DNA of 64,000 nucleotides, from the NCBI GenBank assembly GCA_035250485.1, contig DATFFB010000041.1, forward strand, positions 3,047 to 67,046, in the 5' to 3' direction. This DNA comes from Acidimicrobiia bacterium. Its GTDB lineage: Bacteria; Actinomycetota; Acidimicrobiia; Spongiisociales; ZC4RG35. Below the pieces are notes generated by a model. The model did no database searches, was not told the origin of the DNA, and saw only the letters and a program-made list of their open reading frames with translations. Positions 1 to 64,000 of this stretch are shown one piece after another; the first letter of the stretch is position 1, and each line of letters starts with the position of its first letter. The position numbers were made by a program, and so were the translations under genes.

Positions 1-1
1 T

Positions 2-559
2 CGCTACTTACACCACAACTACGTGGTCGCGTTGCTCAATGACCTCTTCGGCATCCAGGCCCGAGGCGGCTGTTCCTGTGCAGGTCCCTACGGCCATCGC
101 CTTCTCGGCATCGACCTCGACACCAGTCGTCAGATCGAACGCCAGATCGGTCTGGGTTGCGAGGTTGTCAAGCCGGGATGGGTACGGGTCAACTTCAACT
201 ATTTCATCAGCGAGGATGAGTTCGCGTTCATCGTCGACGGAGTCCACCTGATCGCCGAGTTCGGCTGGAAGCTGCTGCCGCACTACCGCTTTGAGGCCGA
301 CACCGCCTTGTGGAGACATCGAAGGAGTTTGCCCCATCCGCCGCTGTCGCTATTCGAGATCGATTATGGCCACGGACTTCTCGAGCACCGCACCAGTGGG
401 CGATCGTCCGCCAGCGCGGATGACTACCCCCGATACGTGACCGAGGCCCACACCCTTTTTGCCACCGCCGCCGTCGATTCCGAGGTTATAGATGAAGTCC
501 TCGATGCCGAGGCCGAGGCTCTGCGCTGGTTTCCACTGCCGCACGAGGTTGGCGTTTGA
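2..559 (+). CDS. class V aminotransferase-fold PLP enzyme (cysteine desulfurase-like), C-terminal part; 5' end lies outside the window
   Basis: The frame is open from the window edge. GGCSCAGPYGHRLLGI is typical of this family. The stop overlaps the next start (TTGA). Confidence 0.7.
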   Translation, partial: RYLHHNYVVALLNDLFGIQARGGCSCAGPYGHRLLGIDLDTSRQIERQIGLGCEVVKPGWVRVNFNYFISEDEFAFIVDGVHLIAEFGWKLLPHYRFEADTALWRHRRSLPHPPLSLFEIDYGHGLLEHRTSGRSSASADDYPRYVTEAHTLFATAAVDSEVIDEVLDAEAEALRWFPLPHEVGV

Positions 560-1023
560 CAAACGGTCGCGTCGTCGCCGTCAACATTTCCGCTGGCGGT
601 GTACCCAAACTCCCCGTTGACCGAGCCTTTCTCTCGGCCAATGGCCTCGAGGGAGATCGCCATACCGATCGAGTTCATCACGGAGGCCCTCTACGCGCCG
701 TCTGTCTCTTTTCGGACGAGGTCATTGACGCCCTGCGCGCAGAGGGCCACCCGATCTTCGCGGGGGCGGCAGGAGAGAACGTGACGGTGACCGGAGTGAA
801 TTGGATCGATGTGGTGCCCGGTTCCCGCTGGGGTATCGGCGAAGAAGCCGAAGTCGAGGTCACGAGCTACACCAGTCCCTGCTTCAAGAATGCTGGCTGG
901 TTCATCGACGGCAATTTCACCCGAATCAGCCAGTCACTCCACCCGGGATTCGCCCGCGTCTATGCCAGGGTGCTGGTAGAGGGGTCGATCGCAGCAGGCG
1001 ATCAATTCACCCGGACTGATTGA
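556..1023 (+). CDS. MOSC domain-containing protein
   Basis: 155 aa. GLEGDRHTDRVHHGGPLRAVCLF and GENVTVTG are MOSC-like. Translationally coupled to the upstream aminotransferase, a common pairing. Confidence 0.75.
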   Translation: MTNGRVVAVNISAGGVPKLPVDRAFLSANGLEGDRHTDRVHHGGPLRAVCLFSDEVIDALRAEGHPIFAGAAGENVTVTGVNWIDVVPGSRWGIGEEAEVEVTSYTSPCFKNAGWFIDGNFTRISQSLHPGFARVYARVLVEGSIAAGDQFTRTD

Positions 1024-1625
1024 AGAAAGGTCAGCGTCCTCGACCAGGCGAGGTCTGCGGCATCCGCGTCGAAGTGATTCCCTTCTTCGAAAAAGCCGGG
1101 ACGGGTGCCGGGGTAACGAAATGTTTCGAACTCGATTCCTTCGAGGCCCATGGTTGCCTCCATGAACGCAGCATCATCGGAGCTGACCCAAGGATCTTCT
1201 TCCGCCAGATGGAGTTGGTAACGAGCTCGGGATCCGGCGAAGTCGATGGTCTGGGTGCCGTAGAAGGAAACCACTCCGACTACTCGCTCGGGTCGACGCA
1301 CCGATAGCCAGAGCGCCAGCGAACCGCCCATACCGAGGCCGAGAACCGTCGCCGGGCCGGGAGCGGAATTGCCCAGCACCTCGAGCCCGCCGAGCGTGGC
1401 CGAGACCAGGTGATTGGGATCTACCGCCCCGAGCACCTCCTCCGCCTCGGCTTGGCTCGCCGGGAGCGCCCCGGACAGAAGATCGGGCACGAGTACGGTG
1501 CAGCCCTCGTCGGCGAGGCGGTCAGCCAGCTTCTTCGTGGCAGCGTTGAGCCAGTGCCAGGAGTGGAGCAGCAAGACCGGATTGGCCGGCCGAGGAGGCC
1601 CGACGTAGTAAGCCAACCCAGACAT
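1002..1625 (-). CDS. dienelactone hydrolase family protein
   Basis: Alpha/beta hydrolase with GLGMGGS nucleophile-elbow-like motif and a DLH-like C-terminus. The ORF extends to 1652, but the ATG at 1625 (MSGLAYYVGPP) avoids overlap with the divergent gene. Confidence 0.7.
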   Translation of the reverse strand: MSGLAYYVGPPRPANPVLLLHSWHWLNAATKKLADRLADEGCTVLVPDLLSGALPASQAEAEEVLGAVDPNHLVSATLGGLEVLGNSAPGPATVLGLGMGGSLALWLSVRRPERVVGVVSFYGTQTIDFAGSRARYQLHLAEEDPWVSSDDAAFMEATMGLEGIEFETFRYPGTRPGFFEEGNHFDADAADLAWSRTLTFLQSVRVN

Positions 1626-1636
1626 GGCTGGGAATT

Positions 1637-2524
1637 GTGACCACGAGCTCATCCTTATCTGAAAAGCATCGACGAGGGATCGCCTACACCGCCTTGGCGG
1701 CCCTGCTGTTCGGTGTGAATGGGGCAGTGGCTGCCGACTTGCTGATGGCGATTCCCGCCGGCACCGTCGCCCAAATTCGGTCGGTCCTCGCGGCCCTGGT
1801 CCTGGGACTGATCGCCTACCGACGGAGAGCTGTCGCGACCAATGGCAGACTCCTAGCCCTGGTGGGCTTCGGCCTCAATCTCGCCGTTGTCAGCCTGTCT
1901 TTCCTGGTTGCCATTTCTCGACTCGGCGTGGGTCCGGGAGTCACGATCCAGTTCAGTGCTCCGGTGCTGGTATTGGCCTGGATACGACTCGTGAACAAGC
2001 GGCGGGTGCCGGCGTTGGCGTGGGTCGCGGCGTTGGTCGCCCTGATCGGTGTGTCCTTGGTCAGCGGCGCTCCCAACTTCGGCCGCCTCGACCCAGTTGG
2101 TCTTTTGGCAGCGGGAATCGCCGCACTCAGCTTCGCTACTTACATCATCCTTTCGGGCTTTTTGGGTCGCTGGCTGCCAACCATCACGATCGCCGCCTAT
2201 GGCTTCTCCTTCTCGGCGCTTTTCCTGCTGGCCGCCTTCAAAGTGGCGTTGCCGCCCACCGAGCCGCGGGTCCTGGCAGGGGTTGTGTGGCTGGTGATCT
2301 TGGGGACCGTGGTCCCGTTCCTCCTCGAGGTGGCCGCCCTCCGTCTCACGGATCCCGGCACCGTTGGCGTGGTCGCCACGCTCGAGCCCGCGATTGCGGC
2401 GGCAGTGGCCTGGTGGTGGCTCGACCAGATCCTGACCCCTCTCCAGGTTTTGGGTGGGGTTTTGGTAGTCGGAGCAGTGGCATTGATCGAGCGCTATTCC
2501 GCCCGGCCGCCTCTCGGTATCTAA
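1637..2524 (+). CDS. EamA/DMT family transporter
   Basis: 295 aa with about 10 hydrophobic segments in a two-EamA-repeat architecture. GTG start. Confidence 0.75.
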   Translation: MTTSSSLSEKHRRGIAYTALAALLFGVNGAVAADLLMAIPAGTVAQIRSVLAALVLGLIAYRRRAVATNGRLLALVGFGLNLAVVSLSFLVAISRLGVGPGVTIQFSAPVLVLAWIRLVNKRRVPALAWVAALVALIGVSLVSGAPNFGRLDPVGLLAAGIAALSFATYIILSGFLGRWLPTITIAAYGFSFSALFLLAAFKVALPPTEPRVLAGVVWLVILGTVVPFLLEVAALRLTDPGTVGVVATLEPAIAAAVAWWWLDQILTPLQVLGGVLVVGAVALIERYSARPPLGI

Positions 2525-2572
2525 AGATCTCCCGGTAGTACCGTCGAGGGCCGAACCCAGAAGGAGGTTTCA

Positions 2573-2986
2573 GTGGCTACTCGGCTCAATCCTTATATCT
2601 CTTTCACCGACAACGCCCGACAGGCAATGGAGTTCTATCAGTCGGTGTTCGGGGGAAAGCTCACTCTCAACACCTTCGGAGAGTACGGAGCACCTGACGG
2701 ACCCGGAGCCAACAACATCATGCACGGCCAGCTCGACACCGATAGCGGGCTGACGTTGATGGCCGCCGACACCCCGCCCGGAGAGACGCACCAGGTGGGG
2801 AACAACTTCGCCGTCAGCCTGAGCGGGGAGGACGCCGACGAGCTCCGTGGGTATTGGAAGAAACTATCGGCCGGGGGGGAAGTATCGGTGCCCCTCGAGA
2901 AGCAGATGTGGGGAGACGAATTCGGTATGTGTGTCGATCAGTTCGGGATTCCCTGGATGGTGAACATCGGTCCGCCCCGGAGCTGA
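2573..2986 (+). CDS. VOC/glyoxalase-fold protein (PhnB/YjdN-like)
   Basis: 137 aa. N-terminus LNPYISFTDNARQAMEFYQSVFGG is typical of the family. GAAGGAGG RBS lies upstream of the GTG start. Confidence 0.75.
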   Translation: MATRLNPYISFTDNARQAMEFYQSVFGGKLTLNTFGEYGAPDGPGANNIMHGQLDTDSGLTLMAADTPPGETHQVGNNFAVSLSGEDADELRGYWKKLSAGGEVSVPLEKQMWGDEFGMCVDQFGIPWMVNIGPPRS

Positions 2987-3008
2987 TCGCCTCGCTTAGC
3001 GCGGATTC

Positions 3009-3049
3009 TTCCGGGCTTATAGCCGGGAAGAATCCGCGCAGATCCACCT
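3009..3049. repeat. stable hairpin (14 bp + 3 bp stem); member of the intergenic repeat family with core CTGCGCGGATT; possible terminator
   Basis: gcgcggattcttcc (3009-3022) pairs with ggaagaatccgcgc (3036-3049). No U-tract follows. The core recurs at 13422, 31841 and 31900-31948. Confidence 0.6.
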
Positions 3050-3067
3050 CGTACACTCGCCGGGCCT

Positions 3068-4744
3068 ATGACCTCGTCGGTGGCCCCGCTGCAGCTTCGT
3101 GGTTTTCGTTCGCTGTGGGGGGCATCCCTCTTCTCCAATATCGGAGGCTTTCTCCAAGCCTCGGCGGCTGCCTGGCTGATGCTCGACCTCACCGGCTCGG
3201 CCACCTGGGTGGGACTGATCTCGGCTTCAACCACGCTGCCTTTTCTCGCCCTGGCGCTGTTGGCGGGTGCCGTGGCCGACATGACCGATCGGGTGCGGAT
3301 ACTGCTGGTATCTCAGATTGCGATGGCCACCGCGGCCGCCGCCATGGCCATCCTGGCCTTCTTGGGCGAAGCCACTCCGGTCCGTCTCCTTGTCCTGGGC
3401 CTGCTCATCGGTGTCGCCGGCTCTTTCAACCTTCCCGCCTGGCAGGCTCTGGTCCCCGACCTCGTCCCGCGGGAGATGATTGCGTCCGCAGTGGCGCTCA
3501 ACTCGGTCTCCTTCAATGTCGCCCGGGCCGTCGGCCCAGCCCTCGGCGGGCTGCTGATCGCCACCATCGGGGCGGAAGCGGGATTCGGACTCAATGCCCT
3601 TTCCTACATCTCAGTCGTTGTCGCTCTTTGGTTCATCGGACGCTCTGACACCCAGAAGCCGGCCGATGCCGCCCCACTGACGACGGCGATGGCCCTGGGG
3701 TGGCGGTTTGCGCGCTACACCCACAGCTTTCGACGAGTGCTCTTGTTTGGAGCCCTTTTTGGGTTGTCGTCCTCGGTCGTTCCGACCGTTCTTCCCAGTC
3801 ACACCGATGCGCTCGGGGGCGGCTCGCTCGCCTATGGGGTGCTGCTCGGCACGATGGGTTTCGGAGCCATCGTCTCGGCGTTTGCGAGACGACGGTTGGC
3901 GGAACGCCTGCGAAAATGGACCGTTCCCGCCGCCATCGGTGGGTATTCGTTGGGCGGCATTGCGGTCGGGCTGGCCCCGTCGTTGCTCTGGGCCATTCCC
4001 GGTCTGCTCCTTTCTGGCGCCTCGCTCGTGCTCGCCACCACAACTCTCAACTCGACTGCCCAGATGCTCAGTCCTCGTTGGGTTCGAGGGAGGACCATGA
4101 GTCTCTGGTCGCTGGCCTTCGCCGGAATGACCCCATTCGGTGCGATCCTGGCGGGGGCCGTCGCTGACGCTCTCACCACTCGCTCTTCGTACGTATTGAT
4201 CTCGTCCGCTGGTCTGGTGTTAGCAGTGGCAGCCATTCGCTCGGGCATCCCGGTGCTGAGCGAGATCGTCCCGCCCGAATTCGACCCCGACCGCAGCCCT
4301 CCCGAACACGTCGAAACCCTCGACAGCGGCCCAGTGATGGTCCTCAACGCCTTCGATCTTCAACCCGGCCAGGTCGACGATTTCCTGGAGGTGATGCAGG
4401 ACCTGCGCCTGGTTCGCCTACGAACCGGGGCTTACCGCTGGCGTCTTTATCGGGACGCCTCCGATCCGCGTCGCCTGATCGAAATGTTCCTCGTCGTCTC
4501 CTGGCGCGAGCACCTCAACCAGCATCGTCGGATCGACGACGTCTCGGCCGAACTAATCCGCCGGGCGCGCTCGTTCGATCGAACCGGTGAACCAAGGTCG
4601 CGCCACCTGATCGCAGTCGACGTAGAGAAGCCTCCGGATTTCGACCTGCTTCTCACCACCCACACGCAAATGCACGAAACGGACGGTTCGATACTCCTCG
4701 AAGAGACGGCCGAATTCGACGCCATCCGCGGCGACCACATATGA
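3068..4744 (+). CDS. MFS transporter with a C-terminal soluble (ABM/Dabb-like) extension
   Basis: 558 aa. About 12 TM segments are followed by a soluble tail of roughly 130 aa (VMVLNAFDLQPGQVDDFLEVM...VSWREHLNQH). Confidence 0.75.
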   Translation: MTSSVAPLQLRGFRSLWGASLFSNIGGFLQASAAAWLMLDLTGSATWVGLISASTTLPFLALALLAGAVADMTDRVRILLVSQIAMATAAAAMAILAFLGEATPVRLLVLGLLIGVAGSFNLPAWQALVPDLVPREMIASAVALNSVSFNVARAVGPALGGLLIATIGAEAGFGLNALSYISVVVALWFIGRSDTQKPADAAPLTTAMALGWRFARYTHSFRRVLLFGALFGLSSSVVPTVLPSHTDALGGGSLAYGVLLGTMGFGAIVSAFARRRLAERLRKWTVPAAIGGYSLGGIAVGLAPSLLWAIPGLLLSGASLVLATTTLNSTAQMLSPRWVRGRTMSLWSLAFAGMTPFGAILAGAVADALTTRSSYVLISSAGLVLAVAAIRSGIPVLSEIVPPEFDPDRSPPEHVETLDSGPVMVLNAFDLQPGQVDDFLEVMQDLRLVRLRTGAYRWRLYRDASDPRRLIEMFLVVSWREHLNQHRRIDDVSAELIRRARSFDRTGEPRSRHLIAVDVEKPPDFDLLLTTHTQMHETDGSILLEETAEFDAIRGDHI

Positions 4745-6000
4745 CCGCTCGAACCGGGGGCCGCTATCTCCGATTGCTCGCCGACAACGCCGACTTTCGG
4801 AGGCTCTATCTCGCCCGACTCGTCTCCTACGGGGGCGATTGGTTCCTGCTGGTGCCGATGCTGTCTCTGGTCCACGATCTGAGTCGCTCGCCTTTCCTCA
4901 CCGCGGCCGTGCTGACCGCCAACACCCTCCCCGCCTTTTTGCTCTCTCCGATCGGCGGGGTCTTGGCCGATCGCGTCAACCGGAAGAAGATCATCGTCTG
5001 GTCGAGCCTGGTCGCCGCTGGGGCGAGCTCCACAATTCTTTTCGTCGACTCGTCGTTCATCCGCGACAACGGGCTCGGAGTCACGCTGGTCCTGGGAGCG
5101 ATGTCGATTCTCGCCGCCCTCAGTGCCCTGATCACTCCGGCCTCCTCGGCGTCACTCCCGGTGATCGTCAAGCCAGCGGAGCTGGGAGATGCATCGTTTC
5201 TCCTCGAATCGACCTGGGGCACTATGGCCGCGGTCGGTGCCGCCCTCGGCGGGGTCGTCGCCACCTTGTTCGGGCGGCGGGCGGCCGTGGCGGTCGACGT
5301 CACCAGCTTCCTCGTCGCCGCCACACTGATCTGGCGGGTGCGGACCAATCTCTCTCCTCATAAGGAGCGAGCCAGTGGCGAGCCTCCAGCGCGTCTCCGC
5401 TCGGCGTTTACATACATCGCCCAGAAACCGACCGTGGCGGCGCTGCTTACCTCGAAGGCGGGCTTCGCCATCTTCGGGGGCGGGGCCGTGGCGCTCCTCC
5501 CGGTTCTCGCCCTCGATTCATTCGGCGCAGGTGACGATGGTGTCGGCTGGCTCCTCGCCGCCCGCGGCATCGGTGTCGTCATTGGGCCGTTCATCATTCG
5601 CCGGATGGTGGGTGGCACCGATCGCGCCGTGCTCACCTCCATCGGGGCGTGCATGGCTTTTTGGGGCCTTTCCTACCTGGGTACCGCGACAGCCCCCTCG
5701 CTGCTCCTCGCCGCCGCAGCGGTGTTCTTGGGCCATGCCGGGGCGGGAAGCCAATGGAGTTTCTCTTCCTACGGCCTTCAGCTCTACACCGACAACAGCA
5801 TCAAAGGTCGCATCTTCGGCCTTGACTTTGCCGCCGTCACCCTCACCTCGACCATGTCGCAATTGCTGTTCGGCTGGCTGGCGACGTCCTATTCGGTTCG
5901 CTCCATCTTCTTCGGTTTGGCGTTAGCCGCAATTGTTTTTGGGCTCGTTTGGCGTCGAGTCACCACGCGGTACTGGAACGAGCCCGCTCACGCCATCTGA
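4741..6000 (+). CDS. MFS transporter
   Basis: 419 aa polytopic membrane protein. ATGA overlap with the upstream MFS gene. Confidence 0.75.
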   Translation: MTARTGGRYLRLLADNADFRRLYLARLVSYGGDWFLLVPMLSLVHDLSRSPFLTAAVLTANTLPAFLLSPIGGVLADRVNRKKIIVWSSLVAAGASSTILFVDSSFIRDNGLGVTLVLGAMSILAALSALITPASSASLPVIVKPAELGDASFLLESTWGTMAAVGAALGGVVATLFGRRAAVAVDVTSFLVAATLIWRVRTNLSPHKERASGEPPARLRSAFTYIAQKPTVAALLTSKAGFAIFGGGAVALLPVLALDSFGAGDDGVGWLLAARGIGVVIGPFIIRRMVGGTDRAVLTSIGACMAFWGLSYLGTATAPSLLLAAAAVFLGHAGAGSQWSFSSYGLQLYTDNSIKGRIFGLDFAAVTLTSTMSQLLFGWLATSYSVRSIFFGLALAAIVFGLVWRRVTTRYWNEPAHAI

Positions 6001-6039
6001 AATGCCTGCAACCGGGTGGCGAGCTTCGGGGTTCCTTGA

Positions 6040-6555
6040 TTGATGGACGATCTGCCAATTCGGCTTGCGGAGGACCTTGATGGCGCCTTTCCCGAATTGG
6101 TCGAAGGCCTGCAATCGGAGCTCTACTCGGGTTTGCGCTCGTTGGCAGGTGGGGATGCCGAGGACCTCGCCCAGGAAACATTCATTCGGGCGTATCGCGC
6201 CCTCTCGAGCTACGACACGGCACGGGTCCGCAACCTCTCGCTGCGGGGCTGGATCTGGACCATCGCCCTCAATCTGGGGCGCAACCATCTCCGGGATCGT
6301 GCCCGCCGACCCACCGTGGCCAATGAGCTGTTCGATGTGGGGAGAGACGATCCTGAGCCAATCGACTGGATGGCTTGGGAGGCTCGTTTGCAGAAACTGA
6401 GCCTTCCGATCCGCAAGGCGGTGGTCCTCCGCCATGTGGTTGGACTCGATTACCCAGAGATCTCGTCGGTGACGGGCCGGCCGGTGGGAACGGTGAAAGC
6501 GGACGTCCATCGCGGACTGCAGAGACTGAGAACGATCATGGAGGACGAAGAATGA
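6040..6555 (+). CDS. ECF-type RNA polymerase sigma factor
   Basis: 171 aa. Region 2 (DLAQETFIRAYRAL, WIWTIALNLGRNHLR) and region 4 (LRHVVGLDYPEISSVTGRPVGTVKADVHRG). The ATG at 6043 is an alternative start. Confidence 0.85.
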   Translation: MMDDLPIRLAEDLDGAFPELVEGLQSELYSGLRSLAGGDAEDLAQETFIRAYRALSSYDTARVRNLSLRGWIWTIALNLGRNHLRDRARRPTVANELFDVGRDDPEPIDWMAWEARLQKLSLPIRKAVVLRHVVGLDYPEISSVTGRPVGTVKADVHRGLQRLRTIMEDEE

Positions 6556-7133
6556 ACATCGAAGAAACGCTCGCCGGACTGCGTCGAGGGGCGCCGGCGT
6601 CGCTGAAGGCGAATGTCGAGCTCGGCACCGGTTTGGCCGACGGTGTCTCCATCTTCGAGAGCCCAGTGGGCGAACTGGCGGTGACGTTCAATCCGCACGG
6701 CGTTTCGTCGGTAAGTCTGGCTGCGCTCGACTTCGAGGACTACTTCGCCGATCGGTTCGGGCGTCGACTCATCGAGGCCCGACCGCCGTCGGGGTGGGAG
6801 AAATTGATCAATCGGGGAATCGAGGCCGGAAACCCAGGACAGCTTCCCCTCGACCTGAGAGGGGTTACTGCCTTTCGACGAGAGATCATGCTCATCGCCA
6901 CCACCATTCCCCGCGGTGAAGTTCGGCCCTATCAATGGCTGGCCCGACAGGCTGGACGCCCGGGCGCGGCCCGGGCGGTGGGAAGTGCCATGGCCAACAA
7001 TCCGATTCCCTTGATAGTGCCCTGCCACCGAGTCGTGCGCTCCGATGGCTCTCTGGGGGCCTATTCGCTCGGAGGAGCCGATAACAAACGCGTGCTCCTC
7101 GCCCGTGAGGGCTTTGTCTCCACCGAAGGATGA
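6552..7133 (+). CDS. methylated-DNA-protein-cysteine methyltransferase (MGMT/Ogt) family protein
   Basis: PCHRVV acceptor-Cys motif with N- and C-terminal MGMT domains. The ATG at 6552 overlaps the sigma factor stop (ATGA). The longer track ORF starting at 6375 overlaps the sigma gene. Confidence 0.8.
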   Translation: MNIEETLAGLRRGAPASLKANVELGTGLADGVSIFESPVGELAVTFNPHGVSSVSLAALDFEDYFADRFGRRLIEARPPSGWEKLINRGIEAGNPGQLPLDLRGVTAFRREIMLIATTIPRGEVRPYQWLARQAGRPGAARAVGSAMANNPIPLIVPCHRVVRSDGSLGAYSLGGADNKRVLLAREGFVSTEG

Positions 7134-7200
7134 GCCAGGCGCCCTAGCCAAATAGCCTTCAATGCTTGGCGCCGCGGGGCGATAAATATCAGAATTGATC

Positions 7201-8805
7201 ATGGCCGATATGCCAGAAACCACTCCCGCCGACGAATCATCTCCGGATGCGCCCAGCGAGCAGGCACCGCTCGACTTGGTTCCCTCCTTTGCGGTCGAAG
7301 ATGAAAAGACGGAGGCCTGGAGCCCGCTGACAAGGGCCAACTCAGACTACGAACGACTCTGGTCGATGCCCAATGGGTCCACCCACCAGAAGGCTCCCGT
7401 GGCCGCAGACGCCCCGCCGCCCGCCTCCGAGTCGGCACCGCCAGAGCCCGAAGCCCTGCAGCCGGTGGCGCTGTCAGCCGAGCCGGAACCGGCCCAGACC
7501 GCCGAGCCCGAAGCCCAGACAGCCGAGCCGGAACCGGTGCCGAAGATGTCTGCGGCTTCCTCGAGTCTTCCTACCCCGGGGTTCACTGGGACTCTGGTGA
7601 CGGGTTCTGAGGTCCTCAATGCCTCGATCGTGGTCGGTAGCGCCGGCATTGTTCTCTGGGGCGGAGGTGCCGAGATCGGAACCTGGGAGCATTCGCAGGC
7701 CAGGATCGCTCGACTGACCTTTTCTCGCTTCGCCATCCAGGCCGAAGGCGAGACCCTCACCTTCACGGCCGACGACCCGACCGGACTGGATAACGCAATT
7801 GCCGCCACCGCGCCGGTGGCGCCACCCGAAGGGCCAGAGCCGATCCCGTCTGAGGATCCGCCGCAAGAGAACCAAACCGAGGCGCCACCACCGGAACCTG
7901 TCACCTCCGAGGTCTCGGTGGCGGCGGCAGCAGTCAGAAGGCCCCGCATCAAGAACTTCCGGCCGGAAGGATCGGAAGCCCCAGCACCATTGCCGGCGCC
8001 GGTTACTCCTCTTCCGCCCGAAGAACCCATCCCCCAAATGGCTGAGGAAGCAAGCGAAGGGGTCACGATTGCAGACTCGGTACGGGCCCACAGCGTGGGG
8101 AAAACGGTCCGCCCCCGCCGATTCCGTCCCAACGACCTCCGGGGCATGCTCATCAAAACCGCCGTTGTCATCGGCCTCGTCGCTGTCCTGGCCGGAGCAG
8201 CGTATGCGGTGATGCTGCTCATGGGACGCACCGGGGATCCGGGAGCCACTGCCACCACCCAACCCGAGGCCACCGCACCTCCGATCACGATTGTCATCAC
8301 CACCGCTCCCCCGGCCACGGTCGCCACCACTGCCGCCCCCGAGTTGGGGGATACCACCTTCTTTCAGACCGACGCGGCCACGCTCACCGAGCGCTGGAAC
8401 ACACTGGCCGAAGTCTCGGCTCCCAACATGGTGCTCTTCTCCGATCTCACTTCCCCCTTCATCCTGCTCCTGACCCCGAACGTGACGCTGGAAGGCGTGC
8501 TCGATCCCGTGGCCGGAAATGTCACGATGCGCGCGACCCCAACGGGGACCCCGGAGGGCGACGGGGCGATCCTCAACGCCCTCGGGATCCTGATTGGGAC
8601 CGCCGATCCCTCGCTAGACGGCAGCGATCGCAAAGCCTTGCTGGCTCAACTCGGTTTGGACGTGGATCGACCCGAGTTGGGCGGAATCGACGGATCACTC
8701 ACTCACAACGGGCTGGCTTATCGGATGGTTTATCAGGCCGAGCAAAACACGCTTGAGTTCGCCATCACCCCTGAGGGGGCGGTCACAACCACCGCGGCCG
8801 GCTAG
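7201..8805 (+). CDS. proline/alanine-rich single-pass membrane protein, function unknown
   Basis: Long ORF. Low-complexity PE/PA region, one TM segment (LIKTAVVIGLVAVLAGAAYAVMLLM) and a more ordered C-terminal domain. TTG at 7195 is an alternative start. Confidence 0.55.
   Translation: MADMPETTPADESSPDAPSEQAPLDLVPSFAVEDEKTEAWSPLTRANSDYERLWSMPNGSTHQKAPVAADAPPPASESAPPEPEALQPVALSAEPEPAQTAEPEAQTAEPEPVPKMSAASSSLPTPGFTGTLVTGSEVLNASIVVGSAGIVLWGGGAEIGTWEHSQARIARLTFSRFAIQAEGETLTFTADDPTGLDNAIAATAPVAPPEGPEPIPSEDPPQENQTEAPPPEPVTSEVSVAAAAVRRPRIKNFRPEGSEAPAPLPAPVTPLPPEEPIPQMAEEASEGVTIADSVRAHSVGKTVRPRRFRPNDLRGMLIKTAVVIGLVAVLAGAAYAVMLLMGRTGDPGATATTQPEATAPPITIVITTAPPATVATTAAPELGDTTFFQTDAATLTERWNTLAEVSAPNMVLFSDLTSPFILLLTPNVTLEGVLDPVAGNVTMRATPTGTPEGDGAILNALGILIGTADPSLDGSDRKALLAQLGLDVDRPELGGIDGSLTHNGLAYRMVYQAEQNTLEFAITPEGAVTTTAAG
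7475..7537 (+). repeat. 18-bp exact direct repeat (cagccgagccggaaccgg) at 7475 and 7520, inside the Pro-rich gene
   Basis: Read directly from the sequence. It encodes the AEPEP repeats. Confidence 0.8.
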
Positions 8806-8832
8806 CCCCTCCGTCGTCTTCGCCCCGACCTC

Positions 8833-8856
8833 GCTTCCTTCGCTGGGCAAGGAAGC
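8833..8856. terminator. hairpin between convergent genes (8-bp stem gcttcctt/aaggaagc, 8-nt loop)
   Basis: Seen in the 57-bp gap between convergent stops. No clear U-tract. Confidence 0.4.
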
Positions 8857-8862
8857 AAATTC

Positions 8863-10302
8863 CTATTGCTTTAGGGCTTCGGTGACCTCGCTCCAAGCTT
8901 CGAGATCGCCGGTATCGGTGAGGCCGACCGGCGACACGAAGATGGCACCCACTCCGCGGCTCGCCAGCTCCCGATAGCGCTGGATGTGGCGAACGGGCAT
9001 CCCGGCGTGATGGCGTTCGGCAAAAACCTCCGCCCGCGTCCGGCCTCGCCACTGCTCGACCTTCGACGCGACCGCTGACCGATCGCTCGCCATCAGAGGG
9101 AAATCGAGGATCGAAAGTTGAAAGCCGGATCGATCATCCAACCTCCGCCTCACCGCCGGCAGCGCTTCATCGAGGCGCCCCGCTCCCACGACGTTGAGAC
9201 CATCCGCCAGCCGGCTAGCCAGGGACACCGTCCCCTTGCCCTTCCCCCCCACGTAGATCGGGATGGAATGGAGAGGGCGCGGGTAGCAAACCGCCTCGTG
9301 AACGGAGTGAATCTTTCCGGTAAATGTGGCCTTGCCAGGTGCCCACATCAGACGAAGGATTTGGATCGTGTCCTCCAGGCTCTCGAGACGTCTCCTCATC
9401 TCGAGCGCCTCGTAGCCGTACGCGACCTGTTCCGCCTCGAACCAGCCCGCTCCGAGACCACAAAACGCACGTCCTCCGCTCAAAGCATCGAGGCTGGCCA
9501 GCATTTTTGCCAGGAGGGCGGGGTTGCGGAGGGTTACGCCGGTCACCAACGTTCCCAGCTGCAAGCTCGAGGTCGAGGCTGCCATGAAAGCGAGGCCGGT
9601 ATATGCCTCGACGATGTTGTCCCATTCCCTTCCCACCTGAGGGATTTGCACGAGATGATCCATCAACGCCAATCCCCGGAACCCCACCGTCTGAGCAGTG
9701 GCGGCTATCTGCGCCAACCAGGGACCGAGTAGCTCCCTGTCGGGGAAGCGGGAAATCTGGAGGTACAGATCGAGGCCGGTCCGGGGGGACGGTTCCTCGG
9801 CGGGTGCCGGGACGGCGGTCGATGCTCGGTCGCCCCCGTCCTCCACGCGGACGATCAAGTCCCACCCTTCTTCTTCGAGTTGAGCGCGGACGTCGCGCAG
9901 GCGGCGGAATTGCCCGGTCAGGACGGCCGCAGGCACCGGGCGAGGTCGGTTGCGGTTGCGGGCTCGGCAGAGACCTTCCGGAGTCTCGAAGATCACCGCT
10001 ACTGCCGGCAGCCCGGCCTTGTTCGCATGAGCGCGCTGCGTTTGCCGGCGAGCAGAATCGAAGCCGAGGGTGTCGACTACCGTCGTCAGCCGCCGGCCGA
10101 CCCGAGAGTCGACGATGCGGTCGAGGATGTCGAAGGCAACCTCGCTGGCATCGAGATCATGCTCACCACTTCCCACCAGTGCCCGCAGTCGATCGGAAGA
10201 GACGATCTCTTCGGGTCGATATCGCTGCTCCGACCAGTAGGTCTTCCCCGATCCAGACGCACCAACGAGAACGACGAGAGCGGGATCTGGGATTTCATCC
10301 AT
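8863..10302 (-). CDS. fusion protein: N-terminal P-loop kinase (AAA_33/polynucleotide-kinase-like) + C-terminal LLM-class F420/flavin-dependent oxidoreductase
   Basis: Walker A VVLVGASGSGKT and Walker B-like TTVVDT lie in the first ~150 aa. The remainder is TIM-barrel LLM-like (LGTLVTGVTLRNPALLAKMLASLDALSGGRAFCGLGAGW). Confidence 0.75.
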   Translation of the reverse strand: MDEIPDPALVVLVGASGSGKTYWSEQRYRPEEIVSSDRLRALVGSGEHDLDASEVAFDILDRIVDSRVGRRLTTVVDTLGFDSARRQTQRAHANKAGLPAVAVIFETPEGLCRARNRNRPRPVPAAVLTGQFRRLRDVRAQLEEEGWDLIVRVEDGGDRASTAVPAPAEEPSPRTGLDLYLQISRFPDRELLGPWLAQIAATAQTVGFRGLALMDHLVQIPQVGREWDNIVEAYTGLAFMAASTSSLQLGTLVTGVTLRNPALLAKMLASLDALSGGRAFCGLGAGWFEAEQVAYGYEALEMRRRLESLEDTIQILRLMWAPGKATFTGKIHSVHEAVCYPRPLHSIPIYVGGKGKGTVSLASRLADGLNVVGAGRLDEALPAVRRRLDDRSGFQLSILDFPLMASDRSAVASKVEQWRGRTRAEVFAERHHAGMPVRHIQRYRELASRGVGAIFVSPVGLTDTGDLEAWSEVTEALKQ

Positions 10303-10312
10303 GCAGCCGGGC

Positions 10313-11281
10313 TCAATCTCGGCCGTAGGACCAGGCCGACCAATACGCCTTGAGCCGGCCGGTGAACTGCTTTGCTCCTTCGGCGTAGATGCGGCCTCCC
10401 ATTACTCGGGCGGCGCCCTCGAGCTCGCGCCGGCGTTGATGAGATAAGGCGACCAGGAGATTGCGCTCGTCGGGATCGGGAGCGAGCTCGGGGAGCGCCG
10501 CCACCAAGGCGATCAACTCGCTTTGATCGTGGTCGTCGCCGAGGACGTCGCCAAGACGCTCGAGCGATGCCGCCAGACCGCCGATCACCTCCGGCCACAG
10601 TGGATCGAGTACCTCCATCTGATGCCGGAGGTATTTGACCTGCTTGCGCCAGTCGTGGAACTGTTCCGGCGCTCGAGTGCGATAGGCGAGTTCCATCGCC
10701 TTGCGCCCCCGGTCATAGGTGCGACCGACCCCTCGCCCGATCGATCGAAAGGAGTTGGGGATGATGCGGGCGCCGTAGCGCGGATCGGATGGATCAGTGG
10801 GCCAGGCCGCATAGCGGGAGCGGGCGCGGTAGATGATTGCCGTCACCTGCCGGAGCACCTCCGGATCGTCAAGGATGCGGTTCATCATCCGGGCGTGGCG
10901 GTCATGGAGCCGATCCTCGATTCCCCCGAAGATCCCCGGAGCCAGCAAGTGGCTGTAACGGCCCCGCAATCGGGTCACCGCGTCCAATAGCACCTTGCCG
11001 TTCCGAACCGGCGCCACCAGCCGGGAGGCCTGGGCCAGGGCGCCGTTCTCGGCTCGATACACCTTGTCGCCAATAACCGGGCGGACCATACGCAATAGCG
11101 CTCGCACCCGTTTGTTCGACTTCCGCAGTTCATGGATGGCCAGGTTGAGATCGCGGCCCGAGGAGAGGGAATCGAGCGATGCTTCGAACTGCTCCAGGCA
11201 GACCCGACGGAGGCCGCCGGAAAGGTCCTCGCCGGGAAGCAAATGGAAGTCGGGCGCTGGCAAGGCCGGCAAGTGTGGCAC
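10313..11281 (-). CDS. CHAD domain-containing protein
   Basis: 322 aa. Helical, basic/His-rich CHAD signatures (HELRKSNKRVRALLRMVRP; HDWRKQVKYLRHQMEVL). GTG start. Confidence 0.75.
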   Translation of the reverse strand: MPHLPALPAPDFHLLPGEDLSGGLRRVCLEQFEASLDSLSSGRDLNLAIHELRKSNKRVRALLRMVRPVIGDKVYRAENGALAQASRLVAPVRNGKVLLDAVTRLRGRYSHLLAPGIFGGIEDRLHDRHARMMNRILDDPEVLRQVTAIIYRARSRYAAWPTDPSDPRYGARIIPNSFRSIGRGVGRTYDRGRKAMELAYRTRAPEQFHDWRKQVKYLRHQMEVLDPLWPEVIGGLAASLERLGDVLGDDHDQSELIALVAALPELAPDPDERNLLVALSHQRRRELEGAARVMGGRIYAEGAKQFTGRLKAYWSAWSYGRD

Positions 11282-11287
11282 TGAAAA

Positions 11288-12478
11288 TCAGGCTAACGAC
11301 AGGGATGCCAGCCGCCGCTCGAGAAACCGGCGATCGGCATCGTTCATGTTCATCGCCAGAGCGGAGCGATACGCGGCCGCGGCCTCGGCCTCGCGGCCGA
11401 GCTGACGGAGAAAGTCGGCTCGGGTCGACCAGTACAGGTGCCAGCTGTCAACCCCGGAGATCCCTTCCAGCAACTCCAGGCCCGCCTCAGGACCGAATAC
11501 CTTTGACTCGGCTACCGCTCGATTGACGCGGATCACGGGACCGTCGTTGAAGGACTCGAGGAACCGATAAAGATCGGAAATCTGCCGCCAATCGGTTTCG
11601 GCATCCGACCGGGCTTGGCCGTGCAGGCAGGCGATGGCCCCCTGGATTTGATAGGGCCCCACCCGGCGACGGCGCAGAGCCTTCTCAATCAGGAGCGAAG
11701 CCTCGTTGATCGCTTTCACATCCCACCGCGACCGGTCCTGATCGGCAAGGAGCACGATGTCCCCGTGTTCGTCGAGCCTGGCGCGGTGACGGGCGGTGGT
11801 GGCGAGCATGAGGGCCAGGAGTCCCAGAGCCTCGGGTTCATCGGGCATCAATCCCACTAGCAATCGACCGAGACGAATTGCCTCTGCGGCCAAATCGAAG
11901 CGTGAGTCGAGAGGGCCCTCGAATGCATGATGGCCCGTGGTGAATATGAGATAGATGACCGCCAGAACGCCGGCCAGGCGATCCGGTAGTTCATGGGGCG
12001 ATGGCACCCGGTAGGGAATGCGCGCCAAAGCAACCTTCTTCTTGGCCCGGCTGATTCTTTGACCGACCGTGGCCTCGGGGACGAGAAAGAGTCCGGCGAT
12101 CTCCGAGGTCGTGAGTCCTCCGACCAACCGCAGCGTCAGGCCAATCCGCGCCTCCATCGATAAGGCCGGGTGGGCGCAGGTGAAAATCAGTCGAAGGCTG
12201 TCGTCTTCTTCCATCTCAAGTGGCCGCTCGTAATGCGCTTCGATCTCCTTGTCCCTCCGACGAGCGTCTCGCCGAATCCTGTCGAGGGCCTTGTTGCGAG
12301 CAACGGCTGTCAGCCAGGCGGCTGGATTAGCAGGAAGGCGGTCGGTGGCCCAGCGCTCCAGGGCAACGATCGTTGCGTCCTGGAGGGCGTCTTCGGCCAA
12401 ACCGATGTCTCCCGTGAAGCGGATGAGGGTGGCCAGAACCCGACCACCCTCGATCCGAATCGTTTCCCCAATCGTCAT
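11288..12478 (-). CDS. ECF sigma factor with a long C-terminal TPR-like extension (ECF42-like)
   Basis: 396 aa. Sigma regions 2 and 4 occupy the first ~170 aa, followed by an extension of about 220 aa. A DGPF/YciI-like gene sits immediately upstream, which is the signature context of this group. Confidence 0.8.
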   Translation of the reverse strand: MTIGETIRIEGGRVLATLIRFTGDIGLAEDALQDATIVALERWATDRLPANPAAWLTAVARNKALDRIRRDARRRDKEIEAHYERPLEMEEDDSLRLIFTCAHPALSMEARIGLTLRLVGGLTTSEIAGLFLVPEATVGQRISRAKKKVALARIPYRVPSPHELPDRLAGVLAVIYLIFTTGHHAFEGPLDSRFDLAAEAIRLGRLLVGLMPDEPEALGLLALMLATTARHRARLDEHGDIVLLADQDRSRWDVKAINEASLLIEKALRRRRVGPYQIQGAIACLHGQARSDAETDWRQISDLYRFLESFNDGPVIRVNRAVAESKVFGPEAGLELLEGISGVDSWHLYWSTRADFLRQLGREAEAAAAYRSALAMNMNDADRRFLERRLASLSLA

Positions 12479-12487
12479 CGACTCAGG

Positions 12488-12853
12488 TCATTGTGCCTGC
12501 GAGAAGTCAACGCAGGGCCTGACCTCCACCCTTCCCCTCCACGCGCCCGGTATCTGAGCGGCCCATCCGAGGGCCTCGTCGAGGTCGGCGCACTTGAGGA
12601 GGTAGAAGCCGCCGAGGGCTTCTTTGGTCTCGGCAAAGGGGCCGTCGGTGTGAACTGCCTCGCCACCTTTGCCACCCTTGACATGGACCGTTGTGGCTGT
12701 CGTGGTCTCCTCGAGCGCCTCACCGCCCTGGATTACGCCTGCGGCTCCGGCCTTGGCCGAGAACTCGTTGTACTCCGCCATCACCTTTGACCACTCTTCG
12801 GGCGACGCCTCGCCTCCCTCTTCGGAGTAGATGAGTGCTGCATAGAGAGGCAT
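12488..12853 (-). CDS. YciI-like / DGPF domain protein
   Basis: 121 aa containing the DGPFAETKE motif. Confidence 0.8.
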   Translation of the reverse strand: MPLYAALIYSEEGGEASPEEWSKVMAEYNEFSAKAGAAGVIQGGEALEETTTATTVHVKGGKGGEAVHTDGPFAETKEALGGFYLLKCADLDEALGWAAQIPGAWRGRVEVRPCVDFSQAQ

Positions 12854-12893
12854 CCTTTCTCCTTTCCTTCGTCTGGATACCGCCTTACGACGA

Positions 12894-13412
12894 ATGGGCC
12901 GAGGCCGATTTCGACACCTTCCGCCGATGCTACGGGCCGGAGATAGGGTGTTCCCGATGCGGATGAGCGCCGGCCTTCTCCCCTACCGCTTCCGCCAGCT
13001 TCTGGAGGTGCTCATCGCCCATCCCGGCGGACCTTTCTTCGCTCGCAAAGACCTGGGGGCTTGGAGCGTTGTGAAGGGCGAGATCGGACCGGACGAGGAT
13101 CCCCGCTCCGCGGCGCTGCGCGAGTTCCGGGAAGAGACAGGTTGGCAGGCGCCGACCGAGAACTGGATGGAACTCGGATCGGTCCGGATGCGATCGGGAA
13201 AGAACGTCACGGCTTGGGCTGTGGCGGCCGACTTCGATCCCGCCGCCCTCGACCCCGGCACCTTTCGAATGATGTGGCGAGGTCGAGTTCAGGAGTTCCC
13301 CGAGATCGACCGGGTCAGTTGGTGCGTGCCCGAGGACGCCCGCCGGCTCTTGAACCCGGCTCAGATCCCCTTCCTCGACCGCCTGGAGTCAAGGGTGGCC
13401 GTCCCCGGATAG
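12894..13412 (+). CDS. NUDIX hydrolase (COG4112-like)
   Basis: Nudix box GEIGPDEDPRSAALREFREETG. The real start may be the internal ATG near 12957 (MRMSAGLLPYR). Confidence 0.75.
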   Translation: MGRGRFRHLPPMLRAGDRVFPMRMSAGLLPYRFRQLLEVLIAHPGGPFFARKDLGAWSVVKGEIGPDEDPRSAALREFREETGWQAPTENWMELGSVRMRSGKNVTAWAVAADFDPAALDPGTFRMMWRGRVQEFPEIDRVSWCVPEDARRLLNPAQIPFLDRLESRVAVPG

Positions 13413-13421
13413 AGCTTGGCT

Positions 13422-13440
13422 CTGCACGGATTTTTTCGTG
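13422..13440. repeat. degenerate copy of the CTGCGCGGATTTT repeat core (ctgcacggattttttcgtg)
   Basis: Lies in the 43-bp gap between convergent genes. Compare 31841-31859 (ctgcgcggatttttcgtt). Confidence 0.45.
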
Positions 13441-13455
13441 TCAGGCACGCATAGA

Positions 13456-14058
13456 TCATGTGCCGTCGGCCAGGCCGACGGTGGTATCGCCCAGCACCTC
13501 CTGATGGCCGATCCCGAGGGTCTTGATCCACCGTTGCTGTCCGCTGGTCAGGGCGATGAAGAAGCCCAGTTCGACCAGCTCGGGCTCGGTGAAATGGCGA
13601 TGGAGATCGGCCCAGAGCTTGTCGTCAGCAATGTCGGCATCCCAAAGGATGGCGCTGGTGTAGCGGAGGGCGGTTTTCTCCCGCTCGTCAAATCGATCGG
13701 AGTCCTCGAATTGAAGGAGCTCGTCGTAATGAGCTTCGGTTAGTCCTTGCCGTCCAGCCTGGACGGACCGTTGAACTCCTCAATACTCACACTTGATCGA
13801 CTTGGAGACGTAGACCCGACAAAGCTCCTTGATCTGATGATCCAAGACGCCGTCCAAGAACGTGGTGCGCCACGCATTGGTGAAGGCATGGAGGACGGCG
13901 GGCACGTGAGAGCGGATGGCCTGGCTCTCGGGCCGGGGGGTGGAATGTGTGCGACCGTATTCGACTATTTCTCGATCGCCAGGATCGAGCGAGGCAAGGT
14001 CGGGATAGGAGATTCGGGGCATCAGCTCCTCCTGTGCTGGCGGTGCAAGTGCATCCAA
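13456..14058 (-). CDS. AhpD/carboxymuconolactone decarboxylase family protein with in-frame UGA (candidate selenocysteine, CEYU motif)
   Basis: The track ORF 13780..14058 ends ...SKSIKCEY at TGA (13780-13782). The same frame continues for 107 codons of CMD-like sequence (LTEAHYDELLQFEDSDRFDEREKTALRYTSAIL...ELGFFIALTSGQQRWIKTLGI) to the TGA at 13456. The UGA falls at the second Cys of the family's CxxC motif. Confidence 0.7.
13749..13768 (-). promoter_or_regulatory. candidate SECIS hairpin downstream of the UGA in the AhpD-like gene
   Basis: The mRNA reads G-U(bulge)-CCGUCC-AGGCU-GGACGG-C. The stem starts about 13 nt after the UGA. The bulged U and G-containing apical loop resemble the E. coli fdhF SECIS as I recall it. 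Confidence 0.45.
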
Positions 14059-14064
14059 TCAGTT

Positions 14065-14583
14065 CTAGCGAAATCCGGCGGCGAAGGACGGAGGAGCGAC
14101 CATGGCCGTTTCGATCGTGGTGGTAACGAGGCCGTCTTCGGTCTTGCTGATGTTCTCGAAGCGAGCCAGCAAACGGGCGATCCCAACGTTCTCCGGGAGA
14201 GACACGAAGATCAACCGCTTGATGCCGGCTTCCCGGGCAAGCCCGGCGAGGTGCTGAATCAGGATCTCGCCGATTCCCCGTCCCTGCCAGTCGTCTAGCA
14301 CGGTGATGGCGACTTCTCCTTCATCGTCGTCAAGCCGGACCAGACGCCCGATAGCGACCGGTTCGCCATTGGAGAGCACGCCCCAGGCATGATGGTCCCG
14401 CTGATCCACCTCGGTGAGATAGGCGAGCTGCGCCCGGGTCAGGTGCTCGGTCGCAACCAAGAATCGCTGCCGACGGGAGCGGTCGGACAACCGAGCCATA
14501 CCAGCCACGAGCAACGGCTTGTCTTCAGGACGTACCGGCCGGAGGACGATGTCGGTTCCGTCGGCGAGTTGGACATTGATCAT
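14065..14583 (-). CDS. GNAT family N-acetyltransferase
   Basis: 172 aa. Acetyl-CoA motif region QGRGIGEILIQHLAGLAREAG. Confidence 0.8.
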   Translation of the reverse strand: MINVQLADGTDIVLRPVRPEDKPLLVAGMARLSDRSRRQRFLVATEHLTRAQLAYLTEVDQRDHHAWGVLSNGEPVAIGRLVRLDDDEGEVAITVLDDWQGRGIGEILIQHLAGLAREAGIKRLIFVSLPENVGIARLLARFENISKTEDGLVTTTIETAMVAPPSFAAGFR

Positions 14584-14596
14584 TTACTTTCCTCAT

Positions 14597-14618
14597 TATG
14601 CTTGCAATTGCAAGCATA
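14597..14618. promoter_or_regulatory. perfect 22-bp palindrome TATGCTTGCAATTGCAAGCATA in the divergent GNAT/methyltransferase intergenic region
   Basis: Read directly. It is AT-rich relative to its surroundings, sits 14 nt upstream of the GNAT start (just 5' of its RBS) and 56 nt upstream of the methyltransferase start. Confidence 0.6.
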
Positions 14619-14673
14619 GGCCCGACCGGTTCTATTCCCGATGCGCCGCGATCGGCCCCGGTAGCGTGAATGG

Positions 14674-15585
14674 GTGCCTCGCCGCCCCACTTCCACCTCG
14701 TCTTTTGGCTCGGGCCGACGTGAGAGCCACGATTCGAGCAGCTTCTATCAGCGCTTCCCCCTCCCCACGATCTCCTACGACGACGAGATCAGCCCGGCGG
14801 CGGCAATCGACCGCCTCTTTGTTGGGGACGCTCGCCTGATGAGCGCCGAGCAGGTCGCCGACCGGTCGGTGGCGCTGGTGGTTACCTCGCCCCCCTATTT
14901 CACCGGCAAGGAATATGAGGAAGTCATCTCCGCTGGGGAGGAGCCTTTTGCCTACGGTCAATACCTCGACATGCTGAGAGGCGTCCTCTCCGTATGCACC
15001 CAGAAGCTCGAGCCGGGAGGCAGGCTGGCCATCAACGTCGCCAACCTGGGTAGGCGACCATATCGATCGCTTGCCGCCGACGTCACCACCATCCTCCAAG
15101 ATGACCTCGGCCTGCTCTTGCGGGGCGAGATTGTTTGGCGCAAAGCGAGAGGCCAGAGCGGCTCCTGTGCCTGGGGAAGCTATCGCAGCCCCGCCAACCC
15201 GGTGCTAAGGGACCTCACCGAGCGGGTGGTGGTCGCCAGCAAAGGGCGATTTGATCGGGCCATCAGCCGCGGCGAGAGACAGCGACGCGGATTACCGCAC
15301 CTCGCCACCATCTCCGCCGAGGAATTCATGTTGGCCACCCTCGACCTGTGGGAGATCCCATCCGCCAGCGCCAGCCGGGTCGGCCATCCCGCCCCATTTC
15401 CCGTCGACTTGCCGCGGAGATTGATCGAGCTCTTCACCTATGCCGGCGACCTGGTGTTGGACCCCTTCATCGGCTCCGGAACCACGGCGGTGGCTGCCCA
15501 ACAGAGCGGCCGTCACTACGTCGGATTCGACATCGAGCCGGCCTACATCGAGCTCGCCCAGCACCGTCTCTCTGTTCCGGCGTAG
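14674..15585 (+). CDS. beta-class DNA methyltransferase (N4-cytosine or N6-adenine), apparently orphan
   Basis: Motif IV SPPY (VVTSPPYF) precedes motif I (LDPFIGSGTTAVAA), which is the beta-class order. No restriction endonuclease candidate is adjacent. Confidence 0.8.
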   Translation: MPRRPTSTSSFGSGRRESHDSSSFYQRFPLPTISYDDEISPAAAIDRLFVGDARLMSAEQVADRSVALVVTSPPYFTGKEYEEVISAGEEPFAYGQYLDMLRGVLSVCTQKLEPGGRLAINVANLGRRPYRSLAADVTTILQDDLGLLLRGEIVWRKARGQSGSCAWGSYRSPANPVLRDLTERVVVASKGRFDRAISRGERQRRGLPHLATISAEEFMLATLDLWEIPSASASRVGHPAPFPVDLPRRLIELFTYAGDLVLDPFIGSGTTAVAAQQSGRHYVGFDIEPAYIELAQHRLSVPA

Positions 15586-15615
15586 ATCAGGCGCGATTTT
15601 GCCGTGCCGGATCTA
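15583..15615. terminator. 13-bp-stem hairpin between the convergent methyltransferase and lon genes
   Basis: tagatcaggcgcg (15583-95) pairs with cgtgccggatcta (15603-15), with one mismatch and one G-U pair; 7-nt loop. No U-tract. Confidence 0.4.
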
Positions 15616-15626
15616 CGCCAGGTTGG

Positions 15627-17936
15627 TTAGGCAGGCTCGAGGGCGAGATCGAGGACCTGGTCGATGGTCTCGACCGGATGGAAGGTCATCTTCTCCCGTA
15701 CCGATTCGGGGATGTCGTCGATATCGATCTCGTTCCGCTGCGGGAAGAGGACCGTCGTCAGCCCCGCCCGGTGAGCGGCCAGCACCTTCTGCTTGAGCCC
15801 GCCGATCGGCAAGACCTTCCCCTGGAGGGTGACCTCACCGGTCATGCCCACTTCCGAGCGAACCTTGCGCCCGGTGAGGAGCGAGGCCACCGCCGTCACC
15901 ATCGTGATCCCGGCGGACGGGCCGTCTTTGGGCACGGCCCCGGCCGGGACGTGGACGTGGAAGCGCCTCTTGAGAGCCTCCGGTTTGACTTCCAGCTCAT
16001 GGGCGTGGGCTTCGACATATGAGAGGGCGATCCGCGCCGACTCCTTCATGACATCGCCCAACTGACCGGTCAGCGTGAGGCCCGGTTCGCCATCGGTGGC
16101 CGTGGCCTCGATGAAGAGCACGTCGCCACCGGTGCCGGTGACAGCCAGGCCAGTGGCCACGCCGGGCACGTCGGTTCGATCTTTGGCTTCGTCATGCCAC
16201 ACCTTGGGCTTGCCCAGGTATTCGACGACGTCGGGGCCGTCGATCTCGATCGTGTCCTTCTCGTCGCTCTCCCGCCTGGCGACTTGGGTCGCCACCTTGC
16301 GAGAGAGTTTGCCGAGCTCCCGTTCGAGGGAACGAACACCGGCCTCCCGGGTGTAGCGATCGACCACCACTCCCAGCGCTTCTTCGGTTACGGCGACCTC
16401 CTCGGGCTCGAGACCGGCCTGGCGGATCTGGCGGGGCAGCAGGTGATCGCGGGCGATGGCGACTTTCTCCTCGTCCGTGTAGCCATCGAGTCGGATGACT
16501 TCGGTCCGATCCAAGAGCGGAGCGGGAATGGTCTCCACCACGTTGGCGGTGGCGATGAAGAGGACGTCCGAAAGGTCGAGATCGACCTCGAGGTAATGGT
16601 CACGGAAGGTGTGGTTCTGGGCGGGATCGAGGACCTCGAGCAAGGCCGAGGACGGATCTCCTCGCCAGTCACTTCCGACCTTGTCCATCTCGTCGAGCAG
16701 GAAGACGGGGTTCATGGTCTCGGCCTCGGTCAGGGCGCGGGCGATCCGACCGGGCCTCGCGCCGACATAAGTACGCCGGTGTCCCCGCACCTCGGCCTCG
16801 TCGCGGATGCCACCGAGGGCGACGCGCACGAACTTCCGTCCCAGGGCGCGGGCGACCGATTCTCCGAGCGAAGTCTTGCCGACCCCTGGAGGGCCGACGA
16901 GCAGCAGGATGGCGCCGGACTGCCGCGAGTTCTCCTCGCTCAGCCCTCGTTCCTGACGCAGCTTGCGAACCGCGAGGTGCTCGACGATCCGCTCCTTGAC
17001 ATCGTGGAGCCCGGTGTGATCGGCATCGAGCACCGTCCAGGCCTCGTTGAGATCAAGCCGATCCTCTGAGCGCTTGCCCCAGGGAATGTCGAACATCGTG
17101 TCGAGCCAGGTCCTGATCCACGAGTGTTCCGGGGACTGTTCGGACATCCGCTCGAGGCGGTCGATCTCTCGCTCGACGGACTCCTTGACCTTCTCGGGCA
17201 TCGCCGTCTCTTCGAGCCGGGCCCGATAGCTGTCGGAGGCTCCCTGTTCCTCGCCCAACTCCTTCTTGATGGCCTCCATCTGCTGGCGCAGCAGGTACTC
17301 GCGCTGACTCTTGTCGATCCGCTCGGCGGCATCGTCGCGCACTCGCCGGCGCAGTTCGAGGTCGGCGAGGACCTCTCTCATCCAGATCAGCAACTTGCCG
17401 AGACGCTCCCTGACATCGAGCGTCTCGAGAATCTCCACCTTCTGCTCGAGGCTGAGGTCGGGTGAGTAGACGGCCAGGTCGGCGAGTTGTGAGGGGTTTT
17501 CGAGACCCAGGATTCTCTCCGCCACCGCTCCCACGCCGCGATGATCGAGTACCTCGGTCACCACCGCTCGGTACTCGGCCACGAGGTCATCGAGGGCTTC
17601 GTCGTGGACATCGACCTCGGGATAGGGCTCGAATTCAACCCAGAGGGCTCCGGCAGTGTCGGAGGAGCCACTGCCCACCCGGGCGCGCCCCACTCCCGAC
17701 ACCACCACGTTTCCTTCTTCGTCGCTTTGCTGGATTTCGGCGATGGTCCCGACCGAGGCGTACTTGCCCGCGACCCGCGGCACCAGAATCAGACGACCAC
17801 CGGCTTGCTCGGATGCGGCCAGGGCAATCTTTCCTTCCGAGGTCTCGATGCGGAGGGTGACCACCATATGGGGAAAGACCACCCCGTTCCGAAGGGGTAG
17901 AACCGGAAGGGTCTGGGTATCGAGGTTTTGGGTCAA
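15627..17936 (-). CDS. lon: ATP-dependent Lon protease
   Basis: 769 aa. LON N-terminal domain, Walker A GPPGVGKTS, and protease domain with PKDGPSAGITM (catalytic Ser). Confidence 0.95.
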   Translation of the reverse strand: MTQNLDTQTLPVLPLRNGVVFPHMVVTLRIETSEGKIALAASEQAGGRLILVPRVAGKYASVGTIAEIQQSDEEGNVVVSGVGRARVGSGSSDTAGALWVEFEPYPEVDVHDEALDDLVAEYRAVVTEVLDHRGVGAVAERILGLENPSQLADLAVYSPDLSLEQKVEILETLDVRERLGKLLIWMREVLADLELRRRVRDDAAERIDKSQREYLLRQQMEAIKKELGEEQGASDSYRARLEETAMPEKVKESVEREIDRLERMSEQSPEHSWIRTWLDTMFDIPWGKRSEDRLDLNEAWTVLDADHTGLHDVKERIVEHLAVRKLRQERGLSEENSRQSGAILLLVGPPGVGKTSLGESVARALGRKFVRVALGGIRDEAEVRGHRRTYVGARPGRIARALTEAETMNPVFLLDEMDKVGSDWRGDPSSALLEVLDPAQNHTFRDHYLEVDLDLSDVLFIATANVVETIPAPLLDRTEVIRLDGYTDEEKVAIARDHLLPRQIRQAGLEPEEVAVTEEALGVVVDRYTREAGVRSLERELGKLSRKVATQVARRESDEKDTIEIDGPDVVEYLGKPKVWHDEAKDRTDVPGVATGLAVTGTGGDVLFIEATATDGEPGLTLTGQLGDVMKESARIALSYVEAHAHELEVKPEALKRRFHVHVPAGAVPKDGPSAGITMVTAVASLLTGRKVRSEVGMTGEVTLQGKVLPIGGLKQKVLAAHRAGLTTVLFPQRNEIDIDDIPESVREKMTFHPVETIDQVLDLALEPA

Positions 17937-18006
17937 AGGGTTCTCCTGGTGAAAGATTGGTAGTGAAAACGCCCCTCACCTGGGCAATATTTCCCGATCC
18001 TGGAAT

Positions 18007-18033
18007 ATGACAATACCTGACTCAAGTTATAAT
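18007..18033 (+). promoter_or_regulatory. putative dnaK promoter (ATGACA-N15-TATAAT) overlapping an ACTCAAG HAIR-like half-site
   Basis: -35-like 18007-18012, -10 TATAAT 18028-18033, CCTGACTCAAG 18016-18026. GAGGAG RBS lies before the ATG at 18066. Confidence 0.4.
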
Positions 18034-18065
18034 CGCTGAACCCACTCAACCTACGAGGAGCAGAT

Positions 18066-19884
<1,819 letters not shown>

Positions 19885-19901
<17 letters not shown>

Positions 19902-20478
19902 TCTCCCCGAGATCACCATCGTCGAGGCAGAGCCGGTAGAGGAAGAGGCCATCGAGGCGGTCACCGCCGAGTCTTTGGGCCTCGACCTCTCCAGCGATCC
20001 GAACGAGGCCATTGACCAACTGGTTGCGGCCCTGGCCGGGTCGCGCAAGGAGGCCGACTCCTATCTCGACGACCTGCGGCGGGTGGCAGCCGATTTCGAC
20101 AATTATCGCAAGCGTGCCCAGCGCGAGATGGGCGGTCTCGTCGATCGCGCCTCCGAGCGAGTGGTCTCGGCGCTGCTGCCAGTGATCGACAGCCTTGATG
20201 CCGCCCTCGCCGTTGAAACCAATTCCGAAACAGAAGAGAAGCTCAAGTCCGGGGTCCGCAGCACTCGCGACCAGCTTCTCGATGTGTTGGCCAAGGAAGG
20301 ACTCGAGCCGATCGAGACCTTCGACATGCCATTCGATCCTTCATTGCACGAGGCCGTCACCGCCAGCGGCGAAGGCAACGGCGAACTCGTCATCACCGAC
20401 GAGTTTCGCCGCGGGTATCGCCTCAAGGGCCGGGTGTTGCGCGCCAGCATGGTGGGGGTAACGCCCCGCAAGGAATGA
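19885..20478 (+). CDS. grpE: nucleotide exchange factor GrpE
   Basis: GrpE core ([12 protein letters not shown]...FDPSLHEAV). The ATG at 19885 gives the shortest overlap with dnaK; the track ORF starts at 19822. Confidence 0.9.
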
Positions 20479-20482
20479 TTCT

Positions 20483-21622
20483 TTGAACCGCGATTGGGTT
20501 GACAAGGACTTCTATCAGATCTTGGGAATCTCCAACTCGGCCACGGCCGAGGAGATCAAGCGCGCCTATCGCAAGCTGGCGCAGAAGTTCCATCCCGACG
20601 CCAACCCGGGAGACAGCGCCGCCGAGGAGAAGTTCAAGCAGATCTCCGAGGCCTACGGGGTGCTATCCGACACCGAGCAGCGCAAGGAGTACGACGAATT
20701 GCGCCGCCTGGTGGAATCGGGTGCCTTCAGGAATTATGGCGGTCAAGGCGGCCGCGGCTTCGGTGGCGGTAGCCAGCGGGTACGGGTTGAAGACCTGAGT
20801 GACATCCTGGGCGGATTCGGAGACATATTCGGATTCGGTGGAGCCCGGGGGAGAGCGGGCCCGCAGAAGGGGCGGGACACCACCGCCGATCTCAACATCT
20901 CTTTTGATGATGCGGTCGACGGGCTCATCACCAATGTCGAACTCCGAGGCGAGGCTCCCTGCAGTCGCTGCGGCGGCTCCGGAGCCGAACCGGGTTCGGC
21001 CATCGACGTCTGCCCGACTTGCGGTGGCGATGGAGTCGTTGCGCAGAATCAAGGCGTCTTTTCATTCAGCCAGCCTTGCCCTCAGTGTGGCGGCAGCGGC
21101 CGACTGATCACCAGTCCCTGCAGTCAGTGCCGGGGACGAGGGACTGAGGTTCGCACTCGCACAATCAAGGTCAGGATTCCGCCGGGGATCAAGGATGGTG
21201 CCACCGTCCGCCTGGCGGGCAAGGGAGCGCCCGGCGCCAACGGCGGACCTCCGGGAGATCTGCTGGTGAAGGTTCATGTCTCGAGCCATCCGCTGTTCAA
21301 GCGCAAAGGCGACGATCTCCATATCACGGTTCCGATCAGCTACACCGAGGCGACACTCGGCACCACCCTCGAGGTGCCAACTCTCAACGGCAAGGTTTCG
21401 ATCAAAGTGCCAGCCGGCACGCCCTCGGGGAAGACATTCCGGGTGAAAGGGCGAGGAGTCAGCGCTGGCCGCCGTCAAACCGGTGACCTCTATGCCAAGG
21501 TCGAAGTAGTCGTGCCCGCCAAGATCTCTCGTGAGGAAAAGCGCCTTCTCGAGGAGCTAGCGGCGATAGACGACGATGACCTCCGTGGTCATCTCCGTAC
21601 GCGCCAAGAAACGGCCTCATGA
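20483..21622 (+). CDS. dnaJ: molecular chaperone DnaJ
   Basis: J domain (HPD), G/F region and four CxxCxGxG zinc motifs. Confidence 0.95.
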
Positions 21623-22017
21623 AAGACCGCAAGGGCGCAGCCGTATTCGTTATCTCGGTCGCTGCCGAAATGGCGGGGATGCATCCCCAGACTCTTCGCA
21701 TCTACGAGCGCAAGGGATTGGTCGAGCCGTATCGGACCCCCGGTGGAACCCGTCGCTACTCGCAGGCCGACGTCGACCGCCTCGCCCTCATCAACGAGCT
21801 GACAGCACGCGGTCTCAACCTCGAAGGGGTGCGGCAGGTGCTGAGTCTCAGCAATGAAATCGAGAGCCTGCGTGCCGAGGTAGCCCGGCTTTTGGATGAG
21901 ACCGAACGGTTGCGAGCTGAAGCCGACCGCCGGGTCAGGGAAGCTCACAACCTCTATCGCCGCGATCTCGTCCTCCGATCCACGACCGTCCCTCAGGTTC
22001 GTACCAAGAAGAGATAA
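21619..22017 (+). CDS. hspR: heat-shock transcriptional repressor HspR (MerR family)
   Basis: 132 aa with MerR-type HTH ([23 protein letters not shown]). It is the last gene of the dnaK operon, as in other actinobacteria. Confidence 0.85.
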
Positions 22018-22104
22018 CCGGCGGAGACCCCGCATGGAGCGTTGGAGAATTCTCCCGCCCGCTTCCCGTAAAACATCGGGGCTACCTGATAGAAACGTCC
22101 CTCA

Positions 22105-22371
22105 ATGAACTACTCGGGACCGGTTCGCATCACTCTTGAAGGCGTATTGCTCACAGTGGGGACGGTGGAGGTGGCTGATGATGAGGACGCTGGCACCTGG
22201 ACCGGAACACTGACGGTCCTCGACGACACCGGGGTTGCCGGAAAGGCGCTGGTCGTCGAGTTGGTGATGGGCGATCAAACTGGCAAGGCCCAGCTCATCC
22301 CCGAACGGGTGGAGGGCGAATTCGCTTTCTCCCGAGTGGTAGGTCTCGAACCCGTGACGCCAGCTACCTAA
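22105..22371 (+). CDS. hypothetical small protein
   Basis: 88-aa ORF with high-GC codon usage. No recognisable motif. Confidence 0.4.
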   Translation: MNYSGPVRITLEGVLLTVGTVEVADDEDAGTWTGTLTVLDDTGVAGKALVVELVMGDQTGKAQLIPERVEGEFAFSRVVGLEPVTPAT

Positions 22372-23645
22372 CCAAAACTGCGGGCGAGGCCCAGCATCTC
22401 GCGCGCCTCCTCCGCATAACGGGGGTGGAAGTGCGGGTTGAGATCGAGGGCCGCCTCGAGGTCGGTAATTGCCGACCCATGGTCTCCCAGGGCGAGCCAG
22501 ATGGCGCCAGAATGAAATAGCAATTGCGGGTCGCGGGTTCCGAGCGCCATCGCCCGGTCCATGGCGCGGCGAGCGTCCCCAAAACGCGCCAGGCGATAGA
22601 AAGCCCAGGCCAGGGTGTCGTACCCATAGATATCCCTGCGCTCCTCGAGACCACTTTCAGCCAGCGCCAGCGCCGCTTCGGGGTCGCCATGCTCGGCTTC
22701 GTAGAGGGCGAGGTTGCGGTCATACACGCCAGGCGAAAGTTGGGAAATGACCTCGACGGTGGCGTAGCTGTCGCGGGCCTGCTTGAGCTCACCAATGATG
22801 GAGTAGATGTCTCCAAGGGCGACCATGACTTCCGGGCGGGGGACCATGTCCGCGGCCGACTCGTAGAACCGGACCGCCCGGTCGAAGTCTCCACGGGCGG
22901 CGCTCACCTTTCCCCGTCCCGCAAGCGCGGGCCAATAGCCGGGAAGGAGGTCGAGGGCCGCCCGATAGCGGCGATCGCTTTCCGCCAGCCTGCCAACGGT
23001 GAAGTTGAGGTCGCCGAGGCGGACCTGAAACCAAGCCGCCCCTTCGCCCACGGCTCCCTGCTCGAGCCCGGCCGCAGCGGCCCGTTCGGTTTGACGGATG
23101 GCCCCTTCGAGATCTCCCGCTAATTCGTCCAAGTGGGCCAGCCGGGCGGCGAGCCCGGGCGAGCCACCGGCGAGTCGCGAGTAAGCCTCCCTCGCGCCCT
23201 CATAGTCGCCGGTGGCTACGAGCACGTCACCTACCAGGCCCAATGCCCCCAATCGAGGGTCGAGCTGTTGGGCGCGGCGGGCGGTGGTGAGGGCTTCGTC
23301 GAAGCGATGCTGGCCCGCCAAGACCGAAGCCAGTGTGAGTACCGCTGGTCCGTAACTTGGTTTTTGGGCGAGGGCGTCCCTGACCGCAGTTTCGGCCGCA
23401 GCCAGCTCTTCAACATTTCCCGTCTCGCGGCTGCGCCGGGCGTAGAGCTGTGCGAGCAAAGTGAGATTGATGGCATTTGCATCTCGCTCCACCCGGCTCT
23501 GAAACAGCGCCAGGGCGCCAACGGTGTCGGGCACTGGGCGGTCGCCGGTCGGGTAGGTGCCGGGGAGCCGAGCTGGCAGGAGACCGGGACCAACCAGGGC
23601 CACGACCCCCACCAACGCCCCGACCAGAATGTTTCGCAGATTCAA
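22368..23645 (-). CDS. membrane-anchored tetratricopeptide repeat protein
   Basis: 425 aa. N-terminal TM segment (ILVGALVGVVALVGPGLL) followed by many TPR-like repeats. TTG start with GGAGAG RBS. Confidence 0.75.
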   Translation of the reverse strand: MNLRNILVGALVGVVALVGPGLLPARLPGTYPTGDRPVPDTVGALALFQSRVERDANAINLTLLAQLYARRSRETGNVEELAAAETAVRDALAQKPSYGPAVLTLASVLAGQHRFDEALTTARRAQQLDPRLGALGLVGDVLVATGDYEGAREAYSRLAGGSPGLAARLAHLDELAGDLEGAIRQTERAAAAGLEQGAVGEGAAWFQVRLGDLNFTVGRLAESDRRYRAALDLLPGYWPALAGRGKVSAARGDFDRAVRFYESAADMVPRPEVMVALGDIYSIIGELKQARDSYATVEVISQLSPGVYDRNLALYEAEHGDPEAALALAESGLEERRDIYGYDTLAWAFYRLARFGDARRAMDRAMALGTRDPQLLFHSGAIWLALGDHGSAITDLEAALDLNPHFHPRYAEEAREMLGLARSFG

Positions 23646-23658
23646 GATGCTCTCCTGT

Positions 23659-23686
23659 GATAGAGCGGCTCGAGAGCCGCTCTATC
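23659..23686 (-). promoter_or_regulatory. perfect 28-bp palindrome (13-bp arms) in the 53-nt gap between the DUF4331 gene and the TPR gene
   Basis: gatagagcggctc-ga-gagccgctctatc, read directly. On the mRNA it would form a hairpin of about 12 bp between the upstream stop and the downstream RBS. Confidence 0.65.
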
Positions 23687-23698
23687 AATTCCGGGCTG

Positions 23699-24724
23699 TC
23701 AGTTCTTCGGGGCCAAGTAGGGGAAGGTTCCGCTGAACGCGGAGTCGTTGCTCACACAGTCGGTGGTCACGGCCCCGTTCGTCACGATGCCGAGCTCGGT
23801 GTCGATGACGTCGTCGGCCAACCTCCGACCGTTGAGGAATCCCGCGCTCGACCCGAAATCCACGGTCAGCACATCGGGCAGAAGAATGTCGGTGAGGGCC
23901 CCGACAGTCGGGTTTCCAGCTCCGTAAAAGATCTCGAGCGTGTCGACAACTTCGCTGCGGAAATCACGCTGATCGTGCTGCGGCTTCCCGGCGTTGAACG
24001 CATTCCTCTGCGACGGCTCTGAGCCAGCTGGCTCGAAGATGTTGTTGGGGATGAATACGGTGTTGATCGCTGGTCTCCCCATGCGGTCGATCTGCTGATC
24101 GCCGAGGATGGTCCGAGCCCACACCCCGACCGTTCCCGATAGCTCCGACCGCGGAAACTCGAAGACGATCGCCTGCGTGTTGAGCCCGGCAAAGAAGTTG
24201 CTTGCAGATGAGCAGTCGAAATCGGCTGCCAGGAAGCTGACCAGATCGAAAAAGAACGGATCGTCAAAGGTCCCGGCCGTGACCTTCACTTGACCATCGA
24301 GGTCAAACGTTTGACCCGTCACACCCCTGATGTTTGGCCCCGTGCCTTTGACTTTGAGCCGATATGCCTGCTGACCGCTGGGGTCGGCAGGATCGAAATT
24401 GATCCGGGCCCAGTTGTCGGGTTTGGCATCGCCGTCGTTGTCGGCCAAGAACTCATAGGTGGCATCGGGGTGAAACCCGAGCTGTCCGGTTAGTGCTCCG
24501 GCCGCGGGATTGGTGGTCATGATCAGGACTGCGTGGCCGGGATCGGCCGGCGACTGAAAGGCGTAGACATCGTTGATGTCCAACCGGGAGTCTCCGCCCG
24601 GAGGCGTCAACCCGGGGGCGTCGAGGTGATCGGCCGCCAACAAGCTCGCCGGGCCGGCTGCCAGCCCCACCGCCAATGCCGCGATGACCGCCAGGATCGG
24701 CAACCTTCTGAAAAGCTCGCGCAT
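23699..24724 (-). CDS. secreted DUF4331 domain protein
   Basis: 341 aa. Signal peptide, then ADHLDAPG...DINDVYAF...FDDPFFFD...GRRLADDVID, the conserved blocks I associate with DUF4331. Confidence 0.75.
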   Translation of the reverse strand: MRELFRRLPILAVIAALAVGLAAGPASLLAADHLDAPGLTPPGGDSRLDINDVYAFQSPADPGHAVLIMTTNPAAGALTGQLGFHPDATYEFLADNDGDAKPDNWARINFDPADPSGQQAYRLKVKGTGPNIRGVTGQTFDLDGQVKVTAGTFDDPFFFDLVSFLAADFDCSSASNFFAGLNTQAIVFEFPRSELSGTVGVWARTILGDQQIDRMGRPAINTVFIPNNIFEPAGSEPSQRNAFNAGKPQHDQRDFRSEVVDTLEIFYGAGNPTVGALTDILLPDVLTVDFGSSAGFLNGRRLADDVIDTELGIVTNGAVTTDCVSNDSAFSGTFPYLAPKN

Positions 24725-24741
24725 GTTCTCCTTCTCCTTCT

Positions 24742-24756
24742 GTCGAACGCTTCGAC
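24742..24756. promoter_or_regulatory. 15-bp palindrome GTCGAAcgcTTCGAC in the divergent DUF4331/NicO promoter region
   Basis: Read directly; 6-bp arms. Function unknown. Confidence 0.3.
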
Positions 24757-24840
24757 AACGGTTTCGGAGTCCGGCTCACCGCGGATTGCTCACTTTTCAA
24801 ATCACCAATCCTTTGCCATCCCGAGAACGAACCCTTATCG

Positions 24841-26298
24841 ATGGACCGGCTGTCAGGGGATCGAGGACTTGGTAGGGGCCGTGCGCGCCGCCAGTCGCCT
24901 CGTCGTGCCGGGGCCAAGCTTCTCATCCTGACCGCGGTCGCGCTGGTGCTGATGACGGGTACCGCCTTTGCCCATCCGTTGGGCAACTTCACCACCAACG
25001 TCCACCTCGGTCTCTTTTTCAGTCCGGGCTGGCTGGAGCTCTCCCTCGTGGTCGACATGGCAGAGATTCCAGCGTTCCGGGAAAAGCGAAATATCGACCA
25101 GGACAGTGACGGCATTGTCGGCGCTCGCGAACGAGATAAGTACGCCGCCGCCGCATGCACCGGCTTTCGGCCCCAGATCGTTCTCCGGCTGGAAACCGCA
25201 CCGCTCGTTCTTGAGAGCCGTAGCGCCATTTTGAATTTTCCGCCCGGGCAAGGCGGCCTCGACACGCTGCGCATCGAGTGCCGCTTCGCCGCCGCTCTCT
25301 CCGACCACCGCGGCGAGTTGCAGGTGGAGAATCAGGTCTATGCCGATCGCTTGGGGTGGTCGGAGATCGTCGCCTCGAGTCGAGGGTTGGCAATCGAAAC
25401 GACTCTGCCAACGGCCAGTCCCTCCGAGATCCTGACCATCTATCCGGCTGGACCCGCCCGGGCGGAACGAGCGGGATCGATCCTTGTCGGAGCCGGTGAG
25501 GGAGGGACACTTTCGACTCCCACCGCCACCACCCCGGCCTTGGTTGAGCGAATCGGCCGCGGGGTGGCAGGGGGCTCCAGCGCTCTGGCGTTGCTGGCCG
25601 CCCTGGCCCTCGGGGCCGGACATGCCCTCGCACCGGGCCACGGCAAGACCCTGATCGCGGCCTATCTGGTGGGTCGCCGCGGGGGGCCGCGCACCGCGGT
25701 CGGGTTGGGGTTGAGCGTGGCGCTTTCGCACACACTCGGGGTCGGCCTTTTGGGGCTGGTGACCGCTCTCACCACTTCGGCGTTCCAGCCTGAGTCGGTT
25801 TATCCCTGGCTGTCTTTGATCTCGGCCTTGATCGTGACCTCGATCGGATCCGTGATGCTGGTCCGGGCGGCCCGGCGGGATCGGGAACATCACCATCCCC
25901 ACGGTCATGACCACCCTCACGAGCACGATCATGACCACGACCACGAGGGAGATCACCTTGCGCACGGCTCCGCCGGTTGGCGCTCGCTAGCTGCCCTCGG
26001 CTTGGCGGGAGGGCTGGTGCCCTCGGCCTCGGCGGTGGTGCTTCTGCTGGGAGCGGTCGCTCAGGGAGAGGCCTGGTGGGGGCTGGCACTGGTGGCCGGA
26101 TTCGGCTTGGGGATGTCGGTCAGCCTGATCGGAGCCGGCCTGCTCGCCGTGGGTGCTCAGAGGTGGGGTTGGACCAGAATGAGTTCCGGCCGCTGGCGAC
26201 AGACGTGGCAGCTGCGAGTCCCCCAGTTCGGCGGATTGGCCGTCACGCTGATCGGTGTCTGGCTGGTCTTCGATGCCGCTCGGCGATTCGTCGCCTAA
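24841..26298 (+). CDS. NicO/RcnA-type nickel/cobalt permease with a large N-terminal extracytoplasmic domain
   Basis: Signal/anchor, then AHPLGNFTTN and a domain of about 190 aa. This is followed by the NicO signature GAGHALAPGHGKTLIAAYLVG, a His-rich loop (REHHHPHGHDHPHEHDHDHDHEGDH) and further TM segments. Confidence 0.75.
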   Translation: MDRLSGDRGLGRGRARRQSPRRAGAKLLILTAVALVLMTGTAFAHPLGNFTTNVHLGLFFSPGWLELSLVVDMAEIPAFREKRNIDQDSDGIVGARERDKYAAAACTGFRPQIVLRLETAPLVLESRSAILNFPPGQGGLDTLRIECRFAAALSDHRGELQVENQVYADRLGWSEIVASSRGLAIETTLPTASPSEILTIYPAGPARAERAGSILVGAGEGGTLSTPTATTPALVERIGRGVAGGSSALALLAALALGAGHALAPGHGKTLIAAYLVGRRGGPRTAVGLGLSVALSHTLGVGLLGLVTALTTSAFQPESVYPWLSLISALIVTSIGSVMLVRAARRDREHHHPHGHDHPHEHDHDHDHEGDHLAHGSAGWRSLAALGLAGGLVPSASAVVLLLGAVAQGEAWWGLALVAGFGLGMSVSLIGAGLLAVGAQRWGWTRMSSGRWRQTWQLRVPQFGGLAVTLIGVWLVFDAARRFVA

Positions 26299-27464
26299 AG
26301 GCTGGCAAGAATCGATTTGATGGCGGCCGTCGCCCGCCATACATCCTCATAACCGATGTATAGGGGCGAGAATCCAAAGCGGGCGACATCGGGCGGGCGA
26401 AAGTCACCGATCACTCCTTCGTCGGCAAGCGCCGCCATGAGCTTCTCTGCTTGGGGGATCTTTAGGCTCACGTGGCTGCCGCGCCGCTCTGGTTCTCGTG
26501 GCGTCAGCACGTCGCAGCCCACTTCACGATCGAGGAGGTCGATGAACAATGCCGTGAGGGCGACAGATTTCTCCCGCACCTGCTCGACGCTGACCGCTTC
26601 ATACGCTTTGAGCGCCTCGTTCAGAGCGACCATCGAGAGGATGTCCGGCGTTCCGGTTCTCATGCGATCGATTCCGTCGGCGGGGAGGAACTCTGTGGAG
26701 AACTCGAGAGGGAAGCGATGGGAGAACCAGCCATTGATCGGGTTGGCCACTCCCGGAGAGCGTCGCGGCGAGATGTAAATATAGGCCGGAGCCCCCGGGC
26801 CTCCGTTGAGATATTTGTAACCGCACCCGACGGCAGCATCGGCCCCGCAACGAGCAAGCGCGATGGGAATCACTCCCGCCGAGTGGGAAAGGTCCCATAC
26901 CGTCATCGCCCCTACCGCGGCGGCGCGACGGGTGATCTCCTCCATGTCATGAAGCCGTCCACTCCGAAAGTCGACATGGGTGAGTGAAACCACACCGACA
27001 TCGCCATCGATCTTGCTCAGGACGTCATCGGGATCGACCACCCGCAGCCGCCGCTGCTGCCGGCGGGCGACGGTTTCGAGGATGTAAAGGCATGAGGGAA
27101 AGTTGCCTACGTCGGTGAGGATGTCACCTGGGGACAGATCGCACATTGCGGTCACTGCCTTGAAGAGGTTCACCGAGGTCGAATCGGTGCAGACGATCGA
27201 GCCCGGCTCGGCGCCGACGATGGGTTCCAGTCTCGTACCGACGAGGCGAGGGAGGTCCACCCAGCCGCTGTCCCACCACCCGGCGATCAAGTGACTGCGC
27301 CAATCCGAGAGCACCTGCTCGACCGCATGGCGAACACTCTGCGGCGGAGGACCCAGGGAGTTTCCATCGAGATAGATGAGGCCGGGGGGGAGATCAAAGA
27401 AAGCGCGCCGATCGGCGAGAGGATCGGCCTCGTCGGCGGTGCGACATTCTGCGAGGGTGTGCAA
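26295..27464 (-). CDS. kynU: kynureninase
   Basis: 389 aa. YLDGNSLGPPP...WRSHLIAGW...CGYKYLNGGPGAP is typical of kynureninase. Confidence 0.8.
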   Translation of the reverse strand: MHTLAECRTADEADPLADRRAFFDLPPGLIYLDGNSLGPPPQSVRHAVEQVLSDWRSHLIAGWWDSGWVDLPRLVGTRLEPIVGAEPGSIVCTDSTSVNLFKAVTAMCDLSPGDILTDVGNFPSCLYILETVARRQQRRLRVVDPDDVLSKIDGDVGVVSLTHVDFRSGRLHDMEEITRRAAAVGAMTVWDLSHSAGVIPIALARCGADAAVGCGYKYLNGGPGAPAYIYISPRRSPGVANPINGWFSHRFPLEFSTEFLPADGIDRMRTGTPDILSMVALNEALKAYEAVSVEQVREKSVALTALFIDLLDREVGCDVLTPREPERRGSHVSLKIPQAEKLMAALADEGVIGDFRPPDVARFGFSPLYIGYEDVWRATAAIKSILASL

Positions 27465-27484
27465 GTTCTTCGAGGCTAAAGGAG

Positions 27485-28000
27485 TTGGGGACCGATAACG
27501 TCGTCAACATGACGGCCTTGGACGGTGCCATGCTCCTTCTTCGCGTCGTGGTCGGCCTGTCTTTCTTCGCCCATGGCGTCCGACATGCCCGCACACAGGA
27601 AGGCACCGCCCGCTGGTTCGAGCGGGTTGGATTCAAGATGGCTCCGTTGCAAGCGCGCCTGGCTGCCTTCGGGGAGCTGGCGGCCGGCGCGGGTTTGGTG
27701 GTGGGTCTCTTGACCCCGATCGCGGCGGCCGCGGTGGTGGCGACGATGGTGACGGCGGCCGGCTCGGTCCACCGCTTCAACGGCTTCTTCACCTTCAACA
27801 AAGGCGAGGGATGGGAATACGTAAACGTGCTCGGCACGGCGGCGTTGGTGGTGGCGTGGTTGGGGCCGGGGGAGTTCTCCCTCGATCACCTGGTCGGGAT
27901 CGATTGGGCGGGGATAGTCGGCTTCCTGATCGGCATCGGGGGGATCGTCGCCGGCTTGGTTCAGCTCGCCCTCTTCTGGCGCAAACCCGCCACTAGCTAG
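27485..28000 (+). CDS. DoxX family membrane protein
   Basis: 171 aa with four TM segments and a DoxX-like N-terminus (LLLRVVVGLSFFAHG). Confidence 0.7.
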   Translation: MGTDNVVNMTALDGAMLLLRVVVGLSFFAHGVRHARTQEGTARWFERVGFKMAPLQARLAAFGELAAGAGLVVGLLTPIAAAAVVATMVTAAGSVHRFNGFFTFNKGEGWEYVNVLGTAALVVAWLGPGEFSLDHLVGIDWAGIVGFLIGIGGIVAGLVQLALFWRKPATS

Positions 28001-28443
28001 TCGACCCTGAGCCCGGGGGCACCCGGTCCATTGACTGCCTGGCGATCTCCGTAGTTGACCAGCTGGCAGGTGCCCAGTGAAAGACAACCGCAACCGATGC
28101 ATCCGGTCAAGGTGTCCCGCAATACCTCCAGGCGCTGTATCTGGAGGTCGAGACGCCGCCGCCAGCTCTTCGACAATCGCTCCCAGTCGGCGCGGCCCGC
28201 GGTCCGATGCTGGGGCAAGGTCGCCAGAGCCGCTGCGATCTCGTCGAGGGTGAGGCCCACAGACTGGGCGGCGCGGATCGTGGCGATGCGACGCAGGGTG
28301 GAACGGTGATAGCGGCGCTGGTTGCCGTCGGTCCGTTCCGAGTCGATCAGGCCCTTGCTTTCATAGAAGCGAAGGGCCGAAGTCGAAGTCCCGCTGCGGT
28401 TGGCCAGCTCGCCAATGCTGATCGTTTCCGGCAGGGCGCTCAT
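27997..28443 (-). CDS. soxR: redox-sensitive transcriptional activator SoxR (MerR family, 2Fe-2S)
   Basis: MerR HTH plus the diagnostic cluster motif CIGCGCLSLGTC. Confidence 0.9.
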   Translation of the reverse strand: MSALPETISIGELANRSGTSTSALRFYESKGLIDSERTDGNQRRYHRSTLRRIATIRAAQSVGLTLDEIAAALATLPQHRTAGRADWERLSKSWRRRLDLQIQRLEVLRDTLTGCIGCGCLSLGTCQLVNYGDRQAVNGPGAPGLRVD

Positions 28444-28459
28444 TGACGAATTCTAGGGC

Positions 28460-28490
28460 TTGACTTCAAGTTAGCTTGAAGTTGTAGGTT
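28460..28490 (+). promoter_or_regulatory. SoxR-type promoter: TTGACT - 19-bp spacer containing ACTTCAAG-ttag-CTTGAAGT - TAGGTT
   Basis: -35 at 28460-65, perfect 8-bp inverted repeat at 28463-28482, -10-like at 28485-90. The 19-bp spacer is the MerR-family hallmark. The GTG start at 28497 is 7 nt after the -10, implying a leaderless mRNA. Confidence 0.8.
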
Positions 28491-28496
28491 GGGCTC

Positions 28497-29198
28497 GTGA
28501 CCACGCGCCAGGCCCACGTCGCGATCATCACCGGCGCCTCCCGCGGCCTCGGGCTCGCCCTTGCGCGCCAACTCGCCGGCGACGGCTACATGTTGGTTAT
28601 CGACGCCCGCGGGGTCGACGATCTCGAACAAACCCGAGTCGACCTGTCCGGGCTCACCAAGGTCATCGCCGTCCCTGGCGACGTTTCCGATCCCGACCAT
28701 CGCCGCCGTTTGGTAGAGGCCGCCGATGGGCGCCTCAACCTCCTGGTGAATAACGCCTCGATCCTCGGGCCCAGCCCCCAACCGCCACTGGCGGACTACC
28801 CCCTTGACATCCTCGAGCAGGTCTATCGAACCAATGTCATCGCCCCGCTGGGCATGATCCAACTCGCCTTGCCGCTGCTGCGACGGTCACAGGGAACCGT
28901 CATCAACATCACCTCCGACGCGGCTTTGGAGCCATACGAAGGATGGGGCGGCTACGGCTCCTCGAAGGCCGGCCTCGAACAGATGTCACGGATTCTCGCC
29001 GCCGAGGAAAGTCAGGTTCGGGTGTACTGGGTCGATCCCGGCGACATGAACACCCGGATGCACCAGGAAGCGTATCCCGGCGACGACATCTCCGACCGCC
29101 CACCTCCGGAAGCGAGTGTTCCCGGCCTCATGAATCTGATCAACTCCAGCCGACCATCCGGCCGCTACGCCGCGCGCGAGCTGGTGCCCGCGCCATGA
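28497..29198 (+). CDS. SDR family oxidoreductase
   Basis: 233 aa with TGASRGLG cofactor motif and a YGSSK catalytic motif. Confidence 0.85.
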   Translation: MTTRQAHVAIITGASRGLGLALARQLAGDGYMLVIDARGVDDLEQTRVDLSGLTKVIAVPGDVSDPDHRRRLVEAADGRLNLLVNNASILGPSPQPPLADYPLDILEQVYRTNVIAPLGMIQLALPLLRRSQGTVINITSDAALEPYEGWGGYGSSKAGLEQMSRILAAEESQVRVYWVDPGDMNTRMHQEAYPGDDISDRPPPEASVPGLMNLINSSRPSGRYAARELVPAP

Positions 29199-30235
29199 GA
29201 GTCGGCGCGGCGTTCAGCTTCGATCTCCCGCCGGCTCAGGTGGCTTCGGCGCCACCCGAGGTGCGACGGTCGGGCCGCGACGACGTTCGCCTCATGGTCT
29301 TCGCTGCTCATTCGGGTTCGCTGATTCACACCGGTTTTCGGCGGATCGGGGATCACCTGCGGGCGGGGGATGCCCTCGTCATCAATGTTTCGGCGACGAT
29401 GCCATATGCCCTTGACGCCCTCACCCCGAATGAGACCGCGTTGCGGGTGCATCTGTCGGTTCCCCAACCCGATGGACTCTGGAGCGTTGAGGTGCGAACC
29501 CCTCGTGGCGTCGGCAGTGCCCCCGGTCCGTCCCTCGATCCACAGACCCTCCATCTCGAAGGGGGAGGATCGATCCACCTCCTGGCTCGAGATCTTCGCA
29601 CCCCGCGGCTGTGGAGGGCGAGCCTCGAGCTCCCTCTCGACTTCGCCCCTTATCTGCAACGCCACGGCAAGCCTGTCCGCTATGGCGAAGGAGGCGAACC
29701 TTGGCCTCTCCGGGATTATCAAACGGTCTACGCCACAGAGCCGGGGAGCGCCGAGATGCCGAGCGCCGGTCGGCCCTTCACCCACGAGATCCTCGTCGAG
29801 CTTGCCGCGGCGGGTGTCACTCTCGTGCCGGTGCTGCTGCACAGTGGGGTTTCTTCGTTCGAAACCGGTGAGCTTCCCGGTCCCGAGCGGTTTGGGGTTT
29901 CCCCGGCGGCGGCTGCGGTCGTCAATGCCCTTCGCGACCAGGGAGGAAGGGTCATCGCCGTCGGCACAACCGTTCTTCGGGCTCTCGAGAGCGCGGGAAA
30001 TGAGGACGGAAGCCTGCGGGCAGCCGAGGGTTACACCGACCTCGTCGTGAGCAGCGATCGCGGCGTGCGAACGATCGACGGGCTCCTTACCGGGTGGCAC
30101 GAACCGGGAGCGAGCCATCTTTCGATCATCGAAAGCGTCGCCGGAGCTGACGGTGCCCGTCGGATGTATGAGGCCGCACTCGGGACCGGTTACCTCTGGC
30201 ACGAGTTCGGCGACTCCAGCCTCATCTTGCGTTAG
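29195..30235 (+). CDS. S-adenosylmethionine:tRNA ribosyltransferase-isomerase (QueA) family protein, paralog-like context
   Basis: 347 aa from the ATG that overlaps the SDR stop (ATGA). QueA-like blocks DDVRLMVF...LVINVSATMP...AVGTTVLRALES...GWHEPGASHL. Confidence 0.65.
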   Translation: MRVGAAFSFDLPPAQVASAPPEVRRSGRDDVRLMVFAAHSGSLIHTGFRRIGDHLRAGDALVINVSATMPYALDALTPNETALRVHLSVPQPDGLWSVEVRTPRGVGSAPGPSLDPQTLHLEGGGSIHLLARDLRTPRLWRASLELPLDFAPYLQRHGKPVRYGEGGEPWPLRDYQTVYATEPGSAEMPSAGRPFTHEILVELAAAGVTLVPVLLHSGVSSFETGELPGPERFGVSPAAAAVVNALRDQGGRVIAVGTTVLRALESAGNEDGSLRAAEGYTDLVVSSDRGVRTIDGLLTGWHEPGASHLSIIESVAGADGARRMYEAALGTGYLWHEFGDSSLILR

Positions 30236-30239
30236 TCGG

Positions 30240-31049
30240 ATGGCAAGCATCGTTCGGCCCGTGCGGATCGCAGCCCAGCTTCACCCTCAGCACGGCGACT
30301 ATGCCGAGCTAAGAACAACCGTCGGCCGGGTTGAGGAGATGGGTTTCGACCTCCTCTACAGCTGGGACCATTTCTTCCCGCTCTACGGCGAGCGCGATGG
30401 AGCCCACTTCGAATGCTGGTCGATGCTGGCGGCGTGGGCGGAGCAGACCTCGCGGGTGGAGATCGGTGCCCTGGTCACATGCAATTCCTACCGCAATCCC
30501 GATCTGCTCGCTGACATGGCTCGAACGGTCGATCACATCTCCAACGGCCGCCTCGTTTTCGGCATCGGCTCGGGTTGGTTTCGACGGGACTACACCGAGT
30601 ACGGATATGACTTCGGGACCAAGGGCAGTCGGCTCGATAGCCTCGCCATGAGCCTGCCCCGCATCAAGGCGCGATGGAAGAAGCTGAACCCCCCACCGAT
30701 CCGATCCTTACCGGTGCTGGTGGCTGGAGGCGGATTGAAGAAGACGCTCCGGATCGTGGCCGAGCACGCCGACTCCTGGCACGGCGGCTTTCCCGAGGAT
30801 CCCGCAGAAATGGAGCCCAAGATCGCTGCCCTCCGGCGCTGGTGCGAAGAGCTGGGACGCGATCCGAGTGAGATCGAATGGGGCCTGGGAGTCGAACCAA
30901 CCGATCTCGACCGCTTCCTGGCCAAGGATGCCCGGACCTATCTCGAAATGGGTTTCACTCAATTCACCCTCGGGTTCAATGGCCCCGGCTGGGATCTCTC
31001 CCCGGGCCGCGACTGGCTGGCCTGGCGCGACGGCCAGACCCGCGGCTAG
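30240..31049 (+). CDS. LLM-class F420-dependent oxidoreductase
   Basis: 269 aa from the ATG at 30240. Luciferase-like TIM barrel (CNSYRNPDLLADMARTVDHISNGRLVFGIGSGW). Confidence 0.75.
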   Translation: MASIVRPVRIAAQLHPQHGDYAELRTTVGRVEEMGFDLLYSWDHFFPLYGERDGAHFECWSMLAAWAEQTSRVEIGALVTCNSYRNPDLLADMARTVDHISNGRLVFGIGSGWFRRDYTEYGYDFGTKGSRLDSLAMSLPRIKARWKKLNPPPIRSLPVLVAGGGLKKTLRIVAEHADSWHGGFPEDPAEMEPKIAALRRWCEELGRDPSEIEWGLGVEPTDLDRFLAKDARTYLEMGFTQFTLGFNGPGWDLSPGRDWLAWRDGQTRG

Positions 31050-31783
31050 CTCGCCCTCGAGCCCACCTCGTGGGCTCCGGCGCTCCTAGCCAAAGCGCCG
31101 GCGATCAATCCGATGACGAAGCCTCCGATGTGGGCCATATAGGCCACGCCGCCGGTCGTTTCCTCGGAGACGGCAAAGGCACCGATGCCATTGATGAACT
31201 GGAAGACCGCCCACATCCCGATGACCGCGATGGCCGGGAGCAGGGCCTGCCGAAGTCCAATCATGACCCGCACCCGGTTACGAGGGAAAAGCACCAGATA
31301 GGCGCCTAAGACCCCGGAGACGGCGCCGGAGGCGCCCAAGGTCGGGATCGGGGAGTCAGGGTTTATCAAGATCTGGGCGAGAGCGGCAACCAATCCTGCC
31401 AATAGATAGAAGAGGACGTAGAGGCCGCGGCTGATGGCATGTTCGACATTGTCTCCGAACACCCAAAGGAACACCATGTTGCCGATGAGGTGAAGCCACC
31501 CGGCGTGCATGAACATGCTGGTGAGCAGGGTCAGGTAGATGGGGTTGGGGCCGGGCTCCTGCGGCACCTGGACTTCTCCCGCGGAGGTCTCGATGACTTG
31601 CGCCGTGGTGAGGTCTTCGCCGGTGGTGATCTCCAGCGGTACCGCCGCGTAGCCGTAGGTGAAGGTCTCGTTCGCACCGGCGCCCTGGAGGAAGAGGAAA
31701 ACCAGAACGTTTAACGCGATGAAGACGATCGTGACAACGCCGAGCCCCTTGCCCGGAATCTGGTCATCACCGGTCGGAAACAA
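31046..31783 (-). CDS. rhomboid family intramembrane serine protease
   Basis: GASGAVSG (Ser) and HIGGF (His) motifs with 6-7 TM segments. TTG start 6 nt after an AAAGGAGG RBS. The 657-aa track ORF is an artefactual 5' extension through the ATPase gene. Confidence 0.8.
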   Translation of the reverse strand: MFPTGDDQIPGKGLGVVTIVFIALNVLVFLFLQGAGANETFTYGYAAVPLEITTGEDLTTAQVIETSAGEVQVPQEPGPNPIYLTLLTSMFMHAGWLHLIGNMVFLWVFGDNVEHAISRGLYVLFYLLAGLVAALAQILINPDSPIPTLGASGAVSGVLGAYLVLFPRNRVRVMIGLRQALLPAIAVIGMWAVFQFINGIGAFAVSEETTGGVAYMAHIGGFVIGLIAGALARSAGAHEVGSRAS

Positions 31784-31840
31784 AACGCGCCTCCTTTGAT
31801 CACGGGGGTCGTACCCGAAGCCCTCGCCCGCTACACGGTA

Positions 31841-31883
31841 CTGCGCGGATTTTTCGTTCCCCAGGCCGCGTAAATCTGCACAG
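31841..31883. repeat. hairpin repeat copy (ctgcgcggattt / aaatctgcacag arms, 19-nt loop)
   Basis: Read directly. Its arms and loop (ttcgttccccaggcc) resemble the neighbouring copy at 31900-31948. Confidence 0.55.
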
Positions 31884-31899
31884 GTCGACAAGGCGGGCG

Positions 31900-31948
31900 G
31901 TTCTGCGCGGTTTTGTCGTTGCCAGAGCCAAAAAAAACCGCGCAGAAC
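31900..31948. repeat. hairpin repeat copy with perfect 15-bp arms (gttctgcgcggtttt / aaaaccgcgcagaac), abutting the ATPase stop codon
   Basis: Read directly. Loop is gtcgttgccagagccaaaa. Confidence 0.7.
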
Positions 31949-33951
31949 TACGGACGGAGGTCGAGGCTTCGTAGCAACTGGGCGTTGATAGCGACGATGA
32001 CAGTGGAAGCGCTCATCAGCAGTGCCGCCGCGGCCGGAGCCAGCACGATCCCGGCCCAAGCCAGGGCCCCCGCTGCCAGCGGTATCGCCACCACGTTGTA
32101 GCCGGTGGCCCAGACCAGGTTCTGGACCATCTTCCGATATCCGGCCTCCGAGAGACGACGGACACCGGCTACCGCCCGCGGGTCGTCGGTGGCGAGAATG
32201 ATTCCGGCCGACTCGATGGCGACGTCGGTTCCCGCCCCGATGGCGATACCGACGTCGGCTTGGGCCAGGGCCGGAGCATCGTTGACCCCATCGCCCACCA
32301 TCGCCACGATCGAACCCTTCTTCTGCAGCTCGGCCACCCGTCGATGCTTGTCCTCGGGCAAGACCTCGGAAAGCACCTGGTCGATACCCAGATCGGTGCC
32401 GACCGCGTCCGCCACCTGTCGGGCGTCCCCAGTGATCAACGCCACCTCGACGCCTAGTTGGTGGAGCGTTCTCACCGCCTCTACCGACTCCGGACGTATC
32501 TCGTCCTCGAGTGACAACGCCCCCCGCACCTGGTCGTCGACGATCACATAGAGGATTCCCGCCCCGCGCTCGGCCCAGGCACTCGTCATCGCCTCTACCG
32601 CCCTTGGCTGGTCGAGCTGGCGTTCGGCAAGCAGCGCCGGGCCCCCCACCGCCACCACGGATTTTTCGACCTGAGCTTCGACACCGCGGCCGCTCATCGC
32701 CCGGAAGCGGGTTGCCACCGGCACCTCGCCCCGGTTCCTGGCGGCGGCAACAACGGCCCGCGCCAGTGGATGCTCGGAGTCGGCCTCGACGGCGCCTGCC
32801 CATGCCAGCAGCCGATCGGTATCGCCATCGGTGGCAAAGACCTCGCGCACCACATGCTGACCCTTGGTCAAGGTGCCGGTCTTGTCGAAGAGGACCACGT
32901 CGACCTTGCGCATTCGCTCCAGCGCCAGCCGGTCCTTCACGAGGATTCCGTTCCGGGCGGCCAGGCTGGTGGAGATGGCAATCACCAATGGGATCGCCAG
33001 TCCCAGGGCGTGAGGACAAGCGATGACCAGCACGGCGACGGTTCTTACCACTGCCTCATCGGTCTCCCCCGCCGCCAGCCATCCGATCACGGTGAAGACG
33101 GCTGCGCCGATGGCGACATAGAAGAGAAGGGCGGCAGCCCGGTCGGCCAAAACCTGGGCCCGCGAGCGCGACCCTTGCGCCTCGGCCACCAGCCGCTGGA
33201 TGCCCGCCAGAACAGTACCTTCACCAACGGCGTCGATACGCAGTCGTACTGCAGAATCCGTCGCCACGGTTCCGGCGACGACCCGGTCTCCCACTAACTT
33301 CGACACCGGTCGCGATTCACCGGTGACCATGGACTCGTCGACTTCGACTTCGCCGGCGACGATCTCCCCGTCGGCCGGAATCCGCCCTCCGGGCCGGACC
33401 AGGACGAGATCGCCAAGGCCCAGCTCTGAGACTGGAACCGTCTCGGTACCGGCGTCGGTGATCCGCTCGGCCTCGTCAGGGAGTAGCTCGGCCAGCGCAC
33501 CGAGAGCGCCGCGAGCCTGGCCGATGGCGCGCATCTCCATCCAGTGGCCGAGCAGCATGATCGTGATGAGGGCGGCCAATTCCCACCAGAACTCGAGAGC
33601 GAAGAGTCCGAGAGTCGTCGCCGCCGAGGCGACAAAGGCGACGATGATCGCCATCGCGATCAAGAGCATCATCCCCGGCTGGCGAGCTTTGATCTCCCGG
33701 ACCGCTCCGCTGAGAAAGGGCATGCCGCCATAGAAGAAGATGACGGTTCCCAGGATGGGGGCGACCAGGTTGGACCCGGGAAACCGGGGGGCAGCGTAGC
33801 CCAGCCACTCCTGGGGCATCTGGCTCCACAGGATGACCGGGACGGTCAGCCCCAGGCAGACCCAGAACCGGTCCCGAAACATGGCCACGGTGTGACCGGC
33901 GTGCTGGTCAGGTCCCGGGCGAGGGGATTCGTGGTGGTGGCTGTGGTCCAA
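31948..33951 (-). CDS. heavy-metal translocating P1B-type ATPase, CopB-like (CPH motif, His-rich N-terminus)
   Basis: 667 aa. [23 protein letters not shown], and N-terminus MDHSHHHES...HAGH. Confidence 0.9.
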
Positions 33952-33983
33952 AGAGCTCTGCCTACAGATACCATCGCCGGGCC

Positions 33984-35114
33984 GTGGCTGCCACCGATCC
34001 TGCCTGTCTGATCATCGCCGACATCTCCGGTTACACCACCTACCTGGCCGGAGTCGAACTGGATCACGCTCAGGACATCCTCGCCGACCTGATGACCACC
34101 GTTGTCAAGGGACTACGACCTCTCTTCAAGCTGTCGAAGCTCGAGGGCGACGCCGCCTTCGCCTATGCCATCACCGACGAGGTCGATGGATCGCTACTGC
34201 TCGACACCGCCGAGGCCTGCTACTTCGCCTTCCGCAATCGGCTGCTTTCGATCCGCCAAGCCACCACCTGCTCCTGCAACGCCTGCACGTTGATCCCCTC
34301 CCTCAATCTGAAGCTGGTGGCCCATCACGGTCAGGTTGCGACCCAGAAGATCGCCGGGCGATCCGAACTGGTGGGAAGCGACGTGATCCTGGTTCACCGG
34401 CTCCTCAAGAACTCGATTGCAGAGCCGGCCTACCTGTTCATCACCGATGCTTGTTTGGCCAAGACCACGCTCGATCCAGAACAGCTCGAGTTCCGACGCC
34501 ACTCCGAAGAATTCGAGCACATCGGCGAAGTTGGTGGCTGGGTCGCTGATTTGGAGGCCGCCTGGAAGTCATACCGCGATCGGAAGCGCGTCTACGTCGA
34601 CGAGAGCGAAGCCGCCCTTTCCTTTTCCGGCTTCGTTCCCGCCCCGCCGGAGTTGGTGTGGGAGTTCATCTCCTCGCCAATTCTGCGGCCGAAATGGTCA
34701 GAGGGAATCACCAGTATCGATCAAAAGGACCCGAGCGGTCGACGTCGAGCTGGCACGCTTAACCATTGCATGCATGGTGAAGACGTGATCCTGCAGGAGT
34801 TCTTGGATTGGCGTCCTCCCCACTACTACACGTCACGATCGACGGTGCCGGGAGGGCTGAGCCTTGTCTCTACCCACGAGGTGGAACCAGCCGAGGGGGG
34901 AACGACGGTTCACGACCGTTTCCTGCGGCCCAAAGGCAAGGGGGCGGCAGCCGGCTTCAAGATGTTCACGGAGATGTTCACTGCGCAGTTCCCGATCGAA
35001 ATGAGCCGGCTGACCGAAGTGGTACGGGAATGGATGTCGGATACAGCCTCCGAAGAACCGGAACTGCCGGTGGCCGATGAATCGAAACGCTTGGCTACCT
35101 CAGTCGGGCGCTAA
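33984..35114 (+). CDS. DUF2652 (cyclase-fold-like) + SRPBCC domain protein
   Basis: The N-terminus [13 protein letters not shown]...[10 protein letters not shown] matches my recollection of DUF2652. The C-terminal ~150 aa is START/SRPBCC-like. Confidence 0.6.
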
Positions 35115-37066
35115 TCGCTCCAGACGACAGAGGCCACGTCAACCGGGGTCTCCACTCCCTTCAACGACGCCTGGCGTCCCTCACGACTAGCTACCCCCGC
35201 GGGCAGGGATGCGGTAGTGGCCACGATCTCACCTCCGTTGGCTAATGCCGCCACCCGGGCCGCGATGTGCACGCCTTGGCCGCTGTAATTGTCGTTGTGG
35301 CGCGTGGCCTCGGCAGAGTGGAGGCCGATTCGGACCGATAGCGCGAATCCGGCCATCTGGCGGTGCTCGGCCAACGCCCGTTGGATGGCGACGGCACTGT
35401 CGACGGCGTCGGTCGCCGAATCGAAGGCGACGAAGAAGCCATCCCCCGTATGGCTCACCACCTCGCCGCGGTGACGCTGAATGAGGCGCTGGAGGGTCTC
35501 ATCGTGCCAGGCGAGCAGCTGCTCCCACTCCTGGCTGCGCAAAAGACCTGCCAGGTTGGTCGAGTTCTCGATATCGGTGAACATGAACGTCTTGCGAACT
35601 TCCTCCGCTTCTCCGCGCCGGGATGCGGCCGAAGAAATCAGGCGTTCGGTGGCGGCAAGATCCTGGCGGGCGCCGAGGTCGGCGAAAGTTTTACGCGCGG
35701 CCTCCAATTCGAGGTCCGCTCCGTCATGGTCGCCGACGGATCTAAGAGCGGTCGCCACCAGGACCTGGTCAACGGCCACCTCGTAGGGGGCCTTGACCTC
35801 CCTCCACCCCTTGATCGCCACACGCAGCCTCCGGATGGCTTCGGTGGCATTCCCCTCGGCCAGCAGCACCCTTCCCCAGGCCTCTTCGGCAGCTGCCGAA
35901 AGGGCCAGAGAGTCGCGGGTAGCCACCAGCTCGCTGAATTCCTCGGCCGCCTTGCGGGCTCCGCTCAAATCACCGGCGGCAGCGAGGATCTCAACCTGGG
36001 CGGGCAGCAGGCGTGACCTCGCAAGCCTATCCCAGCTTTCATCGGCCAGGGCGCCGTTGATCGTTTGCGCGGCGGCTTTCGCCTTCCCTTGAGCGAGCCT
36101 GATCAGCGCCAGGGCCGGGTAGGGGCTGTGCCCGAGATCGTGCGCCTGTTGCAGGGCTGTCTCGGCGCCCGCTAGATCCCCGCGCCGGCGCCTGATCTCT
36201 CCCAGGGCGTAATAACCATCGGCCATCGGCGGCACCGCGTCGTAGGCCTTGAGCTCCTCGGTTGCTTTCTCCAGTTCTGCCTCGGCCTTTTCCCAGGCTC
36301 CATGGAGGGCGACGAGCTCGGCCCGATGGATCCGGCAGATGCCCGGAAATCCCGGGACCGACTGGCTCTCACACCAACGCTCGGTCTCAGCGGTCCACTC
36401 GCTGGCCCTCTGGTAGTCGGTGAGATCGCGGCAGGCCGAGATGATCACGCAATAGGTGACGCCGGCGTTGAAGGGAGTCAGCTCGCCGCTCACCGCGGCC
36501 GCGGCCGCTTCCTCCAAATTGGCAAACCCCTCGGCGGTGGCGCCCTGGGCAATGCGGATGCGGCCCAATAAGGTCAGCGCCTCGGCTCGCAGGTCGGCAT
36601 TACCGACCTTCGAGGCAATGGCTACTGCCCGCTCGGCTTGCTGCATCGCCGCCTCGGGCTGCCCCCGGGCGTGGGCCAGGTGTCCAAGGACGAGTTGCAG
36701 ATAACCGTGGGCGTATCCCTCCGGCTCATCGACAAGTAGTTGCTGTCCCTTGCGAAGCCAGGCGCCGGCGATCGAATTCTTGTTTCGGAGGCCGAACTGG
36801 GTAGCAAGCTCGAATGCCAAATACGCCGCCCGCACCTTGTCTCCTGCGCCGAATTGGGCATGGAAGGCCTTTTCGGTGAGAGCGAGCGACTCGACGCCCC
36901 GGCCCGAGAACCAAGCGACCCCGGCCAAGGTCTCGAGGTCTGCCGGACTCAGACCGCTACTGGCGTCGACCTGGGTGAAGAGGTCGTATGCCTGACCCCA
37001 GTCGCGGCGCCCCAGCGCAGCCCGGGCATCGGCGAGAATATCGGGGGTGGCTGTGTCAGTGGTCAT
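35111..37066 (-). CDS. class III adenylate/guanylate cyclase with a long N-terminal TPR-like domain
   Basis: 651 aa. The C-terminal cyclase core is FMFTDIENSTNL...GDGFFVAFDSA...VRIGLHSAEA...GQGVHIAARV. The N-terminal ~450 aa is helical-repeat. Confidence 0.85.
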   Translation of the reverse strand: MTTDTATPDILADARAALGRRDWGQAYDLFTQVDASSGLSPADLETLAGVAWFSGRGVESLALTEKAFHAQFGAGDKVRAAYLAFELATQFGLRNKNSIAGAWLRKGQQLLVDEPEGYAHGYLQLVLGHLAHARGQPEAAMQQAERAVAIASKVGNADLRAEALTLLGRIRIAQGATAEGFANLEEAAAAAVSGELTPFNAGVTYCVIISACRDLTDYQRASEWTAETERWCESQSVPGFPGICRIHRAELVALHGAWEKAEAELEKATEELKAYDAVPPMADGYYALGEIRRRRGDLAGAETALQQAHDLGHSPYPALALIRLAQGKAKAAAQTINGALADESWDRLARSRLLPAQVEILAAAGDLSGARKAAEEFSELVATRDSLALSAAAEEAWGRVLLAEGNATEAIRRLRVAIKGWREVKAPYEVAVDQVLVATALRSVGDHDGADLELEAARKTFADLGARQDLAATERLISSAASRRGEAEEVRKTFMFTDIENSTNLAGLLRSQEWEQLLAWHDETLQRLIQRHRGEVVSHTGDGFFVAFDSATDAVDSAVAIQRALAEHRQMAGFALSVRIGLHSAEATRHNDNYSGQGVHIAARVAALANGGEIVATTASLPAGVASREGRQASLKGVETPVDVASVVWSD

Positions 37067-37175
37067 GATCGGCCCGTCACGGCCAATCAGTTTGCCACCC
37101 GTCTCAGCGTCTGTGGGCTGGTAAGGCCTAGCCGCCGGAGGTCGCGGTTAACAGCGAGGGGGGTGGTAGCGTCCA

Positions 37176-37487
37176 TTGATGACTTCGGGCCTGCGACCGG
37201 TCGAGCGGCGGATGTTGGCGCTCCGTGATGACGGCGTCGAGGTAGATGAGATTGCCCGCCGATTCCGTCGCAGCCCCCAGCACGTCGAGCGAGTCCTGTC
37301 GTGGACCGAAATCCCCCGGGAAATAGCGCTCGATCGGCCGGATGGACTCCGACCGATCGAGCGACGAGTGCTGGCGATGCGTGACGAGGGGCTTAGCTAC
37401 GACGAAATCGGAAGGCGCTTCAACCGCGGCCCCGACCACATTCGCCGGGTCGAGAGGTACGCCGGTTTCCGCACCGAATTCGCCTAG
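37176..37487 (+). CDS. small protein made of two tandem HTH (sigma region 4/LuxR-like) repeats
   Basis: 103 aa. GLRPVERRMLALRDDGVEVDEIARRFRRSPQHVERVLSW is duplicated as GLRPIERRVLAMRDEGLSYDEIGRRFNRGPDHIRRVERYA. Confidence 0.6.
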   Translation: MMTSGLRPVERRMLALRDDGVEVDEIARRFRRSPQHVERVLSWTEIPREIALDRPDGLRPIERRVLAMRDEGLSYDEIGRRFNRGPDHIRRVERYAGFRTEFA

Positions 37488-37639
37488 TTAGATCCGCCCC
37501 GCCAACCGCTAGTGGCGAGGTCGACGCGTCGCGACTGGCGCCAGTCGGCTCCGTCTCGGCTGTCGACTCCTGCGAAAGCGGCTGCAAATCCGAGCAGAAC
37601 GATCAATGAGAGTACGACTAAAAGTTCCATAACAGCCAT
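37484..37639 (-). CDS. possible small hydrophobic protein (51 aa), below the ORF-track cutoff
   Basis: My own translation is MAVMELLVVLSLIVLLGFAAAFAGVDSRDGADWRQSRRVDLATSGWRGGSN. It resembles small actinobacterial membrane peptides (hydrophobic helix followed by GVDSRDG). No homology check was possible. Confidence 0.35.
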   Translation of the reverse strand: MAVMELLVVLSLIVLLGFAAAFAGVDSRDGADWRQSRRVDLATSGWRGGSN

Positions 37640-37708
37640 TCTGAGGCATGGAACGTTTTACGTCCAGCGAATAATCCTTAACCGATTGTGTAGCTATACT
37701 TCACGATC

Positions 37709-38614
37709 ATGCTCGATCTAAAACGTCTCCGCTTTCTCCGCGAGGTGGCCGAAAGAGGCACGATTTCTGCGGCCGCCGACGCTCTCGCCTACACCCCTTC
37801 GGCGGTCTCCCAGCAGATCGCCATCCTCGAAGAGGAGCTTCAAACCCCGCTCCTCGAGCGCCAGGGCCGCAACGTCGTGCTCACCCCCGCCGGAAAGGTT
37901 CTCGTCGATCACTCCCATGCCGTCTTCGACGCGGTCGAGCGCGCCACCACCGCGGTGTCGGAGGCCTCCGGAGAGGTTGCTGGTCGGGTCGTGGTGGGGG
38001 CTCTGCAAAGCGTGATGGCCACGCTCCTCCCCGAAACGATCAGGACGATGTCGATTGATCACCCAAGAGTGGACCTGCATATGACCGAACTCGGTCATGT
38101 CGATGCCACTCGCGAGCTTCGTCTCGGCGCCCTCGACGTGGCGGTGGATCAGGCCTATACCCACGTGACCAATCGAGCACATCGTGGTCTTACCAAGCAC
38201 AAGGTGCTCGAAGAACCGCTGTATCTGGTGGTTCCCAAGGACTCCGGGGTGAAGAAACTGGCCGACGCCGCCGAGTGGCCCTGGGTGGCGGCATCGCTCG
38301 AGTCTTGTGACTGCGGCCGGGCCGTTCGTCACATCAGCCGGGCCGCCGGGTTCGAACCCGACGTCCGCTTCGAGACCGACGACTACGGGGTCACTCTCGA
38401 GCTTCTCAACTCGATCAATGCGGTTTCGATCCTCCCGGCGCTGACGCTGACCAGGATGCCGTCGACCCTCCGCCGCATCCCGATTGCTGGAGTGAGAAGG
38501 AGGATCCTGGCCCTTACCCGACCGGCGGGCGATCATCGCCCGGCCGTCGGCGCCTTCATCGAACATTTGCAACGAGCGGCGACCGATCTACTCCCCATCG
38601 TCACCGCTGCCTGA
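37709..38614 (+). CDS. LysR family transcriptional regulator
   Basis: 301 aa with N-terminal LysR HTH (LRFLREVAERGTISAAADALAYTPSAVSQQI). Confidence 0.9.
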   Translation: MLDLKRLRFLREVAERGTISAAADALAYTPSAVSQQIAILEEELQTPLLERQGRNVVLTPAGKVLVDHSHAVFDAVERATTAVSEASGEVAGRVVVGALQSVMATLLPETIRTMSIDHPRVDLHMTELGHVDATRELRLGALDVAVDQAYTHVTNRAHRGLTKHKVLEEPLYLVVPKDSGVKKLADAAEWPWVAASLESCDCGRAVRHISRAAGFEPDVRFETDDYGVTLELLNSINAVSILPALTLTRMPSTLRRIPIAGVRRRILALTRPAGDHRPAVGAFIEHLQRAATDLLPIVTAA

Positions 38615-38623
38615 GCCAGCTCC

Positions 38624-39139
38624 GTGAACGGATTGTCCATCAGGCCGATGGAGCCGGAAGACTGGCCAGAGGTGGAGCAGATCTACCGGGCGGGAATCGG
38701 GACCGGCCTCGCCACTTTCGAAACTGCTCCGCCGACCTGGGAGGCCTGGGACGCGGTCAACCTTCCCGACCTCCGGCTGGTGGCGGTCGCAGATCGCCTG
38801 CTGGGATGGATCGCGGCGAAACGAGTTTCAAGCCGCCATTGCTATCGAGGAGTGATCGAGCACAGCGTCTATGTCGGTCCTGCTCACGCCGGCCGCGGGG
38901 TCGGACGTCGTCTTCTCGCGGCACTCATCGAGAAGAGCGAGAAGCTCGGATATTGGACGGTGCAGACCGCGATCTTCCCCGAGAACGAGGCCAGCATCGC
39001 CCTCCATCGGAAGGCGGGTTTCCGGGTGGTCGGTACTCAAGAGCTGGTCGGGGAGTCGAACGGGGTCTGGCGCGACGTGGTCGTCATGGAACGCCGGAGC
39101 CAGCGCGTCGGCAGATCCCAATTGTCTAAACCAGGCTGA
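38624..39139 (+). CDS. GNAT acetyltransferase (phosphinothricin N-acetyltransferase-like)
   Basis: 171 aa. IRPMEPEDWPEVEQIY...GRGVGRRLLAALI is typical of the PAT-like subfamily. Confidence 0.75.
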   Translation: MNGLSIRPMEPEDWPEVEQIYRAGIGTGLATFETAPPTWEAWDAVNLPDLRLVAVADRLLGWIAAKRVSSRHCYRGVIEHSVYVGPAHAGRGVGRRLLAALIEKSEKLGYWTVQTAIFPENEASIALHRKAGFRVVGTQELVGESNGVWRDVVVMERRSQRVGRSQLSKPG

Positions 39140-40274
39140 ACGTAGACCGGCTCGTCAGTAGCTCGCACTCGTCTTCGGCCACCTCACCGATCTTTCGGAG
39201 CAATTGTGAAGCTTCGGCGCCGTCCCACTCGAAGTTGGCCAACGGCACCGTCGCCTCCAGCAAGGAGTTAGCAAATCGGTTTCTTACCTCTCGGTACCTC
39301 GACTTCGCCTCGACTTCGAGCGATGGATCCCGCAATGAAGTCGACACCGCCTCCGCACACAGTTCGGCATCGCGGAGGGCATCGGTGATTCCGTGGGCGG
39401 CGATCGGGTCTTCGGTGAACCCCGCGTCTCCAACCAAGCTCCACCCATCACCCCCAGGGTCGCGTAGCAGGTTCGGAATCCCTTTGGCACGGTAGAAGCG
39501 TTCCGTCCGGGTGGCGCTACCCACAGCCTCCGCGAGGTCGGGAGCGACCCGTCGCAAGGTGGTGATGAGATACTCCTCGGAATCAACCGGTGCCTCCGAA
39601 AGCGGGCCACCGACGAACAGCAGACTCAGACCGTCATTGGTAGGGATTAGGCCAACGTTGCGGTGGTTGAGAAAGCGGAAGTCGTACCCCGAAGTCGGGA
39701 TCCCCTGAAAATAGGAATAGACGACGGCGTTGGTCGCCTTCGAGAAGTAGAGGGTGGGCGCTTCCACCTCCCGGGCGATCCGCGAGTTGGTGCCATCAGC
39801 ACCCACTACCTGCCGTGCGGAAATCGATGCGTCACCTTCCGCTGTCCGGACCGATACCCCGGCCACCCTCCCGCCTTCGGCACGGAGAACAGACGTGACC
39901 GAGAGGCCGGAAATGAAGGTGACGCCCGCTTCCATCGCTACATCGAGAAGGGCGGCATCGAGCACGGTCCGCCTCGGGGCGTAATAGGCATCGACGCCCC
40001 ACTCGTCGGCAACCGGGAAGCTGATCTGTTCGGAGCCAAACACCAGGCCAACCTGGCGAATCTCTGGAGTCCCCGCCTCCACCACCCGGTCGAGCACGTT
40101 GGCTCGCCGCAGGGAAAGCACTCCTGAGCGCATCAGCGCATGGGTGGAGATGGTGTCAGCCGGTGGTCCCACCCGGTCGACGATCAGAACGTCGTGGCCG
40201 GCGCGAGCGAGGTGAAGGGCGGTGGCGGCGCCCGCTACGCGAGCGCCCACCACCACCACGTCAAACGCTTTCAT
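39126..40274 (-). CDS. FAD-dependent monooxygenase/oxidoreductase
   Basis: 382 aa from MKAFDVVVVGARVAGAATALHLARAGHDVLIVDR (Rossmann GxGxxG). ATGA overlap with the upstream OsmC gene. The longer track ORF is an extension. Confidence 0.8.
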   Translation of the reverse strand: MKAFDVVVVGARVAGAATALHLARAGHDVLIVDRVGPPADTISTHALMRSGVLSLRRANVLDRVVEAGTPEIRQVGLVFGSEQISFPVADEWGVDAYYAPRRTVLDAALLDVAMEAGVTFISGLSVTSVLRAEGGRVAGVSVRTAEGDASISARQVVGADGTNSRIAREVEAPTLYFSKATNAVVYSYFQGIPTSGYDFRFLNHRNVGLIPTNDGLSLLFVGGPLSEAPVDSEEYLITTLRRVAPDLAEAVGSATRTERFYRAKGIPNLLRDPGGDGWSLVGDAGFTEDPIAAHGITDALRDAELCAEAVSTSLRDPSLEVEAKSRYREVRNRFANSLLEATVPLANFEWDGAEASQLLRKIGEVAEDECELLTSRSTFSLV

Positions 40275-40825
40275 TCGATCGTCACGGCCACCGAGGTGCC
40301 GTTGGTCAGCATGTCGTAGACGGCCGAGCGGGCTATCGAGCGCTCGACAACCTTGCGGAGGTCGTCGGCTCCGGCATCGCCTTCGATGCGGACCTTCATC
40401 TCGATCTTCTCGTAGCCGTTGCGCACCGTCGGATCCAGCCCCAAGAGTCCCATCAGGTCGATGTCTCCTGTCACCGTCGAAGAGACCGAAGTCAGGTTCA
40501 CGCCGCGGGCGGCGGCGATGTTGCCGATCCCGGCAGTGATGCATGCCGCCAGGGCGTGCAACAGGAACTCGACCGGCGTCGGCGCCAGGTCGCGACCCGT
40601 CAACTGGGTGGGATGGTCGGCCTCGAAGGTGTAGGGCTTTTGGTGGGCGAGCTCGGTGCCGAGCCCGAAGAAGTCCCGGATCGTGCTCTCGGAGTGCGTT
40701 CCGCTCTCCCAGCGGTTGGTAGCCCGAAACTGCCACTTGGCGGCTGGCGGGGCGGCTTTGACGGCGTCGAGGGCACCAAAAAGGGCCTGGGTGTCGACTC
40801 CGTTGCGGACTGTGGTTGTGGTCAT
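40271..40825 (-). CDS. OsmC family protein
   Basis: OsmC-like core (PTPVEFLLHALAACITAG). The ATG at 40825 is preceded by GGAAGGAAG. The GTG at 40894, behind an AAGGAGG, is an alternative start. Confidence 0.75.
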   Translation of the reverse strand: MTTTTVRNGVDTQALFGALDAVKAAPPAAKWQFRATNRWESGTHSESTIRDFFGLGTELAHQKPYTFEADHPTQLTGRDLAPTPVEFLLHALAACITAGIGNIAAARGVNLTSVSSTVTGDIDLMGLLGLDPTVRNGYEKIEMKVRIEGDAGADDLRKVVERSIARSAVYDMLTNGTSVAVTIE

Positions 40826-40906
40826 CTTCTTCCTTCCTCTTGTCGGTCGGGCGATCGACCGATTACTTGGACAAAAAAACGCAATTCCATTCACATAAAT
40901 GCCTCC

Positions 40907-43027
40907 TTAGATGAGTTCGGAAATGAGACGAGCAGCGCGGGCGGCGCCGTCGGTCTCGATCGGCAGGTAGTCGAGCGGTCGGGTCAGCTCAGCGGACATG
41001 GCAGCGGCGATGTCTTCGGGGTCGCTCTGGTCGTAATCCATGAAGCGACCGGCGCGATGGCGCTCGAGTCGATAGCGAACGTGATAGTTCTGCTCGAAGT
41101 GGTTGCGGAGCGGGAAATAGAGAAACGGTCTTCGCGCGGAGGCGAGCTCCATCGTGGTGGTTAGTCCTCCCTGGACCACCGCCAGGTCGCAGACCGAGAG
41201 GTGCCGGTGGAGTCGATCGACATAGCCCACCACCTCTACCCCTTCGGGAACAGTCAGGGCTTCGGGCATGATGCGAGGACCCGCGACCACCACCATCCGC
41301 AGGTCGGGAATCTCTTTGGCGGCGTACGGATAGGCCTCGATCACCTTCTGCAGAAGAGCCTTGCCGACGCCGGAACCGCCGACGGTGACGAGGCAAATCT
41401 TCTCGTCCTCTCGGTAGCCGAGGTTCTGGCGCATCTCGGCCACTTCCTCCGAAGTTGGAGGAGTGAATCCGGTGATGTAGCCAGAGAAGGCGAAATGGTC
41501 CATCGTCCATTGCCGAATGTCGGGAAGCCCGGGTCCGAACGACTCCGGAATCACATCCTCGGGGTTGCCGACGAACACCGATCGATCTCGAATGCGGGGG
41601 AAGCGGGCGATGTGCTCGATCATCTCAGCGTTGTAGTCGGCGGTGAGATAAGCCTCGCGGTCGCCTCCTTCGGGCATCGGCAGAAAGCCGACAAAGTCGG
41701 TCATCCAGACGTGGGCACCGCGTTTGAGCTCGGGGTTCTCATGCCAGAAGTGGTCGATGTCCCAGGCCTCGTCGGCAACGACAACGTCGTAGTGCCCGTC
41801 CTCCACCACTTCCTGGAAGATCATGAAGTTGGCTACAAGGATCTCGTCCATTCGCCGCAATGCCTGGAAGGCGTTGAGATCATGACCGGCGGCTTCTGAG
41901 GCCCAGTGGGCGCTCTCGCTCGCCAGATATTGACTGGCGGGATGGATCCGATGACCTTCGGCCTCGAGAACTTCCGTGACCGGGGATTGCGCCAGCCAAT
42001 CGATCTCCAGATCGGGGTTGAGCTTCGAGAGCTCGGAGGCGATGGCCACATCGCGGCGAGCGTGGCCCAGACCGATCGGTGACGAAACGTAAAGGGCTTT
42101 GCGGGGCCGGTTGCGTCCCCGAGTCCAGGTCTGGCCTTGCATCGGAGTGTCTCCGATCGAATCGACAAAGGATTTGATGTGCCGGTTGACGAGAACTGGT
42201 TCACGACCCGGCGCTAGATGCCCCACGCCCTCCATGAGGAGAAACTGTCCACCCGTCACTTCCGCCACCCGTTGGCCACGTGTTGGCATTTGGCACCGGT
42301 CCTCGGAGCCATGAAGAACCAATACCGGGCACCGCACCGACCGGCAGAGTTCCTCCGACTTCTCAGTTGATGCCTCGGGCGCCTCCTCCTCGTCGCCCTG
42401 GATCATCGATTCCGGGTCCGTCTCGAGCGCCCACTCCACCATGTCTTCGACCGGCTTGGTCGAATGCGGTTCGACCCCCAGGGTGGTGAACCAGAAGCGG
42501 ATCCAATTCTCGTATCCGCCCCTTCTCCAATAAGCCGGGTTGCACATCAGCCAGCCTTCGGGGTCCTCTGGTTCCTCATCCCAGTGCCTTGCCACCTCGA
42601 TCCAATTGGGATTGGGATCGCCCAGTCCGGGAATCCCGGGCGCTATGGCAACGATCCCCGAGATCAGGTCGGGATTGGCGGCCGCCGCCATGAAGGCCCA
42701 GTAGTTGGCATGGCAGTGAGCTACCAGCACCGACCGGGTCGCGTTCGCTTCATTGAGGACGGCGACGATGTCGGCGGCGATCTCGCTCGGTAGATAGGCG
42801 CCGTCCTTGCGAGGTCGGTCGGAAAGGCCATTGCCTCTCCCGTCCATCGTGATCACCCGGAAATGCCTGCTGAGGTGGTGCACTTGACCTTTCCAAGAGC
42901 GCGAATGGGTGATGGGCGAGGGCGGTACAAGAAGGATCGTCCGCTCACCCTCGCCGTGGACCTCGTAGGCGGTGCGAACTCCATCCCGCTCAACGAAGCC
43001 CGCATAGTCCGGTAGGCGCGCTCTCAT
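40907..43027 (-). CDS. fusion protein: N-terminal alpha/beta hydrolase + C-terminal GT-B glycosyltransferase (MGT/GT28-like)
   Basis: 706 aa. The first ~290 aa is alpha/beta-hydrolase-like (VAHCHANYW nucleophile region). The remainder is GT-B-like (YVSSPIGLGHARRD...VGGSGVG...VVQGGLTTTMEL). Confidence 0.65.
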   Translation of the reverse strand: MRARLPDYAGFVERDGVRTAYEVHGEGERTILLVPPSPITHSRSWKGQVHHLSRHFRVITMDGRGNGLSDRPRKDGAYLPSEIAADIVAVLNEANATRSVLVAHCHANYWAFMAAAANPDLISGIVAIAPGIPGLGDPNPNWIEVARHWDEEPEDPEGWLMCNPAYWRRGGYENWIRFWFTTLGVEPHSTKPVEDMVEWALETDPESMIQGDEEEAPEASTEKSEELCRSVRCPVLVLHGSEDRCQMPTRGQRVAEVTGGQFLLMEGVGHLAPGREPVLVNRHIKSFVDSIGDTPMQGQTWTRGRNRPRKALYVSSPIGLGHARRDVAIASELSKLNPDLEIDWLAQSPVTEVLEAEGHRIHPASQYLASESAHWASEAAGHDLNAFQALRRMDEILVANFMIFQEVVEDGHYDVVVADEAWDIDHFWHENPELKRGAHVWMTDFVGFLPMPEGGDREAYLTADYNAEMIEHIARFPRIRDRSVFVGNPEDVIPESFGPGLPDIRQWTMDHFAFSGYITGFTPPTSEEVAEMRQNLGYREDEKICLVTVGGSGVGKALLQKVIEAYPYAAKEIPDLRMVVVAGPRIMPEALTVPEGVEVVGYVDRLHRHLSVCDLAVVQGGLTTTMELASARRPFLYFPLRNHFEQNYHVRYRLERHRAGRFMDYDQSDPEDIAAAMSAELTRPLDYLPIETDGAARAARLISELI

Positions 43028-43608
43028 CCCTCGTCCTCCATTCGACGGATGACGGCGCCCACCGATCGCAGGGCATTTCTAGTGGGCCGGTCCTCGAAGC
43101 CGAGGAGGATCATCGCCTCGGCGCCGAGGAAGGCAGCGCCCACCAACGATGCGACATCGGTGGGCTTCAGCATTCCCACGTCGCCCAGGCGACCCAACGC
43201 CGAGGCGGCTACGTCTCGCAGCAGGTCAAACCAGCCTTTGAGATAAGACCGCACGGCATCTGCAATCTCGGGATCCGACCAGCCGGCCGCCATCATTTCT
43301 TGGAGGACCCTGACATAGCCCGAGTCGAGGTCGTGATCGAGGAAGTCACACGCCTGCTCCCATTGCTGCCAAAGCGGGGTGCCGGTGCCGTACATTTCGG
43401 CCTGGCGTTCGAGCAGCCGCCGGTTCTCCTCCTCGAGGACTGCGAGGACCAGCTTCTTCTTCGAGCCGAAGTGATAGTGGATCTGGGAGAGGGGCACCTC
43501 AGCCATCTCGGCGATCCCGCGAGTTGACAGTTGGGCGTAGCCGGTCTCGATCAGGGCCGCCTTGGCGGCAGCGAGTACTCCGGCTTTGGTGGTGTTGACG
43601 GCGGTCAT
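43024..43608 (-). CDS. TetR family transcriptional regulator
   Basis: 194 aa with TetR HTH (YAQLSTRGIAEMAEVPLSQIHYHFGSKKKL). Overlaps the downstream gene (ATGA). Confidence 0.9.
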   Translation of the reverse strand: MTAVNTTKAGVLAAAKAALIETGYAQLSTRGIAEMAEVPLSQIHYHFGSKKKLVLAVLEEENRRLLERQAEMYGTGTPLWQQWEQACDFLDHDLDSGYVRVLQEMMAAGWSDPEIADAVRSYLKGWFDLLRDVAASALGRLGDVGMLKPTDVASLVGAAFLGAEAMILLGFEDRPTRNALRSVGAVIRRMEDEG

Positions 43609-43630
43609 GCCCCACTTTCTTTGCTGTCGT

Positions 43631-43646
43631 TCGGTCGCTCGACCGA
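43631..43646. promoter_or_regulatory. 16-bp palindrome TCGGTCG-ct-CGACCGA just upstream of tetR (candidate operator)
   Basis: Read directly; lies 23-38 nt upstream of the TetR start codon. Confidence 0.4.
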
Positions 43647-43718
43647 GAGCGTAGAGATCGGGCCGAGGCTTGTCAAGAGGTCGACCGCGAACGGTTGCGA
43701 GCTTCCCAAAATGGCCGG

Positions 43719-44900
43719 ATGCGCCACGTCACGGATGACGAGCGCCGGGCTCGGATCGCACGGCGACACGCGCTCGGGTCCCAGTTCAAAGCGAGCGACC
43801 CCGAAGCAGCGGTGCGGGCGATGAGCGTCCTCCATGCCACCGAGGCCCCCACCGTCTACCTCTCGCTCTTCGCTCGGGTCGGGAGCATCAAAGTGTCCGA
43901 TATCGATGCGGCCCTCTACGACCGACGGGTGCTCGTCAAGCAGCTGGCGATGCGCCGCACGCTATTCGTCTTTACCCGTGACTTGCTCCCGGCCGCGTTG
44001 GGAAGCGCAAGCGCCCGGGTCGCCCAACAGAACCGGGCGCGCCTCATCAAGCAAGTCGAGGCCGGAGGCTTGGCCGCAGACGGAGCCGCCTGGCTCGAAG
44101 CTGCCCGCCGTGGAGTCGTCTCCCTCCTGGCCGACGGTACCGAGTTGTCCGCCCAGGAATTACGTGCGCAAGTTCCGGAGCTGAGTGGGCGAATAGTGAT
44201 GAAACCGGAGAAGAAATGGGGAGGCGAGATCTCGATTGGGCCTCCGGTCCTGGCCCAACTCAGCGCCGAGGGCGTAATTGCTCGCGCCCACAATCAGGGT
44301 CACTGGCGAATCTCGCGACCCCGGTGGACTTCGATGGAGGCTTGGCTGGGAGAGTTCCTCCGCCCGCGGTCCGAGCAAGAGGGCTACGCGGAGCTCGTCA
44401 GACGCTGGCTCCGCACCTTCGGGCCCGGAACGATCGAGGACATTCGCTGGTGGCTGGGATCGACGGTGTCGGCGGTCAAACGAGCGTTGGCCGATGTTTC
44501 GGCAGTCGAAGTGTCCCTCGATGGTGGAGCCAAGGGCTGGCTTCTTTCCGACGACATGGATCCGGTCCCTAGCGACGGCCATTGGGGAGCGCTTCTGCCG
44601 ATCCTCGACCCAACCGTTATGGGCTGGAAGGAGCGCACCTTCTACCTGGGCCGACATGCGCCCGAGCTCTTCGACACCGCCGGCAATGCCGGCACCACTG
44701 TCTGGTGGAACGGACGGGTCGTCGGTTGTTGGGTTCAGGATCAGTCCGGCGCGGTTGAGCTCGTCTTCCTCGATGATCCGGGGCGCCAGGCGAGGAAGGT
44801 GCTTCAGGTCGAGGCGGACCGCCTCACCGATTGGCTCGAGGGTGACCGGGTGTTCGCCGTGTACGCGTCGCCGGCGATGCGACGCGGGGCAGTCAAGTAG
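43719..44900 (+). CDS. winged-helix DNA-binding protein of the YcaQ/AlkZ (DUF1006) family
   Basis: About 393 aa from the ATG at 43719. N-terminus RRARIARRHAL...AVRAMSVLHATEAPTVYLSL is typical of the family as I recall it. Confidence 0.6.
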   Translation: MRHVTDDERRARIARRHALGSQFKASDPEAAVRAMSVLHATEAPTVYLSLFARVGSIKVSDIDAALYDRRVLVKQLAMRRTLFVFTRDLLPAALGSASARVAQQNRARLIKQVEAGGLAADGAAWLEAARRGVVSLLADGTELSAQELRAQVPELSGRIVMKPEKKWGGEISIGPPVLAQLSAEGVIARAHNQGHWRISRPRWTSMEAWLGEFLRPRSEQEGYAELVRRWLRTFGPGTIEDIRWWLGSTVSAVKRALADVSAVEVSLDGGAKGWLLSDDMDPVPSDGHWGALLPILDPTVMGWKERTFYLGRHAPELFDTAGNAGTTVWWNGRVVGCWVQDQSGAVELVFLDDPGRQARKVLQVEADRLTDWLEGDRVFAVYASPAMRRGAVK

Positions 44901-45306
44901 TGCTCCTCGACGCTGACGCCAGTCGAGCGAGGGCCAACGCCCCCAACAAAAGGCCGAAGTCACGCAGGGCAACGTCGTAAAAGTCCCCGAGAACAAGGAG
45001 GTTCACGATGATCACCGCCAGCCAGGCAGCGACGACGTAGCCTCCGATCCCCGGGCGAATCAGAACCAGAACCGCGGCGACGAGTTCAACTCCGCCCACG
45101 ATTCTCATGATCGTCGTGGCGTCCATCCCCAGCGTGTCGGTGACGACGGGAGCGAGGTACGCCTCCCAATCCGCCAGGAGGCCGAGGAACTTGTCGGCCC
45201 CGGCGATCAGCGGCAGAAGAACATATCCAATATGGAGGATGCGGAACGCTTGCCCTACCGGTGGATCAAGGGTCCCCTGCCGGTTTGAGGCACTGACTGC
45301 TGTCAT
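44893..45306 (-). CDS. small DoxX-like membrane protein
   Basis: 137 aa from the ATG at 45306, with four hydrophobic segments. The upstream part of the track ORF is not protein-like. Confidence 0.5.
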   Translation of the reverse strand: MTAVSASNRQGTLDPPVGQAFRILHIGYVLLPLIAGADKFLGLLADWEAYLAPVVTDTLGMDATTIMRIVGGVELVAAVLVLIRPGIGGYVVAAWLAVIIVNLLVLGDFYDVALRDFGLLLGALALARLASASRSTT

Positions 45307-45331
45307 CTCACTTCTCCTTTCGGGAGCGGCT

Positions 45332-46096
45332 CTAGGTCGGGTCGAGACTGAGCACGGATCCAATCGTCTGGAAGCCTTGGTCGGCTGCCCAGAGGTCCAA
45401 TGCAAGGGTGGCGACGTCGTCGACCAGTGGGACCACCTCTCTTGATCCGGGCAGGCGGAGATCGAAGGTCTTGATGTAAGCCTTGCAAGTCTCACAACTG
45501 TCGACCCGGGCCCAGGGCCATCGCTCGTTGGTGAAGACGCCGAGTCGCCGAGGATGGTGCTCTCGACAATTCGGGCACGTTGCCCGCCCGAATCCCCAGG
45601 CAGTGGCGCAGCGAACGCAGATCAAGTATCGGGCGGCTCCGGCCATGAACTCCCCCGATTGCTCGACGATGACCGAGAGCTTGGGCAACCCTCCACAGAT
45701 CGGACAGCTCCCCTCTTGCCAGGTCGCCGGCACCGTCGCCCGGGCGGCCTCCCCCTCCACAATCGGTGCCTCGGCGACGGACCAGAAGAACGCATCGGCC
45801 ACCTCGGGCGACGCCAAAGGCGCGAACGGCGCCAGGGTGGCCAATGCCTGTTCGTGCTCACGAGAGATCAGGTCGGATACCAAGTCGAGGTCGAGAGGAG
45901 CCGTCAACAGCTGAGTCGCCTCCCGGACTTCGGCATCACTCGCTCGCACCTGTTGATATCCGAATACGACCGCCAGAAACTCCAGGAGATCGGACACCAT
46001 CGGCTCGGCTGCAACGAGGGCCAAGGCCCGCTGGCGACGCACCACGAACTCCGCCGGCCCGCCCTTAATCGGCGCCTTCATGCTCTCTTCCGGCAT
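45332..46096 (-). CDS. fdhE: formate dehydrogenase accessory protein FdhE
   Basis: Cys pairs CPICGG...CVRCATAW...CPNC...CETCKAYIK; positioned downstream of fdnI. The start may be the second ATG (46081). Confidence 0.85.
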   Translation of the reverse strand: MPEESMKAPIKGGPAEFVVRRQRALALVAAEPMVSDLLEFLAVVFGYQQVRASDAEVREATQLLTAPLDLDLVSDLISREHEQALATLAPFAPLASPEVADAFFWSVAEAPIVEGEAARATVPATWQEGSCPICGGLPKLSVIVEQSGEFMAGAARYLICVRCATAWGFGRATCPNCREHHPRRLGVFTNERWPWARVDSCETCKAYIKTFDLRLPGSREVVPLVDDVATLALDLWAADQGFQTIGSVLSLDPT

Positions 46097-46736
46097 CGAC
46101 TCGGCGGAACCAACGGGGATGATGAAAGGCGGCCCAAGCCCGGCTGACGGTACCCGAAGTCATCGAGCGGAAGGTGCCCGGAAAGCGAGCTGTGGAAAGG
46201 TAAACGTGGACGACGAGGAAGCCAGCGGCCATGAGGAAGAAGACATGGTGTGAAAATCTCGCCGCCAGATTCCATTCCCGCGGCATCAAGTCCGGGAGCC
46301 AAAGCGGAATGCCGGTAGCCAACAACACCAGCCCATTGATGACCGAAAACCAGTAGTACGCCTTCTGGCCGCCATTGAACTTGTCTGTATCTGTATCGGT
46401 GTGGCCGGTACGAACGTATTCCCCGAGGTTGCGGAACCAGTGCCGGTCGACGGAATGAAAGCTCATCGACGGCAGCCACATGGCGAACATGAAGACGAGG
46501 CCAACAGTGAAACCAACCCCGACCCAGGGATGGACGAATCGCACCGACTGGCCACCTCCCATGAGATCTAGCAACCAGGCCATGCGGGGGTAACCCAAGG
46601 CGAATCCGGACAGAAGTAGATAGAGGAAGGTCAGCGTCGTCCACCAATGCACGACCCGGACTCCGAAAGTGTGGCGGGTGATTAGTCGGGGTTCGTGCTC
46701 CCGGGCGAGTTCTTCGGCGGTGACAATTTCAGCCAT
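46065..46736 (-). CDS. fdnI: formate dehydrogenase gamma subunit (cytochrome b556)
   Basis: 223 aa from MAEIVTAEEL. Four TM segments with conserved His (VVHWWT..., HVFFLMAAGFLVVHVY). Confidence 0.8.
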   Translation of the reverse strand: MAEIVTAEELAREHEPRLITRHTFGVRVVHWWTTLTFLYLLLSGFALGYPRMAWLLDLMGGGQSVRFVHPWVGVGFTVGLVFMFAMWLPSMSFHSVDRHWFRNLGEYVRTGHTDTDTDKFNGGQKAYYWFSVINGLVLLATGIPLWLPDLMPREWNLAARFSHHVFFLMAAGFLVVHVYLSTARFPGTFRSMTSGTVSRAWAAFHHPRWFRRVDAGREHEGAD

Positions 46737-47652
46737 GAGGTGCTTTCTCATAGGCCGCCGCCACCGCCTCCTCCTCGGGCGGCGGATAGCGCTTGCCGGT
46801 CTTGAGGAAATAGACGGCCGCCGCCAGCAGGCCAGCCCAACTCGCCGTGGCCCCAACCTTGCGAAGGGCACCGATCAGTGAGGGGAAGCTGGTGGGAGCG
46901 GTGACGGTTGGGTCTACCGGCAACCCGTACTGTTCGAGAATCTCACCCCGTGGCACCACGTACATCATGTGCAACCCGCCGACTCCGACCGGGTCGTAGA
47001 GCATCGCCTCCGAGAAGCCCCGGGCCTTGAGCTTCTCGACCTTCTCGAGTCCATAAGAGAGCATGTCTTCTTTGGTTCCAAACCGGATCGCCCCCGTTGG
47101 GCAGGCCTTGACGCAAGCGGGTTCGAGACCAGTCGAAACCCGGTCGATGCAGAGCGTGCACTTGTAGACCTTCTTGGTCACGGTGTCGAAGCGAGGGATG
47201 TCGAATGGACAGCCGCTCACGCAGTATTGACACCCGATGCAGGCATCCTGGTTGAAATCGACGATGCCGTTCTCGTACTGGATCACCGCCCCCGGGGCGG
47301 GACAGGCGAGAAGGCATCCCGGCTCTTCACAATGAAGACAGGAGTCCTTGCGGATAAGCCAGGCCAAAGCCCCTCCCGCCAGCTCCACCTCGTTGAAACG
47401 CATCAGATCCCAGGTGTGGGCAGTGAGATCGGGGTGGCTCTGATACCCGGAGAAGAGGTGGGTCTCCTCCACCTGAAGGTCGTTCCACTCCTTGCAGGCA
47501 ACCTCGCAGGCCTTGCACCCGATGCAGAGGTCGATGTCGACCAGCTTCGAAATTTCAAGGGCAGGAGTCGAATGATCCCGTCGGATGTTCGTGCCCGAGG
47601 CGGGAGTGGCCGATTGCCTCCTGATGGTCAGACCGAGATCCGTCGTGGTCAT
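46729..47652 (-). CDS. fdnH: formate dehydrogenase beta subunit (4x[4Fe-4S], C-terminal TM anchor)
   Basis: 307 aa. CIGCKACEVACKEWN and three further ferredoxin-type Cys clusters. Confidence 0.9.
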   Translation of the reverse strand: MTTTDLGLTIRRQSATPASGTNIRRDHSTPALEISKLVDIDLCIGCKACEVACKEWNDLQVEETHLFSGYQSHPDLTAHTWDLMRFNEVELAGGALAWLIRKDSCLHCEEPGCLLACPAPGAVIQYENGIVDFNQDACIGCQYCVSGCPFDIPRFDTVTKKVYKCTLCIDRVSTGLEPACVKACPTGAIRFGTKEDMLSYGLEKVEKLKARGFSEAMLYDPVGVGGLHMMYVVPRGEILEQYGLPVDPTVTAPTSFPSLIGALRKVGATASWAGLLAAAVYFLKTGKRYPPPEEEAVAAAYEKAPHG

Positions 47653-47655
47653 CGC

Positions 47656-50600
47656 CTACGCCCTCTCGACATTGACCAGAAAGGCCTTGAACTCCGGGGT
47701 GACGGTGGTGCCATCACCGACATAGGGGGTGAGAAGGTTGACCATCTGAGCGGTATTCCCCTTGCCGTGCCCGCCGGTCGGGTGCCAGTGAACGGGGATT
47801 CCCACCTGGTAGACCACCTTGTTCCCCAGTCGCAGTGGACGCATGCGCTTGGTGACCAAGGCAACCCCCTGCACCTGCCCTCGTTTGGAACTCACCCGCA
47901 CCTGATCGAGGTCGCTGATCCCCTTCTCGCTGGCCAGTTCCCGGGGGAGCTCGATGAAGAAGTCGGGCATCGCCTCCACCAGATAGGGAACATATTGGGT
48001 GACGAAGTGCTCGTGCTCGGTCACCCGATAAGTCGTGGCGACATAGGGGAATTCACTGTCGTCTTCGGCGAAACTGGCTGCCACGCCTTCGTAGAGGATC
48101 GTGGTCGGTACCCGCCGGACGCGGCTGAGTACGTTTTCGACCGGGGATTCGACCGGCTCGTAGTGCTCGGGGATCGGACCGTCCATCATCAAAGAACCGG
48201 GAGCGAAGATCCGGGCCACCCCTTCCCCGGTCATGATGAATGCGCCTTTGCCCTCCGATGGCGGCGAGTCGGGGATGAAATCCGGGACATCGCCTTTCCA
48301 GGTTTGGCCATTCCAAACGATGCCGGGACGAGTGGGGTCCCAAGGGCGCCCATCAGCGTCAGCCGAGGCGCGGTTGTAAAGCACTCGCCGGTTGGCCGGC
48401 CAGGACCACGCCCAGTTGTGATAGAACCCGAGGCCGGTGGGATCGTCCGTTCCCCGCCGGTCCATCATGTTGCCTTCCTCGGTCCACGAGCCGGTGTAGA
48501 GCCAGTTACCGATGGCGGTGGAGCCGTCGTCCTTGGCGTCGTTGAAGGTCGAGAGCTGCTCTCCAGTGGTCAGGTCACGGCCGTTGATCTCTCGGGACAC
48601 CTCTTCAAGTGGAGGGTTGGTCGGATCGGAATAGGGCCAATCGAGATCGAGGATGGGATCGGGGAACGCGCCGCCCTCGGCGCGGTAGAGACGCTGAAGA
48701 CGGAGAAGCAACTGGGAAAGGATGTACGCGTCGTCTTTGATATCGCCCTCGGCGGGGAGAGCGGCGTGCTTCCACTGGGTCCAGCGACCGGAGTTGACGA
48801 AGGCCCCAGCCTTCTCGATCCAATGCGTGGTGGGGAGGAAGAAAACCTCGGTATCGACTGACGCCGGATCGATCCCGTCTCCGTGCCAGAACTCAGAGGA
48901 GGCAGTGGGAAACGGATCCATCACCACCAGCCACTTGAGTTTCGACAGGGCTTGGATGACCCGGTTGGAGTCGGGCCCGATGTTGACGCTCGACATGCCA
49001 GAGTTGAAGAGCCCATGCAGGCGACCTGCCAGCGCCTCGGCGTAGAACGTCATCCAAGACCAGTTCTTGTCGGGCTTGGGGAGATAGGAGTAGTGGAAGT
49101 CGTTCGAAGCTCGGGCTGAGTCGCCGTACCAGGCCTTCAAAAGGCTGACCATGAACTTGCGATAGTTCGAGCCGAAGAAATTGATCGAGCCCGCGTCCAT
49201 CTGAGTAAGCGAGGCCGGGGTCTCGTACTGGTCGAGGGTCTCCATCCCCGGCCGGGGGATGACGAGATAACCGGGGAGTATCTCCCATGATTGGGCGTTG
49301 TCGGTGTTGCCCTGGATATTGGCGTGACCGCGCTCGGCGTTCATGCCCCCACCGGGGCGACCCATATTCCCCAACAGCAGCTGGACGATGGCGGCGGCGC
49401 GAATCATCTGGGAACCCTGGGTGTGGTGGGTAAGGCCGACGGCATAGACGATGTTTCCCACCTTTTCGGGAACGCCGGTGGCTCCGAACTCATCGGCTAT
49501 GGCTAGGAACTCCGCGGCCGGGATTCCGGTGACTTCTTCCACCACCTCGGGGGTGTAGCGGGCGTAATGGGTCTTGAGCAGCTGGAAGACCGAACGTGGA
49601 TGCTGCAGCGTCGGGTCGCGGAGGGCGAACGGCTCCGGGTCCGTACCTTCACCGCCCGTGGGCGTGGCCGCCGCGACCCTTTCGTAGTCCCAGGTGGACG
49701 TGTCGTATTCGCGCGCCGTCTCGTCGTATCCGGAGAAGAGCCCGTCTTGAAACGAGTAGCCCTCGGCAACTACGAAAGAAGCGTTGGTGTGAAGTTTGAC
49801 GTACTCCTCGTGATAGAGCCGATTCTCGAGGATGTGCCGAATCATTCCTCCGAAGAAGGCAACGTCCGTTCCCGCCCGAATTGCGACCCAATTGTCGGCG
49901 GTGGCGGAGGTGCGGGTGAACCGGGGATCGACGTGGATGATCCTGGCGCCGCGGTGATCACGGGCGTGAAATGCCCACTTCCAACCGCAGGGGTGGTTCT
50001 CGGCCGGGTTGGCGCCAATCACCAAGAACAGGTCGGAGTTCTTGAAGTCCACCCAGTGATTGGTCATCGCCCCCCTTCCAAACGTGGCGGCCAAACTGAC
50101 CACCGTGGGGCCGTGTCAAAGCCGGGCCTGTTGCTCTAGGCCCACCACCCCCAGTGCCCGCATCATCTTGGTGACGAGGTATCCCTCTTCATTGGTGATC
50201 GTGGCACCCCCGCCCCAGGCAAACCCCTCGTTGCGGTTCACGGTGTTGCCATCGGCATCGGTGGCGACGAATCGCTCGTCGCGGGCATCCTTCATCAAAC
50301 GAGCTAAGCGATCGAGGGCCTCCTCCCACGAGATCTGGGTCCACTCGCTCGCTCCCGGCGCCCGGTAGCGGGGATGTTCGATTCTTTCGGCAGAGAGGGC
50401 GAGCTGCATGGTGGCAGCGCCCTTGGGGCAGAGAGATCCACCGTTTACCGGACTGTCGGGGTCGCCTTCGATATGAATCAAATGCGGCGTGGTGTTGAAG
50501 CTCTGGGTCTGGCCCAGGCCGCCGACGTAGGCGATCATCGAGCAGCCCACCGCGCAGTACGGGCAGACCGAACGCACCTCGCTGGCCCGACTGATCTTCA

Positions 50601-50706
50601 AATCCTTGATCATGGCCTGCGCCGGTGCGAGATCGAAGCCGAGTCCCGCCAAGGCAGCGGCCCCAACGACGCCCCCTTGAATGAACGTTCGACGGGTGAC
50701 CTTCAT
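47656..50706 (-). CDS. fdnG: formate dehydrogenase-N/O-type alpha subunit, selenocysteine-containing (UGA at 50116-50118)
   Basis: Track ORFs 50116..50787 and 47656..50103 are in the same frame. The junction reads ...GLEQQARL-UGA-HGPTVVSLAATFGRGAMTNHW, which matches the canonical FdnG Sec site. Tat signal MKVTRRTFIQGG from the ATG at 50706. Confidence 0.9.
50086..50104 (-). promoter_or_regulatory. candidate SECIS hairpin of fdnG
   Basis: mRNA GGUGGUC-AGUUU-GGCCGCC: 7-bp stem including two G-U pairs, starting 11 nt after the UGA. Confidence 0.45.
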
Positions 50707-50780
50707 CTGCGGTCCTTCATTCGAACCTGTACGCATCAGCCCGACTTGACGGGTCGAAATACCCGGGGCTGAGTCGGTTG

Positions 50781-50806
50781 AAACCAAAAGCGCCCCGTGG
50801 GGGAGC
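50781..50806 (-). terminator. intrinsic terminator after clpB
   Basis: mRNA GCUCCCCCACGGGGCGC followed by UUUUGGUUU. A second 8-bp hairpin (50810-50834) lies directly after the stop codon. Confidence 0.6.
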
Positions 50807-50834
50807 CGAATCTCGCCAATGTTGGGGGCGAGAT

Positions 50835-53423
50835 CTAGACCCGCAGCACCTCGCTGGCAGCGAAAATCAGTTCTCCGCCCTGGGCGTCGACCGTCACCGT
50901 GTCGCCTTCGCCGAACTCGCCGGCGAGGAGCTTCATCGCCAGTGGATCTGCAATCTCGTGTTGGATCACCCGCTTCAGCGGGCGTGCCCCGTACACCGGG
51001 TCAAAACCCTCCTCGGCCAGGTGCGCCTTGGCGGCGTCGGTCAGGTCGAGATTGATATGGCGGTCGACTAGGCGGCGGCGCAGCTCTTCGAGTTGGATAT
51101 CGACAATCTCCCGCAGCTGCTCCATGGTGAGGCGCCGGAAGACGATCATGTCGTCGACCCGGTTGAGGAACTCGGGCCGGAAATGACTGCGCACTGCCTT
51201 CATCACTCGTTCCTCGACCACCTCGTCTGGCAGATCTTCCTGAATGAACTCCGAGCCGAGGTTCGAGGTCATGATCAAGACCGAGTTGGTGAAGTCGACG
51301 GTCCGGCCCTGGCCGTCGGTGAGTCGTCCGTCGTCGAGCAATTGCAGGAGCACGTTGAAGACGTCCTGATGCGCCTTCTCGACTTCGTCGAGCAAGATCA
51401 CCGAGTAAGGGCGGCGCCGGACCGCTTCGGTGAGCTGGCCCCCTTCGTCATAGCCGACATAGCCGGGAGGAGCGCCGATGAGGCGGCTCACGGCATGACG
51501 TTCCATGTACTCGGACATGTCGATGCGCACCATCGCCCGCTGGTCATCGAAGAGATACTCGGCCAAGGCCCGGGCCAGCTCGGTCTTCCCGACTCCGGTT
51601 GGCCCCAGAAATAGAAATGACCCGATTGGCCGGTTGGGATCGGCCAAACCGGCCCGATTGCGACGCACCGCGTCCGCCACGGCCGACACCGCCCGATCCT
51701 GGCCGATCACTCGCCGGTGCAGCTGTTCCTCGAGATGGATCAGCTTTTCCATCTCGCCCTGGACCAGCTTCGAGACCGGGATCCCGGTCCAGCGAGCCAC
51801 CACGCCAGCCACGTCCTCGTCGGTGACCTCCTCCGAAAGCATCCGTCCCTCGGAATGGAGCTTCTCAAGATCCTCTTGCTTGCGGGCGAGATTGGCCTCG
51901 AGCTCTCGCATGGTCCCATAGCGAAGCTCCGCTGCTCGGGCCAGGTCTCCCTCGCGCTCGGCTCGCTCCGTCAGGCTCCGGTTCTCCTCGATCTGCTCCT
52001 TGATCGCCCGGATCGAAGCGATCGCCTCCTTCTCGAGATTCCAGCGGGCGGTGAGACCCTCGATTTGTTCGGAGAGATCCGCCAATTCCCTTTCGAGGTT
52101 GGCAAGACGTTCCTTGGAGGCGGCGTCGGACTCCTTCTTCAATGCCTCTCTTTCGATTTCGAGCTGGATCCGACGACGGGTGAGCTCATCGATCTCCTCG
52201 GGCATCGAATCGATCTCGATGCGGAGTCGGGAGGCGGACTCATCGATGAGGTCGATGGCCTTGTCGGGAAGGTGGCGGGCGGTGATATAGCGATCGGAGA
52301 GCACGGCCGCCGCCACCAAGGCAGAGTCGGTGATCCGAACTCCGTGATGGACCTCGTAACGCTCCTTTAGACCTCGCAGAATCCCAATCGTGTCCGAGAC
52401 GGTCGGCGCGTCGACCAGGACCGGCTGAAAGCGCCGCTCCAGCGCCGCGTCCTTCTCGATGTGCTTGCGGTATTCGTCGAGAGTGGTGGCCCCAATCATC
52501 CGGAGCTCGCCGCGGGCGAGCATGGGCTTGAGCATGTTCGAAGCGTCCATGGCCCCTTCGGCGGCTCCCGCTCCAACGACGGTGTGGAGTTCGTCGAGGA
52601 AGGTGATGACTTGACCGTTTGAAGACTTGATTTCATTGAGAACCGCTTTCAGGCGTTCCTCGAACTCTCCCCGGTACTTGGCGCCGGCCAGCATCGAACC
52701 CAGATCGAGCGCCACGATTCGCCGGCCCTTCAAGGACTCGGGAACGTCGCCGTCGGCGATGCGACCAGCCAGGCCTTCGACAATCGCGGTCTTTCCCACC
52801 CCAGGCTCGCCGATGAGGACCGGATTGTTCTTGGTCCGTCGGGATAGGACCTGGATCACCCTTCGTATCTCTTCATCGCGGCCGATGACGGGATCGAGCT
52901 TGCCCTGCTCGGCGACGGCTGTGAGGTCGCGGCCGTACTGCTCGAGGGCTTGAAAGGTCGCCTCGGGGTCGGCCGTGGTGATGCGCTGGTTGCCCCGAAG
53001 CCCCTTGAGGGCGTCGAGGATGGCGGTCTTGGTTACCCCAAGCTCGCGCAGGGCCCTCCCCGCCGCATCGCCGCTCTCGGCCACGCCGAGAAGAAGATGC
53101 TCGACCGAGATGTAGTCGTCGCGAAAGTCGGAGCGGTGCTGATCGGCCACCTCGAGGACCCGAGCCAGGTCCTGGGTCATCTGCGGCTCGGCTCCCCCAT
53201 AAACCTGAGGCAGCTTGTTGAGCTCGACTTCGGCGGCTTGCCGCACGTCGTTGGGCGCGGTGCCGAGAGCTTGTAGCACCGGGAGGACCAGACCTTCGGT
53301 TTGGGCCACCAGCGCCCGCAGCAGATGGGCGGGATAGATGCCGCCGTGATTGCGGGCCGTGGCTTGATCGCGGGCTGCGACCAGCGCCTGCTGGCTACGC
53401 GTCGTCAGCTTGGAAAGATCCAT
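50835..53423 (-). CDS. clpB: ATP-dependent chaperone ClpB
   Basis: 862 aa with two AAA+ modules ([16 protein letters not shown]) and a coiled-coil middle domain. Confidence 0.97.
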
Positions 53424-53482
53424 TGGTCCGCCCTGACTCTAGGAAGGAAAGCTCGATACTGACTTCGGAGAAACAGGTGCGA

Positions 53483-53920
53483 CTATTTGCGCGGCTCGAG
53501 CACCACCACCGGGATCTGACGAGTGGTTCGCTCCTGATATTTGTTGTAGTCGGGCCAGATCTCGGCCATCGCATTCCAGTAGCGGGAGCGCTCGTCGCCC
53601 GTGGCCGTGAAAGCGATGGCATCGAACTCCTCGGAGCCGACTTGAATTCTGACCTCGGGGGTGGCAACCAGGTTGAGATACCACTCGGGGTGGTTGGGTG
53701 CTCCCCCCATCGAAGCCACCACCAGGTAACGGTCGCCGTCTTGCCCGTAGATGAGAGCGGTGCGCCGAAGCTTTCCCGTCTTCCGGCCCCGAGTGGTCAA
53801 GAGGAGGGTGTTGACGCCGCGCCAGCGATGACCGCGCCTTCCCCCGCTTTCGATATAGGACTTGATGTGGTCGGCTACCCAGCCCGCGGGGCTGTCATAG
53901 ACCTTCTCGTTTGCAGCCAC
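53483..53920 (-). CDS. deazaflavin (F420)-dependent oxidoreductase, nitroreductase/DUF385 family
   Basis: GRKTGKLRRTALIYGQDGDRYLVVASMGGAPNHPEWYLNL is diagnostic of the family. The GTG start at 53920 is 2 nt after the HxlR stop codon; the start is uncertain. Confidence 0.75.
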   Translation of the reverse strand: MAANEKVYDSPAGWVADHIKSYIESGGRRGHRWRGVNTLLLTTRGRKTGKLRRTALIYGQDGDRYLVVASMGGAPNHPEWYLNLVATPEVRIQVGSEEFDAIAFTATGDERSRYWNAMAEIWPDYNKYQERTTRQIPVVVLEPRK

Positions 53921-53922
53921 TT

Positions 53923-54384
53923 TCAGCGGAGAACGGGAGCGAGGGAGGGCTCCACCCGCACGTTGCGATGGTCGAGCGGCTGGCCGCAGTGATTGCAACA
54001 CATGACCCCCTCCATGATCTCGCCGCACTCGAGGTGACGGAGTGGCCGGATAAATCGTTCGTCGGGTGCGTTCCACTTGTCCCCCCAGCGACGAAAAGCC
54101 ACCAGAACGTCGAGCAGATCCTTGCCTTTCTCGGTCAAGAGGTACTCGTGACGAGGAGGTCGTTCTTGATAGAGGCGGGTGTCGAGGATCCCGGCTTGGA
54201 CCAGTCGCGAAAGGCGGTCGGCGAGGACGTTGCGGGCGATACCGAGGTCTTTTTGAAAATCGTCAAACCGCTTGATCCCCAAGAAGGCGTCGCGGAGGAT
54301 CAAAACCGTCCACTGATCGCCGACCAACTCGGCCGTGTTGGCAACCGAACACTGCAGTTCCTCAAGGCTTTTGCGGGATGGCAT
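53923..54384 (-). CDS. HxlR family transcriptional regulator with a Cys/His-rich C-terminal tail
   Basis: 153 aa. CSVANTAELVGDQWTVLILRD...YLLTEKG is typical HxlR. The tail is HLECGEIMEGVMCCNHCGQP. Confidence 0.8.
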   Translation of the reverse strand: MPSRKSLEELQCSVANTAELVGDQWTVLILRDAFLGIKRFDDFQKDLGIARNVLADRLSRLVQAGILDTRLYQERPPRHEYLLTEKGKDLLDVLVAFRRWGDKWNAPDERFIRPLRHLECGEIMEGVMCCNHCGQPLDHRNVRVEPSLAPVLR

Positions 54385-54627
54385 CGAAGCCAGTCTACCG
54401 AATGGGTTGCTTTACGCAACTTACTCTGGTAGGGTCGGTCTCATGAAGCAACTCAGTCCCTTGGAAGGGTTCGTGGTCTCGGTGGGTCATGGTGCGCGCA
54501 AACAACGGATGCACAAAGCCCTCCTTCCGGAGGGTGCCCTGGTACCGATCGAACTGGACTTACTTGATGTCATGACAGATCTCGATCCTGGCATGATCGA
54601 CTGGAATCAGGGCCAGCCGGCCTGGAA

Positions 54628-55302
54628 TTAGGACGAGACGAAGCTGACAATCGTCTCTCGAAGTCGATCGGTGTCTGGTGGGACCTTCATCGAGGCGAGT
54701 CCGGCATCGGCCACCTCGGTCGGGATCAATCCCCCTCGTCGCCGTTCCACCAATGCGGTCACGAACTCTGTAGTGAACTCGGGATGACCCTGGAATCCCA
54801 GGATGTGGTCGCCAACCGCGACCATCTCGACGGGGTTGGTGTCGGCGCTGGCTAGCACCCGCATTCCTGGAGCGAGAGCGACGATCTGGTCGGCATTGCA
54901 ATGCAGGATTCGCAAGCGACCCCCGTCAACCATCTCCGCTTCTTTGATCCCCACCTGCCAGCCTTGGGGTGCTCGAGTCACCCTGCCTCCTAAAGCCTCT
55001 CCGATCATCTGCGCCCCAAAGCAGACGCCGACATACTTGCGGCGCTCAGCGTCGATCCGTCGCAGGAGTTCTTTGAATCGATTTATCCAATCGAGGTCGT
55101 CGTACACCGACAGTCGGGAGCCGGCCCCAACCCAGGCGTCAATGGATTCCAGATCCGCCGGGAAGTCGCCGACCGTGAGATCGAAGGGGCGAATCTCGGC
55201 GCCGGGTAACAACTGCGAGAACATGTCCGGATAGTCACCAAAATCGCGGCGGAGCTCGGAGGGGATGTGGTCGCTGAGGAGAAGGCCGAGTCGCACGGTC
55301 AT
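54628..55302 (-). CDS. class I glutamine amidotransferase-like protein (possible gamma-glutamyl amide hydrolase)
   Basis: 224 aa. Nucleophile region VGVCFGAQMIG and GFQGHPEF. Confidence 0.75.
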   Translation of the reverse strand: MTVRLGLLLSDHIPSELRRDFGDYPDMFSQLLPGAEIRPFDLTVGDFPADLESIDAWVGAGSRLSVYDDLDWINRFKELLRRIDAERRKYVGVCFGAQMIGEALGGRVTRAPQGWQVGIKEAEMVDGGRLRILHCNADQIVALAPGMRVLASADTNPVEMVAVGDHILGFQGHPEFTTEFVTALVERRRGGLIPTEVADAGLASMKVPPDTDRLRETIVSFVSS

Positions 55303-56666
55303 TCCCCAATGAAGATGGTCTTGAGCTCGGTGTATTGCTCGAGGGCGGCCATGCCTTGCTCGCGCCCGAATCCCGACTGCTTGACGCCCCCGAACGGAGC
55401 CTCGATATGGACGCTCGACGACGAATTGATCGAGATCATCCCGGTCTCCACTGCCTTTGCCACCCGCAAAGCCCGACCAATATCACTCGTCCAGAGCGAA
55501 CCGGAGAGCCCGTAGATGGAATCATTCGCCAGCCGAATTGCTTCCTCTTCGTTGTCGAATGGGATGATTCCCACCACCGGCCCGAAGATCTCGTCCTGCA
55601 TCACCCGCATGTTCGTATTGACGTCGAGCATGACCGTTGGTGTGAGAAAGTTTCCTGGTAGCTCGGGCTGCTTGCCCCCCACCGCGATCGTGGCACCTTC
55701 CGCCCGGCCGATCTCAAGATATTCGACGACTCGTCGCCGATGAGCTGCGGTGATGAGCGGACCCATTTCGGTCTGGTCAAGGACCGGATCACCGAGCTTG
55801 ATTGCCCGCGTCGCCGCCACGAAGCGCTCCACGACCTCGGAATAGACCCCACGCTCGACGAGCATCCGGCTGCGAGCGCAGCAGTCCTGCCCGGCGTTGT
55901 CGTACACGGACCAGAGCGAGGAAGCTAAGCAAGCATCGAGATCGGCGTCGGCGAAGACGATGTTGGCTGATTTGCCACCCAGTTCCAGCGATACCCGCTT
56001 GATCGTTCCGGCTGCCGCTTCCATAACCCGGCGTCCGACCTCGGTCGAGCCGGTGAAGGAGATCTTGGAGACCAAGGGGTGATTGATCAGTGCCTCGCCG
56101 GCGGCAGAGCCCCGGCCGGTGACAACGTTCAAAGCCCCGTCGGGGAGCCCTGCTTCGAGCGCCAGATCGGTCAGGGCCAGCGCCGAGAGCGGTGTCACTT
56201 CTGCGGGCTTCAAGACCACGGTGTTGCCCATGGCCAGGGCAGGAGCGACCTTCCACCCCGCGATCACCATCGGAAAGTTCCACGGCACGATGGCCCCGCA
56301 GACTCCGATCGGATGGCGCCACGTCAAGAGGGTGCCCGGCGCGTTGCCGGGGATGGTGTCGCCTCCAAACTTGTCGGTGACGCCGGCATAGAAATCGAAG
56401 GTTGCAGCGACGGCGCCGATCTCGCCCCGAGCCGCGCTGATCGGCTTTCCGGTGTTCATGGATTCGAGCCTCGCCAAGCGTTCGTGATCACGTCGGATCA
56501 GGTCAGCGATCCGTCTCATGACATCGCGACGTTCCCGCACCGGGGCCTGACTCCAGGATCGAAAGGCTTCCCGAGCATGCTCCACCGCGACATCGACTTC
56601 AGCCGGACCAAGAGCCGGGACCTCGTCGATAGGCTCGGCGGTGGCGGGATTGACGAGGACGGTCAC
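55299..56666 (-). CDS. NAD(P)-dependent aldehyde dehydrogenase
   Basis: ELGGKS and catalytic Cys region GQDCCARSR. The proposed GTG start at 56666 forms a GTGA overlap with the stop of the upstream MerB-like gene. The track ORF extends to 56774. Confidence 0.85.
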   Translation of the reverse strand: MTVLVNPATAEPIDEVPALGPAEVDVAVEHAREAFRSWSQAPVRERRDVMRRIADLIRRDHERLARLESMNTGKPISAARGEIGAVAATFDFYAGVTDKFGGDTIPGNAPGTLLTWRHPIGVCGAIVPWNFPMVIAGWKVAPALAMGNTVVLKPAEVTPLSALALTDLALEAGLPDGALNVVTGRGSAAGEALINHPLVSKISFTGSTEVGRRVMEAAAGTIKRVSLELGGKSANIVFADADLDACLASSLWSVYDNAGQDCCARSRMLVERGVYSEVVERFVAATRAIKLGDPVLDQTEMGPLITAAHRRRVVEYLEIGRAEGATIAVGGKQPELPGNFLTPTVMLDVNTNMRVMQDEIFGPVVGIIPFDNEEEAIRLANDSIYGLSGSLWTSDIGRALRVAKAVETGMISINSSSSVHIEAPFGGVKQSGFGREQGMAALEQYTELKTIFIGE

Positions 56667-57325
56667 GACCCGAGATTCCAGAAAGGGCTGGTGAGCCCGA
56701 GGTCGTTGAGGATTCTTTGATTCTGTTCTCGGGTGTGAGGCTTCCAGTGGCTGGCCAAACGATCGCCCCACCAAGCGCTTGCGAGGTCAGAGAGCTGGCG
56801 AGTTGAGAGGACCGCCCCCCGCTGTCTTCCCGCCAGCCATCGCTTCAAATGTTCCTCCGACCGGAAGAGCAGCATGGTTCCTCAGGTGTGCGTGATGTCG
56901 TCCCACCACCGGGCCGCGGGAACCAGCACATGGAAAATCGAAGCCTCGTCATCCGGCCGGCCCTCGGTCACTGCTATCCGGATGGGGTTGGAGCAGTCCG
57001 GGCAGACGGTCTCGATAACCGAATCTAGGCCCAAGGCAGCACCGATTCCGAACGCATCCCAGGCGCAGTTGGCAAACCAACTGCGCTCGCCGGTTGAAAC
57101 CTTGAATTCAGTCTCCCGCCCTGCGAAAGGGTTGGCCATCAGCAATTCACCGGTCTCGCTATCGAGCACTAGTGCATGAGCCTCGTGCAGCCGTCGCCAG
57201 CCTTCCTGGACAACCTGCGAGGAAACGCCAAGAGCATCGGCAACCTCGTCCGCCGAAGGAGCTCGTCCGAGATCCGCGAACTGGTGATAAGTGGTGTTGC
57301 GCAATTCGAGATCGACCTTCTCCAT
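56663..57325 (-). CDS. alkylmercury lyase (MerB)-like protein with in-frame UGA (candidate selenocysteine at the MerB Cys159-equivalent position)
   Basis: Track ORFs 56882..57325 and 56663..56875 share a frame and are separated only by TGA-GGA-ACC. NCAWD matches the MerB C96xxD99 motif. HT-U-GTMLLFRSEEHLKRW aligns with MerB SFC-C-HVHFFASVPTAEDW. The fused length of 220 aa is close to MerB's ~212 aa. Confidence 0.65.
56851..56870 (-). promoter_or_regulatory. candidate SECIS hairpin downstream of the UGA in the MerB-like gene
   Basis: mRNA G-C-U-CUUCC-GGUC-GGAGG-A-A-C. The stem starts 11 nt after the UGA. The apical GGUC resembles the E. coli fdhF SECIS loop as I recall it. Confidence 0.4.
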
Positions 57326-57350
57326 CCCTTCATTCTTGCGATTCTTTTGA

Positions 57351-57364
57351 CACGGTTGACCGTG
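57351..57364. promoter_or_regulatory. 14-bp palindrome CACGGTtgACCGTG in the divergent merB-like/amt region
   Basis: Read directly. Function unknown. Confidence 0.3.
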
Positions 57365-57384
57365 CCAAAAATACGCAAGAATGA

Positions 57385-57412
57385 GTTAACCGGCCGGAAA
57401 CGCTCTCGAAAC
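57385..57412 (+). promoter_or_regulatory. GlnR-box-like element GTTAAC-n6-GAAAC-n6-GAAAC upstream of amt
   Basis: It matches the actinobacterial GlnR a/b-site pattern (gTnAc-n6-GaAAc) and lies 43-70 nt upstream of the amt GTG. amt-glnK-glnD is the classical GlnR target. Confidence 0.55.
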
Positions 57413-57454
57413 ACTTGAGTCTGATCGTGTCGCCTTCCTACTCGAGGAGGCAGG

Positions 57455-58651
57455 GTGAGCGAAGGAACCATCGCCTGGCTCTTGATCAGCTCCGCGCTGG
57501 TGCTGTTCATGACCCCCGGACTGGCTCTTTTCTATGGCGGGATGGTCCGTTCGAAGAACGTTCTCAACATGCTGATGAAGAACTTCTTCACGATCTCCAT
57601 CGTGACCGTGGTCTGGACCGTCATCGGCTACACCCTCGCCTTCGGCACAGACATCGGCGGGCTGATAGGGGGACTCGACTTCTTCGCCCTGCGGGGTGTC
57701 GAAGGCGACAGCCTTCTTTTCATGGTCTTCCAGATGATGTTCGCCATCATCACCCCCGCCCTGATCTCAGGGGCAGTCGCCGAACGGATGAAGTTCTCCG
57801 CCTGGGTCCTCTTCACCACCCTGTGGGCCCTGATCATCTATCCGATCGTCGCCCATTGGGGCTTCGCCGCCGATGGCTGGCTCTTCGCCTGGGGTGTCCG
57901 TGACTTCGCCGGCGGCCTGGTGGTCCACATCAATGCCGGGATTGCCGCCCTGGCCCTGGTCTTCGCCCTCGGACCCCGTCGTGGGTTCGGAGCGGAGGTG
58001 ATGCGGCCCCACTCCCTACCGCTCACTCTGCTGGGGACCGGCATCCTCTGGTTCGGGTGGTTTGGTTTCAACGCCGGCTCCGCTTTGGCCGCCGATGGCA
58101 TCGCCGTCAGCGCCTTCGTCACGACGCAGATCGCCGCCTCGGTGGCGGCCCTGGGCTGGGTGGTCGCCGAGTGGATGAAGACCGGCAAGCCCACCACTCT
58201 CGGCGCGGCCTCCGGAGCCGTGGCCGGCTTGGTTGCCATCACTCCCGGAGCGGGCTTCGTCTCGCCGATGTCGGCCATAGCCATCGGCGCCGTCGCCGGT
58301 TTTCTCTGCTTCCTAGCGGTGAGTCTCAAGTTTCGCTTCGGCTACGACGACTCCCTCGACGTGGTCGGAGTCCATCTGGTAGGCGGCATCGTCGGTTCGG
58401 TCCTGGTGGGGGTCTTCGCCGAAAGCCGGGTCAACACAGCCGTTCCCGATGGCCTGCTCTTCGGCGGGGCGAGCTTCTTTTTCAAGCAGGTCGTCGCCGT
58501 GCTGGCGGTGATCGCCTTCACCTTCATCGCCACCTACCTGCTGGCTCGCATCGTCAAAGCCCTCACCGGCCTGCGGGTCGAGGAGAATCAGGAAACCGAA
58601 GGTCTCGACATCTCGCTCCACGAAGAGCGGGGTTATGTGTTCTCGGAATAG
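57455..58651 (+). CDS. amt: ammonium transporter
   Basis: 398 aa Amt/MEP family (FAGGLVVHINAG, GFNAGSAL, VHLVGGIVG). GTG start after a GGAGG RBS. Confidence 0.95.
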   Translation: MSEGTIAWLLISSALVLFMTPGLALFYGGMVRSKNVLNMLMKNFFTISIVTVVWTVIGYTLAFGTDIGGLIGGLDFFALRGVEGDSLLFMVFQMMFAIITPALISGAVAERMKFSAWVLFTTLWALIIYPIVAHWGFAADGWLFAWGVRDFAGGLVVHINAGIAALALVFALGPRRGFGAEVMRPHSLPLTLLGTGILWFGWFGFNAGSALAADGIAVSAFVTTQIAASVAALGWVVAEWMKTGKPTTLGAASGAVAGLVAITPGAGFVSPMSAIAIGAVAGFLCFLAVSLKFRFGYDDSLDVVGVHLVGGIVGSVLVGVFAESRVNTAVPDGLLFGGASFFFKQVVAVLAVIAFTFIATYLLARIVKALTGLRVEENQETEGLDISLHEERGYVFSE

Positions 58652-61310
<2,659 letters not shown>

Positions 61311-61314
61311 CTCA

Positions 61315-62088
61315 CTAGAGCGGGGTGACGTAGGCCGAGGTGATTCCACCGTCGACTAGGAAGGTGGCACCGGTCGTAAAGGAAGACTCGTCTGAGGCAA
61401 GCCAGAGCGCGGCCCGCGCCATCTCCTTGGCTTCTCCGAACCGACCCATAGGAATGTGAACCAGCCGCCGAGCCTTCTTTTCCTCCGTGTCAAGGAATTT
61501 CATCAGGAGTTCGGTGTGAAGGGGACCCGGACAGAGAGCGTTTACCCGGATGCCTTCGCGGGCATGCAAAACGGCCAGTTCGCGCGTCATCGACAGCACG
61601 GCTCCCTTCGATGCCGTGTAGGCCACCTGCGGCGTGGCTGCCCCCAACATTGCCACGAAGGAGGCGGTGTTGATGATCGATCCCCCGCCAGCGCGACGCA
61701 GGGCGGGGATCCCGAACTTGCATCCCAGAAACACTCCTTTGGCGTTGATGCTCATCGTCAGATCCCACACTTCCTCGTCCGTCGAAACCGCATCGTCGTC
61801 ATTCGAGTGCATGATCCCGGCGTTGTTGAACAACACGTCGAGACGACCAAACTCGGATTCAGCGGTCGTGACCATCGCCTCGCAATCGGCGGCCTTCGAC
61901 ACATCTGCTCCGACAGCGGTTGCCCGGCCCCCGCTCCGGTTGACGTCATTAGCCACCGCCACAGCCGCCTCCCGATCGAGGTCGACGGCGACCACCGATG
62001 CGCCCTCGGCTGCAAACAGGAAGGTGGCTTCGCGACCGATCCCTCCGGCGGCGCCAGTGATCAGCGCCACCTTGTTCTCCAGTCTCAT
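61315..62088 (-). CDS. SDR family oxidoreductase
   Basis: 257 aa from MRLENKVALITGAAGGIG, with YTASK catalytic motif. The start overlaps the upstream GS-like gene's stop by 1 nt (TGATG). Confidence 0.85.
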   Translation of the reverse strand: MRLENKVALITGAAGGIGREATFLFAAEGASVVAVDLDREAAVAVANDVNRSGGRATAVGADVSKAADCEAMVTTAESEFGRLDVLFNNAGIMHSNDDDAVSTDEEVWDLTMSINAKGVFLGCKFGIPALRRAGGGSIINTASFVAMLGAATPQVAYTASKGAVLSMTRELAVLHAREGIRVNALCPGPLHTELLMKFLDTEEKKARRLVHIPMGRFGEAKEMARAALWLASDESSFTTGATFLVDGGITSAYVTPL

Positions 62089-63461
62089 CAGATGCGCTCG
62101 AAGTACCGCCACCGCTCCCAGTCGGTGACGGAGTTGTCAAAAGCGTCTTGCTCCTGACGGAAGAAGTGGGTGTAGTGCTCCTGGACGTCCTCCCCGAAAG
62201 CGGCCTTGACAAACTCCGAAGCCGAGAAGTTGTCCGTCGCTTCCCGCAACGTTCGCGGCACTCGGGCTAGTTCGGATGCTTGATAGATGTCGCCGGAGAA
62301 ATGTGCTGGCGGCTCGATCTCTTTGGCAATCCCGTCGAGTCCCGCCGCCAGCACAGCCGCATAGGCGAGGTAGGGGTTGCAATCAGCCCCCGGAATCCGG
62401 CACTCGATGCGCAAGCCCGAGCCGTGACCGACCACTCGGAACCCGGCGGTGCGGTTGTCGTAGGACCAGGCGATTCGAGTCGGGGCCCACGACCCGTCTT
62501 GATAGCGCTTGTACGAGTTGATCGTCGGAGCGAAAAAGGGCATCACGTCGGGGACATGGGTCATCCATCCGCCCAAGAAATGGCGGAAGGTCGGAGACAC
62601 CTCTATTGGACCCTCCAATGCTTCGCCGGGGAATGCGTTGATATCGCCCGACCACAGACTCAGGTGGATGTGACAGGAGGAGCCGGCTTCGCTCATCTGT
62701 GGCTTGGCCATGAATGTCACCGACATGTCGAGCGACTCGGCGATCTCCTTCATCGCCAGCTTCATGATCGAGTGCCGGTCGGCCATCTCCAGCACCTCTG
62801 CGTAGCGAATGTTCATCTCGTGCTGGCCCCGGCCCCATTCCCCTTTCGAATTCTCCACCGGAATCCCGGAAGCCGAAAGATGCCGGCGGACGGCCCCGTT
62901 GTACTTTTCCTCTCGCATCCCCTGCAGCAGGTGATAGTCCTCGATGTACCAGCCAACGGGGTTGAGGTCCTGGTAGCGGCGGGCGGCCGCATCCCGGTAG
63001 CTGTCCTGAAAGAGGAAGTACTCAATTTCCGAGGCGCCCTGGGCTGTGAACCCCGACTCTCCCGCCCGCTCGAGCTGCCGCCGGAGAATGGTCCGGGGGG
63101 CGACCGCGACAAGATCGTGGTGGTGCGGATCATGCAAATCGGAGAGGACGATGGCACTGCGGTCGAGCCAGCTTGCGACCCGCATCGTCCCCAGATCGGG
63201 AACCATGTGGAAGTCCCCATAGCCCAACTCCCAATTGGCGTATTTGTAACCAGGCACCGGTTCCATCTCCATGTCGACGGTGAGGAGGTAGTCACAACCG
63301 TGGGTGCCGGCCCTGGCAATGTCCTCGAGGAAATAAGAGCCCTCAAATCGCTTGCCGTGAAGGCGGCCGTAGTGATCGGTGAATGCCACCACCACGGTGT
63401 CAATCTTCCCCGTGTCTACCAACCCGGCCAGGTCGTCCGTGGTCAACAGCCCCCGAGTCAT
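62088..63461 (-). CDS. glutamine synthetase family protein (gamma-glutamyl-amine synthetase-like, GlnA2/3/4 type)
   Basis: 457 aa with GS catalytic domain blocks (EVAPGQ-like region, GSSCHIHLSLW, NRTAGFRV). Confidence 0.85.
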   Translation of the reverse strand: MTRGLLTTDDLAGLVDTGKIDTVVVAFTDHYGRLHGKRFEGSYFLEDIARAGTHGCDYLLTVDMEMEPVPGYKYANWELGYGDFHMVPDLGTMRVASWLDRSAIVLSDLHDPHHHDLVAVAPRTILRRQLERAGESGFTAQGASEIEYFLFQDSYRDAAARRYQDLNPVGWYIEDYHLLQGMREEKYNGAVRRHLSASGIPVENSKGEWGRGQHEMNIRYAEVLEMADRHSIMKLAMKEIAESLDMSVTFMAKPQMSEAGSSCHIHLSLWSGDINAFPGEALEGPIEVSPTFRHFLGGWMTHVPDVMPFFAPTINSYKRYQDGSWAPTRIAWSYDNRTAGFRVVGHGSGLRIECRIPGADCNPYLAYAAVLAAGLDGIAKEIEPPAHFSGDIYQASELARVPRTLREATDNFSASEFVKAAFGEDVQEHYTHFFRQEQDAFDNSVTDWERWRYFERI

Positions 63462-63602
63462 CGGTCAGTCTCCATTCGCTTGAGCGGCGAAAGCGTAGAG
63501 CCGACACGCCGAGCGATGCCGGGGCGACCGCAAGAAAAGGTGCCAACGTCCCGGCAGCCGGCGCCGGTGATTTCTAGGCTCCTGCGCCGGCAGAGGAGGC
63601 CT

Positions 63603-64000
63603 ATGACCAACGAGCGGAAAATCGGCTCGGTCACCTATCAGAACGTCGATCAAACTTACTTCAGCGAACGCGGCCTGCGCAGGCACGCCGGAGTCTGGTC
63701 CTTATGGGCACTGGGAGTCGCCGCCGTTATTTCCGGTGACTTCTCGGGGTGGAACCTGGGGCTCAACGTCGGGGGCTTTGGCGGTCTTTTGATTGCCACC
63801 GTTGTCATCACGATCATGTATTTCGGGCTTTGCTACTCGATCGCCGAGATGTCGCCGGCACTCCCCCATACCGGAGGTGCCTACTCCTTCGCTCGCTCGG
63901 CAATGGGGCCGTGGGGAGGATTCATCACCGGTCTCGCCGAAAACATCGAGTACGTGGTCACGACCGCGGTGGTGGGCACATTCGCCGCCGCGTACGCCCG
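63603..64000 (+). CDS. amino acid/ethanolamine permease (APC family), N-terminal part; 3' end lies outside the window
   Basis: ATG after a GAGGAGG RBS. SLWALGVAAVISGDFSGWNLGL and following TM segments resemble ethanolamine permease (Eat). Confidence 0.75.
   Translation, partial: MTNERKIGSVTYQNVDQTYFSERGLRRHAGVWSLWALGVAAVISGDFSGWNLGLNVGGFGGLLIATVVITIMYFGLCYSIAEMSPALPHTGGAYSFARSAMGPWGGFITGLAENIEYVVTTAVVGTFAAAYA

Follow-up and report, generated by a model that had tools for sequence, protein, structure and literature searches.

A gene of the AhpD/carboxymuconolactone decarboxylase (CMD) superfamily, on the reverse strand of the 64 kb stretch of DNA analysed here (the window), very probably encodes a 188-aa selenoprotein in which UGA codon 81 is decoded as selenocysteine (Sec) through a SECIS element. 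The combination of an in-frame UGA, an open 3′ frame and a downstream hairpin is far beyond chance. Gene calls stop at its active-site codon, a UGA, and so truncate it.

AhpD-like selenoproteins with a CxxU motif have precedents. An AhpD-like protein (COG2128) was part of the Sargasso Sea selenoproteome (PMC1088965), the GOS survey counted 299 sequences of ‘AhpD-like 1’ (COG2128) and 70 of ‘AhpD-like 2’ (pfam02627) (PMC2398784), and a 2026 review lists AhpD-like (TIGR01926), CMD-like (PF02627), NF041238 and NF041047 families (PMC13188914). Because such proteins have been described since 2005, the locus is a re-annotation of a known selenoprotein family and not a discovery, as the original prediction rightly had it.

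An AhpD/CMD gene that continues through an in-frame UGA

The ORF at 13780..14058 (−) terminates in ...SKSIKCEY at a TGA (13782-13780), and the same frame holds 107 further open codons, up to a second TGA (13458-13456), so that both the in-frame UGA and the open extension proposed in the original prediction are present in the sequence (Table 1). The proposed start at TTG 14058 gives way to a probable one at ATG 14022-14020, because AGGAGG precedes this ATG at 14033-14028 and public gene calls share it; the 200-aa translation is accordingly corrected to 188 aa, with Sec as residue 81. Full-length homologs of around 190 aa, 60–83% identical, cover 97–100% of the protein.

Table 1. Features of the AhpD/CMD locus and of a second Sec-type gene in the window
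Feature	Position	Strand	Details
Complete AhpD/CMD-family selenoprotein gene (predicted)	13456..14022	−	188 codons + stop, putative Sec at codon 81; from translation
Ribosome-binding site AGGAGG	14028..14033	−	5 nt upstream of ATG 14022-14020; read from sequence
In-frame UGA (U81)	13780..13782	−	Second Cys of CxxC motif (C78-E-Y-U81)
CMD (PF02627) domain	13657..13902	−	Residues 41-122, across the UGA
E66; C78; R85	13827-13825; 13791-13789; 13770-13768	−	Inside CMD domain, with U81
Bacterial SECIS hairpin (predicted)	13749..13768	−	6-bp core stem, 13766-13761 with 13755-13750; loop AGGCU, 13760-13756
True stop codon TGA	13456..13458	−	Homologs terminate within a few residues of the same point
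Antisense shadow ORF, 101 aa	13438..13743	+	Artefact; overlaps conserved 3′ half of the AhpD-like gene
Formate dehydrogenase-N alpha gene	47656..50706	−	In-frame UGA 50118-50116 (…QQARL-U-HGPTV…)

The Pfam CMD profile (PF02627) crosses the UGA, aligning over positions 1-82 of its 84 and scoring 30.1 bits with the full-length protein (cutoff 23) versus 15.3 bits with the truncated ORF, which bears out the predicted CMD-family character of the downstream codons. With the 69%-identical Cys ortholog P0002 as a proxy for the window protein, an AF2 model (pLDDT 91.7) is predicted to have an all-alpha AhpD-like fold, matched by Foldseek with probability 1.00 to 6k40 (TM 0.76), 2prr (TM 0.74) and Bmp8 (TM 0.72). 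Three selenoprotein-aware NCBIfam models give scores below their cutoffs: TIGR01926 (peroxid_rel; 22.6 versus 81.8), NF053654 (YciW-related; 47.9 versus 310) and NF041047 (GSU3128 family; 16.2 versus 110). TIGR01926 nevertheless aligns end to end (residues 3-172 with profile positions 2-174 of 178), indicating a similar architecture although the clade falls outside the model, and we found no curated equivalog for the protein in NCBIfam.

Cysteine and UGA alternate at the same position

Several lines of evidence connect codon 81 with Sec. First, the UGA occupies a redox-cysteine column. Across 3232 homologs, the full-length ones carry Cys at this column; in an alignment of 28 of them, 27 have Cys and the lone ‘W’ is encoded by TGA in its DNA. 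The TGA form occurs in at least 120 GTDB species genomes, nearly all with 105–118 codons after the TGA, from soil-type MAGs of Acidimicrobiia, Gaiellaceae, Solirubrobacterales, Ktedonobacterales, Binatia and Rokubacteria. TGA and TGY alternate among orthologs as similar as 85–89%, the identity of the closest Sec/Cys pairs. Three Acidimicrobiia MAGs contain orthologs 97–99% identical to the window protein, again with the TGA.

A covarying hairpin accompanies the UGA form

Second, the UGA is followed by a hairpin, CCGUCC-AGGCU-GGACGG. The predicted 6 bp, bulged U (U13767) and AGGCU loop are all present; the predicted distance of 13 nt after the UGA holds for the core stem and becomes 11 nt when an extra outer pair, G13768–C13749, is counted. 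The stem-loop spans 17 nt, and its loop, beginning 19 nt past the UGA, has a G among its first two bases. Bacterial SECIS elements place the loop 16–37 nt from the UGA, with a G in the first two loop bases. The geometry also fits the bSECISearch model reported by Zhang and Gladyshev and the E. coli minimal SECIS reported by Liu et al. in 1998. Like E. coli fdhF/fdnG-type elements, the hairpin lies within the coding sequence directly after the UGA, as a 17-nt stem-loop at 11–13 nt spacing with a G in the first two loop positions and an optional bulged U beneath the core stem; loops of the clade are AGGCU, GGGGC or GGUCU by lineage, whereas the canonical E. coli-type loop is GGUC.

Third, the stem covaries. 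In the alignment, 95.5% of cells are paired, compared with 33–51% in slid-register controls, and 102 cells have double-sided changes; none of 500 shuffles scored as high. Pair 18-32 switches between CG (49), UA (45) and GC (9), and pair 19-31 between GC (57) and CG (45). A 7-bp stem with a 3-nt loop, in a shifted register, occurs in 11 of 111 Sec-form sequences.

Fourth, the hairpin follows the UGA form: 94 of 106 Sec-form orthologs have it in full and in register, versus 0 of 49 Cys-form orthologs. The latter were limited to sequences with 55% identity or more across 150 aa or more, since the Cys-form pattern scan mostly gave a ‘CGNQRS’ sub-clade, and they lie on average a little further from the window protein (55–65% identity) than the Sec forms. 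Within one 85%-identical pair, the TGA member (L248) retains 6 of 6 stem pairs and the TGT member (L249) 3 of 6. A covariance model of UGA plus hairpin, trained on a set that included the window sequence, has a single match in the window (60.7 bits; next best, 8.8 bits).

For the window's own 61 nt, RNAfold predicts a longer, interrupted helix as the most stable structure and not the simple hairpin (z-score −2.4), so the simple hairpin rests on comparative evidence. A search of the whole window against Rfam at gathering thresholds gave no family match to the hairpin, which is uninformative about it; a permissive scan of 13650-13850 gave one match, to a snoRNA (E = 7.8), which was spurious. Judged by its conservation pattern, the hairpin behaves as a bacterial SECIS that would presumably interact with SelB.

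Active site, relatives and possible function

E66, C78, Q84, R85 and S86 are invariant in the alignment of homologs, and the clade, with proteins of roughly 190 aa, has the invariant signature C-x-Y-U-G-x-Q-R-S. U81 aligns with the second Cys of CAYC in Pseudomonas aeruginosa AhpD (motif E...CAYCVNMH), and R85, invariant in the clade, with the His of CxxCxxxH. The catalytic signature of Mycobacterium tuberculosis AhpD is E-X11-C-X2-C-X3-H; E66-X11-C78-X2-U81 is present and the position at +4 is Arg, so that the signature is only partly matched.

We compared the protein with solved AhpDs from P. aeruginosa (PA0269; 2ijc, 2o4d and 7xw1), Deinococcus radiodurans (6k40) and M. tuberculosis (1gu9; a weak structural match, E = 3.2), and with an ‘AhpD core peroxidase-related protein’ (2prr). 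Shared with the solved AhpDs are the all-alpha fold (TM 0.59–0.76 by the ortholog model), a CxxC that opens a helix and a Glu 12 residues ahead of its first Cys, aligned as E...C-x-Y-C; the window protein differs in having Sec for the second Cys and R85 for His, in its identity of about 22% and in having no adjacent ahpC. With the published AhpD-like CxxU selenoproteins it shares the PF02627 superfamily, Sec for the second Cys, widespread Cys homologs and a SECIS directly downstream. Compared by description, the clade is set apart from them by its length of about 190 aa, the C-x-Y-U-G-x-Q-R-S signature, scores below the NCBIfam cutoffs and an origin in soil-type MAGs, whereas the published family was defined in marine samples.

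The reductive debrominase Bmp8 (6ohi and 6ohj) gives a profile match of E = 2.3e-10 over residues 65-171, its C-M-Y-C motif included, with a TM of 0.72, but is 17% identical, lacks Sec and belongs to a marine natural-product gene cluster. Bmp8 belongs to the CMD family and applies its CxxC thiols to a small-molecule substrate, which illustrates that a CMD fold with a CxxC motif need not imply a peroxidase.

Annotated neighbours in the window encode GNAT, NUDIX, YCII, ECF sigma factor, CHAD, DNA methylase, Lon and DnaK proteins, and none of them is an AhpC/TSA-type (ahpC peroxiredoxin) gene. The commonest neighbour in other genomes is an Amidohydro_2 gene (43 loci of about 120 genomes). This gene and the other recurrent neighbours found elsewhere (FrsA-like, M24 peptidase and amine-oxidase genes) are absent from the window, so gene context here gives no function. 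The GNAT gene lies 42 nt upstream of the AhpD-like gene and may be co-transcribed with it; a promoter and terminator scan found no terminator after the AhpD-like gene and no minus-strand promoter.

These features fit a model in which the protein would be an all-helical thiol/selenol oxidoreductase of the AhpD/CMD superfamily with C78-E-Y-U81 as its redox pair. UGA codon 81 would not act as a stop; the 17-nt stem-loop downstream, with its 6-bp G+C-rich stem, would serve as the SECIS, bringing SelB and Sec-tRNA(Sec) to the ribosome, which would insert Sec and go on through the last 107 codons. The product would then cycle between a selenol/thiol form and a selenenylsulfide (U81–C78), with the invariant E66, spaced from C78 as in AhpD, assisting and R85 at the place of the AhpD His, and may reduce a peroxide-derived or disulfide substrate. 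We infer selenium incorporation, SelB interaction and redox chemistry. With Arg in place of the AhpD His and no ahpC nearby, the specific ‘alkylhydroperoxidase’ chemistry is putative.

The same invariant Arg and missing ahpC, together with the Amidohydro_2 neighbour in 43 of about 120 genomes and the lack of a curated model, underlie a more speculative reading, in which the C-x-Y-U-G-x-Q-R-S clade is a distinct selenoenzyme, not an AhpC-recycling alkylhydroperoxidase, perhaps acting on a small-molecule substrate as Bmp8 does. We consider this an unlikely but not negligible suggestion.

Decoding of the UGA and alternative explanations

Independent evidence that the organism decodes UGA as Sec comes from a canonical Sec-type formate dehydrogenase-N (FDH-N) alpha gene in the same window. 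Merged across its UGA, the protein scores 1271.5 bits against TIGR01553 (cutoff 814.2), aligning with profile positions 2-1009 of 1009, and the gene is followed by FDH beta (TIGR01582, 365 bits) and then by an FdhE-like gene. A MerB-like gene in the window is also UGA-recoded, with a conserved in-frame UGA. With these two genes, the proposal that the genome is rich in selenoproteins finds support for the window. The 64 kb hold no selA, selB, selD or selC (tRNA-Sec), and a tRNA scan found no tRNA at all, hence no tRNA-Sec; the Sec machinery of this genome is therefore inferred. In a Nakamurella MAG, a paralog lies about 85 nt from a tRNA-Sec, and the same 8 kb also carry homologs of selA and selD. 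Among the surveyed loci, E. coli SelD and SelA probes (approximate query sequences) matched L065 only.

Selenium-free read-through, in which a near-cognate tRNA (Trp or Cys) or a suppressor places Trp or Cys at position 81 and the hairpin is a generic stimulator, would agree with the absence of Sec machinery from the window and with the ‘W’ recorded in databases at position 81, yet those entries are gene-caller artefacts. Codon 81 corresponds to the redox Cys in a CxxC motif, with alternating Cys forms, and Trp would be inactive there; a need for Cys could be satisfied through a single mutation to a TGY codon, which related lineages use. The distance, size and loop G of the hairpin fit SelB-dependent SECIS elements, an FDH-N alpha of the Sec type is a hallmark of Sec-decoding bacteria, and the Nakamurella paralog stands beside tRNA-Sec, selA and selD. 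We regard such read-through as very improbable.

A pseudogene or genuine truncation, with the TGA a real stop, at most an 80-aa fragment produced and the 3′ part decaying, has still less to recommend it. Gene callers do give an 80-aa product without a Pfam match, and a few surveyed loci look decayed after the TGA (a frameshift-like change in L100, and 26 and 66 codons in L092 and L039, respectively). Against this, the window and more than 110 of 120 genomes retain an intact 3′ part. The nearest ortholog (83% amino acid and 73% nucleotide identity) also has the TGA, and downstream of it the two genes differ by 44 synonymous and 18 non-synonymous changes, with third positions accounting for 56 of 79 base differences; this codon-level pattern supports purifying selection on the 3′ part and speaks against the decay that would mark a pseudogene. 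Both the Pfam domain and the predicted fold require the two halves, we found no in-frame start codon for separate expression of the 3′ part, and a UGA-specific covarying hairpin would be purposeless in a pseudogene. A sequencing or assembly error, or an alternative code with TGA as Trp, is effectively refuted: JGI gene calls do render this codon as W for 11 of the best 120 database matches, but three independent assemblies of the locus and at least 120 other genomes show the identical TGA, homologs have Cys in the column and never a genuinely encoded Trp, and TGA serves as the normal stop in 21 of the window's 46 long ORFs, the AhpD-like gene included, which places the window outside a TGA = Trp code.

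Decoding of codon 81 as Sec thus remains the preferred explanation.

Annotation and implications

Public gene calls split the locus into the 80-aa fragment and a spurious antisense ORF. The antisense call yields a 79–101-aa product without a Pfam match, and an equivalent ORF lies over the 3′ half in 58 loci, recurring because it mirrors the coding strand, so the plus-strand ORF was rightly suspected of being an antisense artefact. Other callers switch to genetic code 4 and translate the protein with Trp. JGI names the orthologs ‘alkylhydroperoxidase family enzyme’, which we take to be the COG2128 product name and which hints indirectly at membership of COG2128. The mis-annotation affects 120 or more species-level genomes, and none of the NCBIfam models would recover the gene.

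The understanding of Sec decoding and of the AhpD family is unchanged by these results. If the clade were a distinct selenoenzyme, it would be one systematically missed by annotation in soil Actinomycetota, Chloroflexota and Binatia. With three UGA-recoded genes in a 64 kb window, the locus is further evidence that selenocysteine serves in several redox enzymes of uncultured soil Acidimicrobiia and their neighbours.

Reading frame and homologs across the UGA

The AhpD-like gene of the window very probably encodes a selenoprotein of the AhpD/carboxymuconolactone decarboxylase (CMD) superfamily, specified by an in-frame UGA and a SECIS, the hairpin that directs selenocysteine (Sec) insertion. 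As listed, ORF 13780..14058 on the minus strand ends in ...ELCRVYVSKSIKCEY at TGA 13782-13780, and the same frame then stays open for 107 further codons, up to TGA 13458-13456. From the probable start codon, which is also the start in public gene calls for three independent assemblies of the same locus, the full product has 188 aa, with the UGA as codon 81. The CMD profile PF02627 matches across the UGA (residues 41-122, profile positions 1-82 of 84), scoring 30.1 bits for the full protein versus 15.3 bits for the truncated ORF, and the window sequence holds no in-frame start codon able to express the 3′ part alone. The truncation at the TGA described in the original prediction is thus present in the sequence; public gene calls likewise mis-handle the locus, as an 80-aa product and an antisense ORF.

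A pseudogene with a decayed 3′ part was rejected by comparison with the gene for a database homolog, P0001 (73% nucleotide identity). Codon changes 3′ of the UGA number 44 synonymous and 18 non-synonymous, with third positions accounting for 56 of the 79 base differences; purifying selection thus acts on the 3′ part, which is translated, and the gene is not a pseudogene. The pattern 5′ of the UGA is the same.

A search with the read-through protein returned 3232 homologs, the best of them full-length (~190 aa), 60-83% identical and covering 97-100% of the query. As anticipated for the second Cys of a CxxC motif, the UGA column holds Cys in 27 of 28 aligned sequences, within an invariant signature, K-E-x-C-R...C-x-Y-[C/U]-x-x-Q-R-S. 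The sole exception, P0001 (83% identical), is given as W, and its DNA codon is TGA, followed by 108 open codons. W occupies this column in 11 of the 120 best database homologs, all JGI metagenome calls (P0001, P0009, P0016, P0025, P0030, P0033, P0036, P0038, P0062, P0063 and P0084), and for two of these (loci L001 and L248) the DNA confirms TGA. Apparently, the gene caller adopted a TGA=Trp code for short contigs and rendered TGA as W in these entries, a form of mis-calling that hides selenoproteins as seemingly complete ‘W’ proteins. The expected alternation of TGA and TGY is found among orthologs: the closest pairs of Sec form (TGA) and Cys form (TGY) are 85-89% identical, and the nearest neighbour of a Sec form is another Sec form in 121 of 123 cases.

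A covarying hairpin downstream of the UGA

The predicted hairpin, with its 6-bp stem, bulged U and AGGCU loop, is present and covaries. In an alignment of 111 distinct Sec-form sequences, anchored at the UGA, 95.5% of cells in the helix (columns 17-22 with 28-33) are paired, versus 33-51% after sliding the 3′ side by 1-3 columns; two-sided changes occur in 102 cells, and the observed covariation score was reached in 0 of 500 shuffles. Pair 18-32 is C-G in 49 sequences, U-A in 45 and G-C in 9, and pair 19-31 is G-C in 57, C-G in 45 and G-U in 8. Eleven sequences lack pairing in this register; in these, shifted by one base, a 7-bp stem closes a loop of 3 nt. The hairpin was not part of the pattern used to collect loci, so the covariation result is independent of locus selection.

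Comparison with the Cys form provides what we regard as the decisive control for a predicted SECIS. With orthologs restricted to those sharing 55% identity or more with the window protein, and Cys forms of the same family fetched by TGY instead of TGA, all six in-register pairs occur in 94 of 106 Sec forms and in 0 of 49 Cys forms (mode 1-2 pairs); counting every register, stems of 6 bp or more occur in 105 of 106 and 9 of 49, respectively. In a verified pair with 85% protein identity, locus L248 (TGA) has 6/6 pairs and locus L249 (TGT) 3/6. The peptide encoded by the hairpin region varies in ways that preserve the stem (S-V-Q-A-G-R, S-L-R-G-G-E, S-V-R-S-G-S and others). The stem-loop measures 17 nt, is spaced 11-13 nt from the UGA, begins its loop 19 nt past the UGA and carries a G within the first two loop positions, all of which fit bacterial SECIS elements. 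A covariance model of the UGA-hairpin element has a single match in the window (13738-13782, 60.7 bits; next best, 8.8), and window and local scans of Rfam found no family for the hairpin. On this comparative sequence evidence, the hairpin behaves as a SECIS.

Features of the window and of locus L065, a Nakamurella metagenome-assembled genome (MAG)
Feature	Position	Strand	Remarks
AGGAGG	14033-14028	-	Sequence reading
Probable start codon	ATG 14022-14020	-	Five bases after AGGAGG
Hairpin, outer pair	G13768-C13749	-	Over bulged U13767; sequence reading
Hairpin, core stem	CCGUCC (13766-13761) with GGACGG (13755-13750)	-	Loop AGGCU; sequence reading
Formate dehydrogenase-N (FDH-N) alpha	47656-50706	-	TGA at 50116-50118, split in ORF track
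FDH beta	46729-47652	-	FDH-N operon
FdhE-like gene	45332-46096	-	FDH-N operon
MerB-like (alkylmercury-lyase family) gene	57325-56663	-	Conserved in-frame TGA 56884-56882
L065 paralog	2974-3597	-	
L065 tRNA-SeC	3682-3774		
L065 selA-like	5682-6785	-	
L065 selD-like	7042-7965	-	

Distribution of the Sec form and probable Sec decoding

A scan of one genome per GTDB species, with a degenerate pattern built around invariant residues and a mandatory TGA, found the TGA form in at least 120 genomes, which among the matches listed are MAGs without exception. These matches come from Gaiellaceae, Solirubrobacterales, Thermoleophilaceae, Acidimicrobiia, Ktedonobacterales and other Chloroflexota, Binatia, Rokubacteria, and delta- and beta-proteobacteria. 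The frame stays open for 105-118 codons 3′ of the TGA in more than 110 of the 120 listed genomes; a few listed loci (L100, L092 and L039) seem decayed. Three Acidimicrobiia MAGs (L114, L026 and L078) carry TGA forms sharing 97-99% identity with the window protein, a match that assigns the window's organism to Acidimicrobiia. Sec and Cys paralogs can share one contig, as on metagenome contigs L142 and L196, each with matches for both forms.

A reassigned genetic code is ruled out, since 21 of the 46 long ORFs in the window use TGA as their ordinary stop. No selA, selB, selD or tRNA-Sec gene lies within the 64 kb. Sec decoding in this organism has indirect support from the normal stop function of TGA, from the FDH-N alpha and MerB-like genes of the window and from a Nakamurella locus. 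A second in-frame UGA occurs in the FDH-N alpha gene: ORFs 50116-50787 and 47656-50103 form one frame, parted by the TGA in ...GLEQQARL-U-HGPTVVSLAATFGRGAMTNHW..., and the merged protein is a full-length FDH-N alpha (TIGR01553, 1271.5 bits versus a cutoff of 814.2, profile positions 2-1009 of 1009) with a Tat signal, RRTFIQGG. Genes for FDH beta (TIGR01582, 365 bits) and an FdhE-like protein follow. This UGA presumably corresponds to the Sec codon of E. coli FdnG; among markers of the Sec trait, Sec-type FdhA is the most common. Elsewhere, locus L065 has a more distant CxYU paralog (…RLRVSQTLECDY-U-GNQRAV…) separated by ~85 nt from a gene for tRNA-Sec, and approximate SelA and SelD queries identified homologs of selA and selD in the same 8 kb; this paralog type also occurs in loci L014, L035 and L043.

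Fold, proposed chemistry and gene neighbourhood

The AlphaFold2 model of P0002, a 69%-identical Cys ortholog, is confident (pLDDT 91.7) and resembles AhpD-type structures: 2prr (TM 0.74), D. radiodurans AhpD (6k40, TM 0.76) and the debrominase Bmp8 (TM 0.72), with P. aeruginosa AhpD also among the matches. In sequence and profile alignments to the latter, E66 of the window protein falls on a conserved Glu and C78/U81 on C-A-Y-C, whereas the invariant R85 replaces the His of CxxCxxxH. In M. tuberculosis AhpD the attacking nucleophile is the second Cys of the pair, and Sec in its place accords with how Cys-to-Sec replacement usually works. From the AhpD-like fold, the motif alignment and this nucleophile, we propose that the window protein would act as a selenol/thiol oxidoreductase, with a catalytic cycle passing through a U81-C78 selenenylsulfide.

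The annotated neighbours of the window gene (GNAT, NUDIX, YCII, ECF sigma factor, CHAD, DNA methylase, Lon and DnaK) include no ahpC. Across the at least 120 listed loci, the commonest real neighbour of the Sec form is an Amidohydro_2 gene (PF04909; 43 loci), encoding ~310-340 aa within ~1 kb (for example, in L090 and L002). The MAGs concerned include those of Gaiellaceae, Binatia and delta-proteobacteria. The two genes may be functionally linked; the Amidohydro_2 gene is absent beside the window's copy.

A simple gene caller gave no confident ORF in five stretches of 430-980 bp (6555-7195, 19901-20483, 30962-31948, 44900-45332 and 53423-53923), the second lying between dnaK and dnaJ, where grpE would be expected. 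A metal/redox-flavoured neighbourhood (DUF4331, NicO/DsbD_2 membrane protein, DoxX and MerR regulator at 23699-26298 and 27476-28443; P-type ATPase at 31948-33951) is unrelated to the AhpD-like gene.

Relation to known selenoproteins

A 2005 study of the Sargasso Sea described AhpD-like CxxU selenoproteins (27 sequences, COG2128; PMC1088965). Among the prokaryotic selenoprotein families of the GOS survey, ‘AhpD-like 1’ ranked fourth in abundance, and ‘AhpD-like 2’ (pfam02627) was more frequent in non-marine than in marine samples (PMC2398784). AhpD-like (TIGR01926), CMD-like (PF02627), NF041238 and NF041047 all appear, each with CxxU, in a 2026 review (PMC13188914). The window gene shares superfamily, CxxU motif and Sec position with these and therefore belongs to an already known kind of selenoprotein, as the original prediction held; family and mechanism are already established. 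It differs in scoring below the cutoff of each of the NCBIfam models compared and in having Arg for His, and its clade was seen here in soil-type MAGs.

The MerB-like gene also has an in-frame UGA. All 120 best homologs of its read-through protein end at that TGA (146-147 aa, 67% of the query), and three orthologs (60-70% identity) retain the TGA, 71-72 conserved codons beyond it and a GGUC-loop hairpin ~16 nt downstream. Alignments of the merged protein to MerB models span the UGA and score below the cutoffs (NF040728, 35 bits versus 140), and we take the U of the merged protein to align with catalytic Cys159 of MerB. The only Sec-containing MerB relative that we found described is SaoL, which has a C-U dipeptide and belongs to the SAO cluster of anaerobes (bioRxiv 10.1101/2022.07.06.499078; PMC13188914); the window gene has T-U-G instead and another genomic context. 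Its sequence suggests that it may represent an undescribed Sec-MerB clade, one that, if so, annotations widely and wrongly split into a 147-aa ‘organomercurial lyase’ and an orphan ORF of 61-69 aa. With FDH-N alpha and the MerB-like gene, the suggestion of a selenoprotein-rich genome holds within the window, and the AhpD-like gene is of value as a re-annotation and as evidence for a multi-selenoprotein Acidimicrobiia genome.

What the first reader, a model, noticed from the sequence alone, without database searches (positions are those of the whole stretch)
56663..57325. MerB-like lyase with UGA exactly at the catalytic-Cys position: candidate undescribed selenoprotein, split into two ORFs by the track
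Seen in sequence: ORFs 56882..57325 (147 aa) and 56663..56875 (70 aa) are in the same frame on the minus strand, separated only by TGA GGA ACC. Neither half is a complete alkylmercury-lyase fold on its own. From my memory of plasmid R831b MerB (catalytic C96, D99, C159), the N-terminal half carries FANCAWDAF, matching the C96-x-x-D99 motif. The junction ITHT-U-GTMLLFRSEEHLKRW aligns residue for residue with QSFC-C-HVHFFASVPTAEDW (F, S and W conserved), which places the UGA at C159. The fused product is 220 aa against about 212 aa for MerB. A hairpin with apical loop GGUC begins 11 nt after the UGA (56851-56870). The same window holds an unambiguous Sec-containing FdnG, so the organism decodes UGA as Sec. 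I do not recall a Sec-containing MerB-family member being described. The context is also unexpected. There is no mer operon, and the gene's stop is translationally coupled (GTGA) to an aldehyde dehydrogenase and a glutamine-amidotransferase-like hydrolase. This argues for a function other than classical Hg resistance, perhaps cleavage of another carbon-metal(loid) or carbon-heteroatom bond.
Basis: partly seen in the sequence, partly recalled or inferred. Interest (0 to 1): 0.85.

Follow-up and report, generated by a model that had tools for sequence, protein, structure and literature searches.

The report
Selenocysteine MerB-like lyase, mis-split gene
The two short ORFs are one gene for a 220-residue relative of the mercury-carbon lyase MerB with selenocysteine (UGA) at a catalytic cysteine position; it belongs to a large family in soil Actinomycetota and Chloroflexota that databases cut in two, and a different selenocysteine-containing MerB relative (SaoL) was described in 2022.

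Summary
Observation confirmed. Window 56663-57325 (-) is one reading frame with a single in-frame TGA (56882-56884). Pfam MerB spans it. A profile alignment to solved MerB puts the TGA on Cys159, with Cys87 on Cys96 and Asp90 on Asp99.

In 157 homologous loci from genomes and metagenomes, the junction codon is TGA in 154 and TAG in 3. The terminal stops of the same genes vary freely (TGA 41, TAG 29, TAA 4). The downstream ~71 codons are conserved as protein.

A 7-bp hairpin with a GGUC loop lies 12 nt after the TGA. It is frozen at synonymous sites, shows covariation, and is absent from all six TGC (Cys) homologs.

One TAG locus is Blastococcus, a genus reported to read UAG as Sec. The window also holds a Sec-type FdnG.

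So this is very probably a real selenoprotein gene.

A Sec-containing MerB relative (SaoL, Haft & Gwadz 2022/2023) is already known, although this clade fails the SaoL model, motif, taxa and gene context. The ALDH/GATase linkage is kept only in the five closest loci. The substrate is unknown; carbon-metal(loid) bond cleavage is inferred.

Verdict: new variant of a known kind, interest about 0.55.

The parts
56663..57325 (-). Complete selenoprotein gene: 220 codons plus terminal TGA. MerB-superfamily protein with Sec at residue 148.
   Evidence: one frame, and Pfam MerB PF03243 (93.5 bits, cutoff 27) covers residues 67-186 across the TGA; the same architecture in 157 loci.
57128..57325 (-). N-terminal winged-helix-like domain (residues 1-66), as in MerB itself.
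   Evidence: Weak Sigma70_r3/GntR hits. In the model of homolog P0453 the N-terminal domain matches LexA/DtxR/MntR winged-helix domains. The profile alignment to MerB starts at about residue 24.
56768..57127 (-). MerB catalytic domain (Pfam PF03243, residues 67-186), interrupted by the Sec codon.
   Evidence: profile positions 1-125 of 126 are matched in one stretch when U is written as C.
57065..57067 (-). Cys87 codon (TGC), equivalent to MerB Cys96.
   Evidence: Profile-to-PDB alignment 'fanCawDafG' with MerB 'YAWCALDTLI'. Invariant in 75 Sec-form genes and in the divergent set A3.
57056..57058 (-). Asp90 codon (GAT), equivalent to MerB Asp99, the proton donor in MerB.
   Evidence: invariant in the Sec forms.
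56993..57004 (-). C108-P-D-C111 motif. Cys108 aligns to MerB Cys117. The second Cys is common in close relatives but not universal.
   Evidence: C108 invariant, C111 at least 90% in A2. Less conserved in the divergent set A3. Its role is not known.
56882..56884 (-). In-frame UGA = Sec148, equivalent to MerB catalytic Cys159.
   Evidence: 'ftCstmllF' aligns to MerB 'SFC159C160HVHFF', and the C160S chain 3f2g shows FCSHV. The codon is TGA in 78/80 genome loci, in 76/77 intact metagenome loci and in the divergent loci L084-L090. It is Cys in all 7 uninterrupted homologs.
56852..56869 (-). SECIS-like hairpin: CUCUUCC-GGUC-GGAGGAA. The stem starts 12 nt after the UGA and the loop starts 19 nt after it. 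It lies inside codons L153-F-R-S-E-E158.
   Evidence: Synonymous freezing: L153 CTC 0.99, R155 CGG 1.00, S156 TCG 1.00, against 4-6 codons for conserved Leu/Arg/Ser elsewhere. 94.4% of cells paired against 49-64% in slid controls; 3 pairs changed on both sides; 0/500 shuffles reach the covariation score. Absent from all 6 TGC genes.
56666..56881 (-). C-terminal 72 codons downstream of Sec, which complete the MerB fold. Databases call this a separate 70-aa hypothetical protein.
   Evidence: Conserved as protein with free synonymous variation. Modelled at high confidence as part of a single fold in homolog P0453. MerB/MerB2 structures align over their whole length.
56663..56665 (-). True stop codon (TGA), overlapping the GTG start (56664-56666) of the downstream aldehyde dehydrogenase.
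   Evidence: Terminal stops of orthologs vary: TGA 41, TAG 29, TAA 4.
50116..50118 (-). Supporting context, not part of the gene: the Sec UGA of the FdnG-like formate dehydrogenase in the same window, which indicates that the organism decodes UGA as Sec.
   Evidence: '...QQARL*HGPTV...'. Its downstream hairpin loop starts at the same distance from the UGA as in the MerB-like gene. FdnH, FdnI and FdhE follow.

Best explanation
Window 56663-57325 (-) is a single gene for a 220-residue selenoprotein of the MerB (organomercurial lyase) superfamily.

Decoding (inferred from sequence, not seen experimentally): the ribosome reaches UGA148, and the SelB/Sec-tRNA(Sec) complex is recruited by the hairpin 12 nt downstream (7-bp stem, GGUC loop). 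Selenocysteine is inserted, and translation runs on for 72 codons to the real stop.

Shown by alignment and a homolog model: Sec148 occupies the position of MerB Cys159, Cys87 that of Cys96 and Asp90 that of Asp99. Both 'halves' are needed for one MerB fold.

Catalysis (inferred by analogy with MerB): the thiolate and selenolate bind the metal or metalloid of an organometallic substrate, and Asp90 protonates the leaving carbon, cleaving a carbon-metal(loid) bond.

The gene belongs to a large, almost entirely Sec-containing clade in Actinomycetota and Chloroflexota. This clade is distinct from classical MerB and from SaoL, has no conserved gene neighbourhood, and is routinely annotated as a truncated 147-aa 'organomercurial lyase' plus a 70-aa hypothetical protein. 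The physiological substrate is unknown.
For: 1. One frame, with the Pfam MerB domain contiguous across the TGA.
2. The junction codon is TGA in 78/80 genome loci, 76/77 intact metagenome loci and the divergent loci L084-L090. The terminal stops of the same genes are TGA 41, TAG 29, TAA 4.
3. The downstream ~71 codons are conserved as protein and use many synonymous codons.
4. Cys occupies this column in all uninterrupted homologs: P0323, P0352, P0376, P0453, Ralstonia, Sphingomonas and M. gallinarum.
5. The column aligns to MerB Cys159, with the Cys96 and Asp99 equivalents invariant.
6. The hairpin is frozen at synonymous sites (CTC 0.99, CGG 1.00, TCG 1.00), 94.4% paired, and has compensatory changes C:G to U:A and U:A to C:G.
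7. The hairpin is present in the TGA/TAG genes (94.4% of stem cells paired over 104 distinct sequences) and absent from all 6 TGC genes.
8. The three TAG loci include Blastococcus jejuensis. Geodermatophilaceae carry tRNA-Sec(CUA) and read UAG as Sec (PMC5330540). All three keep the hairpin and end in TGA.
9. The window has a Sec-type FdnG whose hairpin loop lies at the same distance from its UGA.
10. An AlphaFold model of the full-length Cys homolog P0453 (pLDDT 91.5) matches only MerB2/MerB over the whole chain (E about 1e-11, TM up to 0.74).
Against: - There is no experimental evidence of Sec insertion.
- selA, selB, selD and tRNA-Sec are not in the 64-kb window, and the rest of the genome could not be scanned.
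- The stem is so conserved that most of its support is conservation, not covariation; the outermost pair is unpaired in 30 of 104 sequences.
- The catalytic role and substrate are pure analogy. A selenolate would bind Hg(II) very tightly, which could hinder product release. No MerA or other mer gene lies nearby.
Confidence: 0.9

Rival explanations
1. A naturally split MerB-like protein. Translation stops at the TGA, and the 70-aa C-terminal piece is made separately by re-initiation at the ATG three codons downstream. The two chains then assemble.
For: The Met at +3 is invariant in the first 78 loci. Gene callers annotate the 69-70-aa ORF separately in more than 500 clusters. In the window, TGAGGA upstream of the ATG looks faintly like a Shine-Dalgarno site.
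Against: - In many divergent lineages the +3 codon is ATC or ATT (Ile), with no start codon nearby (L086-L088, L091, L092, L094, L106, L111, L114-L117, L124, L150, L160, L163).
- A mere stop would vary as the terminal stops do (TGA 41, TAG 29, TAA 4), yet the junction is TGA in 154 of 157 loci.
- The stop falls exactly on the catalytic Cys column, so a split protein would lack that residue.
- The rival does not explain the synonymous-site freezing of the hairpin, or its loss in TGC genes.
- Most loci have no SD-like sequence ('TGA AGC ACG ATG').
Confidence: 0.03
2. A pseudogene, or a sequencing or assembly error: a nonsense mutation in a former Cys codon of a decaying MerB-like gene.
For: TGA is one substitution away from TGC/TGT. 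The source is a metagenome-assembled genome. A few related loci do look damaged (L070, L148).
Against: The same TGA is found in 154 independent loci across two phyla, with the downstream frame intact and under purifying selection. At least 92 of the 150 50%-identity representatives end at this same column.
Confidence: 0.01
3. The UGA is decoded, but not as Sec. Examples are near-cognate read-through inserting Trp or Cys, stimulated by the downstream hairpin, or a local genetic-code change.
For: Two rare relatives carry TGG (Trp) at this codon (L081, L083), so Trp is at least tolerated in the sequence record.
Against: - The same genes often use TGA as their own terminal stop (41 of 74), so TGA is not reassigned.
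- The hairpin has the position and the G-U-containing apical loop of a bacterial SECIS, and matches the FdnG element of the same window in spacing.
- The codon switches to TAG in Blastococcus, a genus of the family reported to have tRNA-Sec(CUA).
- The column is Cys, the usual Sec counterpart, in the uninterrupted homologs.
Confidence: 0.04
4. It is simply a member of the already described SaoL family (Selenocysteine-Assisted Organometallic Lyase), so nothing here is new.
For: Same superfamily and the same catalytic position for Sec (MerB Cys159). [quoted passage not shown]
Against: - The NCBIfam SaoL model NF040728 scores 35.3 bits against a cutoff of 140 and matches only residues 26-123.
- The motif is T-U, not C-U.
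- None of 160 loci shows a nine-gene SAO neighbourhood or any other conserved neighbour.
- The hosts are Acidimicrobiia, Gaiellales, Thermoleophilia, Geodermatophilaceae, Limnocylindrales and similar, whereas SaoL is reported only from anaerobes such as Clostridioides, Syntrophobacter and Brachyspira.
Confidence: 0.03

Closest known systems
SaoL, the MerB-like selenoprotein of the SAO locus (Haft & Gwadz 2022 bioRxiv / 2023 J Bacteriol; NCBIfam NF040728)
   Same: MerB superfamily (PF03243). Sec replaces the MerB Cys159-equivalent, and the Cys96 and Asp99 equivalents are kept. The family is almost entirely Sec-containing with very rare Cys forms. Annotation pipelines truncate it at the UGA. It is not part of a mer resistance operon.
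   Different: Scores far below the SaoL HMM cutoff (35 against 140 bits). The motif is T-U instead of C-U. It is a stand-alone gene with a variable neighbourhood, not a marker of a nine-gene locus with further selenoproteins. It is found in Actinomycetota and Chloroflexota of soil and groundwater, including aerobic cultured Blastococcus, not in strict anaerobes. Whether Sec use arose independently was not tested.
MerB / MerB2 organomercurial lyase (EC 4.99.1.2; PDB 3F0P, 1S6L, 5C17)
   Same: Fold: Foldseek E about 1e-11 and TM up to 0.74 over the full length for homolog P0453. N-terminal winged-helix-like domain plus catalytic core. The Cys96/Asp99/Cys159 positions are conserved.
   Different: Sec in place of Cys159. 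Only 17-19% identity. Below the NCBIfam MerB equivalog cutoffs (35 against 193, and 33 against 200). No merA, merR, merT or merP nearby. Chromosomal, not on mobile elements. Has an extra CPDC motif.
Uninterrupted Cys-type MerB-like proteins of Proteobacteria (Ralstonia megaplasmid, Paraburkholderia, Sphingomonas 'merB')
   Same: Full-length colinear homologs (27-31% identity, 98-100% coverage) with Cys in the Sec column, also outside mer operons.
   Different: TGC instead of TGA, and no hairpin. The Asp99-equivalent is Cys (C-x-x-C) instead of Asp.
UAG-encoded selenoproteins of Geodermatophilaceae (Mukai et al. 2016, as cited in PMC5330540)
   Same: In Blastococcus jejuensis (L053) and two related metagenome loci (L013, L139) this gene carries TAG at the Sec position with the hairpin retained.
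   Different: The families named in the passage read for these organisms are formate dehydrogenase, UGSC-motif proteins and AhpC. That passage does not mention a MerB-like member.

Membership tests
MerB superfamily (Pfam PF03243) | Significant match to the MerB domain model over its full length | tested here: met
   93.5 bits against a gathering cutoff of 27; profile positions 1-125 of 126 in one stretch across the Sec codon.
MerB superfamily (Pfam PF03243) | MerB three-dimensional fold formed by the whole chain | tested here: met
   Tested on a proxy. The AlphaFold2 model of the full-length Cys homolog P0453 (pLDDT 91.5, pTM 0.85) matches only MerB2/MerB at full length (E 9e-12 to 5e-10, TMt 0.62-0.74). 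The window protein itself could not be submitted.
MerB superfamily (Pfam PF03243) | Catalytic residues equivalent to Cys96, Asp99 and Cys159 | tested here: met
   Cys87, Asp90 and Sec148 align to them. Cys87 and Asp90 are invariant in the Sec forms. Sec substitutes for Cys159.
Organomercurial lyase MerB proper (NCBIfam NF009710 / NF033555; EC 4.99.1.2) | Score above the curated equivalog cutoff | tested here: not met
   35.3 bits against 193, and 32.9 against 200.
Organomercurial lyase MerB proper (NCBIfam NF009710 / NF033555; EC 4.99.1.2) | Location in a mer operon with merA, merR and transport genes | tested here: not met
   No MerA signature in 1.1 Mb around 170 loci, and an HMA motif in one locus only. 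No conserved neighbour. The window neighbours are ALDH, GATase, Amt and GlnD.
Organomercurial lyase MerB proper (NCBIfam NF009710 / NF033555; EC 4.99.1.2) | Protonolysis of Hg-C bonds | not testable with these tools
   Needs an enzyme assay.
SaoL (NCBIfam NF040728) | Score above the curated equivalog cutoff | tested here: not met
   35.3 bits against 140; only residues 26-123 are matched.
SaoL (NCBIfam NF040728) | C-U (Cys-Sec) dipeptide at the active site | tested here: not met
   The motif is [FHY]-T-U in 150+ loci.
SaoL (NCBIfam NF040728) | Nine-gene SAO neighbourhood (ABC transporter selenoproteins, SaoE, SaoC, SaoT, SaoD) | tested here: not met
   No neighbour family occurs in more than 7 of 80 loci. 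The window context is unrelated.
Bacterial selenoprotein (standard computational criteria) | In-frame UGA conserved among orthologs, with a conserved downstream coding frame | tested here: met
   154 TGA and 3 TAG among 157 intact junctions; the downstream ~71 aa are conserved.
Bacterial selenoprotein (standard computational criteria) | Cys-containing homologs aligned at the Sec position | tested here: met
   Invariant Cys in 7 uninterrupted homologs. Their codon is TGC.
Bacterial selenoprotein (standard computational criteria) | SECIS stem-loop immediately downstream of the UGA | tested here: met
   7-bp stem with a GGUC loop starting 19 nt after the UGA; synonymous freezing, covariation, and loss in the Cys forms. 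No dedicated bSECIS predictor was available, and Rfam has no matching family.
Bacterial selenoprotein (standard computational criteria) | Sec-decoding machinery (selA, selB, selD, tRNA-Sec) in the genome | tested here: inconclusive
   None lies in the 64-kb window, but a Sec-type FdnG does. The rest of the genome is not available.
Bacterial selenoprotein (standard computational criteria) | Selenium actually incorporated into the protein | not testable with these tools
   Needs 75Se labelling or mass spectrometry.

The most novel reading that the evidence does not exclude
This is the founding example of a second selenocysteine-dependent branch of the MerB superfamily, not described in the literature I could search, and possibly acquired independently of SaoL. 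It would be a stand-alone enzyme, very widespread in mostly aerobic soil and groundwater Actinomycetota and Chloroflexota. It would cleave carbon-metal(loid) bonds without any MerA partner, for example as a mer-operon-independent demethylase of methylmercury or a lyase for another organometal(loid). Public databases systematically hide it by splitting it into a 147-aa and a 70-aa ORF.
Probability: 0.3. Interest if true: 0.8.

Novelty: new variant of a known kind. Interest (0 to 1): 0.55.

Why it matters
- Annotation. More than 2,500 protein clusters at 90% identity match the query, and the listed matches are filed as truncated 'organomercurial lyase' fragments. Over 570 clusters are 70-aa 'hypothetical proteins'. 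All of these should be merged into single selenoprotein genes, and NCBIfam has no model for the clade.
- Biology. In the accessible literature the only Sec-containing MerB relative is SaoL, which is tied to strict anaerobes and a large operon. A second, stand-alone clade in abundant soil lineages widens the place of selenium in organometal(loid) chemistry. It also offers a candidate for organomercury, or other organometal, turnover that does not depend on the mer operon.
- Genetic code. The switch of this codon to TAG in Blastococcus is an independent natural control for the reported UAG=Sec recoding, and it adds a selenoprotein family to that lineage.
- Experiments. Blastococcus jejuensis JCM 15614 is a cultured carrier, so the prediction can be tested directly.

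Tried and rejected
- Structure prediction of the window protein.
- Rfam at gathering thresholds found nothing in the window, not even at the FdnG SECIS. ARAGORN found no tRNA-Sec in the window or in the TAG loci.
- Synteny as a clue to function. tblastn of the window neighbours and all-against-all clustering of neighbouring ORFs gave no conserved partner. I rejected the ALDH/GATase link as lineage-specific.
- Trp at the Sec column as a code-4 gene-calling artefact. Rejected, because the codon in L081 is a real TGG.
- A lower SECIS stem pairing AUG with CAY. Not conserved in divergent members, so I dropped it.
- Cluster look-up for organism names of divergent members returned no names.
- Literature. 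The main texts of the GOS 2008 paper, deep-Sep 2025 and BSepDB 2026 do not mention a MerB-like family. Haft & Tolstoy 2025 (mSystems) is not held, so I cannot exclude that it describes this clade.
- The organisms behind 'Organic mercuric lyase MerB2' in Peng et al. 2016 are not listed in the held supplements.
Full report
**1. The observation**

On the minus strand, 56663-57325 is one reading frame of 221 codons with one internal TGA (56882-56884) and a terminal TGA (56663-56665). The ORF list shows it as two pieces, of 147 aa and 70 aa.

With U written as C, Pfam MerB (PF03243) matches residues 67-186 in one stretch, covering profile positions 1-125 of 126 at 93.5 bits. The N-terminal piece alone reaches only profile position 80.

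The hairpin, the GTGA overlap with an aldehyde dehydrogenase, and the FdnG in-frame TGA (50116-50118, '...QQARL*HGPTV...') are all present.

**2. Which residue the TGA replaces**

I built a profile from 20 family members plus three Cys forms and searched it against PDB sequences. It finds MerB2 (5c17, E 1.9e-18) and R831b MerB (1s6l, 3f0p, 3f2g; E about 1e-7).

The alignment places the TGA column on the first Cys of MerB's ...SF-C159-C160-HVHFF.... The C160S mutant chain reads FCSHV, which confirms the numbering. Cys87 falls on Cys96, Asp90 on Asp99 and Cys108 on Cys117.

His hand alignment is off by one residue.

**3. Is it real? Comparative evidence**

- A search with the fused protein returned 2,586 clusters. 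The best 120 are all 146-185 aa, most of them 146-147 aa, and all match only the N-terminal 67% of the query.
- A search with the C-terminal 72 aa returned 574 clusters, and the 120 listed are nearly all separately called ORFs of 69-70 aa.
- In 80 loci from species-representative genomes, the codon after the N-terminal match is TGA in 78 and TAG in 2. The hosts are Acidimicrobiia, Gaiellales, Thermoleophilia, Streptosporangiaceae, Mycobacteriales, Blastococcus, Limnocylindrales, Dehalococcoidia and Anaerolineaceae. A conserved frame of about 71 codons follows.
- The terminal stops of the same genes are TGA 41, TAG 29 and TAA 4, which serves as an internal control.
- A scan of metagenome contigs with a divergent alignment gave 76 TGA and 1 TAG among 77 intact junctions.
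- At least 92 of the 150 representatives at 50% identity, down to 33% identity, end at this column. Four of them checked at the DNA level all show TGA plus the conserved downstream frame.
- Codons downstream of the TGA that encode conserved residues use 4-6 synonymous codons, so the frame is under protein-level selection.

**4. The RNA element**

After the TGA come 12 nt and then CUCUUCC-GGUC-GGARGAG.

- Elsewhere in the gene, conserved Leu, Arg and Ser use 4-6 codons (top codon 0.30-0.77). In the hairpin, L153 is CTC in 99%, R155 is CGG in 100% and S156 is TCG in 100% of 75 genes.
- On 104 distinct sequences, 94.4% of cells pair, against 49-64% when the 3' arm is slid. Three pairs change on both sides (C:G to U:A at two positions, U:A to C:G at one). 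None of 500 shuffles reaches the covariation score.
- Where Arg becomes Gln, the loop becomes AGUC and keeps G-U.
- The loop starts 19 nt after the UGA, the same spacing as the FdnG hairpin of this window. From memory, this is within 1 nt of the E. coli fdhF element.
- All six uninterrupted TGC genes lack the hairpin, even where Phe-Arg is retained (Arg is then CGC).
- One TGG variant still has a perfect hairpin and another has a degraded one.

**5. A natural control**

The three TAG loci are L053 (Blastococcus jejuensis), L013 and L139. L053 and L013 are each other's closest relatives. All three keep the hairpin and end in TGA.

Geodermatophilaceae, including Blastococcus, are reported to carry tRNA-Sec with anticodon CUA and to decode UAG as Sec (PMC5330540, citing Mukai et al. 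2016). A codon that follows the lineage's Sec codon is what a Sec position should do, and not what a mere stop should do.

**6. Rival explanations**

- Split gene with re-initiation at the ATG three codons downstream. This fails because that codon is ATC or ATT in many divergent lineages, because the stop is codon-specific, and because the split would delete the catalytic residue.
- Pseudogene. Excluded by conservation.
- Non-Sec read-through. Unlikely given the SECIS-like element, the TAG switch, and the use of TGA as the true stop in the same genes.

**7. Fold**

I therefore modelled P0453, a 230-aa Cys-form homolog with the full Cys/Asp/Cys triad, using N-terminal and C-terminal fragments as its alignment. 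The model has mean pLDDT 91.5 and pTM 0.85.

Foldseek against the PDB finds only MerB2 and MerB at full length (E 9e-12 to 5e-10, TM 0.62-0.74 by target length, about 205-210 columns). After those come only winged-helix domains matching the N-terminal domain. The C-terminal 70 residues are therefore part of the MerB fold.

**8. Context**

In the window, the gene is followed by an aldehyde dehydrogenase, a GATase-like gene, an F420H2 quinone reductase and ClpB. It is preceded, divergently, by amt, glnK and glnD.

This arrangement is kept only in L001-L005. In 80 loci no neighbour family recurs in more than 7. No MerA signature occurs in 1.1 Mb of flanks. The family is a stand-alone gene, and its context does not reveal the substrate.

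**9. What is known**

- Haft & Gwadz (bioRxiv 2022; J Bacteriol 2023) described SaoL. It is a MerB-like selenoprotein with a C-U motif, Sec aligned to MerB Cys159, restricted to anaerobes, and a marker of a nine-gene locus.
- Peng et al. 2016 list a 'MerB2' selenoprotein in 17 organisms.
- Reviews from 2022 and 2026 list only SaoL.
- The window protein scores 35 bits on the SaoL model (cutoff 140) and 35 bits on MerB (cutoff 193). It has T-U rather than C-U, different hosts and no SAO neighbourhood. NCBI annotation of this very protein is still split.

So the kind of thing is known. This clade appears not to be described in the literature I could search, and one relevant 2025 paper was not available.

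**10. Mechanism and confidence**

- That this is a single selenoprotein gene decoded through the hairpin: about 0.9.
- That it cleaves a carbon-metal(loid) bond as MerB does: inference from the conserved triad and fold, perhaps 0.5.
- That mercury is the substrate: open.

**11. Verdict**

This is a genuine, systematically mis-annotated selenoprotein gene, and a new variant of a known kind (a Sec-containing MerB relative distinct from SaoL). Interest is about 0.55.

Noticed in passing
window 45332-50787 (-): An fdnG-fdnH-fdnI-fdhE operon. The FdnG-like gene carries a Sec UGA at 50116-50118, so it appears as two ORFs (50116..50787 and 47656..50103). The loop of its downstream hairpin starts at the same distance from the UGA as in the MerB-like gene.
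   Followed up: partly
L053:6430-6432 (Blastococcus jejuensis), L013:6430-6432, L139:417-419: TAG instead of TGA at the Sec position, with the hairpin retained and TGA as the real stop. This fits the UAG=Sec recoding reported for Geodermatophilaceae. The passage read on selenoproteins of that family does not mention a MerB-like member.
   Followed up: partly
L081:255-950 and L083:160-828: Two metagenome relatives have a genuine TGG (Trp) codon at the Sec position. One has a perfect hairpin, which suggests a recent change or a sequencing error. The other has a degraded hairpin. It is unclear whether these are inactive variants.
   Followed up: partly
L171:5001-5654 (Ralstonia pGMI1000MP), L172:5010-5693 (Sphingomonas panacis plasmid): Uninterrupted proteobacterial homologs have Cys at the Sec column, but Cys instead of Asp at the Asp99-equivalent position (C-x-x-C). 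The Ralstonia gene has no feature in the plasmid gene table. The Sphingomonas gene is annotated merB and sits next to a DUF302 gene, not in a mer operon.
   Followed up: partly
L173:4572-5573 (Mycobacterium gallinarum pJCM6399): An 'alkylmercury lyase family protein' with an N-terminal extension of about 130 aa and a T-C-C motif. It lies in an island with two MerR regulators, ArsR, arsM and a redoxin.
   Followed up: no
window 54628-56666 (-), 57455-61310 (+), 61315-63461 (-): The MerB-like gene lies between an amt-glnK-glnD operon and a set of genes: a GS-like enzyme, a short-chain dehydrogenase, an aldehyde dehydrogenase and a GATase/peptidase-C26-like hydrolase. That set resembles a gamma-glutamylation pathway for amine catabolism. 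The arrangement is shared only with L001-L005.
   Followed up: partly
L070 and L148: Two family members look frameshifted downstream of, or near, the Sec codon. They are either pseudogenes or assembly errors.
   Followed up: no
L086:2468-2932: In the most divergent Sec-form lineage checked (33% identity, Ile at +3), the gene lies directly downstream of an Ada/OGT-like methyltransferase gene (PF01035). That family appears in the GOS 2008 table of selenoprotein families.
   Followed up: no
window 56993-57004 (-): A C-P-D-C motif: Cys108 aligns to MerB Cys117, with a second Cys three residues later. It is conserved in close relatives but not in divergent ones. It might serve as a hand-off or resolving pair for a metal bound to Sec; this was not tested.
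   Followed up: no
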